Made by a program: the position numbers and the translations under genes
Shown: positions 1 through 64,000 of the stretch, piece after piece
Numbering within the stretch: position 1 is the stretch's first letter
How the letters are laid out: each line of letters begins with the position of its first letter
Assembly: GCA_051313645.2 (NCBI GenBank)
Contig: JBNRSN020000001.1
Location: 156,922,001 to 156,986,000 of the forward strand
Direction of reading: 5' to 3'
DNA from: Centroscyllium fabricii
Lineage: Eukaryota
Length of the DNA stretch: 64,000 nucleotides
The notes under the pieces: model-generated
What the model saw: only the letters and a program-made list of their open reading frames with translations
What the model was told of the DNA's origin: nothing
Databases searched by the model: none

Positions 1-402
1 TTCGGTGGAGAGGAGGAAGGCAGTTCCTTATGCACAACTCAAAAGAAGGAGTGGAAACATAGAACCCGAGGATCCTAAGATAAGTATCGAGGTGAAGTAT
101 CTATGTATCTAATATTTAGGGTCTTGGGGTTAAAAACTTGGAGGCTTAACAGCACCCATTACCAGCATAAAATGGCACAAAGAGGGTGGCCGCTTTCCCC
201 CTTTGTGTTTTGTGATCTCAGTGGTTCTTGCTAAGTTTGAGTAAATAATTAGTCCTTGGTAAATTCGCTTTGAGGAGCAAAGGAAATAACAGTGTAATTT
301 AATATATTAAAATAGTTTAGACTTAGTTAACAGCAATTACATAAATAATCACCTATCTACAGAGTTTTTTTTAAGTTTCTAATTACAAGAGCAGGTCAGA
401 GG

Positions 403-958
403 CTAGGTATTCTGCGGCGAGTGACTCACCTCCTGACTCCCCAAAGCCTTTCCACCATTTACAAGGCACAAGTCAGGAGTGTAACTTGCAGCTCCAACAA
501 CACTTAAGGAACTCGACACCATCCAGGACAAAGCAGCCCACTTGATTGGCACCCCATTCACCACCTTAAACATTGTCTCCTTCCACTGCCGGCACACCGT
601 GGCTGCAGTGTGTGCCATTTACAAAATGCACTGCAGGAACTCGCCAAGGCTTTTTTGACAGTACCTCCCAAGCCCGTGACCTGTCCCACCTAGAAAGACA
701 AGGGCAGCAGGTGCATGGGAACACCACCACCTGCAAGTTTGTCTCCAAGTCTGACTCCTGACTTGGAAATATGTTGCTGTTCCTTCATCGTCGTGGGTCA
801 AAACTCCTTACCTAACAGCACTGTGGGAGTACCTTCACCACATGGACTGCATTGGTTCAAGATGGCGGCTCACCACCACCTTCTCAAGGGCAATTAGGGA
901 TGGGCAATAAATGCTGACCTTGCCAAAGACGCTCACATCCCATGAATTAATTAAAAAA
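403..958 (+). mobile_element. 3' end of a degenerate non-LTR LINE (CR1/L2 group) with A-rich tail
   Basis: Broken frame reads LGILRRVTHLLTPQSLSTIYKAQVRSV..AAPTTLKELDTIQDKAAHLIG, an RT C-terminal region typical of a common shark LINE. Ends ...catcccatgaattaattaaaaaaa. Confidence 0.7.
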
Positions 959-964
959 ATTAGA

Positions 965-1974
965 ATGGAAGGACAGCTGCAATTCCTGCGCCATGTGGGA
1001 CCTTCAGTTCGCTCAATGTGTCACAGAGACCCATGTGTGTTAGAAGTGCCTCCAGCTGCTTGAACTCAAGCTAAGGGTTTCTCAGCTTGATGGGCAGCTG
1101 GATTCACTGCAAGGTATATGGATGGCTGAATGTTTCCTGGATCGCAGGTTCCAGGAAGTGGTCACCCCACAGCCAGATAGAGTTCAGAATAACAAGTGGG
1201 AGGCCACCCAAAAGGGTAGGAAGAGTCAAGCAGTGCAGAAATCCTCTGGGAATGTGGCACTCTCAAACCAGTATTCAGCATTGATGGCACCTCAAAGGAG
1301 TGCAGTTCCAAGCCTGTCACCATGAGGCAGAGGACTGCACAGGGGTGTACAGGAAAGTGTAGGAACGCAGCAGTAATTGGGGATTCAATAGTCAGGGGGC
1401 CAGACAGGCAATTCTGCTACCACCGACATGAGTCCCTGGTGCCAGGACAAAGGACATCACAGAGAGGGTGCAGAACATTCTGAAAGGGAAAGGTGAAGAG
1501 CCAGCCCACGTTGGAACCAATGACAGAGGGAAGAAGAGGGTTGAGGTCCTGGAGTCTGAGTTAGGGAGGAACTTAAAAAGCAGGACCTCAAAGGTTGTAA
1601 TCTCTGGATTACTCCCAGTGCCACACACTAGTGAGAATACAAATAGGAGGATAAGGGAGGTTAATGCATGGCTAGAGACATGGTGCAGGAAGGAGTGCTC
1701 GAGATTCCTGGGACATTAGGACCAGTTATGTAGCACGAGGAACCTGTTCAGATGGACGGGTTGTACCTGAACAGAAATGGGACAAATACCCTCACGGGCA
1801 GGTTAAATAGTGCTGTGGGGAAGGTTTAAACTAATTTGGCACCAAGATATATTGTTAAAAAGAGCAACAAGGTACATAGAGGACTGCAAGAGACAGTTTG
1901 AGTTAGAAATAATACATAATTAGGTGGGATCATAGAAAATACAAAGAGGTCAATGTGGCGAAGAAACACATAGG
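965..1974 (+). mobile_element. Degenerate CR1 LINE ORF1 (SGNH esterase-like), interrupted by Gypsy element A
   Basis: ORF 1468-1719 has HVGTND, VVISGLLPVP and REVNAWLETWCRKE, motifs of the CR1 ORF1 esterase domain. Frameshifts and stops are present. Confidence 0.75.
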
Positions 1975-2251
1975 GACAGTGACGTATCGTCAATATCTCT
2001 TAATAAAAGACTGGACGAGTAGTTACCGTAACTATAGGCTTTTAATAACTTACTTTGGAGCTACCCTCCGAACGAACATCAGAACAGAATGAGGGAGCCT
2101 CGGTCAGTCCGCACCTATAAAGGCCTCACCTGGGGGAGGAGTTAGAGGTGTGGCTGACCTAGCTCCACGACAGTACTACAGCAGTATTACAGGGCTGTGT
2201 ATCACACACAGCCAATTGTTGGCAACAATAATTCAGTGGTACATATACATA

Positions 2252-5200
2252 TTATGGGTTACCACATTCACCCCTTCTTGAAAATTTTAAGTCCGGGGGG
2301 GGTGAATGGACCGAGCAGTTCAATATCAGTTTGTCCGGCGGTCGTGTCAGCCTGGAGGACCGCCGGAGTTCCGGTGATGGTTCTTCGTGGTCCGTGCTGC
2401 TCGAGTCCGTTGGTGGTGACAGCGGCTCTGGTGCCGTGGTTTCGGATGGTGATGGTCTCAGATGGTCCGAGCTATCGGAGTGGTGGTCTTGGGCTGGCCA
2501 CGGCTGGGGCTCTGGAAACCTCGGAGGCCATCGTAGGTGTAGGGGGTGTTCTGGATACTGTGGCTGGGCGGGCTGCTGGCCGACCAGGGGCTCTGCTGCG
2601 GTGTTTCCTGCGGGCGCCAGGTCCCTAATTGAAACGGTGTCCTCACGCCCGTCCGGGAACCGTACAAACGCGTATTGCGGGTTCGCATGCAGGAGCTGCA
2701 CCTTGTCCACCAGGGGGTCGGTCTTGTGGCCACGGATGTGTCTCCTAAGGAAGACCGGCCCCGGTGTTGTGAGCCATGGAGGAAGAGCTGTCCCCGAAGT
2801 CGACTTCCTGGGAAAAGCAAAAATCAAATCATGAGGGGTGGCGTTAGTGGCCGTACACAGGAGAGAGCGTATAGAATGCAGCGCGTCTGGGAGGACTGCC
2901 TGCCAATGGGCCACTGGAAGGCCTCTGGACTTCAGAGCCAGGGTGACCGCCTTCCAGATGATCCCATTCTCCCTTTCTACCTGGCCGTTCCCCCGGGGGT
3001 TATAACTGGTCGTTCTGCTCGTGGCAACCCCTTTCTGGAGCAGAAACTGACGCAGTTCATCGCTCATGAACGATGACCCCCGGTCGCTATGGATGTGGCT
3101 GGGGAGACCAAAAATGGCGAACAGCGTGGTGAAGTGTTTTATCACCGTTGCGCTCGTCATATCTGCGCAGGGGAAGGCGAAGGGGAAGCGGGAGAACTCG
3201 TCTACGAACGTGAGGAAGTATGAGTTGCGGTCGGTGGTGGGGAGGGGGCCTTTGAAGTCCACGCTGAGACGTTCAAAGGGGCGGGTGGCCTTAATGAGGT
3301 GCACCGTGTCTGGCCGGAAAAATTGGGGTTTGCACTCGGCGCAAACAGGGCACTCTCGGGTCATAGCCTTGATCTCCGTGATGGAGTAGGGGAGGCTACG
3401 GGATCTAACGAAGTGGGCGAGTCTGGTGACACCCGGGTGGCAAAGGCAGTCGTGGAGGTCCTTCAGCCGGTCTAGCTGGGCACTGGCGCAGGTTCCCCTG
3501 GACAGTGCGTCCGGGGTTTCATTGAGTTTGCCTGGTCGGTAAAGAATGTCGTACTCGTAAGTCGAGAGTTCGATCCGCCACCGCAGGATCTTATCATTCT
3601 TGATCTTACCCTTCTGTTTATTATTAAACATAAACGCCACCGACCGTTGGTCGGTGAGAAGGGTAAAATGCTTACCGGCCAGGTAATGACGCCAGTAGCG
3701 CACGGCCTCCACGATGGCCTGGGCCTCCTTTTCCACTGCAGAGTGGCGAGTTTCGGGTCCCTGTAGGGTGCGGGAGAAAAACGCTACGGGCCTGCCTGCC
3801 TGATTCAGGGTGGCAGCAAGGGCGAAGTCCGAAGCGTCGCTCTCCACCTGGAAGGGAATGGATTCATCAACAGCGAGCATGGTCGCCTTGATGATGTCTT
3901 CCTTTATCCGGGCGAATGCCGTTTGGGCTTCTACCGAAAAGGGGGAACACGGCAGCCTTGAGGAGTGGTCTAGCCTTGTCCGCGAACTGTGGGACCCATT
4001 GTGCGTAATAGGAGAAAACTCCTAGGCATCTCCTCAAGGCTTTAGGGTTGTGAGGTAGGGGCAGTTCTTGAAAGGGTCGCATACGCTGTGGGTCGGGGCC
4101 GAGGACCCCGTTTTCCACCACGTATCCGAGGATGGCAAGCCGGTCTGTATTAAAGACACATTTGTCTTTGTTATACGTGAGGTCCAGCTTGTCCGCCGTG
4201 TCGAAGAATTTGGCCAGATTGGCATCGTGGTCCTGCTGGTCGTGGCCGCAGATGGTCACGTTGTCCAGGTAAGGGAAAGTGGCCTGCAACTCGTTCTGGT
4301 CAACCATGCGGTCCATCTCCCTTTGCAACACTGACACTCCGTTGGTCACGCCGAAGGGGACCCGGAGGAAGTGGTAGAGCCGACCGTTCGCCTCGAAGGC
4401 GGTGTAGGGGCGGTCGGCTTTCCGGATCGGGAGTTGGTGATACGCCGACTTAAGGTCGATCGTGGAGAACACCTTATATTGGGCGATCTGGTTGACCATT
4501 TCCGAGATGCGGGGGAGGGGGTAGGCGTCGAGCCCGGTGTAGCGGTTGATAGTCTGGCTGTAATCGATCACCAGCCGCTGTTTCTCGCCAGACTTCACCA
4601 CTACGACCTGGGCCCACCAGGGGCTGGTGCTGGCTTCAATTATCCCCTCCTTCAGCATACGCCCGACCTCCGACCTGATAAACGTGCGATCCCCCACACT
4701 GTACCGCCGACTCTTGGTAGCAATAGGTTTGCACTTGGGGTCGAGGTTGGCGAACAGTGAGGGGGGGTCGATTTTCAGGGTGGAGAGGCCGCAGGCCGGG
4801 CTCCGCTTTGGGAAGGGACTGTCCCGGCTACTGACGGTGAGGGGGGGCAAGGTCCCGCCGAACTCCATTGTCACGCTCTTGAGGTGGCACTGGAAATCGA
4901 GACCTAGTAAGGCTGGGGCACACAACTGCTGGAGGGTGTACAATTTAAAATTACGGTACACGCACCCCTTGACTGTGAGCGTGACGGAGCAGTAGCCGGT
5001 GACGTCCGCGGTGTGGGACTTTGAAGCAAGGGAGACTTGGTAATTCGTGGGCAGGATCTGCAGTCCGCAGCGCTGCACTGTATCGGGGTGCACAAAGCTC
5101 TCCGTGCTTCCAGTGTCAAATAGGCAATCGATAATATTGCCGTTTATTTTAATAGGCGTTATCGAATTCGACAGAGTGTGTGGCCTGTCCTGGTCCACTC

Positions 5201-6521
5201 TGGGTATGGCTGAAGCCGACGTATACTTTTGTGTGTGGGGGCCCCTTGCTGGTTGGGGCTGTACACAAAATGGCGGCGCCCCTGGCTCACACATGGTGGG
5301 GCCTTTGAGACAAAATGGCGGCGCCCCTGGCTCGCACATGGCGGGCCGCTGGGGACAAAATGGCGGCGCCGAGGGGTCGCACATGTTGGGCCGCTGGGGT
5401 CGAGATGGCGGCGCCCGTGGTTCGCACGCGGCTGACCGCTGTGAGCGTGCTGGCGGCGCCCGTGGTTCGCACGCAGCGGGCCGCAGTGACTGGGTTGGCG
5501 GCGCCCGTGGTTCGCACGCAGCGGGCCGCGGTGGTCGGGTTGGCGGTGCCCGTGATTCGCACGCAGCCGGCCGCGTTGGGTCTGCTGCTGGCGTTGGGGG
5601 GTCGCGCTTTGCCGGCCTTTGCCGCATCGGGGTGGGAGCTGGGGGCGCTTCCCTTCTACCCCCGGACCGTCGCTGGATCGCGCTGGTATTGCAGCTTACC
5701 TGAGGTCTGTCGGAGCTTTCACAGGCTGCGCTGTTGTACCTGGCGTTGGGCGCTGCTGGTGCTGATCTGCAAGCCTTTGCGTAGTGTCCCTTTTTGGCGC
5801 ACCTCTCGCAGGTCGCGGTCCTTGCTGGGCATCTCGCTCACGGGTGCAGTCCCTGGCCGCAGAAATAGCAGTGTTTGTCCTTTGTGGCTGTCGCAGCTAT
5901 CGTGGGGGTCTCGACCCGTTGTGGTGCTGCCCAGGCCTGGGCCCGTTGTGGCGTGGCCCACATGTCGTAGGCCTGCGGGTTTGTGCTGCTGTACGCCTGC
6001 AATTTATTGCGTGCTCCTTCAACGGAGTTAGCTATGGCGATAGCCTCTTCCAGAGACAAAGAGTCTTTTTCGAGCAGCCGCTGGCGGGCTTCCACGCACC
6101 TCAGGCCGGTTACGTACGCGTCTCGGACGAGGAGGTTCGCCTCCTCTTCTGCTGTCCGGGCTTGGCAGCCACAGACCCGTACCAGGGCCTGGAGCGCTTG
6201 CTCAAACTGTTCGTTGGTCTCACCCGGTAGTTGTGGTCTGGTCGCGAGCACATGTCTGGCGTAGACCGAATGGACCGGGCGCTCGTAGCATTTCCTCAGC
6301 TTTTCCACTGCCCCTGGATAGGTTTTGGCGTCTCGGATGAGGGAGAATACTCGGCTGGAGATCCTAGACCGGAGAACCTGTTACTTGTTCACGTCGGTTG
6401 TAGCCTTGGCGGCGTCCATATAGGCCTCCAGGAGACCGAACCAGTGTTCAAACGTGGTGGCGGCAGCTGGGTCCTGTGGACTGATATCCAGCTTTTCTGG
6501 CTTTACTGCACCGCTCTCCAT
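2252..6521 (-). pseudogene. gag-pol of element A (Gag with double CCHC, protease, RT, RNase H, integrase), disrupted
   Basis: CYFCGQGLHP..CERCAKKGHYAKAC; LFDTGS; IDLKSAYHQ; YLDN; ESDASD; HxxxxH..CPVC; VDF/SDRG/VERENG. Stops in gag and a frameshift near 3950. Confidence 0.92.
5262..5580 (-). repeat. 45-bp coding tandem repeat (PAACEPRAPP..) in the gag-protease linker of A
   Basis: About 7 units visible in ORF 3867-5627. Several contain the YY1-like motif AAAATGGCGGC. Confidence 0.85.
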
Positions 6522-6607
6522 TTCAAAATTTTTAAGTTATTAAAATTGACGTATCGTCAATATCTCTTAATAAAAGACTGGACGAGTAGTTACCGTAACT
6601 ATAGGCT

Positions 6608-6852
6608 TGTGGCGGTACGCCCACGGGGACATCGAATCCGCCACGGAGACTCCGCGGAGCAAAGCCCCGCTCATCCGGGTGACGCGACGACGTCATCACG
6701 TCGGCCGACACGATGACGTCACCAACCGCGGGACCGTTTAAATATGCCTGTCTCGAGTGGTTCAGTCTCTTTCTTGTTTTGTACTAGTGATTAAAGCTGT
6801 GTTTTTCTCTAGCTCTGGCTCACGTGTGGTTCCTAGGCCTGCCGGCGCTACA
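6608..6852 (+). mobile_element. Solo LTR of a CsRn1-type Gypsy family inserted in the 5' LTR of A
   Basis: TGTGGCG...GCTACA with 4-bp TSD GGCT. Shares TGTGGCG..ACGCCCA and AACCGCGGGACC..TTTAAATA with the LTR at 55550-55827. Confidence 0.88.
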
Positions 6853-7104
6853 GGCTTTTAATAACTTACTTTGGAGCTACCCTCCGAACGAACATCAGAA
6901 CAGAATGAGGGAGCCTCGGTCAGTCCGCACCTATAAAGGCCTCACCTGGGGGAGGGGTTAGAGGTGTGGCTGACCTGGCTCCACGACAGTATTACAGCAG
7001 TATTACAGGGCTGTGTATCACACACAGCCAATTGTTGGCAACAATAATTCAGTGGTACATATACATATTATGGGTTACCACAGACAGTAACACAATTCAC
7101 TATG

Positions 7105-8593
7105 TGTAGCCAATGTTATCGCTCCACGTTATGTACGGAACTTGGTTGGGTTATCGGGGCAGAGTCCCTTTAAGAGTCGTCGATGGGTGATGAGGTCATA
7201 GCCCTGCGACGAGGCCGAGTCCCTCAGTCCGTACGGAGAGTTAATAAAGCTAACACATGTTTTTCTTTGCTGCTACGAAAGTCTCGCAGTCTGTTTATTT
7301 CCAGTGACTCCTACATTGGAAACGTCCAAAAGAGAAACGGGGTCATCAAAGACTTTATCCGAGATGGCGACGAACACCGTTTCTCTCAAATTACTGGAGT
7401 TTTGGGAATGACAGGCTGCCGCTTGGTTCACCCAGGCCGAGGCTCAGTTTGCACTCCAGGACATCACCGCGGACGACACAAAGTATTATTATGTCGTCTC
7501 TGCTCTTGGCAGCTCCACCGCGGCCAGAGTCATGAGCCTGCTCGAGGACCCACCGGAGCACCACAAATATGCGACGCTGAGAACGCACCTCCGAGAAATT
7601 TATGGACTAATTGAACCCGAGCGCGCACGCCAGCTTCTCTCTCTACCCAGGCTTGGCGACTCCAAGCCCTCAGAACTGATGGGCCACATGTTAACCGTCC
7701 TGGGCAGGCACAAGCCATGCTTCCTCTTCAGAAAACTGTTCCTACAACAGCTGCAGGGCAGGTATGGTCGGCTTTAGCCAACTCTGATATTAGTGATTTC
7801 CGTGCCCTGGCCAAGGAGGCCAACAAATTTTTCTCTGCCGGGCAACAGTACTGCGTGTTCACCCACCTCCTCACGATGGTTGACAGAACCACCCGATGGC
7901 CAGAAGCCGTTCCGCTGTCTTCAACAACGTCCACCGATGTGGCTTGGGCATTCATCAACACTTGCGTCACCCGGTTCGGCGCCCCATCTGGCGTCTCCTC
8001 CGACTTGGGGCCCCAGTTCACGTCGGAGCTCTGGAACACTGTCACCCAAGGCCTCAGGTTGAGGCTCCACTGGACCACCGTATAGCATCCTCAGGCTAAC
8101 GTGCTGTGCGAATGGTTTCATCGCTCCATGAAGGCCGCACTCCGGGCCAGCCTCCGAGACGACAGTTGGATCAACAGACTCCCGTGGGTCATGCTGGGAC
8201 TCAGGACCACCCCCAAGGAGGACATCCAGTCCTCGTCCGCCGAGCTCATCTACGGGCAGCCGCTGCGGGTTCCCGGGGAATTCGGCCCCAACACCACGGA
8301 CCCTTGGTCCGCAGCCTGTCAGCGGTCCGTCTTCCTGGACGCCAAGGTTTTCACGCTGGTGCCCACGCCGCAGTATGGTCTCCCTCAGTCCCACGTTTTG
8401 CCCGACCTTCGTGCGGCAGAGTACGTTTTCGTTCACCACGACGCCCACCGGGGACCTCTTCACCCACCCTACGACGGACCATTCTGTGTCCTGGAAGCCG
8501 GGGACAAGGCCTTCTTGGTGAATGTCGGCGGTAAGCCGGACTACATTTCCGTGGACCGTCTTAAGCCAGCCCACCTGGACCTCGACCGACCAA
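7105..8593 (+). mobile_element. Internally deleted, 3'-truncated CsRn1-type Gypsy element (LTR, gag, integrase core)
   Basis: LTR TGTAGC..CTACA at 7105-7315. gag MATNTVSLKLLEFWE*QAAAWF.. joins directly to integrase THLLTMVDRTTRWPEAVP..PYDGPF..SVDRLKPAH. Protease, RT and RNase H are missing. Confidence 0.85.
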
Positions 8594-9340
8594 TCTTCAG
8601 TTTGCCAGTGCAGCCTTCGGTCGCCTGAGGAAGAGAGTGTTTGAAGACCAGGACCTCAAACCCGGTACCAAGCTCATGGTCTACAGAGCAGCAGTGATAC
8701 CCATGCTGCTGTATGTCTCAGAGACATGGACCATGTACAGCAGGCACCTGAAAGCACTGGAGAGGTACCACCAACGCTGCCTCCGCAAGATCCTGCAAAT
8801 CCATTGGCAGGATAGGCGCACCATCGTCAGTCTTCTTGCTCAGGCCAACATCCCCAGCATCAAAGCTTTGACCACGCTCGATCAGCTCTGATGGACGGGT
8901 CACATCATCCGCATGCCCGATACTAGACTCCCAAAACAAGCGCTCTACTCGGAGCTCCAGCACGGCATGAGAGCCCCAGGTGGGCAGAAGATATGCTTCA
9001 AGGACACCCTCAAAGCCTCCTTGAAAAAGTGCAACATCCCCAGTGACACCTGGGAATTCCTGGCCCAAGACCGCACAAAGTGGAGGAGAGGCATCCGGGA
9101 AGGCGCCAAACACCTTGTGTCTCTTCTCCGGGAGCAAGCGGAAGCCAAACGCAAGCAGCGCATGAAGTACACATCAACTCAAGCACCCCACCAACCCGCC
9201 CCTTCAGCCAACATCTGCCCCGCCTGTGACAGAGACTGTAGGTCCCGATTTGGACTCATCAGTCACCTGAGAACTCATTTTTAACGTGGAAGCAAGGCAT
9301 CCTCGGTTCTGAGGGACTGCCTGAGACTGAAGAGACTGAT
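8594..9340 (+). mobile_element. 5'-truncated RTE-clade LINE (3' end of ORF)
   Basis: TKLMVYRAAVIPMLLYVSETWT..YHQRCLRKILQIHWQD, MPDTRLPKQALYSEL and a C-terminal CxxC..HLRTH zinc finger, followed by a short tandem tail. Confidence 0.88.
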
Positions 9341-10430
9341 AGGTGAGTGGATCTTGGGATGGGATTGGATCCAGGCAGCAGAGCTTTAAATGAATTGACG
9401 TTTTTGGGAGCTAGATGGGAGAGGGTGCAAAAGGCATGAATGTGGGTTTCAGTGGCAGATGAACTGAGGTAGGGGTGGAGGTGGGCCATGTCAGCTAGCA
9501 TGGGAGCCAGGAAGAGAAGTTAGGTGGACAGTTGTTTAGTGGGACTGGGGTTAAGGGAGTAGGAGGTGTTTTTCATGAACAAGATGAACTTGGCGAGGTC
9601 ATAAGGAGACATAGGAGAGAAACTGGAGAAAGACGCAGGTACAGGGCTAGGGCAAGGGAGAGACTTTGCTTGGTCGTCAAAGGAAAAGGACGTGAAGCAG
9701 CAGAGGGCGAATGGATGCTCTCAGCCTTAGAAGTCTATGAGATCCTCACACATTGTTGAAGATGAGAGTGGGGTGGACAGGATGCAGGAGGTATTGTGTC
9801 AAATGGAGCGCCAAAGGCGAGGCAGTTAGCAGTTTAAATCTGCAATTATAAGTAACTTAGGGGGAGTTTTTTCCAGGGTGGATGTAGAAGGAGGTGGGGT
9901 TGGAAGGGGGTAAGGGGATATGGGTGGTGAACGATACAAGGGAGTGAATGGAGATAGCCTTGTCTGTGATTGAGACCATGGGAGTAGAGAAGCTACAGGC
10001 GCTCCAAGATCAAGTGGGTGGCTGTGAATATGGGTAGGAGAGTTTCTAGGAAGGGAAAGGTTTAGGGAAGACAGCAGTGAATTTAGAGAGAAGGCAGGGG
10101 GAGCTGCGATGGAGATTAAAATCACTAAGGATGAGGAGACGCTCAGTACAGAAGCTAGGGGAGGAAAGGAGGCAGGATTGCACCGTGAAAAAAATCAGTT
10201 TTGGGCTTGGAAGAGGCAGTAGACAATGATTATTTAGAGGGGCGGTGAGAGGGATGGAGTAAGAGGAGGTGCACGAGGGAGAAGGTGGTACCAGATGAGC
10301 AGGGGAATGACCAAGGCGTGATTTTATGATAAGGTCCATACCACCACTGTGATTGTTTGGGTCGGACAGGTGGTGGAAAGAATAGCCAAACGGAGAATTT
10401 AGTAAGGTTCTGTGTCAGGAGCAGGAAAGG
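9341..10430 (-). mobile_element. Degenerate L2-type LINE fragment (endonuclease region)
   Basis: Minus-strand remnants ERLLILSDFNLH and PTHIHSHPLDL resemble the APE endonuclease motifs (GDFN, H..LDL). The coding strand is pyrimidine-rich. Confidence 0.6.
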
Positions 10431-10736
10431 TCATAGAAATAAAGGAACGTGAGTAGGCCATTCAGCCCCTCAAGCCTGTTCTGCCATTCAACTGAATCAG
10501 GGCTGATCTGTATCTTAACTCCATTTACCTGCCTTGGTTCCGTCACCCTCAATACCCTTACCTAACAAAAATCTATCAATCTCAATTTAGAAATTTTCAA
10601 TTGCCTCAACGGCATTTTGGGGAGAGAGTTCCAGATTTTCACTACCCTTTGTGTGAAGGTCTTTCTGACACCACCCCTAAATAGCCTAGCTCTCATTGTA
10701 ACGGTTATGCGCTCTTGTTCTGGATTCTCCCACCAG

Positions 10737-11805
10737 CGTGTAGGAATTCTACCTTATAACATTTTTAGAAAAATATACTACCTTATAAGGAATTCTACCT
10801 TATAACTTCTTTAAAAACCATGACAAGCTGGATTTGGAAATCCTAGCTAAGAAAGAATTCTGGCCTTGTTGGGACAGGACAGTTGTTGACCCTGAATAAG
10901 TAACCTTATTAAAAAAACAGGACAATGGTCAAACCTGAATAAATGATCTTGATTAAACTTCTTAAGAATGCCACATGATGTAAAGGATAACTAACGCACA
11001 AACAAAGGACATCTGCCCTTTGAACATAAATGGTAAACTCCCAATAACTACTGATGATGCAGCAGTATGACGTGCAGGGGTCAGCTAAAAGATGATGAGT
11101 GATAATTAATTTGCATCAACACAAACCTTATGAAATACAACTGAAAAAGGGTATAAATATTGAAGTCTCGAATGAGATAAACCACTCGCTTTAATAGGGC
11201 AAAGCGATTCTCGACTACATGGGCGGCTCTGTAGTCCTCCACTCTTTTGTACCTCGGGGATTGAAGGTAACTGCTACCTTGATAGTTGATGGATATCCTG
11301 TATAGAAAAGTTTAAGAACTGTAATACTGTAGCAAAGTGAAGATTTTAAAGTAAGACTCGCTTAAAAATAAGATTGTATTTTTTCTCATTTTAGAACTGT
11401 TAATGTTGCGATTGACTGATTCACCAACTGTAAATTGCATGTCGGCTCTTTTAATAAATCTCTATATTTTTAGAATTGTCTCGCATAAGTCATCTGTATC
11501 AATAACTCATGAAGCCAATCTCTGTATGCTCTTTGGTGAAGAGGTACATTTCTGAGAGGAGATCTCCGGACCCTTCCAATATCCGGGACGTTACAGTCTG
11601 GCTAAACTTAATAAAATGCTATCTGGAGGACGGTAACATTCTCAGGTTGCTCCTTTCCTTTAGAGAGAGATAGACCGGACCTTTAAACCCAGTTAAGCGT
11701 CTTTAGGATTTGGCTACCTCAACCTTAAGTTGAAAGTGAACGTCTGAGGAATACGCCTGATACGGGATAGTCCCAAAGGGGCTAGAACATGTAAATATCC
11801 TTTCA
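10737..11805 (+). mobile_element. Long solo LTR (about 1.07 kb), probably endogenous retrovirus
   Basis: Insert in the CR1 with 4-bp TSD CCAG. Ends CG(TG-like)..TCCTTTCA. TATAAA near 11152 and AATAAA near 11453. 20-bp direct repeat at 10741 and 10787. Confidence 0.6.
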
Positions 11806-11999
11806 CCAGATAAAATAGTTTCTTTCTATTTACCCTGTCAAATTCTTTAATCATCTTAAGCACCTCAATTAGATCACCCCTTAATCTTCCATATTCAAGA
11901 GAATACAAGCCTAGTCGATGCGACCTGTCCTCTTACTGTAACCCTTTTAACTCCAGTGTCATTCTGGTGAACCTGTGCTGCACCCCCTCCAAGGCCATT

Positions 12000-12820
12000 G
12001 GGCCCTGTTTTCCTGTGCTCCAGAGGAGCTGCACACTCACGAAGGGGGGTCAGAAATGCCCCGTGGGTGTGCAGCACGGGGGATGCCCACGAACGGTAAT
12101 TTCCTGTGCTGATGGGCAAGGCCCGTCAGCTTCCAACGCAGGAAGACCTTGCACTGACGATTTCCTGTCAGAACGGGTGATTTTTGGAGAGTGATTCCGT
12201 GTGCAACTGGCTCACAAGCTGCACACAGAAAAACGAGTAGTAAGAGGGAGAAGATTTAGTTATTGAAGCAGGTAAATTAATTTTTTAACTTTAATTTTAA
12301 TTTTTTACACTTTTTGGGAGTAGTGTGGCCAGATCGGTAGCGTTAAATTTTTAAGTTAAAGTTTTTTTTTTTAATTTACAAATCCGATTTTAAGTTAATT
12401 TACCTGTTTCAAATCGCTAATTTTTTAAGTTAAATTTCTGAAATGTTTAACTCTCTAGCTATTAAAAAATCTAAGAGGACAAAATGGGAGACTTACCTTC
12501 TGTTTCTTCCTCTGAGAAGCTGCTGGGCCCGCGCTGCTCCCCCGTCGAGTCTGTGAGTGCAGCTCCGCACTTCCCTGCTCTCACAAAGGTCCGACTCAGG
12601 ATCTGTTTATTTAAATTAGGGATCTGGGGGGCGTTTTTTATTTAAATTTGGGATCTGTGGGCAGGGCTTACACTGCGCACCTAGCGTGGCTGGACTGCCA
12701 CGCAGCACAGGAACGGGGAGGAAATTGACGTTCACACTTCTGTGCAATGTTGGTGCGTGCGATTAGGAGTCCCCAGGGTCCTAGCGCACGCACTAACCGG
12801 CACACAGGAAAACAGGGCCC
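12000..12820. mobile_element. Non-autonomous DNA transposon (MITE, PIF/Harbinger-like)
   Basis: Perfect 18-bp TIRs GGGCCCTGTTTTCCTGTG / CACAGGAAAACAGGGCCC interrupting the CR1. No clear TSD. Confidence 0.85.
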
Positions 12821-13109
12821 ATCCTTCCTGAGGTGCGGTGCCCAGAACTGAATCCGGTTCTCCAGATGGGGTCTCACCAGAGCTCTGTACAGCTGCAACC
12901 GAACTTCCACCCCTTTGTATTCCAGCCCTCTTGAAGTAAAGGCCAACATTCCATCAGGCTTTTAATTATTTTTTGTACTTATCCACTAGCTTTTAGTGAT
13001 TTCTGTACATGGAGCCCTATATCTCTCTGCTTATCCACAGTTCCTAGCTTCTCACCATTTAGAAAATACTCTGATCCATCCTTCTTAGGTCCAAAGTGGA
13101 TGACCTCAC

Positions 13110-16100
13110 TGTGGTAAACCACTGTTTATATATGTTTGTACCTGTATACATTGTGTGTGTGACCTCCATTGTTTGTACATAGTCTTTCATGTATAGCTTC
13201 TCCGGGCATGCCCGTGCTGACCCCGACTGTGGCTCCTCCTCCCCGGACCCAGGTATAAAGGCGACTGTCTCCCTCCCCCAATCATTCTGGGATCAGTCGA
13301 CTAGCATGGGCATGCTCATGTCTTAGTGAATAAAAGCCTTTAGTTCACTCCTCAACTTCTCGTCTCTGAAGTTATTGAAAAGGCATCAATTTTATTCACT
13401 AAGTTTGCATCATGGAGCAAATGCTGAAACCTGCGACGTTAGAACTAGATCCCCAAGCGCCAGGTGCCTCTAACACTTTTACGCACTGGTTCTCCTGCTT
13501 TGAGGCATACCTCGAAGCCTCCGCCGCGATCGTCCAGGTGGACCGGGACAAACTGCGCCTCCTCAATGCCCGGGTGGGCCCTCAGGTGTACTCGATCATC
13601 GCGGACGCTACGTCCTACACCGAGGCGGTCAGAATCTTGGAGGCCGAATACACCCGGGCACCTAACGTGGTCTACGCCAGACACCTCCTGGTCACCCGAA
13701 AGCAGCAACCCGGGGAATCGAGCGTGGAGTTCCTGCGAGCGCTGAGAGTCCTCTGCCGGGCCTGCAATTGCAGAGCACAGACGGCCGTTGTGCACGCTGA
13801 AAATCTCATCAGGGACGCCTACATCGCCGGCCTCAGGTCAGACTATATCAGGCAGAGACTGTTGGAAAAGGATGGCCTGGACCTGCAGGCGACGGTAGAG
13901 CTTGCGAACTCACTGGACCTGGCGTCCCATAATATGGCCGCCTACAACTCTGACCACGCGGGCACATCGCGGACGCTGCCATCTTGGACGCAGCTGGCCA
14001 CATCGCGACCCGTGGACGAGCTGACAGCGGCGACAACCTCGAAAGGCCCGAAATGTTATTTCTGCGGCCAGGCCCAGCACCCCAGACGGAATTGCCCGGC
14101 AAGGGACGCGACCTGTTCCAAGTGCGGGAAGAAGGGCCACTACGCCAAGGTATGCAGAGCGGCAGCGCAATCGACCCCTAAACCCAGCAGCGCCGCATGT
14201 GGCCCGTGGCGTCAGCCATCTTGGACACAGCCGGCAGCACCATCTTGCACACAGCCCGCCGCGTGGGCGCCCGCGCCATCTTGGACCCAGCCCGCCGCGC
14301 CATCTTGGACACAGCCCGCCGCGTGGGGGCAGCCATCTTGGGACCAGGCCCCAGACCCCTCCACCGACCCGACGGACCCGATCCTGGCCTCAATCACCCT
14401 CGACCAAGACAAGAGTCAACCGCTTAGCAAGTCGATGCAAGCAGGTGAATGGCCGAACTACGGACTGCCTTTTCGACAGCGGGAGTACGGCAAGCGTTGT
14501 ACACCCAGATACGCTTCTCCCTGAGGGTAACACCGGCAAGCAAAAAAATCTCTATGACTTCGAGGTCCGAATCAGCGGACGTCTGCGGTCGCTGCGTAGT
14601 GACCCTGACAGTGCGGGGTGTACACTTCCAAAATTTTAAGCTATTCGTGCTGCTGCAGCTCTGCGCTCCCCTACTGCTGGGCCTTGATTTCCAATGCCAC
14701 CTCCAGAGCATGACAATGGCGTACGGTGGGCCTCTTCCCCTGCTCACGGTCAGCAACCAGCACTTCGCACAGTGCCCACAGCACACTACCTGTGGCCTCT
14801 CGACCCTTAAGATCGCCCCTCCCTCACTCTTCGCCAACCTCACCCTGGACTGCAAGCCCGTCGCCACCAAGAGTAGGCGCTACAGTACCGGGGACAGAGA
14901 TTTTATCAAGTCGGAGGTGAAACGGCTTCTGAGGGAAGGGGTCATCGAGGCTAGTAATAGCCCCAGGAGAGCCCAGGTAGTGGTTGTAAAGACCGGAACC
15001 AAGCACCGAATGGTCATTGACTACAGTCAGACCATTAATCGGTTTACACAACTGGACGCGTAACCCCTCCCCCGCATAGCGGACATGGTGAACCAGATCG
15101 CGCAGTATCGGGTCTTCTCAACCATCGATTTAAAATCGGCGTATCACCAGCTCCCCATCCGCCCAGAGGACCGCCACTATACTGCCTTCGAGGCAGACGG
15201 CCGCCTCTATCACTTCCTTAGGGTTCCATTTGGTGTCACTAACGGGGTCTCAGTCTTCCAAAGGGAGATGGACTGAATGGTGGATCAGTACGGACTGCGG
15301 GCCACTTTCCCGTATCTGGATAATGTCACCATCTGCGGCCACGATCAGCAGGACCATGACACCAACCTCCAGAAATTTCTCCACACCGCCAAAACCCTGA
15401 ACCTGACCTATAACACGGAGAAATGTGTGTTCAGGACAACCCGCCTCACCATCCTCGGCTGTGTTGTGGAGAATGGGGTCATCGGTCCCGACCCGGACCG
15501 CATGCGCCCCCTCCTGGAGCTCCCCTTACCCCACTGCCTCAAGGCCCTGAAAAGGTGCCTGGGGTTCTTTTCCTATTATGCCCAGTGGGTCCCCAACTAC
15601 GCGGACAAAGCCCGCCCACTCATTAAATCGACCTCTTTTCCCCTGTCGGCAGAGGCCCGCATGGCCTTCAGCGGCATCAAACAGGACATCGCAAAGGCCG
15701 CGATGCACGCAGTGGACGAATCCATCCCGTTCCAGGTGGAGAGCGATGCGTCCGACTTCGCCCTGGCCGCCACCCTTAACCAGGCGGGCAGACCCGTGGC
15801 CTTCTCGCGCACCCTCCAGGGCCCCGAGACCCGACACTCTTCCGTTGAGAAGGAGGCCCAGGCCATTGTTGAAGCAGTGCGACACTGGAAGCACTACCTG
15901 GCCGGCAAACGATTTACCCTGCTGACTGACCAACGCTCAGTCGCTTTTATGTTCAACAACAAAGAGCGGGGCAAAATCAAGAACGACAAGAAATTGAGGT
16001 GGAGAATCGAACTCTCCGCCTTCAATTATGATATCTTGTACCGGCCTGGGAAATTCAATGAGCCCCCAGATGCCCTGTCCCGCGGTACATGTGCCAGCGC

Positions 16101-17619
16101 ACAAGTAGACCTTCTCCAGACCCTGCACAACGACCTCTGTCACCCGGGGGTCACCAGGTTTGTTCATTTTATTAAGTCCCACAACCTCCCTTACTCCATC
16201 GAGGAGGTCAGGTCCATGACCAAGAACTGCCAGGTCTGTGCAGAGTGCAAGCCGCACTTCTTTCGGCCGGACTGGGCACACCTGATCAAGGCCACCCGCC
16301 CCTTTGAGCGACTCAGCATCGATTTTAAAGGGCCCCTCCCCTCCTCTAACCGCAACGTGTACTTCCTCAATGTCATTGACGAGTACTCACGTTTCCCCTT
16401 TCGCCATCCCCTGCCCAGACATGACCTCCACGGTCATCAGGGCACTGCACAGCATCCCTGTTCGGGTACCCCAGCTACATCCATAGCGACCGGGGTGCCT
16501 CTTTTATGAGTGACGAGCTGCGTCAGTTTCTGCTCGCCAAGTGCATCGCCACGAGCAGGACTACCAGCTATAACCCCCGGGGGAACGGACAGGTGGAGAG
16601 GGAGAACGCCACCATCTGGAAGGCCACCCTATTAGCCCTGCGGTCTAAGGGCCTCCCAGTCTCCCGCTGGCAGGACGTCCTCCCCGAAGCGCTCCACTCC
16701 ATTCGGTCACTTTTATGTATGGCCACTAACGCCACCCCTCACGAGCGACTTTTTGCCTTCCCCAGGAAGTCGGCTTCAGGGACCTCGCTGCCATCTTGGC
16801 TATCGTCCCCGGGACCCGTCCTGCTCCGGAAACACGTGAGGGGCCATAAGTCGGACCCCCAGGTCGAATGGGTCCATCTCCTCCACGCCAACCCCCAGTA
16901 TGCCTACGTGGCGTACCCTGATGGGTGGGAGGACACGGTGTCCATCAAGGACCTGGCACCCTCGGGTGCCCCCGAGACCACCACGACCCACCAGCCCGCA
17001 CCCCACCCCCCCGCCGCCACCCTCCTGGCACCAGCACCACGGTACGTCATACCCCTCAAGGCACCAGCACCACGGTACGCCCACCCAGCACCTACAGGCA
17101 GCACGGTATGGCCCCCAAACCTACGCACCCGCCGGCCGGACGACAAGTGGGAGAGCGCGCCAGTGACCGTCACCGTAAGGGGCCCCGCATCGGAGCAAGC
17201 ACCGCCGCCGATTCCGCCGCCGCTGACTCCGCCGCCAACTGTACGCCGCTCTACAAGGCAGACCAAACCGCCCGAGAGACTGAACCTTTGATGGTTGCCC
17301 AACATCACACCGCCGGACTTTATTTTAAACAAGGGGTGAATGTGGTAAACCACTGTTTATATATGTTTGTACCTGTATGCATTGTGTGTGTGACCTCCAT
17401 TGTTTGTACATAGTCTTCCATGTATAGCTTGTCCGGGCATGCCCGTGCTGACCCCGCCTGTGGCTCCTCCTCCCCGGACCCAGGTATAAAGGCGACTGTC
17501 TCCCTCCCCCAATCATTCTGGGATCAGTCGACTAGCATGGGCATGCTCATGTCATAGTGAATAAAAGCCTTTAGTTCACTCCTCAACTTCTCGTCTCTGA
17601 AGTTATTGATAAGGCATCA
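13110..17619 (+). mobile_element. Full-length Ty3/Gypsy element B (Mag-like)
   Basis: 279-bp LTRs at 13110-13388 and 17341-17619 with about 6 mismatches. TSD CTCAC. PPT AAGGGGTGAA. Confidence 0.95.
13412..17291 (+). pseudogene. gag-pol of element B, frameshifted and with stops
   Basis: Gag with CYFCGQAQHPRRNCPARDATCSKCGKKGHYAKVC; LFDSGS; YLDN; RNase H and integrase split over several ORFs. Confidence 0.92.
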
Positions 17620-18826
17620 CTCACACTTTCCCCACAATGAACTACATCTGCCAGTTTTGCCCACCCTCTTAATCTATCAATGTCCCTTTACAACTTTCTG
17701 CTCCCATCTACTCTATTTACTGTTCCACCTAACTTAGTGTCATCAGCAAACTTAAACTTACTGCTCTCTATTCCTTCATCCAAGTCATTTATAAATATAG
17801 TGAAAAGCTGCCGCCCCAGTACTGACCCCTGGGGAACACCACTATTCACATCCTTCCAAATTGAGTACATACCCATAGGTAAACTATAAGGTCATTTCTT
17901 TATCAAGCAGCTAAATTTTCTATTGTACTAATAAACATTTAAAATAGTAAGCCATTCTGTTTCAACAGCTAATTCTAAGTTTCAAGACAAGTTTATTACA
18001 GATTACACATTTTAATATTTAAAAAGAAATTTAAAATTTCTCCTATTTATGAAAAGAAATTTCAAACATTCTCATGATGACCTCCTGGAGACCTAGCATG
18101 TCAGAGAGCACTAAACCTGTCAAAGGGAGTGAGCCCACTAGCAGACAGTTCTGCTCTTGTTATATTCAGCATTCTTCGAAGTACTGGATATTGATCTCGG
18201 TGCAATGGTAACATCCCCTTCTAGTCATGTCTATCAATAAGACAACCCAAATCTAAGAGGCCCCTTGCAAAGCTGGCACCGACTGTTGTCATACAAGCTC
18301 TGGCCTGATAGATAAATATATCGGTTTGACATCTACGACCCGGAATTTGCGGTGAGTAATAACAGCGAACAAACAGCATTCGCTGTTATCCCTTTGAAAC
18401 TGACCGCAACCTCAGGATTTAGCGCATGTGCATCCTAACGCGGAAATCCTGATGTCGCAGTCAGTCATTCACTGCTCCAATAATAGGTGTGCCGTGGACC
18501 CCTCGCTCAGCCGCACCCTCCCTCCCCCCCCATTGATGTGGTCACATGAAAATCTACCCCTGGGATCCAATACTAAGGCTGGGGAATTTGAAACCATTCC
18601 AAAATCCTTGCTGGTTCTGAGGCCAGTGTGGAAAATTGAATGTGATTGTAATTTTCATACAGATTTATTTGTAATAGCTACAGAAACCACAATTTAATTT
18701 TGTTATTGGGAGTTTGTGATTTTTCACAAAAAACAAAATCCAGACACAATAAAGTATTACAAAACACATGCAAAATAATTGACAAATAATTAATTTCTAC
18801 CACACTGAAATAATACAACCATTATA

Positions 18827-19210
18827 ATAGAAACTAGGAGCAGGAGTAGGCCATTCGGCCCTTCGAGCCTGCTCCGCCATTCAATGAGATCATGGCTGAT
18901 CATCCAAACCCAGCAGCCCGCCCCTGCCCTCTCCCCATATCCCTCGATCCCTACCGAGCCTACATCGACACCCTATCCCCGTAACCCAACATATTCAATC
19001 CCCCTAACACTAAGGGTCAATTTATCATGGCCAATCAACCTAACCCGCACATCTTTGGACTGTGGGAGGAAACCGGAGCACCCGGAGGAAACCCACGCAG
19101 ACACGGGGAGAATGTGCAAACTCCACACAGATAGTACCCGAGGCTGGATTTGAACCCGGGTCTCCAGTGCTGTGAGACAACAGTGCTAACCACTGTGCCA
19201 CCGTGCCACC
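18827..19210 (-). mobile_element. HE1-type V-SINE
   Basis: tRNA-derived head with A box TGGCACAGTGG and B box GGTTCAAATCC. V-domain GAGTTTGCACATTCTCCCCGTGTCTGCGTGGG. CR1-derived tail. Confidence 0.9.
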
Positions 19211-19591
19211 CATAATGTAGATATAAATAATGTAATATGCCTTTGTAGTCCAGTTTGTTATTCGAAAATAGAAGCAAAGTAGTATTTTTTCAGTGCAAAA
19301 TCTTAATACAGTACACTGCTCTCGAAAACTCCTCCAGTGGGGGGAATTTTCATGTAATGGCGGGAAACTGGCAGAAATTGGGCGGGCCGGGTTTTTGGCC
19401 TGCCCAATTAAGTGGCGCGGATTCCCACGCAATTTTCATGCAACCATCCAATTAATTCCCCACATGTGGGAAGCCTTCCCAATCACCGATTTCCAGTCAG
19501 AAAGTCGCACAGTATGACGTCAGGATTCGGGTTTTCTTTAAAACAACAGCTCTCCTCCTGCACTGCTCAGAGCTCTGAATCCTTCAACAGG

Positions 19592-21600
19592 ATGGCAGAG
19601 CGTGAGGGTGCTGCAGCGGGCAGCGCCAGGAGACGGCCCGCCCCCAAATTTGATGATGCATCCCTCGATGCATTGCTCGAGGGGGCAACTACCCATAGGG
19701 AGGTTCTCTTCCCCTCGTCAGGGAGGAAGAGACCTCCCTCACAGACCAAGGCTGCATGGAAGCAGGTGGCTGAGGGGGTCAACTCCTTGGGCGCAACACC
19801 CTTGACCTTCATCGCACTGCCAGAGTAAGTATTAATCTCCCCTCACCCTCAAACTCATCCCCCTCACCTCTCCTCACCACAACTTCTCTTCACCTCTACC
19901 TTCCTCCACATCCCACTTGCTCATCACCTCCAAGCAACCTTATGCATTCTCCCTCTCTATCTATGCTCACACTCACAGTACTTTCCCTCCATTCAGCCCT
20001 CACACTCCCTCTCACTCTCATGCTTGCTGCACATCTGGAAGCACACGGGAGAGCCTTTGGTCTTGCAGGCTCACTGCATCTTTGTCACCCTACAGCAAAC
20101 TTTGCTGCTCACTCGCTGCTACAACTCCTTCCTTCTCACTCAACCTCCACTTCTCTCCCTCATTGCAGGAAAAGACAGCCGCCAACAAGGGGCACAGCGC
20201 CGGGACCGGAGGAGGACCCCCCAGCATCCAGCAGCTCACCACCTGGGAAGAGGCAGTGCTGGACCTCGTTGGGGAGGGGCAAGCCCCGGGTGTGGGTGAT
20301 GGCGAAGCAGGCAGGCAATCTGGAGCTGGTGACAGCATGGTTTAATTATGTATCTTAAAACTAACATGAGACTGGCACAATGAATGTAAAAGCACTGCAG
20401 AGGCAGCTCTGCTCAGCTCCTGAATGCTATCTGTATGTAATCTTGCTGACATATCTCTAACCTCTGCCTTTACTGCCCCACAGAGCCAGCCGCAGCTGGA
20501 CGCCCAAGCAGAGCTGAGGACGAGGCCGCCCCTGCCCAGTCCTCAGAGGAACCTGCCACCTCTGAGGGTGCACCGTCAGCACCACAGACTCCACCCGGCA
20601 CCAGCGCAGATACTAGCACCTCGGTGGGCCCCCCTAGAGCTACAGATAACTTGTCACTGGGTGATTCAGACAGCACTAGTGAGCGTCAGCAGATTGTGGA
20701 GACAGGGACAGTAGTGCAGGGTCCTAGTCGGAGGGCGCATGACTCTGGCAGCTTAGCTGAGCTGCATGTAGACACAGCGCCTTTGGATCCATCAGGCAGA
20801 GGACACATGATGGGACTCCAGACACAGATGCAGGAGTCTCTGACAGGTTTTGTCTCCCAGGTAGCTACGAGTGTCATGCGAATGGAGGAGTCTGTCGCAA
20901 GCATGAGAAGCAACCTTGCGGAGTCAGTGGCGCATGATCGCATCACCATGGAAAGGATGGCAACCACCATGGAAAGAATGTCGAGCACGATGGAAAGGGT
21001 GGCGACCACCATGGATAGGATAGCGACCGTGGACGAGAGGATGGCCACGGCCATCGAGCACATAAGTCGCCAAGTCACCAGTCTTTCGAAGACATGGGCA
21101 CTGCACACAATAGATACACATCTCCTGAGCAGCGAGTGGCATCTATTGAGCAGATGACCCAGACCTTCCTGGAAGCCACTCTGAGTAGGACTTTCACTTC
21201 AGAAACGGGTCCCCATGGCCCCCCTGAAGTGCAGCAAGGTGCTAATCAGCCACTTGCTGGCGCTAAGGGGGAGGTGACCCATGAGAGGGAGGTTGGTGGT
21301 GCAGCTCAAGGAGGTGGGGGCTCCTCTCCAAGTGTTCCCACGTCCACACCACTGCAGAGCCCTCAGTCAGAGGCCCGCCGGAGTCCCCATGCGCCTGAGA
21401 TGGAAGTCTCATACCCTGCGCAGCCGCAGGAGCAGCAGACTGGTAGCGAGATCCCACCACCTCGCCGCCCCAGAGGACGCCCGCCAAACGTGTCCACACA
21501 GGAGCAGCAGGGCAATCAGCAGGGGACCTCCACATCTGCTGACACCACAGATATAGCACTACGTAGGAGCACTCGTAGAATAACCAGTAAGCACCCTTAG
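19592..21600 (+). pseudogene. Harbinger Myb/SANT DNA-binding protein gene, 3 exons (about 19592-19824, 20169-20328, 20484-21600), frameshifted
   Basis: RPAPKFDDASLDALLEG..REVLF..TKAAWKQVAEGVNS is Myb_DNA-bind_5-like. EKTAANK..TGGGPP..LTTWEEAVL follows. GT-AG sites match the positions in H2. Confidence 0.8.
20948..21052 (+). repeat. 21-bp heptad repeat (MERMATT-like x5)
   Basis: MERMATT MERMSST MERVATT MDRIATV DERMATA in ORF 20624-21157. Confidence 0.85.
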
Positions 21601-22475
21601 GCACAACGGGAGTCACTTGGGTGTTCGTGTAAGTTAGGTCTACCAAATCAGTGGTCACACAGCAGACCACTGAGGTGCCTCCTGATGCAGTTGTCATGTC
21701 TGACATCTTGCGAATGCCCCTTCCACATTGACACCTTATGCAGGCTGGGCAGCAATTGGGCAGGCCTCACAGATATGCAACGATGCTGACGCAACATGGA
21801 AGAAGGACTTGCAGCAGGACGAATGAGTTTCCACAGCACAGTGCAGCTGAATGTTTAGCAGTGAAGGTCCTTGAAACCGGCCTACCCTCATGGGGACGCA
21901 CACCAGCAAACAGAGGGACTGCATGACCGACATGTGGACCAAAGGATGACCAGGTTAAATGAACAAGCCACCTGATGTTTTCGCTACAGCAGCAAACACG
22001 CCTCAGTGCTGAACTTTTACAGGAACAAAACCTTAAACCGATGGAGGTGGCCAAAGAAAAGATGCGCCAACTGTCCAAAGTACCCACGCATCCAACATCA
22101 TCTGGCTTCAAATGGACCCTCACAGCACCTGACCCTGATGGAATGGCCAAGGAGCCATGGTGCCAGCATGCCTCAGCACTGAAACATCAGACAAGATCAG
22201 GTGGGTGAAGAACCACCAGACATCGACCCTCACCGCCCTCCACTACTGCTGCCTCATGTGCGGGTGCGCTGCCCTGGTTTGTCATTATGTGTCACTCTTG
22301 AAAAGGGAGGGGCAGTTCGTGAGAGGGGGGAACATGATTGACAATGGATATGAAGTTGCAACTTCAAAAGTGGACTGGCGGAGGTGCAGCATTGCTGATA
22401 ATGACATTTTGACTGTTTCAACCTGCATGTCTGCATCTGAGATGCCTGGAACATCATTAATGTAGTGAATCATAA

Positions 22476-22874
22476 ACATAGACATAGAAGATAGGAGCAG
22501 GAGTAGGCCATTCGGCCCTTCGAGCCTGCTCCGCCATTCAATGAGATCATGGCTGATCATCCAAACCCAGTACCCTGTCCCTGCCATCTCCCCATATCCC
22601 TCGATCCCTATCGAGCCTGCATCGACACATATCCCACCCTATCACCGTAACCCCACATATTCAATCCCCCTAACAGTAAGGATCAATTTATCCTGGCCAA
22701 TCAACCTAACCCGCACATCTTTGGACTGTGGGAGGAAACCGGAGCACCCGGAGGAAACCCACGCAGACACGGGGAGAATGTGCAAACTCCACACAGATAG
22801 TACCCGAGGCTGGATTTGAACCCGGGTCTCCAGTGCTGTGAGGCAACAGTGCTAACCGCTGTGCCACCGTGCCA
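22476..22874 (-). mobile_element. HE1-type V-SINE inserted inside H1
   Basis: Closely similar to the copy at 18827-19210. Confidence 0.9.
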
Positions 22875-23038
22875 ACTGATAAGTGCTGATCATCAGTTGA
22901 ACAACCCTGCATGTGGCCATGTTTGCTTAATGTATGTACTAAATAGCATGTTGCAGTTGCAACCTTTAATGTTTCTGTGTTCATTATTGCATGTGATGGT
23001 TGGGTGGCACCATGTTCATCAAAGGAATGTGTGGTGCG

Positions 23039-23407
23039 TCAGGGGCGTGGCTGGGGTCGAGCGGCAGCAACCCCGTCCTCCTCCTCCTGTACCTCCTCCT
23101 CTTCCTCTTCCTCCTCCTCATCTGAGGACGGTATGCGAGGAGGCAGGTCTTGGTGAGGAGGTTGCAAGCCATGGTGCTGGGCCATGTTGTGAAGTTGACA
23201 GCATACCAGTACCATTGTGGAGACCCTGTTTGGGGGGTATCTTCTGCGGTGACGTCCTCGGATGCGCCGATGCCTTCTGGCCCATGCTGCCCCCGGAGGG
23301 TCCGCAGGAGCGTCAGGCTCCTGGTGTGGCTGTTGCTGCTGTAGCCGCATCTGCTCCTGGTAGAGATCATGCAATCTCAAAAAGGGAAGGAAGAAAACGG
23401 CTCCCAT
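23039..23407 (-). pseudogene. Harbinger transposase remnant lacking the DDE core
   Basis: RRRYPPNRV joined to STMVLVCCQLHNMA plus the acidic tail. This equals the N- and C-termini of the H2 transposase. Confidence 0.85.
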
Positions 23408-24739
23408 GGCTGTGCTGGCAGCCTCGGCTGAGGAAGCACTGACTGAGGGGGGGGGGGCGGGGGGGGGTGCTTTCCCAGGTCACACTGCAGAAGTGTTTGA
23501 GGAATCAACCTTCCACAGGTGTGCTGAAGGCTCTTGCTAATATCCCGAAGACTGAGACAACAATGTGTTTGGGCAAGCGAATGATGGCTGATTAAATGTC
23601 AGCCCTCATTAAGTGACCAGACACAGATACTCAGCAGTCCCACGCAGTTCACACAAGGGTTTCACCTGGTGGGGTTTATCTTGGCGGGTTTTGTGCGTGA
23701 AACGCACGAAAATGGCGATGGGCCACCAAAATGGCATTACTGATGCCAATTAAGGGCCCTTAACGAGCTAAACAAGCATCCCCACCAGGCGCCGGCGGGA
23801 CGGATTCGGGGCGGCAAAAAAATCCAGACGAAAATTCGAAACCGGCGGGAAATGGGTGAGCTTGGGCGGGAACCAAAAATTTCTAATTTTCATCTCCCGC
23901 CCGCCCAAAACCCCGCCCGCCCGGCCCACGAAAAATCCCCCCTAGTTTCTAGTCCACATAATTTATGTTAATAAAATCTCCAGAGCATCTATTTTTATTT
24001 TACATTTTGTGTTGTATTGCTTTCTGCCATTTAAATAGGATTCTTACCCACCACTTAATGGAAATAAAATAATCTGTAAAGAATATAATTCACAAAAATA
24101 ACCTTTCCAACATGAACATGGGAAGGACAGGAGAGGATAAGTAATCTGAAAGTAACCCTGGCTAAGTGTCTTTAGCAATGAGAATCTGAAAGTACTGCTT
24201 CATTGTCATCTGCCAAAGCAATGGGTATATCATCATGTTGTCAGCCAACATGTTGTATTCCTTTTTCAATTGCAGTAGAGTAGCGAACAAAATGATTCCC
24301 TCCATACCCTGCACAAAGCCTGTAGCCCTGAACATTTCTAGATCCTCAGTAATGTGCAGTGTCTCATCCTCATTGGCTTTTTGTGGCATTTCTGGTGAGC
24401 TGCTGAACTGGCCATGCAATTTTATCGAGGGATACAAATGGCAAATCAGGGAAGTGGTTTGCATACACTCTGTTTCTCATCTTCATCATCTCTGGCCAGC
24501 GGTGTCCTGCAGAATCCAATTAGAATTCTTATCTACAACAAATACAACTTGCATTTCTATAGCTCCTTTAATGTAGTAAAACGTCCCAAGGTGCTCACAG
24601 GAGCGTTAACAAACACAATTGGACAACGAGCCACTTAAGGAGATATTAGGGCAGGTGACCAAAAGCTTGGTCAAAGAGGAAGCCAACCTAAAAGATAAGC
24701 AGTGACTAAATCATTGCAGTACGATGCGAACAGAACTGC

Positions 24740-24823
24740 ACATTGGGTGTTTCTATGCTATTTTCAGTACAGTACTATGAAGTACTAACATAGTACTGAA
24801 AATAGCATAGAAACACCCAATGT
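24740..24823. repeat. Perfect 31-bp inverted repeat with 22-nt spacer
   Basis: ACATTGGGTGTTTCTATGCTATTTTCAGTAC (24740-24770) and its exact reverse complement (24793-24823). Confidence 0.92.
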
Positions 24824-25614
24824 CATAAAAGATCATCTAGAAAGTTGCTATCTACTTCTGCTTTATAAGTATACCAAGCTTTTTAGTAAAATTCAGTTCC
24901 CAGGCTTCCCTCATTCATATCCGAAATATATGAAGGTGAACAAATGCCGAACACTGGTTAAAAAGTGAAAGGTGTAAGGAACACTGAGGTCTACTGTTAA
25001 CTTTGATGTTTTATAAAACTTATAGCTACCCAGTGATGGAATACCCAGTGATGTAGTCCTGTATTGTTTGGCAAGCCAGAGAAATACCCACTTCTTATCC
25101 CTGTACTCAGTACAATCCAAAGATGGAGAAGACTTGTGCCAGAGTTAACTTCATTCGCTATCCATCCCAATTACAACTGCTTCTAACTGCATGTTTTCAG
25201 AAGGGTTTCAGAGCTCATCACCAGAAGAAAAAATGGATAGTCCCTTTCCCAACTACACCTGGCCTCCCATCGCTGGCCTATATCCCTGCAGAGTAGCTTT
25301 TCCCTTGCTTACCGTGGTCAGTGTATAAAAATATGGCTCATTAAAAGGTTAATAAAAACAAGTGTTATATAAAAGCTGTTTAACTTTGTACATACCCAAG
25401 CTGCAGATCTATGGTATCTATAAAGCACATAGCTTTATTTTGCCACTTACATGTATGTCATCCATAGTGCTTATACATAGTTAACCTGTATTTCTTTCAC
25501 TTTTTTTTAACCTCTTATTAAGTTATCTATTTCAGCTGATCTACATAAAGCTTTCCGGTAAGTAGAGCAAAAAAGGCTGGGGAAGAAGCTAGTTGTAGAA
25601 TGCCAAGTGCTGGT

Positions 25615-27254
25615 TGTGGTAAACCACTATGTATATATTTGTATCATATCCATGGCCTGTAGTATTGTGTATACAGTTCTCTGTGTACTGCTTGTCTGGG
25701 CATGCCCGTGCTGACTCCACCTGTGACTCCTCCTCCCAGGACAGGTATAAAGGTAACTGTCTCCCTCCCCCCGATCATTCCGGGAGCAGTCGACTAGCTG
25801 GGGCATGCCCAACCTTTAGCGAATAAAAGCCTTTATTCACCACGTAACTTCTCGTTTCTGAGGTTATTGATAAGGTATCAATTTTATAAGCTAAATTTAA
25901 TCATGGAGACCATGCTAAAACCAGCGATGTTAGAACTGGATCCCCAAACACCAGGCGCCTCTAACACGTTTACGCACTGGTTCAACTGCTTCGAGGCATA
26001 CCTCGAAGCCACCGCGGCGATCGTCCAGACGGAAAGGGACAAGCTGCGCCTTCTCAACGCCCGGGTGGGCCCCCAGGTGTACTCAATAATCGCAGACGCT
26101 ACGTCCTACACTGAGGTGGTCCGAATCCTGAAGGCCGAGTATACCCGGGCACCGAACATCATCCACGCCAGACACCTTCTGGCCACCAGAAAGCAACAAC
26201 CCGGGGAATCGAGCGTGGAGTTCCTACGAGCACTGAGAGTCCTCTGCCGGGCCTGCAACTGTAAGTCACAGTCAGCCTTGGTGCACTCTGAAAGCCTCAT
26301 CAGGGACGCTTATGTCACTGGCCTCAGGTCCAATTACATTCGCCAGAGACTGTTGGAGCAGAATGGCATGGACCTGCAGGCGACAATCGAACTTGGGAAT
26401 GCGCTGGACTTGGCGTCCCATAATATGGCCGCTTACTCGGCCGACCACGCGGGCCATAAGTCTGACCCCCTGGTCGAACGGGTCCACCTGCACGCCAACC
26501 CCCAGTACGCCTACGTGGCGTACCCTGACAGGAGGGAGGATACGGTGTCCATCAAGGACCTGGCACCCTCGGGTGCCCCCGAGACCAGTACGACCCATCA
26601 GCCCGCAGCCCCCCCCCCCCTGCATACCACCACCTTTGGGGCACCAGCACCACGGTATGTCATACCCCTCGAGGCGCCGGCACCAGCACCACGTTACGCC
26701 CACCCAGCACCTGCAGGCAGCACGGTATGGCCCCCTAACCTACGCACCTGCCAGCCGGATGACGAATGGGAGAGCGCGCCAGTGATTGTTACCGCAAGGG
26801 GCCCCGCATCGGATCAAACGCTCTCACCGACCCCGCCGTCGCCGACTCCACCGCCAACGGTGCGCCCGCCGACTCCACCGCCAGCGGTGCGCCGCTCGAC
26901 AAGGCAGACCAGGCCGCCCGACAGACTTAACATTTAACGACTGCAAAGCATTCGCCCCGCCGGACTTTATTTTTTAACAAGGGGTGAATGTGGTAAACCA
27001 CTATGTATATATTTGTATCATATCCATGGCCTGTAGTATTGTGTATATAGTTCTCTGTGTACTGTTTATCTGGGCATGTCCGTGCTGACTCCGCCTGTGA
27101 CTCCTCCTCCCAGGACAGGTATAAAGGTAACTGTCTCCCTCCCCCCGATCATTCCGGGAGCAGTCGACTAGCTGGGGCATGCCCAAGCTTTAGCGAATAA
27201 AAGCCTTTATTCACCACGTAACTTCTCGTTTCTGAGGTTATTGATAAGGTATCA
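25615..27254 (+). mobile_element. Miniature 1.64-kb non-autonomous Gypsy element C (B-related)
   Basis: 266-bp LTRs at 25615-25880 and 26989-27254, TSD CTGGT, PPT present. Protease, RT, RNase H and the integrase core are absent. Confidence 0.95.
25903..26937 (+). CDS. Open 344-aa fusion ORF: Gag N-terminal domain plus integrase C-terminus and Pro-rich tail
   Basis: METMLKPAMLELDP..HNMAAYSADHA joined to GHKSDPLVERVHLHANPQYAYV..VRRSTRQTRPPDRLNI*, with no stops. Confidence 0.75.
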   Translation: METMLKPAMLELDPQTPGASNTFTHWFNCFEAYLEATAAIVQTERDKLRLLNARVGPQVYSIIADATSYTEVVRILKAEYTRAPNIIHARHLLATRKQQPGESSVEFLRALRVLCRACNCKSQSALVHSESLIRDAYVTGLRSNYIRQRLLEQNGMDLQATIELGNALDLASHNMAAYSADHAGHKSDPLVERVHLHANPQYAYVAYPDRREDTVSIKDLAPSGAPETSTTHQPAAPPPLHTTTFGAPAPRYVIPLEAPAPAPRYAHPAPAGSTVWPPNLRTCQPDDEWESAPVIVTARGPASDQTLSPTPPSPTPPPTVRPPTPPPAVRRSTRQTRPPDRLNI

Positions 27255-27678
27255 CTGGTCATGTTTTTAGGTATCGGATGCATGCACCCACACCCACCCA
27301 TTTAATGACCGAGCCAAACCGGTTCAAGGTTTCTGCCCAAAGTCCAAGCAACCATAGCCTACTTTGAGTCCAAATAAAACTCCTAAATTTCAGTATAGAG
27401 ATTGGATTTGTCAAAATTCACATAAAGATTCATTTGAATGCTAATTAGCCCCAATAGTGTCCATTCAAATTTCAGTGGGTGAAATATGTGCAGCTCCAAG
27501 TCTTTTCAGTCCAGATTGGATGCTTCCAGAAGATAGAAGCTGTCCTATAAAAAGTTGAAGAGATACAAATTCTTACTTTAAACCCGAAGACCCCAAAGCA
27601 GAATATTTTTAGATCTGGTTTGCCTCAATGCGCTCAAGGGTACAAATGATTGGAGAATTGGTTGTGTTGCAATTTGGA

Positions 27679-27684
27679 TTTATT
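27679..27684 (-). promoter_or_regulatory. Candidate CCDC81 poly(A) signal
   Basis: AATAAA on the minus strand about 207 nt downstream of the stop codon. Confidence 0.4.
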
Positions 27685-27890
27685 ATAAAATGGTGGCAAA
27701 ACTACTTGATGAGACAAAAAGTGATTAACAGTGTGACATATACTTCCTTGCAGGCAATAGCGCCACTGCAAATGAAGGGAAATGTGCTGAACCGGTTTAC
27801 ATTACTAATTCAATTGCTAAGAAATGTGGGAGTTTCCAATATGTTTGATGGGATTTGACGGTCCATAGTTATTAGGAGTAGGTTAATTCA

Positions 27891-28020
27891 TTAATGTGCT
27901 CCAGTTGTGAAGAATGCATTGTTCCAAATATTTGGCTCCCCACAGTTGGATAAACGCCGTTTACACTGAAAGCAACGTCGGTATTTATTACATTGATCAA
28001 GTAGAAAAAGGCCTCCAGCC
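27891..28020 (-). CDS. CCDC81: CCDC81 terminal coding exon
   Basis: Acceptor ..actttacag, then (K)AGGLFLLDQCNKYRRCFQCKRRLSNCGEPNIWNNAFFTTGAH*. Matches the recalled mammalian CCDC81 C-terminus (LFLLDQCEKYRRCKQCQRRTSNVGESNLW). Phase 2 fits the previous exon. Confidence 0.9.
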
Positions 28021-28883
28021 CTGTAAAGTAAATTAAAAATAGTTAGCATTGGCTTTGGCTTAATAAACAATTACTAGGTTCTTAGAATGCAGAAGACCCT
28101 CAAGACAACCATCCCTCCACTCTACCACTTTTTTTTTTAAACATTTTAAAATTTTATACAATTTTGTCCTGCTAAGTTTACCAACCCATCAATATACAAG
28201 AAGTTGACAACTAATTTTTAATTCCTCTAAATTGACTGCCTATTAGGAAAATGCACATTTTAAGTAGAAATTTAAGGGAAGATTTTGAGGCCTCACATGC
28301 TGATGAAACAGAATGGTAGCTCCCCAAAAAAGGGTGGGAATGACTTACTGCACCGTTCCCTATCTTCCCCAAGCCCCATCGCTGGGCGGTCTGAGAGCCT
28401 GTCACAGGAGGCCCTTTTAATATGCAAACTGGGGTCCTATGAAATGCATAGGACTCTGGTTGCAATTTTAGGATAATACTAGGCAGAGTGTGCACCATGC
28501 TCCGCTGGCCAGCTGCCCAAACACTGCTCCTGAGGTAGGAGGTGGCTGGGGGTGCGGCGGCAGGGGGAATCTATCCTGTAGAATCATCCGGAACATGCTG
28601 GTAGCATCTCTTGTAGGGTAACCATGCAGCAATGTTACATCTAGAGCTGATCCTCCTGGTGCACTACAGCTGACCCAAGTGGGCCAGTGAAGCATAAGAA
28701 AATATATTTTTCAGAAGTTGGAAAGATATTTTTGAACCTTAGTAGAAATCTATTCAATTTCTACACATTTCTTATTCTCCAATTGCACACTCAGATCGGC
28801 TTTATTAGCCATGGCTGTGGCAGGCTGATAACTGATTCTGCCTCTGCACAAGTGGATTGTGCCAAATAATTTGACTAGGGTTA

Positions 28884-29279
28884 ACATAGAAACATAGAAG
28901 ATAGGAGCAGGAGTAGGCCACTCGGCCCTTCGAGCCTGCTCCGCCATTCAATGAGATCATGGCTGATAATCCAAACCCAGTACCCTGTCCCTGCCTTGTC
29001 TCCATATCCCTCGATCCCTATCGAGCCTGCACCGACACATATCCCAGCCTATCCCCGTAACCCCACAAAGTCAATCCCCCGAACTCAAAGGGTCAATTTA
29101 TCATGGCCAATCAACCTAACCCGCATATCTTTGGACTGTGGGAGGAAACCGGAGCACCTGGAGGAAACCCACGCAGACACGGGGAGAATGTGCAAACTCC
29201 ACACAGATAGTACCCGAGGCTGGATTTGAACCCGGGTCTCTAGTGCTGTAAGGCAACAGTGCTAACCACTATGCCACCA
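28884..29279 (-). mobile_element. HE1-type V-SINE
   Basis: Same head, V-domain and CR1 tail as the other two copies. Confidence 0.9.
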
Positions 29280-29404
29280 TTTGCAAACTAGATGGCAATT
29301 ATGATCTGGGCTTTCAAGCCACAATTTCACAAATCCCAGTTAGAAATAAGGATTGCTATTTAACATTTCTTTCATACTCTTGTCAGGATTTCTATCTCTC
29401 ACCA

Positions 29405-31419
29405 TCTGAGCCAGTCCAAATTGGCATTTAGTGGGGTTAACAATGAGCCCGTGCTGACTCAGGCACTGGAAGAGAGAACGCAAGTGTGAGATGTGCTCCG
29501 CTTTGTCAGTGCTGAACACGAGGATGTCGTCGAGGTAGACGAAAAGAAAAGGGATGTCCCGAAGCACCAAATCGATAAGGCGTTGGAAAGCCTGCGCAGC
29601 ATTCTTCAGCCCGAAAGGCATTATTAGGAATTCAAAACGGTCAAAAGGGGTGTTAACCGCGGTCTTCTGGATGTCAGCCTGGTGAACGGGAACTTGATGA
29701 TAATCCCGGACCAGATCCACTTTTGAGAAGATGAATTATCCCGCCAGGTGTGCCGAGAAGTCCTGGATATGCGGTATGGGGTAGCGATCAGGCGTGGTAG
29801 CATTGTTGAGTCTCCTGTAATCGCCGCAGGGTCGCCAGCCACCGCCCAGCTTAGTGACAATGTGAAGAGGAGAAGACCAGGGACTATTCGAGCGGCGAAC
29901 GATGCCCAATTTTTCCACTGTCGCGAACTCCACCTTGGCACGACTATCTTGGCTGGATCCAGGCATCGGGCACGAGCATACACCGGGGGACGTGTGGTGG
30001 CAATGTGGTGTTCAATGCCGTGTTTAGTCGACGTGGCTGAAAAAGTTGGCTGCATGAGCCCAGGAAAATCTCCCAGAAGACGACAGTAGTCGTCCAGTGA
30101 GGGTGAGGCGCAGGATAGGACGAGGGCCAGTCTGTTGCTGCGTTGGCACAACAAAGAATTAAATGTGGCCGCGTTGAGGAGGCGTCGGTCGCGGACGTCG
30201 ACCAGAAGGCCGTGGGCACAAAGGAAATCTGTGCCAAGCAGTGGCTGTGAGATTGAGGCCGTGATGAAGTCCCAGGTAAACCGCTGTCCGCTGAAGCAGA
30301 TTTCCGCTCGACGTTTTCCATAAGTGCGGATGGTGTCGCCATTAGCCGCCACGAGGGGAGGTCTGCTCCGACCCGCCAGTTTTTTGTGGGTGGAAGCTGG
30401 GCTAATACTGCACTGCGCGCCTGTGTCACAGAGGAATCGCCGCCCAGAAAGCGAATCGGTGATGTAGAGAAGTTTCCCTGCTGAACCGATGGCCATCGTG
30501 GCGGCAGGGGGTCGCTCAGACGAAATCCGCCGGTGGCGAGAACACGTTGAGTCGAGCAGGGTAACCTTTTTTTGGTTGCGAACGTGCAGGGCAGACGGCA
30601 GCGGTGAGCCTTCGTGCCAAAACGGGCGTGATATTAACAGAGGCCTACAACCTGACAAGGCGGGTTGCGCTCCGTGGTGGAGGGGAACCTCATGGCTGCG
30701 CAGCCGAGCTGGGCCACGGAGAAGATTTTGTCTGCCCCGGCTGCGAGCTTGACGCAGCCCGTGATTGGGGAACCGGCGAGGGCAGCTTGAACTTGTTGAG
30801 GAAGCTGGACCAAGAATAAAACACGGAAAAGAAAACATTGTGGCTCGGACCCCAGAAGAGTGAGCATTCGGCTCATTAACTGGTTCGGGGTGGAGTCTCC
30901 AAGGCCTGGTAGCGAGAGAAGCCTGCGTGCTCTCTCCTCCTAAACTGAAAACCCGCAGGAGTCTGTCCTTAACTGCCTCGTACTTGCCGGCTTCTGGAGG
31001 GTTCCCCAGAAGGCCGATGACTTCCGCAGCGGTGGAGCTCTCAAGGGCCGACACAACAGGGAGGTATTTTTCTTCATTGTCCTCAACCTTCCGCAGGGAG
31101 AACTGGGCTTCTGCGTCAGCAAACCATGCGGCCGCTTGTTGCTCCCAAAAAGAAGGGAGTTTTAAGGCCACAGCGCCGGTAGCCATTATGCTGCGTGGGT
31201 CAGTAAAAACTGTGATCTCCTAACAAATAAATCAGCCAACTCGGAGGAGTAACTGCAAAACTGGTCTTTTCTGTTCAAACTCCAAAAACATTCCAACAAC
31301 AAAAGCCCGCGGAATGCGCGATGACGTCACCAATTGGTCTGTTTTCCCTCGCTCTTAAAGGGGATTTTACATGCAATTATTATGTACAGTCATTTATTCC
31401 CCGATGTGGAAATGCCACA
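29405..31419 (-). mobile_element. 3'-truncated, decayed CsRn1-type Gypsy element (5' LTR about 31211-31419, gag, protease, RT)
   Basis: MATGAVALKLPSFWEQQAAAWF; FLCDTGAQ; [11 protein letters not shown]; FVYLDDIL. Ends inside RT. Confidence 0.85.
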
Positions 31420-31812
31420 ATGCCCTTTTAAATGGAAGTTAAAGCTTAGACTAATAAAGGATAATCTTTTCTTGGTGTCAAGATCATGGTATTTTCAATG
31501 ACTAATCAAAGCTACAAGTAAATACTTAAATCTGTATGTGCAGAACAGATCTGACATTTTCAGAAAAATGTGAGAGCTGTTCAACTCCCAAGCATTGCTC
31601 AGGCAGCTGAATTGCATTGTCTTTCATACATATTAAAGAACTTCTAAAATTGCTGGAGTATTCTGCTTACTCGTTGGACGCACAGGTCTTTGTAGAAGCT
31701 TTAAGCAGCTCTTTAAATGAAACACCACCATACTGATTCTATACCAGCTATGAGCACAGATCAGGTTGCTTTAGAGTATTATTTGTTGATTGTAATACTT
31801 TCATCATCTTAC

Positions 31813-31938
31813 TTTATATATTGGTTTTCTTCATAATCTTTCAGTCGTTTCATAGTTGCATTGTCATCCCATGCTTTCTCTAAAGCTTTATGCATTTTCT
31901 GGAAATTTTCATAGCGTTTTTTATGTTCATCTATTAAG
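31813..31938 (-). CDS. CCDC81: CCDC81 penultimate coding exon (126 nt, phase 2-2)
   Basis: ttttccacag acceptor, (S)LIDEHKKRYENFQKMHKALEKAWDDNATMKRLKDYEENQYI(K), gtaag donor. Coiled coil aligning with the recalled CCDC81 segment LQEDWERSAAMKKQRD. Confidence 0.85.
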
Positions 31939-32449
31939 CTGTGGAAAATATTTAAATAACATTAGTAACATAGCTGCTGATAAATGTCTTCCTACTGTAT
32001 ATGTATCATATTTACCAAACTTTTCAGTCCAGGTGAATCCGAAGATAAAATAAGTGACATATTTTACATATGTTCAGATTGTGACCAGATAATGTTTTTT
32101 AGTGATGTTGGTTGAGGCTTAATATGTTTACTACATTACAACAGTGACTGCACTTCCAAAGTACTTCATTGGTTGTAATGCACTTTGGAATGTCCTGATG
32201 TTGTGAAAGGCACTACATAAATGCAAGTCTTCCTTTCTTTTCTTTCTTATGTTCAAATGTACGAGACATTTATGCTTAAGTCAGATTAATGAAATTTACT
32301 GGTGAGTACATAGAATTGGAGTCTTGACAGTTTTCAAACTGATTGTCTGTTGTATTGTCTCTCACAGAACTTGTCAGAATTAGGGAAGGCAGCATTACTA
32401 CAGTGGCTGAACTGCCTCCTCGCTATCAAAATTTCTATTATTCTATGAT

Positions 32450-33855
32450 TCTCAAAAAAACACCCCTTGACCCCTCTGTCCCTGCAAACCAACGCGTCTT
32501 TCCTCTCCAAAGTGTTTTAACGTGTTTTCGCCTCCCAAATCCATGCCCATCTTTCCCGCAACCCTATGTTTGAATCCCTTCAATCAGGTTTCCAAAACAG
32601 CTCTCATCAAAGTCACAAATTACATCCTTTGTGACTGTAACAAAGGTAAACTATCCCTCGTCATCCTTCTTGACTTGTCTGCAGCCTTCGACATGGTTGA
32701 CCACACCATCCTCCTCTAACGCTTCTCCACCGTCGTCCAGCTGGGTGGGTCTGCACTCACCTGGTTCCATTCTTATCTATCTAAACAGAGTCAGAGAATC
32801 ACCTGCAATGGCTTCACTTCCCACCCCCGCATCATTACCACTGATGTCCCCCAAAGATCTATCCTTGACCCCCCCCTATTTCTCATTTACATGCTACCCC
32901 TTGGCGACATCATCCGAAAACACAGCATCAGATACCCAGCTCTACCTCACTGCCACTTCTCTTGACACCTCCACGGTCTCTAAATTATGAGACCGCTTGT
33001 CTGACATCCAGTTCTGGATGAGCAAAAATTTTCTCCAATTAAATATTGCGAAGACCGAAGCCATTGTTTTTGATCCCCGCCACAAACTCCATTCCCTAGC
33101 CACTGACTCCATCCCTCTCCCTAACATCTATCTGAGGTTGAACCACACTGTTTGCAACCTTGGGGTCATATTTGACCCTGAAATGAGCTTCTGACCACAT
33201 ATCCACAGCATAACTAAGACCTCCTATTTCCACCTCATCGCTCATCTCCGCCCTTGCCTCAGTTCATCCGCTGCTTAAACCCTCATCCATGCCTTTGTTA
33301 CCTCTGGACTTGACTATTCCAATGCACTCCTGGCTAGTCTTCCACGTTCTACACTACATAAACTTGAGGTCATCCAAAACTCTCCTGCCTGTGTCCTAAC
33401 TTGCACCAATTCTCATTCACCCACCACCCCTGTGCTCGCTGACCTACATTGATTCCTGGTTAAGCAACGCCTCAATTTCAAAATTCTCATCCTTGTTTTC
33501 AAATCTCTCCTTGGCCTTGCCCCTCCCTATCTCTGTAATCTCCTCCAGCCCCAAAACCCCGTGAGATATCTGTGCTCCTTTAATTCTGCCCTCTTGAGCA
33601 TCTCTGATTATAATCGTTCAACTATTGGTGGGCGTGCCTTCTGTTGCCTGGGGCCTAAGCTCTGGAATTCCCTCCCTAAACCTCTCCGCCTCTCTTTCCT
33701 CCTTAAAACCTACCTCTTTGACCAAGCTTTTGGTCATCTGTTCTAATCTCTCCTTATATGACTCGGTGTCAATTTTTTTGTTTTATAATACTCCTGTGAA
33801 GCACATTGGGACGTTTTACTATGTTAAAGGCACTATATAAATATAAGCTGTTGTT
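32450..33855 (+). mobile_element. L2 LINE 3' portion, degenerate RT
   Basis: TALIKVTN..LVILLDLSAAFDMVDHTILL, SDIQFWMSKNFLQLNIAKTE and GGRAF..GPKLWNSLP, followed by an L2-type 3' tail. Confidence 0.88.
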
Positions 33856-33927
33856 CTATGAATTATACTCAAAACCAATGTTATAAGCATTTATTAAGCA
33901 ATGCTTTACAGGAAAATTTGTAAAAAG

Positions 33928-34315
33928 AAAGACTTGCATTTACCTCAGGATGTCACAAATTGCTTTACAGCCAATTAAGTCGTTTTGAAATGTAATCACT
34001 GTTATAATGTAGGAAATGCGGCAGCCACTTTGCGCACACTTAGGTCCCACAAACAGCAATGTGATAATGACCAGAAAATCTGTTTTAGAGGGATAAATGT
34101 TGGCCAGGAGACCAGCTCTTATTTGAAATTGTGCCATGGGATCTTTTACGTCCACCTGAGGAGCCTCACTTTAATGTCTCATCCGAAAGACACGCAGCAC
34201 TCCCTCAGCACTGCACTGGGAGTGTCAGCCTGGATTATATATTCAAGTCTCTAGAGTGGGACTTGAACCCATGACTTTCTGACTCAGAGGCGAGAGTGTT
34301 ACCATCTGAGCCACA
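33928..34315 (-). mobile_element. SacSINE1-like Deu-SINE
   Basis: Head GTGGCTCAGATGG..GGTTCAAGTCC, Deu domain CTTTCGGATGAGACATTAAA..GGACGTAAAAGATCCCATGGCAC, and tail AAATGCAAGTCTTT. Confidence 0.8.
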
Positions 34316-34397
34316 GGTGGGAAATAATCTGTTACTTTTTCCAACTTCAGATATCATGGGGTCAATTTTCCTCAAGGTGTGGGGAATTGGTGGGTTC

Positions 34398-35155
34398 CCC
34401 GCTGATCACTTTTTCTTCCCGCTTTCTGAAGGGTGTGGGAGCCCCACACAATTTTGGCTTAATTGGCCAATTAAATCCCTGCGTGTGGGAAGCCCCTGCC
34501 AATTGATTGATTTAAGATAGAAAGCCGGCGGGGTTCCCACTGTGTAACCACCAGAGCCCATGATTGACAGCTCTAACTAGTCTGGTCTGTTTCTTTCTGT
34601 TGATTCAGTGGATTGTGACATCACAAAGCACTGTCAACAGAAGCTAACCGCAAGTTGATGATTGACAGCTCTAAGTGGTTTGTTTCACTGGCAGCCTCCT
34701 GACAGCTAGGGAAGGCCTATCTGTCAATCACTGGAAAGCAGCTGGAAGGTAAGTTTTTGAAAGGTTTTTTCCCACTAATCTTGGGCACCCTAAGGAGACA
34801 GACGTCCAGCATGCTGGAGGCCAGGAAGTCATTCTGCTACAGGTGCTTCAATGCCTTGAAGGTGAAAGTCAGCAAACCGAATGTGTCCCTGCTAGGTTTC
34901 ACCGGCAGGGTTTCAGGCTGGTGGATTATGGGTGGGAAACGCTTCAAAATCACAGGGGGCCCTTAAAATAGCATTATACATGCCAATTAAGGGTCCCTAA
35001 TGAGCCTAACGACCATCCCCGCCGGCCGCCAGCGGGAAAGATTCGGGGCAGGTAGACACGGCGGCGGGAAATCGCAAAGTGGCGGGCGGTGGGGGTCAGG
35101 ATCTCCCGGTTTAGCAATTTTGCGGCCCGCCCCGCCCCGCCGAAAATTTACCCCC
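34398..35155. mobile_element. Non-autonomous Harbinger MITE related to the H2 ends
   Basis: TIRs GGGGTCAATTTTC / GAAAATTTACCCC. Subterminal regions match 42321-42620 and 52500-52624 in reverse orientation. Confidence 0.82.
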
Positions 35156-37030
35156 AAATGTTTAATTGTAGTATCCTATGAGGTCTATATTCCCAAGTAC
35201 ATTTACCCCACTATATTTAAAGTCTGTTCTCCAGCCACTCAACTACAAAACTCACAAGTTGAAATATTTTTTACAATTTTACTTGCTGGCAATCCGAGTA
35301 ACCAGCAAAAAGTGTTTGTTACCTAAAATTAAATATTTGATACAAAATCTCGTGAAAACTACACTGGAATCATTAATCCTACAATTAGCTGTTGGTACCA
35401 CCCTCACCTTTGATTCAGATTGTGTATTTAAGCTTGAGCACAAAATCTTGTACTGCACTGTCAGCCGTGCCAGCCTTCAGATGAAACGTTAAACCGCATC
35501 CACTCATGCCTGTTTTGCTGGTTAAAATGGGCTGTTAAAAACTCAGCTCTGCTTTAGATACATTCTCTAGCTGAATGATGTCAGTCACACCCATAAGTGG
35601 TCTGAGCATCTTACTTTTGAGGGAGTTAACTCCCATTACACTATACCTATTTGTATTATAACATAACCCAGAGAGGCAATAATAGCAATCCTCTGTGATC
35701 TGGACTGGATATTTGTGTCTTTTGCACAAATGCTTCTTCAATCTATCTGAAGGTGGACCGAGAAACTGTGGTGGGATGAGGTTGGATAGGAATTGTTAAA
35801 CTGCTTTATTTTATATCAGTGAACATAAGGTGCAATTGTTATGTTCAGATTCCCTTACTTCAACCAGTACAATGTGTGCTCACATAAAAATAATAATGAA
35901 TATTATATACTACCCATACCAGTCCATCTTACTTGACTCCTCTCTTCTCCATGCCATCCTTCTTGTTGACTTTTGCTGCCTGACTGCCTCACATTTCTCT
36001 GTTTCAAACAAAAACTGACTGCTTGAGGGTAATTTAAACTTTGGGTGATAGTGTAAACCGTGCAACATCCGCTAAACCATTCTCCTGATTTTCATTTCCA
36101 TTTAAGTCAAATGAGCCTAAAGGAATTTTAACCCCTTTCTCTCCTTTCCTTTCCTGAAGATGATGACTCATGCTGCAAGACATACGTATCTTGTGCAAAT
36201 GGCCAGTGTTCATCTGTAATGCTAGGCAGTAACAGTTTGCTGAGCTATTTCCTATGGGGTATATAACTGAGCATCATCCTGTCCTTGCAGTTACTAGATA
36301 AGACACCTCACTGACTTTTCCTCTCCCTAGTCTGCTGACAGTGAAGCCAGTTGTACTGTTCACATTGACACCCCACCCGAGATTTTATTTATGCTCTGTT
36401 TAACACCAGAAACAAAATGTTCATACCCTGTATTAAGATTTTACATTGGTTAACCACATTGACACTATCATTTTACACCTATTAGTGTGCTATTCCTGGT
36501 TGCATTAATAGAAAGCTTTTTGCTCTCCAGTACAATCATCCCCCATCTTAATGGACACCAAAAAAATGCGAATATGATAATGTTCCAGTTAAGATGCTTA
36601 CCTCATACCCGATACTAGGCAATCAAAGTTCCCAGGCATTTCTCTAATGAGTTCCATGTCAGTCGGTGTTCATCCACGATACTAAACAGGACATCATTGT
36701 ATGGGTGAGAGAAGAGGATTCCTCTTCCTCCACCTCCCCACATAATAATGACATACACCTAGTCAGTCAATCAACACAGAAAAGCACTGCAGCAATAGAT
36801 GGGGAAAAATTTCCAGTTTACCCACACTCCCAGCTTAAGGAGGATGTTTGAACCCAGTGGCCCATTTGATAAAGTAAAATGCAAACACCTCACCAGAGGA
36901 ATAGTTAAACTCAATATTCCCAACCCTGTTAATTTGCCACTGTTCGTGCAGAAGTAAATGCACATATTTATCTATTTATGACAAGCCAAAACAGCAGAGG
37001 ATCAGAGCTAGAAAGTAAGTCTTAACTTAC

Positions 37031-37254
37031 CTGTTCCTGTTTCTTTGCAGCATCTCTGACTCCGTTTTCTGTTCATACAGTTGATTCAGAATGGCATTCC
37101 TCTTACGATCAGCTGCAGCCTGCAGTTGCTCTTTATAAAGGTTATGAGCAATTTGCCTTTGTTCTTCTATTCTTCCATACGACTCAGTGTTACCGAAGAT
37201 TGGCACAGAGGAATCGGGCACAAATGCTGGCAACTGACGTGATTTCTCTTTTGT
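37031..37254 (-). CDS. CCDC81: CCDC81 internal coding exon (224 nt, phase 0-2)
   Basis: catctag acceptor, TKEKSRQLPAFVPDSSVPIFGNTE..QLQAAADRKRNAILNQLYEQKTESEMLQRNRN, gtaag donor. Matches recalled CCDC81 RLPPFEPDSSEPIFGKN..QLEAAANHKRKAILHQL. Confidence 0.9.
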
Positions 37255-37436
37255 CTAGATGTAGAAAGGCTAATGATTACATATGTGGACATTTGCTTTT
37301 TGTCATATTGACTGATATATTAACTGCTGCCAAATACTCAGTGATCAGCAAGTTAGCTGGTTTAAGGTCATAGTATTTAATAATAAACAAAGCATTTTAC
37401 AATCTTCAGGAAATTAATGTACTTTTATTTACTCAT

Positions 37437-40400
37437 TGATGCATGATCAATCACAATGAGTCGACGGGATTAAGTAATTGAGGCTTTAATTAACTAAGAA
37501 CAGAAGTACAGGTCTTATCGCTCTCTGGTCCTGGAATGCCATGAGGTAAACATGGCTGCCACCTTTATACTACAGTCTGTGGGTGGAGCCCGGAGGCGGA
37601 GCCGGCTGAGGCATCCCAGGTAGATACCGGTGGGGACAAAAGAGGTAACAAGGACATAACTATATACAGCACAGTAAGTAACAAGGAGATAACTATATAC
37701 AGCACAGTATTAGTGGGAAACAGTATTACTGGTTTACCACATTCACCCCTCGTTTTAAGATTGAGTCTGGCTGGGTGAAGTGGTTCTGCCGGGGGCAGAA
37801 TAAGAAAGTTTATCGGAGGGTCTGGTCTCCCTCCGCGACCGGTGCAGCCCTGGCTGCAGTGCGGGATCCTCGGGCAAGGTGGTCCTCATCGTCGGAGGTG
37901 ACGCAACAGTCACCTGGAGGTCGTGCATCATCGGATCCCGGGTTGCTGGCGTACCGTCTACAGGGGCTAGAGAAAAAGAGGGTAACAAAGGTGCGTCGAG
38001 AGTTATGGTGGGGGGGTGGAAAATGGTGGTCTCAGGGGCGCCCGAGGGCGCAAGGTCTCTAATGGAGACCGTGTCCTCCCGCCCGTCTGGGAACGCCACG
38101 TAGGCGTATTGGGGGTTGGCGTGGAGGAGCTATACCCTTTCGACCAGGGGGTCCGTCTTATGGCCCCTCACATGCTTCCGAAGTAGGATGGTCCCTGGTG
38201 ACGTCAGCCACGATGGTAGCGAGGTCCCCGAGGTGGACTTCCTAGGGAAGGAAAACCTCTTGTGAGGGGTAGCATTGGTCGCAGTGCAGAGCAGTGACCG
38301 AATGGAGTGGAGTGCATCAGGGAGGACCTCCTGCCAGCGGGAGATTGGGAGGCCCCTAGACCGCAGGGCTAGAAGAGCGGCCTTCCAGACCGTCCCATTC
38401 TCCCTCTCAACCTGTCCATTCCCCCGGGGGTTGCAGCTGTTGGTCCTGCTCGTTGCAACTCCTTTTGCGAGCAGGTACTGGCGCAGCTCGTCACTCAAAC
38501 GAGGAACCCTGGTCACTATGTATGTAGTTGGGGAGGCCGAACATGGTGAAAATGCTGTGCAGGCACTTGATGACCGTGGCTGCGGTCATGTCGGGGCTAG
38601 GGATGGCGAAGTGGAAACGTGAGTACTCATCAATGATGGTAAGAAAGTACACGTTGCGGTAGGAGGAGGGGAGGGGCCCTTTGAAGTCGGCACTCAGGCG
38701 CTCAAAAGGGTGGGTGGCCTTTACCAGGTTAGCTTTGTTTGGCCTGTAGAAGTGCGGTTTGCACTCAGCGCAGATCGGGCAGCTCCTGGTAACGGCCCGG
38801 ACTTCCGCAACGGAGTAAGGCAGGTTGCGGGATTTGACAAAATGGAAAAGACAGGTAACTCCCGGGTGGCAGAGGTTGTTGTGGAGAGAATGCAAACTAT
38901 CCACTTGTGCGCTGGCACAGGTTCCACGAGATAGAGCATCCGGGGGCTCATTGAGTTTGCCGGGCCGGTACAAGATGTCATAATTGTAGGTGGACAGCTC
39001 AAACCTCCACCTCAGGATCTTGTCGTTTTTGATCTTGCCCCGCTGTTTATTATTAAACATAAAAGCCACTGAACGCTGGTCAGTGAGCAGGGTGAATCTT
39101 CTACCGGCCAGGTAATGCCTCCAGTGCCGCACCGCTTCCACGATGGCCTGGGCTTCTTTTTCCACCGAGGAGTGTCTGATTTCACGGCCTTGGAGGGTAC
39201 GGGAAAAGAAGGCCACTGGTCTCCCCGCCTGATTGAGGGTAGCGGCCAGAGCAAAAAGTCAGAGGCATCGCTTTCCACCTGGAACGGGGTGGATTCATCC
39301 ACGGCATGCATGGTCGCCTTCGCGATGTCGGACTTGATGCGCTCAAAGGCTACGCGAGCCTCGTCCACCAGGGGGAAAGAGGTGGATTTGATGCTTTGTC
39401 AGCGTAAATAGGGACCCACTGGGCGCAGTATGAGAAAAAGCCCAGGCACCTCTTCAGGGACTTGAGACTGTGGGGGAGGGGGAGTTCCATGTGGGGGCAC
39501 ATGCGTTCGGGGTCAGGACCGATGATCCCATTTTCCATGACACATCCCAGGATGGCGAGCCGGGTGGTGCGGAAAATGCATTTCTGCTTGTTGTACGTGA
39601 GATTAAGGATTTGGACGTCATGGCCGCAGACGGTGATATTATCCAAGTTGGGGAACGTAGCCAGCAGCCCGTTTTGGTTCACCATACGGTCCATCTCCCG
39701 TTGGAAGACTGATACACCGTTGGTGACGCCGAAGGGGACCCTGAGGAAATGGTAAAGACGGCCGTTCGCCTCAAAGGCGGTGTACTGGCGGTCTTCGGGG
39801 CGGATGGGGAGCTGGTGGTATGCAGACTTTAAGTCGATCGTGGAGAACGCCCGGTACTGCGCAATCTGGTTGACCATGTCAGAAATGCGAAGTAGGGGTT
39901 ATGCGTCCAGCTGTGTAAAACGGTTTATGGTATGGGCTGTAGTCAATGACTAGGCGGTGTTTCTCGCCGGTCTTAACGACTATAACTTGGGCTCTCCAGG
40001 GGCAGTTGCTAGCCTCAATAACCCCCTTCCTCAGGAGTCGCTGAACCTCAGATTTAATAAAAAATCTATCCTCCATACTGTAGCGCCTGCTCTTAGTGGC
40101 TATGGGCTTGCAGTCTGGGGTGAGATTAGTGAACAGTGGAGGAGGGGCGACCTTGAGAGTCGAGAGGCTGCAAACAGTGCGTGGCTGGTGATTTGGAAAC
40201 TGCTGGCTACAAACAGTGAGGGGGGGAGCGGCCCACTGTACTTCATTGTGACACTGTCGAGGTGGCTCTGGAAGTCTAGCCCGAGCAGGATGGCAGCGCA
40301 GAGGTGAGGGAGGATAAAAAGTTTTAAATTGCTGCAGACTGTGCCCCGCACCGACAATGTAACGACGCAGTATCGCCGACATCCGCCCTTTGAGTTTTAG

Positions 40401-41826
40401 AGGCCAGGGAGGACTGGGAGTGAAAGCCTCCGCACTGTGTCCGGATGAATAAAGCTTTCGGTGCTCCCGGAGTCGAAAAGGCAGTATGTGATGTGGCCAT
40501 TTACCTGGATGTCCATCGTGGACCTGGCGAGCTGGTGAGGCCTGGATTGATCCAGGGTGATGGAGGCCAGTTGGGGCAGTAGCAGGTCGAAGTCCTCGGG
40601 TGTGGAAGCGGGGGAGGCGGGCGCGATCGGCGAGTTCAAAGATGGCGGCGCCCACGCATCGCACGCGGCCGGGAGAGATCCAAGATGGCCACCACTTGCT
40701 TCCCACGCGACTGGGTAAGATGGCCGCTCCAAGATGGCTGCTCTTCAGGGCCACACGCGGCGCTGCTGGGATTGGGAGAGGGTCTGGCCTTGCAGACACT
40801 GGCGTAGTGTCCCTTTTTCCTGCAGCTGGAGCACGTCGCATCTTTTGCCGGGCAGCACTGCCTGGAGTGCTTAGAGTCGCCACAGAAGTAGCACTTCTGT
40901 GCGCGGGACACCGCTGCAGCCGTTGGCCTAACATCCAAGATGGCTGCGCCCGTGCTGTCCACGAGGCTACCTGCTGATCGTAGGCCTCCATGTTTCTGTG
41001 CGCCACGTCCAGGGAGAGCGCGAGGGCTGCCGCTTTCTTCAGATCGAGGTCACTCTGTTCGAGTCGCCTCTGGCGGGTGTAGTTTGATTGTACACCCGCA
41101 CCGAGGGCATCGCAGATCAAGTCCTCCACGCAGGCCTGTGCCGTTACAGGCTTGCAGTTGCAGGCCCGCCCGAGCACTCACAGCGCCCGAAGGTAGTCCG
41201 CAACAGACTTACCGGTCTGTTGTTTTTGGCACAGTAGGAGGTACCTCGCGTATACTTCGTCAATCGGGGCCGCGAACTGGTCTTTCAGGGTATTCAGGGT
41301 GTTCTCGCCCTCAATCAAGGTGTAGATAGCCGGGCTTACCCGGGATTGCAGGACCGCCAATTTTCGTTCATTCGTGGTTACGGTTTCGCTGGAGGCCTCT
41401 AGGAAGAGTTCGAAACACTTGAGCCAGTGTGTGAATCTCCGCGGTGTGTCCGCCACCTGCGGATCTAACTCCAGGCGATCAGGTCTTAGAATCTTATCCA
41501 TCGCTAAACTTAGTTAATTAAATTGATGCACGATCAATCACAATGAGTCGACGATATTAAGTAATTGAGGCTTTAATTAACTAAGAACAGGAGTACAGGT
41601 ATTATCGCTATCTGGTCCTGGAATGCCATGAGGTCAACATGACTGCCACCTTTATACTACAGTCTGTGGGTGGAGCCCGGAGGCGGAGCCGGCTGAGGCA
41701 TTCCAGGTAGATACTGGTGGGGACAAGAGGTAACAAGGCGAAAACTATATACAGCACAGTAAGTAACAAGGAGATAACTATATGCAGCACAGTATTAGTG
41801 GGAAACAGTATTACTGGTTTACCACA
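37437..41826 (-). mobile_element. Full-length decayed Ty3/Gypsy element D (Mag-like)
   Basis: LTRs at 37437-37741 and 41524-41826, TSD CTCAT, 33-bp direct repeat inside the LTR. gag MDKILRPDRLELDP, double CCHC, FDSGS, NLDN and integrase, with many frameshifts. Confidence 0.93.
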
Positions 41827-42890
41827 CTCATCATGTGACATCTTTTATAACCTACTGTGATTTTGTTCATAATGAATGTGATTCTCACAATTTCCAAACT
41901 TCCATGTAATTTCACAGTAAAATTTCTAGTTTCTTACACATTCAGGCTGTGAATATCAACTTAAAGTACAGTGCTATGATCCATATAAACTGTTGTCATC
42001 AATATGCACATACGGTGGTGCCAGCGCCTAGCCAAAGAAAATTTAGCACAACAGTTTTTAAAATGTTCCTGCGTAGATCACTTCCCTCTTGCTCCAACAA
42101 ATATCCAGCATGCACATCTCTGATCAGACAGCACAGAAAAGTACTGAAGTAATAGATGGGAAAAGTTTCCAACCAATTTACCCACAGTCCCAACTTAAGA
42201 ACTAATTTCATAAGGAATGAAAATGCATTTTTGGCAAATATCCCATGCCAAATCACTAACCTTACTAATCATCACCAAATGATCATAATGACATGTTGCA
42301 CGTCAGTCACAAGAAACTTTGGGGTAAAGTTTCATTGCGCCGTGAGGCGGGGTTTTCGGCGGGGCGGGCAGCAAAATTGCTAAACCGGGAGATCTCGACC
42401 CCCCCCACGCTGGATTCCCGCCGCTTTGCAATTTCCCGCCGCCGTGTCTCCCCACCCCGAATCTTTCCCACCGGCAGCCGGCGGGGATGGTCGTTAGGAT
42501 CATTAAGCACCCTTAATTGGCATCTGCAATGCCATTTTAAGGGCCCTTAGCGATTTTCAAGCGTTTCCCACCCATAACCCGCCAGTTGCAAACCCCGCCG
42601 CTGAAACCTACCAGGAACACAATCGGATTACTGAGTATCTGCGGCAGGTCCCTTATTAAACTGCAGATTAAAACAGTCATCATTGGCAGCTGGCAGGACA
42701 TTGTTGTCTCAGGCCTGGGACAACTTGTTCCAGGCTTCAGCACTCCTGCGGAAGGTTGGGGCCACACACACTTCTCCAGTGTGACTTACTGGGAAAGCCC
42801 TCTCTCCACCCTCACTCAGTGCTTTCTCAGCGGAGGCAGCCACCAGAAGCATGGGAGGCCTTTTTTTCCTTCCCTTCCTGGCATTAGATA

Positions 42891-44024
42891 ATGTCCAGCA
42901 GCAGAGGCGGCAGCAGCAGCACCTGCAACAGTAGCAGCACCAGCATCAGCAGCAGGAGCCACAGGCTCCTGCTCACCCTCCGGAGGCAGCACCAGCCAGT
43001 AGGGGACAGCGCATGGAAGCCCGTCAGCGTAGGAGATACCCCCCAAACAGGGTCTACAGATGTAGGGTCAACTACCTCAACATGACTGAGCGGCAGTGCC
43101 AAAGGCGGCTCCGACTTTCCCGAGAGGTGGTGACTGACATCTGCGCAATGCTACAGCAAGTCCTGGAGCCCAAAGCACCAGGTGGACACTCCTTACTAGT
43201 GGCCATCAAAGTCACCACCGCACTCAACCTTTTTGCCTCAGGCTCATTCCAGGGATCATCAGCCGACATCAGCGGCATTTCCCAGTCAGCCGCGCACACT
43301 TGCATCACGCAGGTAACTGATGCCCTCTTTGCCCTCGCACACAATCACATCAATTTCATCAGGGATCACTCAAGTGTGAGGGCGCGAGCAGTTGGATTAG
43401 CTCGTCTGGCAGGCTTTCCAAGGGTGCAGGGCATCATTGACTGCACACATGTGGCTCTTAGGGCACCCCATCGCAACCCAGGTGTTTTTGTCAACCGCAA
43501 GGGCTTCCACTCCCTCAATGTTCAGCTGGTGTGTGGCCACAAGGAGGAGATTTTGCATGTTTGTGCCAAATACCCTGGCAGTTGCCATGACTCCTTAATA
43601 CTGTGCCAGTCTACTGTGCCTCCGCTCTTCATTCTGCCAGACGAACTTCAGGGATGGCTACTTGGAGACAAGGGCTATCCCGAGGACTTGGCTAATGACG
43701 CCACTTAGGAGGCCAGCCAACGAGGCTGAGCAGCACTACAACTCCAGCCATATTTTCACCAGATGGATTATAGAGCACACCAATCGGCTTGCTGAAGATG
43801 CGATTCTGATGCTTGGATAGATCAGGTGGAGCCCTCCAGTACTCAGCAGCCAGGGTCTCCAAAATGGTCGTGGTTTGCTGCGCACTTCACAACATGCCAC
43901 AGTGTCGTGGCTTGCAGATTCCTGAGGACCAAGTGCCTCCTCGCATACCCTCCTCAGATGATGATGCGGAGGAGAAGGACGAGGACGAGGAGGCCAAAAA
44001 TGAGGAGCCAGCAGGCTGCCATTA
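42891..44024 (+). pseudogene. Harbinger (HARBI1-like) DDE transposase, frameshifted
   Basis: [49 protein letters not shown]. Frameshifts after about 43680. Confidence 0.9.
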
Positions 44025-44241
44025 GCCAGCGCCAGCATTACGCGAGAACATTGCTGCTCAGGAAGCAAGGAATGCAATCACCCTGGCCAGATTTACTGAG
44101 CCTACTCAAAGCAACACTTTTGACTCTCAGCTTCTTAACTGAGCATCAGCAATGGCAAAGACCATGCAGTTTCCAAGCTATTTCTCCATCATCCTAACAA
44201 TTGCAAGTGCTCATGAGTGTAGGGGGTCACCTTGTGGGGGT

Positions 44242-47200
44242 TGTGGTAATCATGTATATAACCACTGTATATAGTTGCTGACTACCTGTGTAATACTGTA
44301 GGCTAGGACAGCCACACCCCTAACTCCTCCCCTCAGGTCGGAGTATATAGGCGAGTGCTGACCTGCCCCCACTCATTCTTCACCTTGACCTCATCAGGAG
44401 ACCAGCTCCATTCTTAGTTAATAAAAGCCTGTAGTTTAGGCAACTACTCGTCTTTGTGTGATTAATTGACGATACGTCAATTTTATTAACTAAATTTTTA
44501 AACGTGCAGAGCAATGCAGTGAAACCGGATCGCCTCGATGTCAATCCTCAGGCGCCCGAAGCTGCTAACGACTTTGAACACTGGTTTGGCCTGGTCGAGG
44601 CCTACATGAAGGCCGTAAAGGCAACGAGTGATGAGGACAAACTACAGGTACTCTCATCACGGATCAGCGGCCGGGTGTACTCCTTTATCAGAGGCCTCAA
44701 GACTTACGAGGAAGCGGTCAAGAAACTAAAGGACAGCTACATGCGCCCGATCCACTCAGTCTACGCCAGGCATGTACTGGTGACCAGAAGACAACGACTC
44801 GGTGAGTCTAATGAACAATACCTGCTTGCGCTCCAAGTCCTCGTACGGGCCTGCGACTGCAAGGCAAGGACAGCGGAGGAAGAGGCGAATCTTCTAGTCC
44901 ACGATGCCTACGTGGCAGGACTCAGGTCCAGCCAGGCCCGCCAGTGGCTGCTGGAGCAGGAGACACTGTCGCTCAAGTCCGCTGTAACTCTTTCGAATGC
45001 GGTGGACGGGGCGCTTAAGAAGATGGACGCATACAGGGATTACGACTCCCACGCAAGTACACCTGACCCTTGGGCGACAGAGACGGGCCGAGGCCCCCAC
45101 GATGGCAGCGGCGGCTGCGAAGGCGCCGATGGGGCACAGATGCTACTTCTGCGGCCAAGGAAAGCACCCACGGGTGCAGTGCCCCGTGAAGAATACGACC
45201 TGCGCGCGGTGCGCGAAGAAGGGGCACTACGCTAAGGCGTGAAAATCCAGCCCGGCCTCCACCTCCAGATCCAACAGCGCGGCCTGTGAGAGCAGCGAGG
45301 CCACTCCGTGGCTACAGGTACGGTGTTGCAGCGCGACCCAGCAGCGGTCAGCTGGGGGTAAATCCCGGGTGCCTCCATCCCCTTTAAATGTACGGCGGAG
45401 GCCTGCCGCGCGTGCGGCACAGGCGCCGCCATCCCAAATGCGACTGCGACCGGCCATGTGCGAACCCCCGGCGCCGCCATCTTGCCCAGTGGTCAACCGC
45501 GTGCGAACCACGGGCGCCGCCATCTTGTCCACAGCGGCCGGCCGCGTGCGAACCACGGGCGCCGCCATCTTGTCCACAGCGGTCAGCCGCGTGCGAACCA
45601 CGGGCACCGCCATCTTGTCCACAGCGGTCGGCCACGTGCGAACCACGGGCGCCACCATCTTGTCCACAGCGGCCAGCCGCGTGCGAACCACGGGCACCGC
45701 CATCTTGTTCACAGCAGCCAGCCGCGTGCGAACCACGGGCGCCGCCATCTTGTCCACAGCGCTCAGCCGCGTGCAAACCACGGGCGCCGCCATCTTGTTC
45801 ACAGCAGCCGGACACGTGCACATCGCCAGCGCCGCCATCTTCTGAGCGGCCATCTTGACAAACGCCCCGGCCGGGGCCCCCACACACACACATACACTTG
45901 GGCCTCAGCCACCGTCGATCAGGCTAGGCCGCACACCTTGTCCAACTCCATGATGGGGATAAAGGTGGACGGGCACGTCACCAACTGCCTGTTCGACACC
46001 AGTAGCACAGAGAGCTTCATACACCCCGACACAGTGCAGCGCTACGCACTACAGACCCAGCCCACGCACTACAAAATCTCCCTTGCCTCAAAGTCCCACA
46101 CGGCGGACATCACCGGCTACTGCAACGTCATGCTCACGATCAGGGACCGCATTTACCGCAACTTTAAGTTGTACGTACTCCACCAGCTGTGCGCCCCAGT
46201 ATTACTGGGACTGGATTTCCAATGTCACCTGAAGAGCGTGACGATGGATTTCGGTGGAACCCTGGCCCCCCTCACTGTTAGTAGCCGGGACAATCCCAAC
46301 TTAACGCGGAGCTCGACTTGCGGCCTGTCCACATTAAAAGTCGACCCCCCCTCTCGACCCCAAATGCAAGCCCATTGCTACCAAAAGGTCGGTGTTACAG
46401 TGCAGTGGACCGGGCGTTTATGAGGTTGGAGGTCGAGCACATGCTGAAAGAAGGGATCTTGAGGCCAGCACCAGCCCCTGGCGGGCCCAGGTCGTGGTGG
46501 TCAACAGGCGAGAAACTGCGCATGGTCATTGACTATAGCCAGACAATCAACCGCTACACCGGGCTTGACGCCTACCCCCTCCCCCGCATCTCGGATATGG
46601 TGAACCAGATCGCCCAGTACAAGGTCTTTTCCACAATCGACCTCAAGTCGGCGTATCACCAACTCCCCATCCGGAACTCCGACCACCGGTACACCGCCTT
46701 CGAGGCGAACGGCAGGCTTTACCACTTCCTCCGGGTCCCCTTCGGTGTCACCAACGGGGTGTCGGTGTTCCAGAGGGAGATGGACCGCATGGTTGACCAG
46801 AATGGGTTGCAGGCCACTTTCCCCTACCTGGACGACGTGACCATCTGCGGCCATGACCAGCAGGACCACGATGCCAACCTCGCCAAATTCCTGCACACGG
46901 CGAAACGGCTGGACCTAACATACAATAAAGACAAATGTGTCTTTAGTACGGACCGGCTCGCTATCCTCGGATACGTGGTGGAAAACGGGGTCCTTGGCCC
47001 AGATCCACAGCATATGCGCCCCTTGCAAGAGCTGCCCTTACCTCACAACCCCAAAGCCCTGAGGAGATGTCTAGTGTTCTTTTCTTATTACGCGCAATGG
47101 GTCCCCCAGTACGCGGAAAAGGCCAGACCTCTCCTCAAGGCTGGCGTCTTCCCCCTCTCGGCAGAAGCCCAAACGGCATTCGCTCGGATCAAGGAAGACA

Positions 47201-48087
47201 TCATCAAGGCGACCATGCACGCCGTTGATGAGTCCATCCCTTTCCAGGTGGAGAGTGACGCTTCGGACTTTGCCCTTGCCGCCACCCTGAACCAGGCACG
47301 CAGGCCCGTAGCGTTCTTCTCCCGGATCTTACAGGGATCCGAAACTCGCCACTCAGCGGTGGAAAAGGAGGCCAAGGCCATCGTGGAGGCAGTGCGCTAC
47401 TGGCGTCATTACCTGGCCGGTAAGCGTTTTACCCTGCTCACTGACCAACTGTCGGTGGCGTTTATGTTTAACAATAAACAACGGGGTAAAATCAAGAATG
47501 ATAATATCCTTCGGTGACGGATCGAACTCTCGACTTACGAGTCTGACATTCTTTACCGTCCAGGCAAGCTTAACGAACCCCCGGACGCACTGTCCAGGGG
47601 AACATGCGCCAGTACCCAGCTTGACCGGCTGAAGGCCCTCCACGATCGCCTCTGCCACCCGGGTGTCACCAGATTCGCCCACTTCGTCAAATCCCGTAGC
47701 CTCCCCTACTCCATCACGGAGATTAAGGCTATGACCAAAGAGTGCCCTGTCTGTGCCGAGTGCGAACCCCAATTCTACAGGTCAGACAGGACGCACGTCA
47801 TGAAGGCCACCCGCCCCTTTGAACGCCTGAGCGTGGACTTCAAAGGCCCCCTCCCCTCCACTGACGGCAACTCGTATTTCCTTACGGTCATAGATGAGTT
47901 CTCAGGCTTCCCCTTTGCCTTCCCCTGCCTAGATATGACGAGCGCAACGGTGATCAAACACTTCACCACGCTGTTCGCCATTTTCCGTCTCCCCAGCTAC
48001 ATCCATAGCGACCAGGGCTCGTCGTTCATGAGCGACGAACTGCGTCAGTTCCTGCTTCAGAAAGGGGTTGCCTCAAGCAGAACCTCA
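44242..48087 (+). mobile_element. 3'-truncated Ty3/Gypsy element F (A-related)
   Basis: 5' LTR at 44242-44479, then gag, 45-bp repeats, protease, RT (YLDD), RNase H and integrase up to GVASSRT. No 3' LTR. Confidence 0.92.
45455..45860 (+). repeat. 45-bp tandem array (about 9 units) carrying the GCCGCCATCTTG motif
   Basis: CATCTT recurs at 45478, 45521, 45566, 45611, 45656, 45701, 45746, 45791, 45836 and 45851. Confidence 0.92.
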
Positions 48088-48102
48088 AGCTGCCCCACCC
48101 CC

Positions 48103-48975
48103 ACCGGGCACCGCGAAAGGTGGCAACGGGGCCTTAGTATGGCGATGCACTTTCGAGCGCTGGCATACCACGCAGGTATTGGCCCAGTCACGAACGTCCT
48201 TCTTGAGCCCATGCCAGACGAACTTAGCTGCCACCAGCCTCTGTGATGGCTTCCTGCCCGGATGGGAAAGGCTATGGACGGCGTTGAAAAGCTTTCGGCT
48301 CCACCCGTCGGGCACGATGGCGCGTGGCTGCCCAATGGAGACGTCGCACAGGAGCGTGGTGCCGGCATCATCAAGCTTGACATCCGCTAGCTGAAGGCCT
48401 GCGACAGCTGTCCTGTAGGCCTGGACGTCCGGGTCGGTGGCCTGGTCGGCTGCCATGCGGGTGTAGTCGATGCCGAGGTGTACAGCACAGGCAACGGACT
48501 GGGAGAGACAGTCAGCGATGGGGTTGTTCTTCCCAGCCACGTGCTGGATGTCCGTCGTGAACTCGGAGATGAAGGAAATCTGGCACTGCTGATGGGCCGA
48601 CCATGGCTCGGAAACTTTGGCCATGGCGAAGGTCAACGGCTTGTGGTCCATGAACGGCATGAACGGGCGGGCCTCCAGCAGAAAACAGAAGTATCGGACG
48701 GCGAGGTAGAGACCGAGAAGTTCGCGATCGAAGGTGCTGTACTTCCGCACATTGGGGCGGAGCTGCCGGCTGAAGAAGGCTACTGGCTGCCAGGTGCTGT
48801 TGACCCGTTGTTCGTGAACAGCGCCGACAGCATAGTCGGAAGCGTCAGTGGTGAGAGCAATCGGCGCATCTGGCAACGGATGCACCAGCATGGTTGCGTT
48901 GGCCAGGACCCTTTTTGTGAACGTAAAAGCATTGGTCATCTCCTCGGACCAGTTGACGGCGAGGTTTGCGATACA
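48103..48975 (-). mobile_element. CsRn1-type pol fragment (RNase H and integrase zinc finger)
   Basis: ALTTDASDYAVGAV, YSTFDRELL, HSLSHPG..CVVC. Truncated at both ends. Confidence 0.88.
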
Positions 48976-49744
48976 CAAAAAAAAATGGCCAACAGGTTGC
49001 CCGCTAGAAAACTGCTTTTAGGGCAAAGAACAACAGCATACTTTATGACAGAGAGAGAGTCATGAGACGTTATCATGCAAGAATAAACTTTATATTACAA
49101 AATACAGTAACTGGGAATGGGGAAAAGAACGGTACAGTGAGGGAAAAATTACACTTAAACATGACTCCCCTTATCTGGTCCCACCCCTACAACCTAGCTA
49201 GATTTTACTATGGGAGCTCAGGGATTCATACTCAACAGGCCAAAAGTTCTGACAATACAGTTTTGAGTTTGCACTTTTCAGCTTCTTGTACCCAAGGTTC
49301 TCCCACTGTCACGTGGTCGCTCTCCCTCAGCAACTGCGCGATACCTGTAGATGATCCAGCTCGCGGTGTTCTGGTGCTCTCACAGAGATCGGTGTTGCAC
49401 CCCGCCCTTTCAAACTTCTTCCAAGGACTTCGGGCTTCGGTTTCAGGTCTTCCTAGTAGGTGGTACTGCTTGTCCTACTGGCTAGATGTTTCGCAAGTTT
49501 CTACTTGCGCTGTGCCTTCTAGTTTTCCGAATCTCCGGTCTCTCCCTTCCTTTGTCATGGAGAATTCTGAGGGCAGTGCACCCCTTAACCTACCACCAAA
49601 TACATCAGAGAATTGTGGCCGAATTTTGGCGGGCTTGCAGAGACGGCGGTGACCAATAATTTCCACGTGCTGCTCCCCTCCCTTAATGCCCCTGTCGTTT
49701 AGGGTGCTTTGTTCTGGGGGGACAGCTGTATAGTCCAGATGTTT

Positions 49745-49965
49745 GACAGTTCGGAAGTTTTGAGAGTTTGTAAGTTTTGTGAGTTCTGAAGTGTTGACGT
49801 TCTGAAGTTTTGACGTTCTGAAGTGTTGGCATTTTGAAGTTTTGGCATTTTGAAGTTTTGTCATTTTGAAGTTTTGTCATTTTGAAGTTTTGGCATTTTG
49901 AAGTTTTGGCATTTTGAAGTTTTGGCATTTTGAAGTTTTGGCGTTCTGAAGGTTTGACATTTGGA
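49745..49965. repeat. 16-bp minisatellite (GAAGTTTTGGCATTTT)n, about a dozen variant copies
   Basis: Directly visible tandem units inside an unclassified segment of about 1 kb. Confidence 0.9.
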
Positions 49966-50419
49966 AGATTCAGTGGTGGGAAAAGTTCGAGGTAATGGCT
50001 TGTGCCTTCATGGTCGACTTCAAGAGGGGTGCATGGTTATGCATCACCCTGAAGCATTAGGATGTTACCAAGAACGATTCATCTCCGGCTCCTGTCTGCT
50101 TGCAAGTGGATTGTGCTCCTTGGTGTGTCTCTGCTTTCAGGTAAGTGACATTCCATGCCCTTTAACCTTGACCATGGGCCTTTTGTCTGTCTTCAAACCT
50201 GCTGCATTTTGCTGGAACTCCTTTTCTTTACGTACGGCTGCATCATTTCATAACTGTGAGGGCTGAGGAAATGTTGAGCATCCTACATAAGCCCTCAATG
50301 TGAAAGCCCCATTTGCGAACTGACGCACGCCACAACTGCAACAGGTGCCATCTGAATTATTATGTGCAGCTAACAACTGACGGCTTCCTTAAAAGATACA
50401 GAACATTTCATCCAAGTGA

Positions 50420-52392
50420 CTACCCTTGTGAGTAATAGTGCTTTAGTTTCCTCTTACGCGTGCTCCTACATAGTGGTTCCGCTGTGGCTTCAGGAGATGT
50501 GGAGGCCCCTTGCTCACTTTCCTGCTGCTCCTGTCTCGACACCTTTGGCGGATGTCCTCTGGGGTGGCGAGCCTGTGAGGTCTCGCCGGCAGTCTGCAGC
50601 TCCTGCGGCTGAGCAGGGAGTGAGACACCTATCTCAGTTGGGTGTGGACTCGGGCAGGCCTCTGACCGAGGGCTCTGCAGTGGCATGGAAGTGTGAGCAC
50701 ATGGAGAGGAGCCCCCACTTCCTGCAGGTGTGCCACCAACTTCCCTCTCCTGGGTCAGCTCCCCCTCAACGCCTGCAAATGGCTGGAGAGCACCTTTCTG
50801 CACATCAGGGGGGCTATTGGGACCCGTATCTGCACTGGCAGTCCTACTCAGAAGGACTTCCATGAACGTCTGGTTTCTCTGTTCAGTAGCTGACCATCGC
50901 TCCTCCAGAGATGTCAGTCTATTCTGAACAGTCACCATGTTTTCCTCACTCCGGCAACTTACAGACTCCATAGCTGTAGCCAGCCTTTCCACGGAGGTTG
51001 CCATCCTTTCCATGTTGCTGCGTTCATGCGCCAATGACTCTACAAAGGCTCTGCTCATGGTCGCTATGGACTCCACCATTCGCTCCGCACTCGCAACGAC
51101 TCTGGAGACCAAACCTGCTAGAGACTCCTGCATCTGTGCATGGAATTCCATCACCTCTGATCTTTCGGATAGACCCAGAGGCAGAGGGTCGACATGCAGC
51201 TGAGCCGAGCTGGGAGAGTCCTGCACCCTCCGACTAGGACTCTCCACTGCTATCCCTGTCTCCACAATCTGCTGAGGCTCACTTGTGAGCTATGATACAC
51301 CAGGTGACAACACTACTCTTTGTCCCAAAGGTCCCACCGAGGTGAGAGTGTCTGCGCTGGTGCTGGGTGTGCTGAATACTGCTGAAGCTGCGCCCTCAGA
51401 GGTAGGAGCTTCCTCTGAGGAGTCGGTCTCCTCAACCTCTTCCTCCTCCACAGTGGGGTCAGGGGCTCTCGATGGTCCTGTGGGGGAGTAAAGGAAAGAG
51501 TTAGAGATGTGATGGCAAGGTTACATGCACATAGCATTTTGCAGATGATCATAAGTCCATATGATGTAGCTTCAGAATCATTATCTGCGAGTCATGCGAT
51601 GTCAATGAGAGATAGAAAACGATTCTGTCACCAGCTTGTGAGGATGCTCCTATCTCTCCTTCCCCAACTTCCACCGCCTCTGCATCCCTGACTATCTGGA
51701 GGACTCCTGCCTCCCAGGTGGTGAGGTGCGTGATGGAGGGTGGGCCTCCTCCTGTCCTTGCTCTCTCCTGTTTATTGTTCGCTCTCTTTTCCTGCAATGA
51801 GGGAGACAAGTGGAGGTTGAGTGAGAAAGAAGGAGTGTGCAGAGAGTGAATAGCATAGATAGTTGGAGGGAGACAAAGATGGAGTGAGGTTGCAAAACCA
51901 AGGGCCCTCCCTGTGTGCTGTCAGTTGTGGTCAAAGCATCAGAGAGGGAGTGTGAGGGCTGCATGGTCGAATAGTTCTGTGAATGTGAGCATAGAGAGAG
52001 AGGGAGTGGGTAAGGGTGCATGGATGTGAGTGTGAAGTGGGATGTGGAGGAAGAGATTCGTGAAGCTAAGTGCTGGTGAGGAAAGGCAATGGGGATCAGA
52101 TTGAGGGTGATGGAAACTTCATACTTACTTTTGCAGTCCAATGTAAGTCATGGAATCTCTTCCTGCACTGGATCCAGGACCGTGGTGTCAGGCCCACGGA
52201 GCTAACCCCCTTAGCCACCTGCAGCCAAGCAGCCTTCGTCTGAGAGGGAGGTCTCTTTCTCCCTGAGGAGGGGAAGAGAACCTCCCTCTGGGCTCTAGCC
52301 CCATCCAGTAATGCCTGCAATGATGCCTCGTCAAATTTGCGTGAGGGTCGGGCCCTCCCGCTGTCCGCAGCAGCTTCATGATCCTGTGACAT
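50420..52392 (-). CDS. Harbinger Myb/SANT protein gene of H2, 3 exons (about 52392-52128, 51792-51633, 51477-50420)
   Basis: MSQDHE..RKFDEASLQALLDG..KAAWLQVAKGVS..RSWIQCRKRFHDL then gtaagt; cag then EKRANNKQERARTGGGPP; a long last exon with coiled coil and basic C-terminus. Integrity of exon 3 not verified. Confidence 0.75.
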
Positions 52393-54182
52393 CTTCGTGA
52401 ACGTTTGGAGAAGCCTGCAGAGCAAGGAAGGCTTGCTGTTTGCATTAAAAGCACCAGCCACGATGACGTCATATTGTGTGACTTTCTGACTGGAAATAGT
52501 CGATTGGCAAGGCTTCCCACACGCGGGGAATTAATTGGCCAATTGAGCCAAAATTGCGTGGGGCTCCCAGGCCCTTTAACATTCGGGTCAGAAACCTGAC
52601 CCGCCCGAAACCCGCCAATTCCCCTTAAAGTTTTATAGTTTTCTGATGTTCCATGGTTGGAAACTTGTGTAAGGACAGTTAATGTGTAAGAATTTGGATA
52701 TATATTTAAATGATATTTATTAAAAAGTAACCAAAACAACAATTAATGTGCATATATGGTTTTTAAATTAGGGTACATATTAATTACACAATAAATAATA
52801 GTAATCCAAAATAATGCATATAAGAGTGCAAATTATTGCTGGCCATATTTGTGGACAAACACTTACGAGGTTCATATGGCATTTATCTTTTAACGGAAGC
52901 AATTACCTGTTAAAATAGAGGACTGTTAAAACTAAGGAATGTCATATGAATCTGTTAAGACTTCATTTCCTAATTACTACCTTATTACATAACCACCATC
53001 TCTGGAAGTCACCAAGCTGATCGTAGACTTAACCAGAAGGTTACTGGGGCATATTTTGGCAGCACATTTAACATTTCTGTAACCCGTGTATTTTTTGACA
53101 GGTTGGAGGGTCATTGCGGCTGGTTACTGGCAGGAGGATGACTTTTATGTCATGTGCATGCCAACCTTCATTCAGAGAACGATGACCCCCACATGTAAAA
53201 GTGAAAAAAAAATCACCTTCTCCATTTGGTTACATGTGTGGGACTGCTAATCCAATGCCAGGCATCTTATCTTATGCCCTCAAGTGCACTGGGTTCCTTT
53301 TCCCCATATTATCAATGTACAAAGAGTATCAAAGACCTGAAAAAATTCTAACTAGTTTATCTATACACCCATCTTAAAGAAGATGGTTCAAACCCAATGA
53401 CTCCTTTGATGCTGGGATATAAGTTACTTTAGCTGAATCTCCAGTCGCACAGTGCCCTTTTGCACTGATGGAGGGACTCCAGTAAAAAAATAATTCCGTG
53501 CTCCTACCACTGCCCGATGCCCCCTGGTCCCATGGTGCCCATGGTGCCCATGCCTCTCCCTCATTCTGACCAGTGTACAGACAACCAACTGCCTTTTTCT
53601 GACACCTGGCGCCTGAAATTCCAATCAGTTTTCCTCTTTCCTCCACCCCATACTCCAGAGATATATCCACGCAGTCAGACAAACATTTAAATGAGCTGAC
53701 CTCACATTATCAGGCAAGGTCAGTTCATTCCTGCAGAGGCTTCTTCTGCTGTGTTTAATCATGCTCTTTGTTAAATTTATATTTTGGTAATGTTTTGTGC
53801 TAATCAAGAGGGATGGTTGGTTGTATTAGCAATAGAATACTTTTTGCTTTTGACACCTAATGACAGCATCATGTAGTCCAGTCCAGGCATCACATGATCC
53901 AGACATGCAGTAAATGTGGCCTCTAAGTAGTTCCAGTTAAGTCGGTGGACAGAACAATATTGCTGACAATTTTTCTGGATGACGCAACATTTTTAGAAGA
54001 ACAACTAAACTCTTAAAATTTACATCCAGATCATCATGTTATCTCCATTTTTTAATATTGTTACTTGTGTCAATTACAGCAAATAAGATCACCTTGATGA
54101 CAGTTTTTTAAAGCAATTGAAGAAATCCTGCAGCAACAGTGTGCTGGGAGGAGGAAGTATTTTTCAGTGAGTTAGATGATAT

Positions 54183-55299
54183 TGTAGGAATCGGCAGACT
54201 ACCTAATCACGTTTTGAAAGTAAAAAGGCGCGGCAGGTACAACATGTCTTTATTACATCTGCTCAGGTAAAAACTGCTGGAAAAGCCCGCGAATCCGCAA
54301 GGTATTCTGGGGCACATGAATCAACATGAGTGGCAGTCCCTTAGGCCACAGAGACCAAGGCTGGCAAACCGGTTGTCCAATCGGACAGTGGGGGCGGGAC
54401 CGAATGTAGCATGGGGATTATGTCTGAGAGGGGAAGCCCTGGTGGCTTCCCTGGGTAGCGCCGCTACATACGTCCCCCCAGAATCCCCATGTACATGGAA
54501 GGTCAGCCTGCGGGGAGGTTTGACCAGGCGGCTGGAGCACGTGTGGTAGCCCACGGGCGTGTCCGGGACGGGGCTGGGGTCCGGCCGGGTCGTGGCTGTG
54601 GTAGGCGGTGCCGGCGTGGCGAGGGAGGGGGGAAATGGACGGCCGGGGGAGGACCAACCCCGCGTGGGGAGCCGGGGGGCATGGGTCGGACAGGGCGGGG
54701 TCCACGTGTGCCGTCTTCAGCCTGTCGATGGACACCAGGTCCTTCCTCCCGCCAACCACGAGGAGGAAGGCTTTGTCCCCTGTCTCCAGGACGCGGAAGG
54801 GGCCCGTGTATGGAGCCTGGAGTGGCGTCCGGTGGGCATCCCGTCGCACGAAAACGAAACGGGCCTGGCGCAGCTCGGCAGGGACATGGGTTGACCGTGG
54901 CCCGTGGGACGACGAGGGTGTGGGGAGCAAACGGTGGGCCGGGTTGTTGCTGCGGGCCAGCTGTTCGGTCGCCGACCAACCCTCGGTGGCGGAGGGTTGA
55001 AATTCCCTGGGGATGCGGAGGGGTTGGCCCAGGACTAACTCGGCCGAGGAGGCGCCGAGGTCTTCCTTGGGGGCCGATCGCAGCCAGAGCAGGACTCAGG
55101 GGAGTCTGTCGAGCCAGTTGGCGTCGGCCAAGCTGGCGCGGAGGGAAGCTTTGAGGGCGCGGTGGAACCGCTCACACAAGCCGTTGGACTGGGGTTGGTA
55201 GGCCGGTGTGCGGTATAAGGTCCCCAGGCCGGCGGCAATGGCGCCCCAAAGCTATGAAGTGAACTGGGGGCCCCTGTTGGAGGTAATGTCCAACGGAAC
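54183..55299 (-). mobile_element. 3' end of a CsRn1-type element (integrase C-half, PPT, 3' LTR at 54183-54468), interrupted by E
   Basis: YQPQSNGLCERFHR, RRDAHRTPLQAPYTGPF, SIDRLK. PPT TTCTGGGGGG. LTR with TG..CA ends. Confidence 0.85.
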
Positions 55300-55828
55300 T
55301 GTGGTAACCGTATTGTATAAGCTTACCACTGCAATATTGTCACACTGTTTTACAACACTGTCGTGGAGCCAGGTCAGCCACACCTCTAACTCCTCCCCCA
55401 GGTGAGGCCCTTTATAGGTGGGGACTGACCAGGCTCCCTCATTCTGTTCTGGATGTTCGTTCGGAGTGTAGCTCCAAAGTTAGTTAATAAAAGCCTGTAG
55501 TTTAAGGTCACTACTCGTCGAAGTCTTTTATTAAGAGAATTGACGATACTGTGGCGACACGCCCACCGGCAGCCACGAACCCGCGCTGGGAAGGCTGCAA
55601 AGCGGCCCCGCCCGTCGGAGGACGCACGGACTTCCCCGACGTGATGACGTCACCAGGTGGCCAGCCGGCAGTGACGTCCCCAACCGCGGGACCTTTAAAT
55701 ACCTGAGCGCCAGGTGGCTCAGCCTCTTCTCTCCACCTGGCCCTAGTTGTAACAAGTAGTATAATAAAAACTCTCCTTCTAACCTCTCTGTGTCCAGCGT
55801 GGTCCTTCAGCCTTGCAGGCCTCAACAC

Positions 55829-55840
55829 TGGTGACCCCGA
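55829..55840 (+). promoter_or_regulatory. tRNA-Trp primer-binding site of G
   Basis: TGGTGACCCCGA one nt after the 5' LTR, complementary to the tRNA-Trp 3' end as in CsRn1-clade elements. Confidence 0.88.
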
Positions 55841-55923
55841 TACCTGAGACGATTCTCAGGTGAACAATGAAGCAGCCACTGCAGGACTGAGGGCCAAGCT
55901 GCCGCAGCCGAATCGCTACCACC

Positions 55924-58900
55924 ATGCCAGCAGCAAACGACTCAGCACGCCAAAGCAGACGGGGCCAAGTTTACCTCCCGGTCCCAACCATACCACAATT
56001 CTGGGAGCTCCGTCCAGCGGCTTGGTTTCGCAACACCGAGAACACCTTCCGCATCCATGGCGTGCAGGGAGACGACCGCTACAGCCTGCTCTTCGCAGCC
56101 CTCGCACAGTCCACCATCGACAGAATGTGGGACACCATCGAGGAAGACACTTCTGCTGGCAGGTACGAATCGCTAAAGGCCGCGCTGCTCGCAAAATTTA
56201 CCCCAACCATTTTCGAGCGCGATTGCCAGGTCATTAACCTCCCCGACCTGGGAGATGCAGACCCCACCGACTTGTGGGCCCAGTTTGAGGCGCTCAATCG
56301 CGACTCGGACACCCTTAAGCGCGCCCTCTACCTCCTTAAGCTGCCGCCCTCCATCAGACCGACACTGACGGTCTTGGAGCACCTCTCAAACAGGCAGCTA
56401 GCTCAGGAGGCAGACAAGCTCATTAAGGCCGAGCGCACCCGCGCCACCATGCACCGCCACGCTGCCGCTCAACAAGAGCAGCACCACCCACAACCCCGGC
56501 CCCAACTCAGAGCCGCGCGGACCCACAAAAAGCCACGCACCGCGGCAACCGGCTGGTGCTACTACCATACCAGGTTTGAGGCCAAAGCGCAGCGCTGCGT
56601 TCCGCCCTGCAACTTCAAACCCCAAACCTGCCCCAGCCCCACCATGTGCGTCGGCCGCTCCGGAGCGCTGCTCTTCGTTAAAGACAGTGTCTCAGGCCTC
56701 CGTTTCCTCTGCGACACAGGCGCGCAGCACAGCATCGTGCCAGCCTCCCCCGCAGAATCCAAGCAGGGCACCCAAGGCCCACCACTCGAAGCCGCAAACG
56801 GCTCCGAGATACTCACGTTCGGTACCCGCCAGCTTACCATTAAACTAGCAGGCCACAGGTATACGTGGGACTTCATCACCGCGCAGGTTAACATGCCCCT
56901 ACTCGGAGCCGATTTTCTGTGCGCCCACGGGCTCCTTGTCGATGTTACCCGGCGCCGCCTGGTCGACATCCAAATCATGTCGACCATTCCGTGCTCCACA
57001 GCCCCAGCACACCAGACCCACGCGGCAGCTCACTGCCGGGCCCGCAACTCCGACACGTACGCCACGCTGCTCGCCGAGTTCCCCACCCTAACCAACCCCA
57101 CCTTCACAGCCCGCTCCGCCAAGCACGGCGTAGAGCACCACATCACCACCACAGGCCCCCCGGTCCACGCCCACGCACGCAGGCTGGACCCGGCCAAGCT
57201 AGAGATCGCTCGAGCCGAGTTCCACATCATGGAACAGCTCGGCATCATCCGCCGCTCCAGCAGCCCCTGGGCCTCCCCCCTCCACATTGCCCCCAAACCC
57301 GATGGCGGCTGGCGCCCCTGCGGAGACTACCGCCGCCTCAACAACGCCACCACCCCGGATAGGTACCCAGTCCCCCACATCCAGGATTTTTCCGTGAGGC
57401 TAGCCGGCTGCACGGTCTTTTCAAAGATCGACCTCGTGCGGGGCTACCACCAAGTTCCAGTGCACCCGGCGGATGTCCCTAAGACAGCCGTCATCACCCC
57501 ATTCGGCCTATTCGAATTTCTCCGGATGCCCTTCGGACTCAAAAACGCGGCCCAGGCTTTCCAGCGCCTCATGGACTCAGTCCTCCGGGACCTCCAGTTC
57601 ACATTCGTCTATCTTGACGACATCCTGGTGGCCAGCGCCTCCCCCCGGGAACACCTCATCCACCTCAGAACCCTTTTTAAAAGCCTGGCCGAGCACGGCC
57701 TCATATTAAGCCCCTCCAAGTGCCGATTCGGCCTCGAGGCTATTGACTTCCTCGGCCACCACATCTCCCACACCGGGGCCATACCCCTGCCCTCCAAGGT
57801 GCAGGCGGTCCAGGAATTCCCCCGCCCGCACTCCATCATGGGGCTGCAGGAATTCCTTGGAATGGTTAATTTTTACAACCGTTTCATCCCCGGCGCAGCC
57901 GCCCTCATGGCCCCCCTCTACCAGGCCACCCACGGGCAATCCAACAAGACCGCGGTCGAGTGGACGGCCGAAGCCGCCACCGCTTTCACCGCAACCAAAA
58001 CAGCCCTTGCCAAAGCCACCCTCCTCAGCCACCCCAGGCCCAACGCCAGAGTAGCCCTCACCACCGACGCCTCCGACCACGCTGTCGGAGCAGTCTTCGA
58101 GCAGTGGTCGGGCGACTCATGGCAACCACTGGCCTTTTTCAGCCGCCGCCTCCGGCCCCCAGAGGTCAAGTACAGCGCCTTCGATAGGGAGCTACTCGCT
58201 CGCTACCTCGCAGTGCGCCACTTCCGCTTCCTTTTGGAGGGCCGCCACTTTACAGCATTTGTGGACCACAAACCACTAGTCTCCGCAATGGCTAAGCTCT
58301 CCGAACCCTGGTCGGCCAGGCAGCAGCACCAGCTCGCAGCCGTGTCCGAGTTCACGACCGACATCCAGCACATTGCCGGCCGCGACAACGTGGTCGCCGA
58401 CTGCCTCTCACGACCCGCCATTCACAAGCCCAACCCCGACCACCCCCCAACCCCAGCCACCAACCGCGCCTGCGCACACTGCTGCGCATTCCCAACCACC
58501 AACACTGTCCAGACCGCGGTCGACTACGTCAAAATGGCGGCCGACCAACTCAGCGATCCCGACCTCCTCGACCCCACCAACAAACTTCCCGGCCTACTCT
58601 TAGCCACCGTAGCACACGGACCCACAGCCACGGGGGTCCGCTGCGACGTCACCCTGCCCCAACCCAGGCCCGTGGTGCCCCCCGCGTGGAGGCAGCACAT
58701 CTTCCAGACCCTCCACGGCCTCTCCCACCCCGGCGTCCGCGCATCCACCAAGCTCATCTCTGCGCGATTCGTTTGGCGCGGCCTAAAACAAGATGTCCGC
58801 GCCTGGACCACCTCGTGCAATGCCTGCCAGCGAGCCAAGGTGCACAAACACATCAAAGCACCACTCCAACCAATCGTCATCCCAGCCAGACGCTTCAGCC

Positions 58901-59814
58901 ACGTGCACATCGACCTGGTTGGACCACTACCCCCATCACGTGGACACTCGTACCTCCTCACAATGGTCGACCGCACCACCCGCTGGCCTGAAGCGGTCCC
59001 CCTCAACACGACCACCACCGCCGAACTGGCCAGGGCCTTCATCGCCACCTGGGTCGCCTGCTTCGGCGTCCCCAACGACATTACTTCAGACAGGGGCCCC
59101 CAATTCACTTCAACTCTATGGTCAACCATCGCTCACGACCTTGGGGTAACCCTGCACCGAACCACTGCCTACCACCCGCAAGCCAACGGCCTCTGAGAAC
59201 GGTTCCACCGAACTTTTAAAACATCCCTGCGGGCCAGCCTCCAGGACGCAACCTGGACGGACCGCCTGCCCTGGGTAATGCTCGGCCTCCGCTCAGCGGC
59301 CAAAGAAGATCTACACGCCTCGGCAGCCGAACTCGTTTACGGCCAACCACTAACGGTACCAGGCGAGTTCGTCGCAGAAACAAGCGAACCCTGGTCGGCC
59401 GAGCGCTGCCTCAGGGAATTCAACAACCAGGCAGCAGAATTCAAACCACTTCCGGTGGCCCGCCACGGTCACCCGGCGACACGTGTCCCCGATGCCATTC
59501 AGGATGCCAAGTACGTGTTTGTCCGCCATGACTCACACAAAACACCGCTGCAGGCACCGTACGACGGGCCATTCAGAGTGCTTCGGGCGGGACCCAAAAC
59601 GTTTGACATTCAAATGGGCAACATAACTGAGACCGTATCCATTGACCGGCTCAAACCAGCACACGTAATGGCGGGCGAGACAACAGTCCCCGCACAACCA
59701 CCTAAACGCGGCCGCCCTACCGTACCAAAACCCGCCCACACTCCCACACAGACCAACAAGCAACACATCACACGTGCCGGCCGTACCATCAGGCCACCTA
59801 AGCGCCTCGCCTGA
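55924..59814 (+). CDS. gag-pol of G, single frame with one in-frame TGA (59194-59196) in integrase
   Basis: CHCC knuckle CYYHTRFEAKAQRCVPPC; LCDTGA; YLDD; TDASD; HGLSH..CNAC; NGL*ERFHR; PYDGPF. Confidence 0.9.
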
Positions 59815-62800
59815 GGCGACACGGGCAGAGCATAGACGGCCCGCCACAACACCATCTTTCGAACCACGGAACAGCACACAACACCTGCCGGCCACAACAC
59901 CAGGCCATTGCGGCAAACTGTCGGACATTCTGTGTGTAATCGAAATGTGTGTCTGCTCTCCTTTTTGTCTCCCTCTCCTCTAGGAAACTACACTTCCCCT
60001 CGCGGATTCTGGGGGGGAGCTGTGTGGCGACACGCCCACCGGCAGCCACGAACCCGCGCTGGGAAGGCTGCAAAGCGGCCCCGCCCGTCGGAGGACGCAC
60101 GGACTTCCCCGACGTGATGACGTCACCAGGTGGCCAGCCGGCAGTGACGTCCCCAACCGCGGGACCTTTAAATACCTGAGCGCCAGGTGGCTCAGCCTCT
60201 TCTCTCCACCTGGCCCTAGTTGTAACAAGTAGTATAATAAAAACTCTCCTTCTAACCTCTCTGTGTCCAGCGTGGTCCTTCAGCCTTGCAGGCCTCAACA
60301 ATACGTCAATTTTATTAACTAAGAAAATTTGAAATGGAGAGCGGTGCGGTAAAGCCAGAAAAGCTGGACACCAGTCCACAGGACCCAGCCGCCGCCACCA
60401 CGTTCGAACACTGGTTCGGTCTCCTGGAGGCCTATATGGACGCCGCCAAGGCTACAACTGACGGGAACAAGTTGCAAGTTCTCAGGTCTAGGATCTCCAG
60501 CCGAGTATTCTCCCTCATCCGAGATGCCAAAACCTACCCAGTGGCAGTGGAAAAGCTGAGGAAATGCTACGAGCGCCCGGTCCATTCGGTCTACGCCAGA
60601 CATGTGCTCGCGACCAGACCACAACTACCGGGTGAGACAAACGAACAATTTGAGCAAGCACCCCAGGCCCTGGTACGGGTCTGTGGCTGCCAACCACGGA
60701 CAGCAGAGGAGGAGGCGAATCTCCTCGTCTGTGATGCCTACGTAACAGGCCTAAGGTGCGTTGAAGCCCGCCAGCGGCTGCTGGAGAAAGACTCTCTGAC
60801 TTTAGAAGAGGCGATTTCTATATCGAACTCTGTAGAAGGGGCACGCAACAAGCTGCAGGCGTACAGTGGCACAAACCCGCAGGCCTACGACATGTGGGCC
60901 GCGCCACAACGGGCCCAGGCCTGGGCAGCACCACAACGGGTCGAGACCCCCACGATGGCTGCGACAGCTGCAAAGGCAGACAAACGGTGCTACTTCTGCT
61001 GCCAGGGACTGCACCCACGAGCGAGATGCCCAGCGAGGACCGCGACCTGAGAGAGGTGCTCCAAAAAGGGACACTACGCGAAGGCCTGTAGATCAGCACC
61101 AGCAGCGCCCAACTCCAGGTACAACAGCGCAGCCTGTGAAAGCTCCGCCAGGACTCAGGTAAGCTGCAATAGCAGCGCGATCCAGCGACGGTCCGGGGGT
61201 AGAAGAAAAGCGCCCCCATCTCCCACCCTGATGCGGCAAAGGCCGGCTGCACCCACGGCACGCCAAGCTCAGCCACGGCCGGCCATGCGCGACCCCCCAA
61301 CGCCAGCAGCAGCACACCCAGCACGGCCCGCTGCGTGCGAACCACGGGCACCGCCAACCCAGCCACCGCGGCCCACTGCATGCGAACCACGGGCACCGCC
61401 AACGCGCTCACAGCGGTCAGCCGCGTGCGAACCACGGGCGCCGCCATCTTGTCTCCAGCGGCCCACCATGTGCGACCCCTTGGCGCCGCCATCTTGTCTC
61501 CAGCGGCCCGCCATGTGCGACCCCCCCAGCGCCGCCATCTTGTCTCCAGCGCGCCGCCATGTGCGAGCCATGGGCGCCGCCATCTTGTGTACAGCCCCAA
61601 CCAGCAGGGGGCCCCCACACACAAAGACACACTTCGGCCTCAGCCATACCTAAAGTGGACCAGGCTAGGCCACACAACCTATCAAACCCGATCAAAATCA
61701 ACGGCCACGTTACTAATTGCCTGTTCGACACTGGAAGCACAGAGAGCTTTGTTCACCCTGATACAGCGCAGCGCTACGGACTGCAGATCCTGCCCACGCG
61801 CTACCAAGTCTCCCTTGCTTCACAGTCCCACACCGCGGACGTCACCGGCTACTGCTCCGTCACGCTCACAGTCAAGGGTTGTGTGTACCGTAACTTTAAG
61901 TTGTACACCCTCAAGCAGTTGTGTGCCCCAGCCTTACTAGGTCTGGATTTCCAGTGCCACCTCAAGAGCGTGACAATGGAGTTCGGCGGGACCTTGCCCC
62001 CCCCCTCACCGTCAGTAGCCGGGACAGTCCCTTCCCAAAGCGGAGCCCAGCCTGCGGCCTCTCCACCCTGAAAATCGACCCCCTCTCACTGTTCGCCAAC
62101 CTCGACCCCAACTGCAAACCTATTGCTACTAAGAGTCGGCGGTACAGTGTGGGGGATCGCACGTTTATCAGGTCGGAGGTCGGGCGTATGCTGAAGGAGG
62201 GGATAATTGAAGCCAGCACCAGCCCCTGGCGGGCCCAGGTAGTAGTGGTGAAGACTGGCGAGAAACAGCGGCTGGTTATCGACTACAGCCAGACCATTAA
62301 CCGCTACACCGGGCTCGACGCCTACCCCCTTCCCCGCATCTCGGACATGGTCAACCAGATCGCCCAATATAAGGTGTTCTCCACGATCGACCTTAAGTCG
62401 GCGTATCACCAACTCCCGATCCGGAAAGCCGACCGCCCGTACACCGCCTTCGAGGTAATCGGTCGGCTCTACCACTTCCTCCGGGTCCCCTTCGGCGTGA
62501 CCAACGGAGTGTCAGTGTTCCAACGGGAGATGGACCGCATGGTTGACCAGAACGAGTTGCGGGCCACCTTCCCTTACCTGGACAATGTGACCATCTGCGG
62601 CCATGACCAGCAGGACCACGATGCCAATCTGGCCAAATTCCTTGATACGGCGGAAAAGCTGGACCTTACGTATAACAAGGACAAATGTGTGTTTAATACA
62701 GACCGGCTCGCCATCCTCGGATACGTGGTGGAGAACGGGGTCCTCGGCCCCGACCCACAGCGTATGCGCCCCCTACAAGAACTGCCCCTACCTCACAACC

Positions 62801-64000
62801 CCAAAGCCTTGAGGAGATGCCTAGGATTTTTCTCCCACTACGCACAATGGGTCCCACAGTTCGCGGACAAGGCTAGACCACTCCTCAAGGCTGCCGTCAT
62901 CCCCCTCTCGGTAGAAGCCCAAACGGCATTCGCCCGGATAAAGGAAGACATCATCAAAGCGACCATGCACGCTGTTGATGAATCCATTCCCTTCCAGGTG
63001 GAGAGCGACGCTTCGGACTTTGCCCTTGCTGCCACCCTGAATCAGGCAGGCAGGCCCGTAGCGTTTTTCTCCCGCACCCTACAGGGACCCGAAACTCGCC
63101 ACTCTGCAGTGGAAAAGGAGGCCCAGGCCATCGTGGAGGCTGTGCGCTACTGGCGTCATTACCTGGCCGGTAAGCGTTTTACCCTTCTCACCGACCAGCG
63201 GTCGGTGGCGTTTATGTTTAATAATAAACAGAAGGGTAAGATCAAGAATGATAAGATCCTGCGGTGGCGGATCGAACTCTCGACTTACGAGTACGACATT
63301 CTTTACCGACCAGGTTAACTCAATGAACCCCCGGACGCACTGTCCAGGGGAACGTGCGCCAGTGCCCAGCTAGACCGGCTGAAGGATCTCCACGACCGCC
63401 TTTGCCACCCGGGTGTCACCAGACTCGCCCACTTTGTTAGATCCCGTAGCCTCCCCTACTCCATCACGGAGATCAAGGCTATGACCCGAGAGTGCCCTGT
63501 TTGCGCCGAGTGCAAACCCCAATTTTTCCGGCCAGACACGGTGCACCTCATTAAGGCCACCCGCCCCTTTGAACGTCTAAGCATGGACTTCAAAGGCCCC
63601 CTCCCCACCACCGACCGCAACTCATACTTCCTCACGGTCGTAGATGAGTTCTCCCGCTTCCCCTTCGCTTTCCCCTGCTCAGATATGACGAGCGCAACAG
63701 TGATGAAACACTTCACCACACTGTTCGCCATTTTTGGTCTCCCCAGCTACATCCATAGCGACCGGGGGTCATCGTTCATGAGCGATGAACTGCGCCAGTT
63801 TCTGCTCCTGAAAGGGGTTGCCACGAGCAGAACGACCAGTTATAACCCCCGGGGGAACGGCCAGGTAGAAAGGGAGAATGGGATCATCTGGAAGGCGGTC
63901 ACCCTGGCTCTGAAGTCCAGAGGCTTTCCAGTGGCCCATTGGCAGGCAGTCCTCCCAGACGCGCTGCTTTCAATACGCTCTCTCCTGTGTACGGCCACTA

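What the first reader, a model, noticed from the sequence alone, without database searches (positions are those of the whole stretch)
13322..13403. Mag-like Gypsy lineage replaces the tRNA PBS with a co-varying complement of its own poly(A) signal (candidate self-priming system)
Seen: none of six elements has a TGG-type PBS, and gag starts only about 25 nt after the LTR. Each has LTR-CA, exactly one A, then 13-14 nt complementary to its own LTR poly(A) region. B: CTTAGTGAATAAAA (13322) / TTTTATTCACTAAG (13390). A: TAAGTTATTAAAA / TTTTAATAACTTA (6533-6545 with 6856-6868). D: CTTAGTTAATTAAA / TTTAATTAACTAAG (41509 with 41572). F: TTAGTTAATAAAA (44414) / TTTTATTAACTAA (44481). E: 55480 / 60310. 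C matches 12 of 14. Substitutions between subfamilies are compensated on the other arm. The upstream arm's 3' end lands at the U5 boundary, where a minus-strand primer must sit. Known: Tf1/sushi elements self-prime using the first ~11 nt of the transcript. Inference: here the putative primer lies about 40 nt past the likely start site (TATA at 13255, TCATTC initiator at 13282) and is the poly(A) signal itself. It could be a cleaved internal primer or come from the RNA 3' end. The same stem would hide AATAAA only in the 5' LTR. I cannot tell whether this has already been reported.
Basis: partly seen in the sequence, partly recalled or inferred. Interest (0 to 1): 0.92.

Follow-up and report, generated by a model that had tools for sequence, protein, structure and literature searches.

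The report
Retrotransposon primed by its own RNA
A very abundant family of jumping genes in this animal genome appears to start copying itself not with a borrowed tRNA but with the first ~52 letters of its own RNA, and rare copying accidents preserved in the genome point to where that primer begins and ends.

Summary
Observation confirmed. In these Ty3/Gypsy elements the primer site (PBS) lies one base after the 5' LTR and is the complement of a 13-nt arm in the element's own LTR, ending at AWTAAA(A). About 175,000 junctions match genome-wide (control 48). Pairing holds at positions 1-13 and stops at 14, with at least 50 compensated changes on a gag tree. Relatives in metagenome contigs keep the stem (29 of 36 assessable).

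New evidence: three patterns found 1,672 aberrant copies (controls 0) whose PBS complement runs on into R. Their ends pile up at the TATA-linked initiator 49-54 nt upstream of the arm end (p about 2e-5) and thin out beyond it. So the arm is internal to the RNA, not the first 11 nt as in Tf1; the primer is most likely the capped ~52-nt 5' fragment released by one cut.

Identity with the poly(A) signal is not general (8 of 19 outside families). No RNA data were available; cut and priming are inferred. Mag membership is unproven. The scan noted a similar self-priming Gypsy clade in another genome (e1-7857539). Verdict: new variant of Tf1-type self-priming.

The parts
13110..17619 (+). Element B: full-length but frameshifted Ty3/Gypsy element; LTRs 13110-13388 and 17341-17619 (98% identical); 5-bp TSD
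13254..13259 (+). TATA box of B, 30 nt above the initiator A
   Evidence: TATA-to-initiator spacing 28-33 nt across junctions
13284..13335 (+). Inferred primer RNA: initiator A to the end of AATAAAA, 52 nt
   Evidence: over-long PBS copies end at this initiator (family-B example L211)
13303..13316 (+). Small hairpin in R just upstream of the arm; role untested
13323..13335 (+). Priming arm (13 nt), overlapping AATAAA at 13329-13334; inferred cut site directly after 13335
13336..13389 (+). Loop: rest of R, U5 to the terminal CA (13388) and the 1-nt spacer (13389); template of the inferred minus-strand strong-stop DNA
   Evidence: loop 47-61 nt in 80 junctions
13390..13402 (+). PBS, exact complement of the arm; gag ATG follows at 13412
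17331..17340 (+). Polypurine tract before the 3' LTR of B (approximate 5' limit)
1980..7082 (-). Element A; arm 6856-6868, PBS 6533-6545; unrelated solo LTR inserted at 6608-6852 between them
25615..27254 (+). Element C, internally deleted; arm 25816-25828, PBS 25882-25894 (2 mismatches)
37437..41826 (-). Element D; arm 41572-41584, PBS 41510-41522
44242..48090 (+). Element F; arm 44414-44426, PBS 44481-44493; no 3' LTR found (3' limit approximate)
55300..64000 (+). Element E; arm 55480-55492, PBS 60310-60322; 5' LTR split by a nested tRNA-primed element (55550-60300); runs off the window

Best explanation
These are tRNA-independent, self-primed Ty3/Gypsy retrotransposons. (1) Pol II starts at the initiator ~29 nt below the TATA box (inferred from DNA fossils). 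(2) Nucleotides ~40-52 of the RNA pair with the PBS just after U5, closing a 47-61-nt loop (sequence shown; fold predicted). (3) One cut directly after the arm, probably by the RT's RNase H as in Tf1 (inferred), frees a capped ~52-nt fragment whose last 13 nt are the primer duplex. (4) RT copies the spacer, U5 and the rest of R, and jumps to the RNA 3' end on an overlap of about 15 nt (inferred; one retrocopy places the poly(A) site there). (5) Plus-strand synthesis copies 13 nt of the primer back into the PBS, so arm mutations are written into the PBS (inferred from covariation that stops at 13). The 13-nt limit may reflect the ~13-bp polymerase-to-RNase H distance reported for Ty3 RT (inference). 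(6) Rarely (order of 1%) RT runs further along the primer, up to its 5' end, and leaves the over-long PBS copies seen in the genome. In this host the arm also contains the poly(A) hexamer, so the stem may mask it at the 5' LTR only; that is a possible second role, not the conserved one.
For: Geometry: arm 3' end pairs one base from the LTR end in 80 junctions; pairing 73-80 of 80 at positions 1-13, 33 of 80 at 14, 4-26 of 80 beyond. 24 distinct perfect 13-mers. At least 50 compensated changes at positions 4-13 and 2 at position 14 by parsimony on a gag tree. Genome-wide at one position: PBS TTTTAAT goes with an ATTAAAA arm 58,432 times and an AATAAAA arm 474 times. Over-long PBS copies: 713, 538 and 421 matches, controls 0. 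Of the first 120 examined, 23 end at the initiator +/-1, 30 before it, 43 run to the LTR start, 10 into the PPT, 14 other. In a third group with a shorter initiator-arm distance (49-50 nt) 3 of 40 end at initiator +1 and a fourth at 49 nt. Pooled, 145 loci after dropping 9 with recurrent junctions and 6 without an initiator call: 34 ends in the 24 positions before, 17 in the 3 positions at, 6 in the 24 positions after (p 2e-5 and 4e-6). 14 of 20 fold-back copies with both ends found have a perfect 5-bp TSD, so they formed before integration. Outside this genome 29 of 36 assessable loci have at least 11 of 13 pairs and 25 at least 12; background 8 and 0 of 234. Predicted fold: z -2.81 for B; arm-PBS pairing probability above 0.5 in 42 of 48 sequences. 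Tf1 precedent for an RNase H cut (Maxwell 2020, PMC7175516, passages); Ty3 RT spacing ~13 bp (PMC5371799, passages).
Against: No RNA data: no RNA run was listed, so the start site, the cut and the primer were not observed. The ends at the initiator could also arise if a plus strand ending in a 13-nt PBS re-primed on an intact RNA; they map the RNA 5' end but do not prove primer length. 10 of 120 extensions run through U3 into the PPT and pol, as expected if the 3' copy of the arm sometimes serves as primer or template. The largest class (43 of 120) is uninformative on primer length, and 23 of these 43 could not be checked for a TSD. A 52-nt primer without a modified base needs a stop at 13 nt that I can only infer. 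7 of 36 assessable outside loci lack a good stem, 44 of 80 could not be assessed, and the gag queries came partly from stem-bearing loci. No start site could be placed for the outside families, whose duplex is 13-16 bp. The poly(A) site rests on one retrocopy.
Confidence: 0.7

Rival explanations
1. Self-priming with a short 13-16-nt primer, made either by two cuts or from a second, TATA-less start at the arm (ordinary Tf1 geometry). Over-long copies would come from re-priming of the PBS-ended plus strand on intact RNA or on its own DNA.
For: Sharp 13-nt boundary of covariation; the arm often begins with an initiator-like TTAG; fold-back copies need only the 13 nt; Tf2 uses alternative start sites (PMC5341516, passages).
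Against: TATA and initiator are conserved 49-57 nt upstream of the arm end. Extension ends are dense all the way to that initiator and sparse after it. The base at arm position 13 varies (T, A, C).
Confidence: 0.13
2. The primer is the arm's other copy: the 3' end of a second full-length RNA, or a short transcript polyadenylated in the 5' LTR, trimmed back to the duplex and acting in trans.
For: 10 of 120 extensions continue through U3 into the PPT and pol, one for 1.5 kb; in this host the arm contains the hexamer; occasional arm/PBS mismatches resemble another subfamily's arm (element C).
Against: Pile-up at the initiator and drop after it argue against a U3-containing primer; the intramolecular stem is favoured in folding; 11 of 19 outside families have no hexamer in the arm. 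The short-transcript version is not excluded.
Confidence: 0.12
3. The stem exists only to hide the poly(A) signal at the 5' LTR; priming uses something else.
For: The PBS half exists only after the 5' LTR; the 3' LTR folds no better than shuffles (z -0.25); all 80 junctions here have AWTAAA in the arm (partly by pattern choice).
Against: Would not fix the stem end one base from the LTR, would tolerate G-U pairs (6 of 640), would not explain over-long antisense copies beginning exactly at the arm end, and fails in families without the hexamer. No other PBS is present.
Confidence: 0.03
4. A host tRNA, tRNA half or other small RNA is the primer.
For: Half-tRNA priming exists in copia lineages (PMC6317226, passages). 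My direct tRNA test covered only Cys and Lys isotypes (17 sequences).
Against: No TGG start; 24 PBS variants here and 19 other families each follow their own LTR; longest match to the tRNAs tested is 6 nt.
Confidence: 0.02

Closest known systems
Tf1/Tf2 (S. pombe), Tj1, Tf1/sushi and Tcn1 chromoviruses: self-primed reverse transcription
   Same: PBS next to the 5' LTR complementary to the element's own R region; no tRNA; a cut at the duplex end must free the primer (PMC7175516, PMC4600332, PMC5341516; passages).
   Different: [quoted passage not shown] No chromodomain found; two CCHC arrays; RT motif mostly Y/FxDN; a different, animal-wide lineage.
TAR/Houba/Osr-1 Ty1/copia elements of plants, predicted self-priming
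   Same: Self-primer predicted from LTR-PBS complementarity outside the Tf1/sushi group (PMC6317226, passages).
   Different: Copia superfamily and plants; in the passages I saw, no start-site mapping or poly(A) overlap is given.
Mag lineage of Ty3/Gypsy
   Same: Two CCHC arrays in Gag (PMC2577118), mostly 5-bp TSD and short LTRs (PMC3286476).
   Different: Mag elements in that paper have tRNA-Leu, -Ser or -Arg PBSs; these have none. RT placement against named Mag elements was not tested.
Fungal GalEa copia elements with a Conserved Hairpin Site
   Same: No tRNA PBS; a hairpin in its place (PMC5445492, passages).
   Different: There both arms lie downstream of the LTR and are conserved in sequence; here one arm is in the LTR and the pair co-varies.
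Retroviral poly(A) hairpin (HIV-1; recalled, no call)
   Same: A stem that can bury AAUAAA near the 5' end.
   Different: There the stem lies within R and priming is by tRNA; here the partner strand is the PBS.

Membership tests
Ty3/Gypsy LTR retrotransposon | TG...CA LTRs, TSD, PPT, gag then PR-RT-RNase H-IN | tested here: met
   best solved-structure match is Ty3 RT, E 5e-46
Tf1-type self-priming (works like) | PBS complementary to own LTR transcript, not tRNA | tested here: met
Tf1-type self-priming (works like) | Primer is the very 5' end (first 11 nt) of the RNA | tested here: not met
   arm starts about 39 nt below the inferred start; extension ends map to the initiator; DNA evidence only
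Tf1-type self-priming (works like) | RNase H of RT cleaves the RNA at the duplex end | not testable with these tools
   needs biochemistry
Tf1/sushi chromovirus clade (membership) | Chromodomain on integrase; usually one CCHC array | tested here: not met
   no chromodomain hit in three integrase-containing ORFs; two CCHC arrays
Tf1/sushi chromovirus clade (membership) | RT groups with Tf1/sushi | not tested
   no reference sequences available as tool output
Mag lineage | Two CCHC arrays in Gag | tested here: met
   (B Gag); criterion from PMC2577118; shared with Micropia/Mdg3
Mag lineage | 5-bp TSD | tested here: met
   A, B, C, D; criterion from the table in PMC3286476
Mag lineage | tRNA-Leu/Ser/Arg PBS | tested here: not met
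   no TGG PBS in six window elements or 80 junctions
Mag lineage | RT/RH/IN phylogeny with Mag, SURL, CFG1 | not tested
   tree holds only this clade and DUF7041-type outgroups; motif searches in two papers' supplements found nothing
CsRn1 clade | tRNA-Trp PBS, 4-bp TSD, CHCC Gag motif | tested here: not met
   criteria from PMC2582038; the nested element at 55550-60300 meets the first two and is only 34% identical in RT

The most novel reading that the evidence does not exclude
A whole animal-wide Gypsy lineage (sharks and rays, cnidarians, nematodes, flatworms, arthropods, molluscs by protein hits) primes with a long capped fragment of its own RNA, cut at an internal site that in elasmobranchs is the poly(A) hexamer. 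One switch would then mask 5' polyadenylation, create the primer and split R into a part inherited from each LTR, and the PBS would be rewritten from the primer every cycle with its length set by RT geometry.
Probability: 0.45. Interest if true: 0.85.

Novelty: new variant of a known kind. Interest (0 to 1): 0.74.

Why it matters
It extends tRNA-independent priming to a large, apparently unnamed animal Gypsy lineage with at least ~175,000 junctions in one vertebrate genome. It also changes the geometry: the primer arm need not be the RNA 5' end. Such elements could escape control by tRNA fragments and are missed by PBS-based annotation (both inferred). The over-long PBS copies give a general way to read start sites and primer ends of retroelements from DNA alone. 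The model gives exact coordinates to test: a 52-nt capped RNA, a cut after AAUAAAA, a ~54-nt strong-stop DNA.

Tried and rejected
RNA evidence: no RNA holder listed; two runs laid were contigs of unknown kind and showed no starts or ends. Viral-contig scan: 42 pattern matches, none confirmed. tRNA search returned 63 scored matches, 30 fetched; only Cys and Lys isotypes were recovered, so the tRNA test is weak. Poly(A) retrocopies: 1 match and 4 matches including the same one; L351 is a 3' LTR after a PPT ending 15 nt past the arm with a 17-A tail; L352 ends 10 nt past the arm with 11 A; L353 and L354 are not convincing. Clade name: my recalled labels ('SN', 'AN', Saci-2) were not confirmed and are not used. 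Papers not held: DeMarco 2004, Lin and Levin 1997 and 1998, Levin 1996, Esnault and Levin 2015. and one search had alignment or offset faults (B-type loci unaligned, initiator mis-called in CATTCATT families); one search replaced them. L172 ends at the initiator with one mismatch but was left in the 'short' class. Assembly fold-back artefact rejected: 14 of 20 have TSDs. A pure microhomology origin of the initiator ends was considered: 11 copies share two landing sites in gag and were collapsed to two; the rest land in many places. Search of earlier findings by sequence and by place returned nothing. R-scape was not available; I counted pairs per element instead.

Full report
Setting. The window lies in a 7.2-Gb genome. 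The nearest named proteins are from rays and sharks (73-82% identity), then cnidarians, nematodes, flatworms, arthropods and molluscs at 50-65%, so the host is probably an elasmobranch (inference). Six related Ty3/Gypsy copies (A-F) lie in the window. They have TG...CA LTRs, a PPT, 5-bp TSDs where both ends survive, two CCHC arrays and PR-RT-RNase H-IN order, with no chromodomain hit. Among the first 120 homologues, 81 have Y/FxDN at the RT motif, 32 Y/FxDD, 7 no call.

Observation. Confirmed for all six. The junction pattern matches 174,790 times in the genome against 48 for the control. I analysed 80 junctions drawn from 70 of the first 100 listed matches, 200 kb of arbitrarily chosen sequence and the window; junctions with too little flank or off-pattern were left out. 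Pairing is 73-80 of 80 at positions 1-13, 33 of 80 at 14 and 4-26 of 80 at 15-20. There are 24 distinct perfect 13-mers. Own pairs are perfect in 36 of 56 distinct combinations; shuffled partners give 2.1. Positions 1-5 were mostly fixed by the pattern; at 6-13 there are 615 Watson-Crick pairs, 6 G-U and 19 mismatches. On a gag tree built without the PBS, parsimony needs at least 50 compensated changes at positions 4-13 and 2 at position 14. One position counted genome-wide gives 58,432 matched to 474 mismatched (the reciprocal cells were not counted, and copies are not independent). Frequent double changes with almost no G-U intermediates and a hard edge suggest that the PBS is copied from the arm, as a PBS is copied from its primer.

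Beyond this genome. Of 80 metagenome loci kept (265 confirmed among 600 pattern matches), 36 had an assessable 5' end. 29 show at least 11 of 13 pairs and 25 at least 12; 7 do not. Background positions reach 11 in 8 of 234 and never 12. In 19 hand-picked family representatives the duplex is 13-16 bp, the spacer is one base (A 16, G 2, T 1), and AATAAA/ATTAAA is in the arm in only 8; 3 others have it downstream. Stem-bearing elements are spread across the RT tree of the clade. So the position of the stem is the conserved trait, and the poly(A) overlap is not.

Where the RNA starts. No RNA reads were available. In this genome a TATA box and a CATT(C/T) initiator are spaced 28-33 nt apart, with the initiator A 49-57 nt above the arm end (72 of 80 junctions had an initiator call). 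If the primer is longer than the PBS, RT should sometimes copy past 13 nt and leave a fossil; an earlier scan note on a BEL/Pao copy with a 43-nt PBS (e1-7803750) helped prompt this test. Three patterns found 713, 538 and 421 such copies, controls 0. I examined 90, 30 and 40 of them, taken from the top of the lists. In the first 120: 23 end at the initiator +/-1, 30 end before it, 43 run to the LTR start, 10 run on into the PPT, 14 other. In the third group, where the initiator is 49-50 nt away, 3 of 40 end at +1 and one more at 49 nt. Pooled over 145 loci (9 recurrent-junction copies and 6 without an initiator call dropped): 34 ends in the 24 positions before the initiator, 17 in the 3 positions at it, 6 in the 24 after (binomial p 2e-5 for the spike, 4e-6 for the drop). 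That is the pattern of run-off from an RNA whose 5' end is the initiator. Several copies then resume in the normal leader or gag (L172, L241, L253, L255), like faulty second-strand transfers. The copies that run to the LTR start are inverted structures with two U3 ends; 14 of 20 checkable ones have a 5-bp TSD, so they were made before integration and are not assembly artefacts.

Mechanism. Shown: arm-PBS complementarity, its covariation and 13-nt limit, its position, its spread, and antisense extensions that begin exactly at the arm end. Inferred: start at the initiator; a cut after the arm; use of the 5' fragment as primer; copying of 13 nt into the PBS. One processed retrocopy puts the poly(A) site 15 nt past the arm, which would leave a short overlap for first-strand transfer. 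Ty3 RT has its two active sites ~13 bp apart (PMC5371799, passages), which could set the PBS length. The fold of B's 5' RNA pairs arm and PBS (z -2.81); the 3' LTR does not fold better than shuffles. A small hairpin ending at the spacer can form in 28 of 37 distinct LTR ends, with a co-varying pair, recalling the U5-IR-like stem in the title of Lin and Levin 1998 (title only). Caveat: the fossils map the RNA end but do not prove primer length, since a 13-nt PBS end could re-prime on intact RNA; and 10 of 120 extensions use the 3' copy. I put own-RNA priming at about 0.95 and the ~52-nt 5'-fragment form at 0.7.

Comparison. Tf1 primes with its first 11 bases after an RNase H cut (PMC7175516, passages; PMC4600332; PMC5341516). 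Self-priming is also predicted for Tcn1 and TAR copia elements (PMC6317226, passages). These elements work like Tf1 but fail the 5'-terminal-primer feature and the chromovirus features. 'Mag-like' fits two CCHC arrays and 5-bp TSD (PMC2577118 and PMC3286476, passages) but not the tRNA PBS, and no tree with named Mag elements was possible. A nested CsRn1-type element in the same window has a normal TGG PBS matching the tRNA-Trp motif of PMC2582038 (parts 1-2 of 6 read) and serves as an internal contrast. Other papers seen as passages without bearing: PMC3601003, PMC2996953, PMC2871265 (supplements searched), PMC6238403 (supplements searched, one PDF unreadable), PMC5445492, PMC7472051.

Novelty. 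Ten full-text searches listed no paper whose title, abstract start or the passages I read describes self-priming in this lineage or an internal arm. The library lacks most subscription journals and Repbase reports, and the primary Levin papers and DeMarco 2004 were not held; Butler 2001 was not looked up. Prior description is therefore not excluded. The scan itself noted a similar self-priming animal Gypsy clade in another genome (e1-7857539); I could not confirm by sequence that it is the same clade. Verdict: real feature, new variant of a known kind, interest 0.74.

Noticed in passing
window 55550-60300 (+): Young CsRn1-type Gypsy element (278-bp LTRs 100% identical, 4-bp TSD, TGG-type PBS at 55829-55840, DUF7041 Gag) inserted in E's 5' LTR between arm and PBS.
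   Followed up: partly
window 6608-6852 (-): Unrelated solo LTR with a 4-bp TSD inserted just after the arm in A's 5' LTR. Both A and E were hit within the loop; whether this is a preferred target was not tested.
   Followed up: no
RT motif, e.g. window 15277-16509; P0001-P0120: Most of the clade has Y/FxDN instead of YxDD (81 of 120 homologues); stem-bearing elements occur with both forms.
   Followed up: partly
L162, L171, L174, L176, L180, L187 and others: Integrated inverted-LTR molecules with two U3 ends and a 5-bp TSD: integrase accepted a substrate with no U5 end; probably several hundred in the genome.
   Followed up: partly
L167, L189, L232, L278; L177, L230, L243, L264; L170, L181, L276: Over-long PBS copies that land at the same two places in gag across subfamilies: hot spots or propagated defective lineages.
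   Followed up: partly
window 5258-5615, 45400-45914, 61234-61595: 45-bp tandem repeats inside the Gag-PR region of A, F and E, in frame and variable in number.
   Followed up: no
window 49752-50002: 8/16-bp tandem array.
   Followed up: no
window 42935-43708 (+); related stretches 23092-23851, 34869-35136: DDE_Tnp_4 (Harbinger-type) transposase fragments.
   Followed up: no
window 18827-19208, 22475-22874, 28883-29278: Three copies of a ~390-bp repeat, 91-94% identical, probably LTRs of another family; 19362-21786 and 50240-52624 are related inverted stretches without Pfam hits.
   Followed up: no
L034-L035: Four copies of one element of this clade in tandem at about 4.36-kb spacing.
   Followed up: no
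G000 C2:4.9-5.5 Mb and C778:19.0-19.5 Mb: Clusters of near-identical tRNA genes (Lys and Cys among those fetched).
   Followed up: no

Follow-up and report, generated by a model that had tools for sequence, protein, structure and literature searches.

Can a reverse transcriptase (RT) maintain a retrotransposon family when the second aspartate of its YxDD motif has been replaced by asparagine? The role of the third RT aspartate is a long-standing question, and changing it disables retroviral RT. The question is raised by a Ty3/Gypsy element of 4,510 bp (copy B, 13110..17619, +) in the window, which is the whole 64,000-nucleotide stretch of Centroscyllium fabricii DNA that was analysed. A six-frame scan located its motif C, which reads YLDN (TAT CTG GAT AAT, 15313..15324, +), with the Asn codon at 15322-15324 (+). 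In an alignment made via a copy of the same subfamily, this Asn occupies the position of the second Asp of the Ty3 YLDD. The site therefore differs from the canonical RT site with three aspartates and YxDD, in that it combines two invariant aspartates with an Asn. A sequence-only reading of the window had proposed that these elements moved recently with, or alongside, a YxDN enzyme, and that the change may be linked to an unusual mode of priming.

Copy B has the order gag-PR-RT-RH-IN and contains stops and frame changes, including a stop 13 codons upstream of motif C. It is flanked by the 5-bp target duplication CTCAC. The 279-bp 5' LTR (TGTGG...CATCA) lies at 13110..13388 (+), and the 3' LTR at 17341..17619 (+) is 2.2% diverged from it, as determined by LTR comparison. 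A polypurine tract is located at 17326..17340 (+). Motif B is a variant, PFGVTNG followed by V (15226..15246, +), whereas outgroup Gypsy RTs mostly have PFGLxNAP. A TGG tRNA site is absent after the 5' LTR of copy B. The primer-site position directly 3' of this LTR (13390..13403, +) is the exact complement of a 14-nt LTR arm (13322..13335, +), which spans the AATAAA signal.

Related copies are found elsewhere in the window. Motif C reads YLDN in copy A (TAC CTG GAC AAC, 4260..4271, −) and copy E (TAC CTG GAC AAT, 62575..62586, +), NLDN in copy D (AAC TTG GAT AAT, 39638..39649, −) and YLDD in copy F (TAC CTG GAC GAC, 46825..46836, +). In the six-frame scan, these codons and those of copy B were exactly as the sequence-only reading had given them. 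Its statement that only copy F has GAC GAC is correct within the family, but two unrelated Gypsy RTs of the window, at 57610 (+) and 29537 (−), also read YLDD. In copy A (~1980-7082, −; target duplication CTGTC) the two LTRs match at 98.3% of 235 nt, and a single frame change lies between the RT palm and RNase H. On its frames, as in homologues, the Pfam domains for protease, RT, RNase H and integrase follow the Gypsy order. Copy D (~37437-41826, −) is a decayed element with LTRs 4.6% apart. Copy F (~44242-48083, +) has lost its 3' end, and copy E (+) begins at 55300, is split by an unrelated Gypsy element (55550-60300) and extends past the window end. The LTR divergence of 1-2% given earlier thus describes copies A and B but not copy D; for copies E and F, the window contains no 3' LTR. 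Copy C (25604..27254, +) is a member of the same clade with an internal deletion, which retains gag and the integrase end and has no RT. The RT-bearing copies share the motif context PFGVTNGVSxFQREMD...TFP[motif]VTICG, and in a 183-nt stretch that ends at motif C they are 77-95% identical. All five RT-bearing copies (A, B, D, E and F) are broken by stops or frame changes; therefore, the window alone is silent on the residue carried by source elements.

The 7.2-Gb genome was searched with the exact pattern FPYLD-x-[VI]TICG, which matched 209,678 times with Asn, 283 times with Asp and 438 times with Ser. The reversed control pattern had no genome match, and the motif is therefore present far beyond chance. 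A looser context pattern gave 229,065 Asn versus 330 Asp across the genome. An Asp-bearing source family was sought genome-wide by both patterns, and none was seen. The Asp copies are scattered among the silent haplotypes that the Asn copies also have; the nearest sampled Asn copy is 94.5-98% identical for 10 of 13 Asp copies, and the other three are without a close relative in the sample. When the YLDD sequence of copy F itself was used as the query, the 29 loci parsed out of 30 comprised 26 YLDN and three YLDD, copy F included. Asp is at the level of random point mutation; therefore, the YLDD of copy F is sporadic, one of the 283 Asn-to-Asp point mutants. Asn is the family state in the window family. 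By our estimate, the ~230,000 RT copies would amount to ~1 Gb if they are near full length (~4.5 kb each), and a branch with YLDN may make up roughly one seventh of a vertebrate genome. Asn is also found in another abundant family, distantly related within the clade, which has FPYLDNITVAG (e.g. C1:744833 and C1:1395824).

Selection and age were examined on fetched copies. The 80 loci comprised 40 Asn loci at the beginning of the first contig, of which 20 had been chosen for varied codons, as well as 20 long-frame loci and 20 Asp loci. For dN/dS, 55 of 81 copies were kept, 23 being left out for stops and three for register, and the analysis used 42 Asn copies in which the 175-codon RT core is unbroken. 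Between pairs of these, dN/dS was 0.15 at ≥95% identity, 0.13 and 0.10 in the intermediate bins and 0.05 at <80%, where 227 of 469 pairs were saturated and excluded from the ratio. LTR divergence in 13 Asn copies with clean target duplications is 0-5.4%, with a median of 2.2%. An open frame of at least 1,190 aa is present in 4 of 40 unselected Asn loci, and a strict automatic test detected a matching 5-bp target duplication in 16 of the 80 fetched loci. Purifying selection acts on the source lineages, whose copies are young. Because dN/dS is 0.05-0.15 and the LTRs are young, the YLDN enzyme most likely works. We infer its catalytic activity from these sequences and hold with considerable confidence that a working YLDN RT copied the window family itself. 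The N-versus-D tally and the dN/dS analysis had both been proposed in the sequence-only reading, and their outcome supports its suggestion that the elements moved recently by means of a YxDN enzyme: purifying selection is seen in the Asn copies, and the opposite picture that it had envisaged, with YLDD source copies and neutrally evolving YLDN lineages, was found in neither part. Annotation pipelines that score YxDN copies as dead would misjudge ~230,000 RT copies here.

The same data bear on the proposal that the YLDN enzyme is dead and that the family was mobilised in trans by a YxDD enzyme. Such a history would suit the broken state of all five RT-bearing window copies and the presence in the same window of unrelated YLDD Gypsy elements with identical LTRs, and the engineered D211N mutant of Ty1 is reported to fail in transposition (PMC2148107). 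However, the RT core is under purifying selection across subfamilies with near-saturated silent sites, and the motif A Asp is invariant, as is the first Asp in motif C. Moreover, no Asp family of the clade was seen in the genome by pattern counts, and the YLDD neighbour shows only ~30% protein identity and differs in its primer site. Mobilisation in trans is highly improbable, and we reject it on the basis of the purifying selection and the genome counts.

The distribution of the residue was then considered among homologues. Two protein searches gave 270 proteins with 299 RT domains, 11 proteins being left out for partial cover, and 298 of the 299 domains have Asp or Asn at the site. The 218 domains with at least 42% identity comprise 133 Asn, 84 Asp and one Tyr, although 133 of 218 is not an unbiased Asn share because the search query carried Asn. 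All 81 of the more distant Gypsy RT domains have Asp. In the tree, the ≥42%-identity set is one strongly supported branch, which places the window family, as judged by sequence, in a single pan-animal Gypsy clade. The nearest named proteins, from rays and a catshark, are 70-83% identical. On the Asn side, the named sources include four genera of cartilaginous fish, corals and an anemone, as well as a sea slug, two flatworms and Trichinella; on the Asp side, they include a damselfly, a spider and Trichuris. A collection of viral contigs searched for relatives contained none. All 119 full-length polyproteins retain the Asp of motif A, the first Asp of motif C and the four RNase H acids, and the protease Asp and two integrase acids are each present in 118; the third catalytic site is Asn in 82 and Asp in 37.

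The Asn/Asp site was taken out of the alignment before tree building. The tree requires 16 Asn/Asp changes, of which 12 are forced by strong branches, against 31.6 with shuffled labels; the wider RT-only tree requires 24, of which eight are forced. The residue appears to have switched at least 8-12 times between families, and the number and direction of the switches are approximate because the FastTree trees have many open branches. In clusters at 90%, the motif-bearing members have Asp in 51 of 51 cases in six clusters and Asn in 36 of 36 in four clusters, 45 of the 137 listed members having given no motif match, mostly as fragments. At least three of the four all-Asn clusters are coral families. 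These patterns indicate that Asn or Asp is a family-level state, fixed within families, and not damage to single copies. The deepest branches of the clade mostly have Asp, with NAV in motif B, which suggests that Asp is ancestral, the tree being weakly resolved there. Further motif C variants, HVGN (twice), YLHN and YLEN, occur in metagenome loci L174, L175, L150 and L168; these members are probably decayed, and HVGN is present in two contigs.

Decay could also be invoked for the window family, with repeated CpG deamination turning GAC GAY into GAC AAY in dead copies. That route fits the 25 of 42 Asn copies in which GAC precedes the Asn codon, but GAT precedes AAY in the other 17 of 42, and 28 of 42 still have the next CpG (AAC GT). 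In addition, Asn stands at 99.9% in copies that are only ~2% diverged and is fixed in every one of the 36 members of the four clusters. The fixation counts, the GAT-AAY codons and the surviving neighbour CpG refute this explanation, to which we assign practically no probability.

A working YLDN enzyme has to be reconciled with what is known of the active site. The third Asp is most likely dispensable in this lineage because the family with Asn kept copying itself. In the mechanism that we favour, the two invariant aspartates (motif A and the first of motif C) would hold the metals, and an intact RNase H is retained. The third position would need the shape of Asp or Asn, and the side-chain oxygen of Asn could keep the geometry without the charge. 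This would agree with a clade site that takes Asp or Asn, essentially nothing else, and switches repeatedly between families. Permissive changes in the fingers and template grip may have made the third Asp dispensable before Asn arose, and Asn would give a usable rate in vivo.

The closest experimental parallel is D211N of Ty1, which is the same Asp-to-Asn change of the second motif C Asp but was engineered, whereas the change here is natural and present in ~230,000 copies. According to the report on this mutant, polymerase activity is kept in vitro with a 223-fold lower kpol and a preference for Mn, transposition is lost and 5-10% of it is regained via RNase H suppressors, and polymerases need two or three active-site acids (PMC2148107). 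The reduction in kpol and the loss of transposition imply that compensation is needed. The background on which the sequence-only reading had drawn, a nearly invariant second Asp whose change to Asn cripples the enzyme, was overstated, since the Ty1 mutant still polymerises in vitro, albeit without transposition (PMC2148107), and nematode belpaoviruses carry YVDN as a lineage trait (PMC9094657).

Several near-fixed changes distinguish the clade from outgroups: P to Q (−116), R to S (−99), T to A (−43), AP to GV (−26, −25) and S to G (+5). At −26, the Asn domains have 129 Gly and four Ala, and the Asp domains have 61 Gly and 19 Ala, a split that may fit a permissive background; this step is put forward as putative because the independent-pair tests were not significant. 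Among the best 18 of 1,471 columns tested for a compensating residue, those listed were not significant by independent pairs, and the same holds for motif B Gly and for Glu at −19 against Asn. The predicted RT-RNase H domain has a normal fold (pLDDT 87).

As a refinement of the working-enzyme reading, Asn may now be preferred, and not merely tolerated, in the lineage leading here, either through a co-adapted active site (possibly involving Glu −19 in FQREMD) or through a slower polymerase that balances RNase H. The Asp count (283) does not exceed that of Ser (438), a presumably dead state, which indicates that no Asp sub-lineage was amplified. In the same 42 copies, 10 of 14 synonymous A/G sites vary, and RT positions −42 and +26 swap Asn and Asp freely. 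However, the remaining four of the 14 synonymous A/G sites are also invariant, so a single fixed site can arise by chance. Glu at −19 occurs in 44 Asn domains and three Asp domains, but 89 Asn domains are without it and the association fails the independent-pair test noted above. Furthermore, CpG mutation at GAC GAY would shift a neutral site toward Asn. A preference for Asn is put forward tentatively, as less likely than not. A broader proposal is that the clade, an old one, re-tuned its polymerase site, with the third carboxylate serving as a two-state switch. Asn would have been selected in some branches, including that of this genome, RT speed, metal use or fidelity would differ between the two states, and the solution would have arisen independently in Gypsy and BEL/Pao. 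This proposal is speculative and rather unlikely as it stands; if true, nature would have found a way around a change that is lethal in Ty1. The clade supplies Asn and Asp enzymes by the hundred, and its sister families differ at the site, so that the third Asp and the compensating residues are open to direct tests.

The suggested connection with priming can be evaluated from the sequence that follows the 5' LTR. In the window family, this sequence is ATTT rather than TGG, and ~11-15 nt pair with the AATAAA region of the element's own LTR. The pairing keeps matching changes between subfamilies. A primer-site scan of metagenome contigs covered 51 of 80 loci, 48 of which were usable. An LTR complement of at least 11 nt right after the 5' LTR was found in 31 of 39 Asn loci, many of which are copies from one assembly, in five of nine Asp loci and in none of 138 control sites. 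Of the five Asp loci, L133, L154, L157 and L188 are convincing, whereas L139 is a doubtful case. Among the four Asp loci lacking the pairing, three have <120 nt of contig before gag; therefore, their LTR arm may lie off the contig end. Self-priming thus has the appearance of a clade trait that is independent of the Asn/Asp state. An adaptive role of Asn in self-primed reverse transcription would fit the presence of both traits in the window family and the frequency of the pairing in the Asn metagenome loci, against its absence from the controls. However, the Asp loci carry the same LTR-complementary structure, and the primer site looks clade-wide whereas Asn switches on and off. The shared primer site in Asp families largely refutes the link, which we now consider improbable.

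The arrangement resembles that of Tf1/sushi elements, in which the primer site is likewise complementary to the element's own LTR. In these elements the site pairs with the LTR and no tRNA is used, and Tf1 is described as using the first 11 nt of its RNA (PMC7175516). Unlike in Tf1, the arm here covers the AATAAA signal, ~45-60 nt before the LTR end. In copy B (13322-13403 region) and also in loci L111-L190, the arm overlaps the polyadenylation signal; in copy B it lies ~40 nt past a TATA/initiator-like start. The self-complementary arm would thus not be formed by the first bases of the transcript, and the cut that frees the primer would have to differ in geometry from that of Tf1. A chromodomain, which is a trait of the Tf1/sushi chromoviruses, was found neither in the 589-aa RH-IN frame of copy A nor in the Pfam lists of 120 homologues.

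In overall organisation, the family is like Ty3/Gypsy (Metaviridae) elements, with the PR-RT-RH-IN order, TG...CA LTRs, a 5-bp target duplication and a polypurine tract. Ty3 RT (PDB 4OL8) is both the best sequence match (E 1e-47) and the best fold match. The family differs from Ty3 in having YLDN for YLDD, NGV for NAP in motif B and DYSQT for DYRxL, and in having no TGG tRNA primer site. The clade has ORFs of 1,150-1,300 aa, LTRs of 240-320 bp and a twin Cys-His gag. Cigr-1 of Simmen and Bird (2000) reportedly has one ORF of ~1,200 aa, LTRs near 245 bp and a SURL-like gag, and on anatomy the clade may be Cigr-1. The Cigr-1 clade is recorded in Ciona and also in molluscs (PMC6238403); the main text of that article has no mention of a PBS, and the five supplements searched contain no YLDN.

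Natural YxDN is already known in the nematode belpaoviruses Cer7-Cer12 and Atlas, which carry YVDN as a lineage trait and include an unbroken element with identical LTRs (PMC554778, PMC9094657). In the 2005 article, the activity of the belpaovirus YVDN RT was stated to remain to be tested (PMC554778). Belpaoviruses are BEL/Pao elements with env and are confined to nematodes, whereas the clade described here belongs to Ty3/Gypsy, is found in several animal phyla and alternates between Asn and Asp. The pol end adjoins the 3' LTR in the 4.4-5-kb elements, unlike in the env-bearing belpaoviruses. YLDN in Gypsy appears to be new, and its scale and repeated switching are what sets it apart. For Gypsy elements, the literature covered contained no report of YLDN, YxDN or a switching site; this coverage did not extend to most subscription journals, Repbase Reports, GyDB, figure images or bioRxiv supplements, and an alignment figure in one of them may already show YLDN.

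The window also contains other repeats. The unrelated Gypsy element that splits copy E (55550-60300, +) has a DUF7041 gag, YLDD, the tRNA-type primer site TGGTGACCCCGA and a 1,101-aa open frame; its 278-bp LTRs are 100% identical and it is flanked by the 4-bp duplication ATAC. It appears to be CsRn1-like. Its insertion point is in the last bases of the copy E 5' LTR. In the 5' LTR of copy A, a ~240-bp TG...CA insert (window ~6611-6847, −) lies just past the AATAAA-type arm and is probably a solo LTR of another family. Two of the five copies, A and E, are thus interrupted in the same U5 stretch. A proline-rich tandem-repeat spacer between the gag zinc knuckles and the protease (45258-45852, 61253-61595 and 5258-5617) differs in length by subfamily and accounts for the element sizes of 4.4 to 5.3 kb. 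Decayed repeats at 19362-21786, 22984-23851, 42415-43990 and 50240-52624 match Myb_DNA-bind_5 (below cut-off) and DDE_Tnp_4, and are presumably DNA transposons of the PIF/Harbinger type. Finally, a 390-bp repeat without TG...CA ends is present in three copies that are 91-94% alike (18827-19208, 22475-22868 and 28883-29278), and is possibly a LINE 3' end or a SINE.

Follow-up and report, generated by a model that had tools for sequence, protein, structure and literature searches.

A nest of related LTR retrotransposons

Self-comparison of the window (the whole 64,000-nt stretch of DNA analysed here) identified six related Ty3/gypsy LTR elements within it, copies A–F; as a whole, the window is a nest of eukaryotic transposons. 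Positions 44414–44493 are the R-U5-PBS junction of copy F, a Ty3/gypsy LTR retrotransposon, and consist of the last 66 bases of its 5' LTR (which ends at 44479) and 14 bases beyond. The features by which Ty3/gypsy elements (Metaviridae) are recognised were all found in the A–F family: LTRs of 238–305 bp with TG...CA ends, 5-bp target duplications (in A, B, C and D, the copies with both ends present), a GGGTGAA purine tract (PPT) ahead of the 3' LTRs, and the domain order protease, RT, RNase H, integrase, the RNase H domains being identifiable in the family. The features discussed below are as follows.

1980–7082, minus strand: copy A, with 5' LTR 7082–6547, 3' LTR 2266–1980 and a 5-bp target duplication
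6868–6856 and 6545–6533, minus strand: arm and primer-binding site (PBS) of copy A
6852–6608: solo LTR of another family, interrupting the 5' LTR of copy A
13110–17619, plus strand: copy B; arm 13323–13335, LTR end 13388, PBS 13390–13403
25615–27254, plus strand: copy C, internally deleted; arm 25816–25828, LTR end 25880, PBS 25882–25894 with two mismatches
37437–41826, minus strand: copy D; arm 41584–41572, LTR end 41524, PBS 41522–41509
44242–44479, plus strand: 5' LTR (TG...CA) of copy F, recognised by homology to the other LTRs
44344–44379, plus strand: TATA box at 44344 with an initiator-like TCATTC; transcription is predicted to start at A 44375, which is 39 nt upstream of the arm
44397–44409, plus strand: small R-region hairpin GGAG/CTCC just 5' of the arm, in A, E and F, with weaker equivalents in B, C and D
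44414–44426, plus strand: arm, putative self-primer and 5' strand of the closing stem P1; poly(A) hexamer AATAAA at 44420–44425
44427–44441, plus strand: P2 hairpin GCCTG/TAGGC, abutting the arm (P 0.97–0.98 in F)
44448–44460, plus strand: TCGT and a GU-rich tract downstream, 22 nt after the arm
44464–44482, plus strand: lineage-specific U5 inverted-repeat hairpin (44464–44471/44475–44482), straddling the LTR end
44481–44493, plus strand: non-tRNA primer-binding site, 3' strand of P1, +2 to +14 after the LTR
44494–48083, plus strand: broken gag-PR-RT-RNase H-IN region of copy F, interrupted by another element near 48085
55300–64000, plus strand: copy E, running beyond the window edge; arm 55480–55492, LTR end 60308, PBS 60310–60322
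55550–60300: 4.75-kb element nested in copy E, in the loop of its U5 hairpin

The nearest named proteins are from rays (65–79% identity), followed by corals, nematodes, spiders, sea slugs, flukes and crustaceans, which makes a cartilaginous fish the probable host. Relatives with readable junctions came from one scan of a bacterial genome collection, which gave seven loci, six of them eukaryote-like contigs inside genome bins. A 5' LTR junction is present in four (L001, L002, L004 and L007), only a 3' LTR in L003 and L006, and no LTR in the 270-nt L005. As L002, L004 and L006 are one family and count as one lineage, the distant lineages with a PBS number only three, all from contigs inside bacterial genome bins. 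Their RT DNA is 53–60% identical to that of the window copies, or 43–48% by gag for L007; the RT tree was made without copy C, in which the region is deleted, and the fragmentary L007 was placed only in the gag tree.

The closing stem and its covariation

The two ends of 44414–44493 form a closing stem, P1, in which 44414–44426 and 44481–44493 make 13/13 Watson-Crick pairs. The same duplex of 13–14 bp, between an arm in the LTR and the bases from +2 onward after the 5' LTR, the usual location of a tRNA site, recurs in every element in which the junction can be read: pairing is 13/13 in A, B, D, E and F and 11/13 in C, and among the relatives 14/14 in L001, L004 and L007 and 12/14 in L002. The register is constant in 10/10 elements (CA, one unpaired A, then the duplex), and in 8/10 the 13–14-bp duplex has a sharp 5' boundary. 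All four relatives follow one plan, namely an arm ending in AATAAA or ATTAAA, GCCT, the LTR end CA, one A, and the arm complement, with GTCT in place of GCCT in the 5' LTR of L007.

Across the ten elements, 133 of 140 cells are paired and 9 of the 14 columns show two pair types, although some of the column covariation that separates the window copies from the relatives comes from a register shifted by one base. None of 100,000 permutations was as good, and when seven lineages were permuted only the true assignment (1/5040) did as well. The bases that follow four of the 3' LTRs match the arm at only 4–5 of 14 positions. A TGG tRNA site near the 5' LTR end was found in 0/6 window copies and 0/4 relatives with a 5' junction; a nested element taken as control has the TGG, and its LTR has no self-match (best 9/14). 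In the windows that were folded, P1 is not the favoured structure in L004 (P 0.01) or L002 (P 0.31). For copy F, the folding of 44405–44500 has a z score of -3.68, with 1/200 shuffles as good. On the evidence of covariation, the closing stem is the deeply conserved part of the 44414–44493 fold. The absence of a TGG site, together with this covarying stem, supports the suggestion of the first-pass annotation that the region is a structured priming element whose cutting would release a primer.

Promoter and poly(A) signal

In 10/10 window LTRs a TATA-like box stands 30–32 nt before a CATTY initiator, and the arm starts 38–40 nt past that initiator, so that the TATA lies about 70 nt before the arm. 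This pairing occurs at these 10 of 108 TATA-like sites and at 0/98 of the others, the motif having been defined on these same LTRs.

The arm also contains a poly(A) hexamer, AATAAA or ATTAAA, in 10/10 window LTRs and in 8/9 of the LTR copies read in relatives, and arm substitutions within the window switch one form of the hexamer to the other. Opening the hexamer is computed to be costlier in the 5' than in the 3' context in 7/7 pairs, by 0.5 to 8 kcal/mol, the difference in L002 being merely 0.5 kcal/mol. In animal Metaviridae, LTRs generally have a GT-rich stretch following AATAAA (PMC3601003). TCGT, at 18–25 nt past the arm, is followed by a GU-rich tract; to judge by sequence and position, the two probably act as the downstream poly(A) element.

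Inner helices and the TCGT motif

A hairpin straddling the LTR end, described previously for every copy in the window, is present with the quoted sequences in F, A, C, D and the 3' LTR of B; the sequence exists in E as well, but only across the 4.75-kb nested element in its loop. Compared with shuffles, it stands out in F (8 bp, 0/400), A (7 bp, P 0.0025) and C (7 bp, P 0.015), is marginal in D (6 bp, P 0.055), and does not rise above shuffles in B (5 bp, P 0.135). F (P 0.81) and A (P 0.55) are the only copies in which it dominates the ensemble; a long irregular helix takes up its 5' arm in B, C and D, where enforcing the hairpin costs 6.4, 3.3 and 5.0 kcal/mol, respectively. Its covariation is not strong, coming down to one double change separating A/E/F from B/C/D and one more pair in C. 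In all four distant relatives no hairpin of more than 3 bp is found at the LTR end, confining the U5 hairpin to the window lineage.

The proposed second hairpin is not homologous across copies: in A, E and F it comes ahead of TCGT, in B and C it has TCGT inside it, and D lacks it altogether, and in copy F it is out-competed by GCCTG/TAGGC (P 0.97). Folding of the middle segment is no better than that of shuffles in 6/6 elements (17–300 of 300 as good, the best being B with 17). A single multi-branch fold common to the copies does not emerge, the U5 hairpin being dominant only in F and A. The first-pass annotation had made its reading depend on conservation of the inner helices over more copies, and neither the U5 hairpin nor the second hairpin is conserved in that way.

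There is, all the same, one inner helix that the annotation did not name. The GCCT at the arm edge has an AGGY partner (P2) in 7/8 or 6/8 lineages (P 5.5e-5 or less), and the helix is thermodynamically favoured in 5/10 elements (F, B, C, E and L001). The partner is absent in A and D and is placed elsewhere in B and C, and the changes are mainly one-sided. Judged by sequence, GCCT/AGGY is the inner helix that has been retained. The small GGAG/CTCC hairpin of the R region has P 0.9–0.98 in A, E and F, yet is no better than shuffles; present in these three copies, it was set aside as a plus-strand stop and is kept only as a lead.

TCGT is indeed kept centrally in the six elements, as had been noted, and is the only 4-mer common to their middles (A being read from its 3' LTR); this does not go beyond chance, since an in-register 4-mer common to three lineages arises in 13% of shuffles. 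It occurs in 9/10 window LTRs, having been lost from the 3' LTR of D, and is kept in 1/4 distant relatives. It was also considered as a pairing element and rejected: its partner is ACGA in the folds of A and E, whereas B, C and D have it in a loop, so that the copies share no partner for it.

tRNA mimicry

One reading of 44414–44493, going back to the first-pass annotation, is that of a tRNA mimic: an 80-nt fold that RT would recognise, or that RNase P/Z or the RNA itself would cut, TCGT serving as the recognition or catalytic motif. In its favour, the span is about 80 nt in four of the six window copies, copy F folds in a multi-branched way, and TCGT is present in 6/6 5' LTRs. Over the whole set, though, the stem-to-stem span does not keep to tRNA size. 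It measures 75–88 nt for the window copies, and the values of 79, 67 and 52 nt seen in relatives bring the overall range to 52–88 nt; L007, the relative with the 52-nt span, has only 23 nt inside the stem, from the GCCT side to the LTR end. ARAGORN found no tRNA in the window, and called one in 0/6 elements even at -ps95, -ps80 or -ps70; its mitochondrial mode placed several scattered calls in each sequence, over both strands, and of the matches listed none bridged the closing stem. The T-loop motif TTCRA is present in 0/6 elements, and Rfam gave nothing at gathering level, only three minus-strand matches with E 2–9. A cloverleaf with D, anticodon and T arms was likewise rejected, given that the inner helices differ between copies and that ARAGORN and Rfam were negative. 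With no tRNA hallmark in any of these searches, in size or in helix arrangement, with non-homologous inner helices and with TCGT in just 1/4 distant relatives, tRNA mimicry is not supported; the relatives largely refute it, and we regard it as very improbable.

How might the primer be made?

If no tRNA site is to be found, from what is minus-strand DNA primed? In Tf1, the initial 11 bases of its RNA pair with the PBS, and the cut made by RNase H falls between bases 11 and 12 (PMC7175516). By analogy, 44414–44493 is best read as a self-primer duplex that carries a poly(A) signal, in an animal lineage outside the chromoviruses. We put at roughly 0.6 the probability that the A–F family consists of Ty3/gypsy retrotransposons that prime themselves without a tRNA, with the closing stem as their primer/PBS duplex, which would be cut at its 3' edge in the manner of Tf1 and would also hide the 5' poly(A) signal.

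The scheme that we envisage is as follows. The RNA would start about 39 nt before the arm, a position that we infer from the conserved TATA-initiator pair. The arm of 13–14 nt folds back onto the bases from +2 onward after the 5' LTR, as the covarying sequence shows. Because the arm holds the AATAAA or ATTAAA hexamer, the duplex would hide the poly(A) signal of the 5' LTR, and the copy in the 3' LTR, being without a partner, is predicted from the computed folds to stay open. The RNase H of the RT would then, as in Tf1, cut the duplex at its 3' edge, at the start of the GCCT/AGGY helix; the putative cut site is thus the P1/P2 junction, after 44426 or 1–2 nt earlier. With a start 39 nt upstream, the cut would leave a capped primer of about 50 nt, paired only at its 3' end and held by its last 13–14 bases, and from its 3' OH minus-strand DNA synthesis would begin just outside the CA of the LTR, by one or a few bases. 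In Ty3 the copy of the primer is discarded by re-priming (PMC5371799), and on that precedent a long primer would not have to stand in the way of plus-strand transfer. The polymerase and RNase H sites of Ty3 are about 13 bp apart (PMC5371799), a spacing whose closeness to the length of the P1 duplex is suggestive only, by analogy. The U5 hairpin may be a lineage-specific accessory like the U5-IR stem, and TCGT with the GU tract may serve 3'-end processing.

Several other arrangements deserve consideration. One is that of Tf1 itself, with the replicating RNA starting at the first base of the arm and the primer being its first 13–14 nt. This would account well for the sharp 5' boundary of the 13–14-bp duplex in 8/10 elements, would suit the initiator-like TTAGT with which the arm often opens, and agrees with the scheme described for Tf1 (PMC10085805). 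It is at odds with the promoter, as the TATA and CATTY motifs, at the canonical 30–32 nt in all ten LTRs and nowhere else among the 108 TATA-like sites, would direct initiation well upstream of the arm; nor has an initiator been kept at the start of the arm, where A, C, L001 and L007 depart from it. We therefore think it unlikely that transcription begins at the arm. The duplex might alternatively do nothing more than hide the poly(A) signal of the 5' LTR, as the poly(A) hairpin of HIV-1 does, with some other RNA as primer. Retroviruses must suppress their 5' poly(A) site (PMC3694450), and the hexamer, placed in the arm in 10/10 window LTRs and 8/9 LTR copies of relatives, takes more energy to open at the 5' LTR in 7/7 pairs, all of which fits. 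A mask, however, would not need its partner to lie exactly at +2 after the LTR, as is seen in 10/10 elements, and a fixed host primer could not match a PBS that tracks each element's own arm and has no TGG site; masking as the sole role is an improbable reading.

Another alternative concerns the origin of the primer. A short R RNA whose 3' end was made at the poly(A) site of the 5' LTR, or else the 3' R end of the genome itself, might be trimmed to the paired arm and anneal to the PBS in trans, and no cutting of an RNA duplex by RNase H would be called for. Such a primer would account for the coincidence of the primer 3' end with the poly(A) hexamer in all lineages, and for the ~39 nt of R kept upstream, which would give homology for strand transfer; a cut in cis, by comparison, would leave for transfer only the bases from GCCT to the poly(A) site, and in L007 there are just 23 nt to the LTR end. 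On the other side, the duplex in cis is predicted to be dominant and to mask the 5' signal, exact trimming by some nuclease would be required, and the literature searched offers no precedent; we consider priming in trans quite unlikely. The self-primer formed and cut in cis remains the reading that we prefer.

Relation to known systems

Self-priming is so far demonstrated for Tf1, assigned to its chromovirus relatives, and predicted in one plant copia lineage. The Tf1/sushi chromoviruses (Tf1, Tf2, Tj1, sushi and Tcn1) share with A–F the lack of a tRNA site and an LTR segment complementary to the bases right after the 5' LTR (PMC10085805, PMC7175516, PMC4600332); they also have a second stem at the LTR end, which is found here in the window lineage only. 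The differences are considerable. The A–F family is without a chromodomain: the integrase tails of A and B gave no Chromo match at E up to 5, and PF00385 is present in 0 of the 120 full-length relatives listed. It has two tandem CCHC-like Gag knuckles (113 of the 120 relatives listed) and an RT far from that of Ty3. In RT-RNase H comparisons with Ty3 it scored 161 bits, against 285 bits for an unrelated nested control, a comparison of scores rather than a tree with references, and relative to Ty3 its RT has a one-residue insertion, in a motif shared by 118 of the 120 relatives listed; as far as sequence goes, score and insertion point away from the Ty3 branch. The A–F duplex is 13–14 bp against 11. 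The Tf1 RNA is described as a 'pretzel' with three duplexes (PMC10085805), whereas a third duplex, between U5 and leader, was not found in A–F, where the best candidates were no better than shuffles in 6/6 elements (77–225 of 300 as good). The Tf1 primer is the 5' end of the RNA, whereas in A–F the predicted start is 38–40 nt upstream of the primer. The poly(A) hexamer carried by the A–F primer may be a further difference.

Other systems resemble the A–F junction in part. The U5-IR stem-loop of Rous sarcoma virus and Tf1 is, like the U5 hairpin, a short inverted repeat whose 3' arm reaches the LTR end beside the PBS; unlike it, the U5 hairpin is restricted to the window lineage, has a loop of 3–7 nt, is not the preferred fold in B, C and D, and shares bases with the first two P1 pairs. 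In the plant TAR lineage of copia elements, self-priming has been predicted outside the chromoviruses from an LTR/PBS complement of at least 10 bp (PMC6317226), but these have the copia domain order and plant hosts, whereas A–F are animal Ty3/gypsy elements. The Conserved Hairpin Site of fungal GalEa, the polypyrimidine site of Dictyostelium Skipper and the inner hairpins of bivalve TRIM elements are further cases in which there is no TGG PBS and unconventional priming has been proposed (PMC5445492, PMC5006619, PMC6934838); the accounts drawn on here report no LTR complement for GalEa and Skipper and place the TRIM hairpins in the inner domain, whereas the LTR complement of A–F is perfect and covarying. 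Occlusion of the poly(A) signal in retroviral 5' LTRs, by the HIV-1 poly(A) hairpin or by U1 suppression in foamy viruses, similarly makes a 5' AAUAAA unavailable (PMC3694450). In A–F, by contrast, the masking strand is the PBS itself and, because it lies outside the LTR, masking would automatically be 5'-specific.

To what clade, then, does the family belong? Pfam, Atlas (Gag-like clusters only) and PDB supplied no clade name, and the files searched in the supplements of PMC6238403 and PMC8556966 contained no matching RT motif. The Saci2 clade combines a 4-bp target duplication with a tRNA PBS (PMC12471100), and Saci2/CsRN1 was rejected for A–F, which have 5-bp duplications and no tRNA site. 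Nested elements in the window, distinct from A–F, do fit the Saci2/CsRN1 description. Two knuckles are a feature of the Gag proteins of Mag and Cigr-1. The Mag, Cigr-1 and MolGy clades have in common with A–F their LTRs of ~200–300 bp, two CCHC knuckles, lack of a chromodomain, wide animal range and a length of 4.4–4.9 kb (for the size of Mag, see PMC11117352). A Mag- or Cigr-1-like placement is a lead, inferred from these shared features rather than from a tree with named references.

Implications

The literature searched, to which the texts of Repbase and GyDB did not belong, contains no report of self-priming in an animal Ty3/gypsy element outside the chromoviruses. Self-priming is mentioned in some of the Gypsy entries of Repbase, and the present case may be less new on that account.

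A broader and more tentative proposal is that a large animal lineage of Ty3/gypsy elements, represented among the named protein matches in rays, corals, nematodes, crustaceans, spiders, molluscs and flukes, may have evolved tRNA-free priming independently of Tf1/sushi, with an internal primer that is also the poly(A) signal. One switch of 13–14 bp might then both set read-through of the 5' LTR and license reverse transcription, and the host machinery for 3'-end formation might take part in producing the primer. This is a possibility that we hold with distinctly less confidence than self-priming as such. The predicted cut and start sites can be tested at single-base resolution. If the interpretation is true, tRNA-free priming would have one more origin, in an animal lineage that is separate and widespread and whose self-primer covaries; the junction would provide a clean solution to the problem of distinguishing the 5' from the 3' poly(A) signal, and these elements would make up a class beyond the reach of silencing by 3' tRNA fragments.

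Nested insertions in the proposed priming structures

Two of the six Ty3/gypsy copies, A and E, have been interrupted within the priming structure of the 5' LTR, the region in which the arm (the 13-14-nt LTR segment carrying the poly(A) hexamer) pairs with the PBS. The two insertions are independent; both are of CsRN1/Saci2-like elements, with 4-bp duplications.

Nested elements and other repeats in the window
5258-5617: 45-bp tandem repeats, copy A
6608-6852: insertion in copy A, at the junction of the arm with the GCCT motif that follows it
18827-19208, 22475-22874 and 28883-29278: copies of a repeat of about 390 bp
42935-43708: DDE_Tnp_4 (Harbinger-type) transposase fragment, immediately 5' of copy F
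45400-45914: 45-bp tandem repeats, copy F
49752-50002: tandem array, 8/16-bp
55550-60300, + strand: CsRN1-like element (LTRs, PBS, Gag, open frame), inserted in copy E in the loop of the U5 hairpin, which straddles the LTR end
61234-61595: 45-bp tandem repeats, copy E

The chance that both insertions would hit a priming structure is about 4e-4 to 1.6e-3, a post hoc figure that takes 5-6 such elements in the window, and the double insertion may reflect a target preference. The element in copy E is young: its 278-bp LTRs are 100% identical, and it has a tRNA-type PBS (TGG), a DUF7041 Gag and an open frame of 1100 aa (broken by a stop at 59196).

Other repeats

The 45-bp (15-codon) tandem repeats of copies A, F and E occupy the stretch that separates the Gag zinc knuckles from the protease, and vary in copy number. 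The three copies of the 390-bp repeat are 91-94% identical and lack LTR ends; we take this repeat to resemble a SINE. Besides the arm/PBS duplexes, the sole 13/13 fold-back at that spacing in the window is at 24740-24820, an inverted repeat, unrelated to them, whose arms match perfectly over 18 bp or more.

Distant loci and LTR boundaries

Six related loci from the bacterial genome collection (L001-L004, L006 and L007) place microsatellites and animal-type retrotransposons within bacterial genome bins, which are probably contaminated with eukaryotic DNA. L001 is terminally redundant (1-145 = 3805-3949), with a single LTR preceded by a PPT and followed by a PBS, and is a circle carrying one LTR, unless the assembly has collapsed. 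L004 has, at 3119-3125, an additional partial arm copy some 28 nt upstream, as does L002 at the equivalent place; in the predicted folds this copy vies with the arm for the PBS. It may act as a switch or be artefactual.

At the end of the purine tract, GGGTGAA invariably precedes the 3' LTR (copies A-D; L001-L004 and L006), the counterpart of the invariant single A that follows the 5' LTR. Jointly, the two have a bearing on the number of bases trimmed by integrase.
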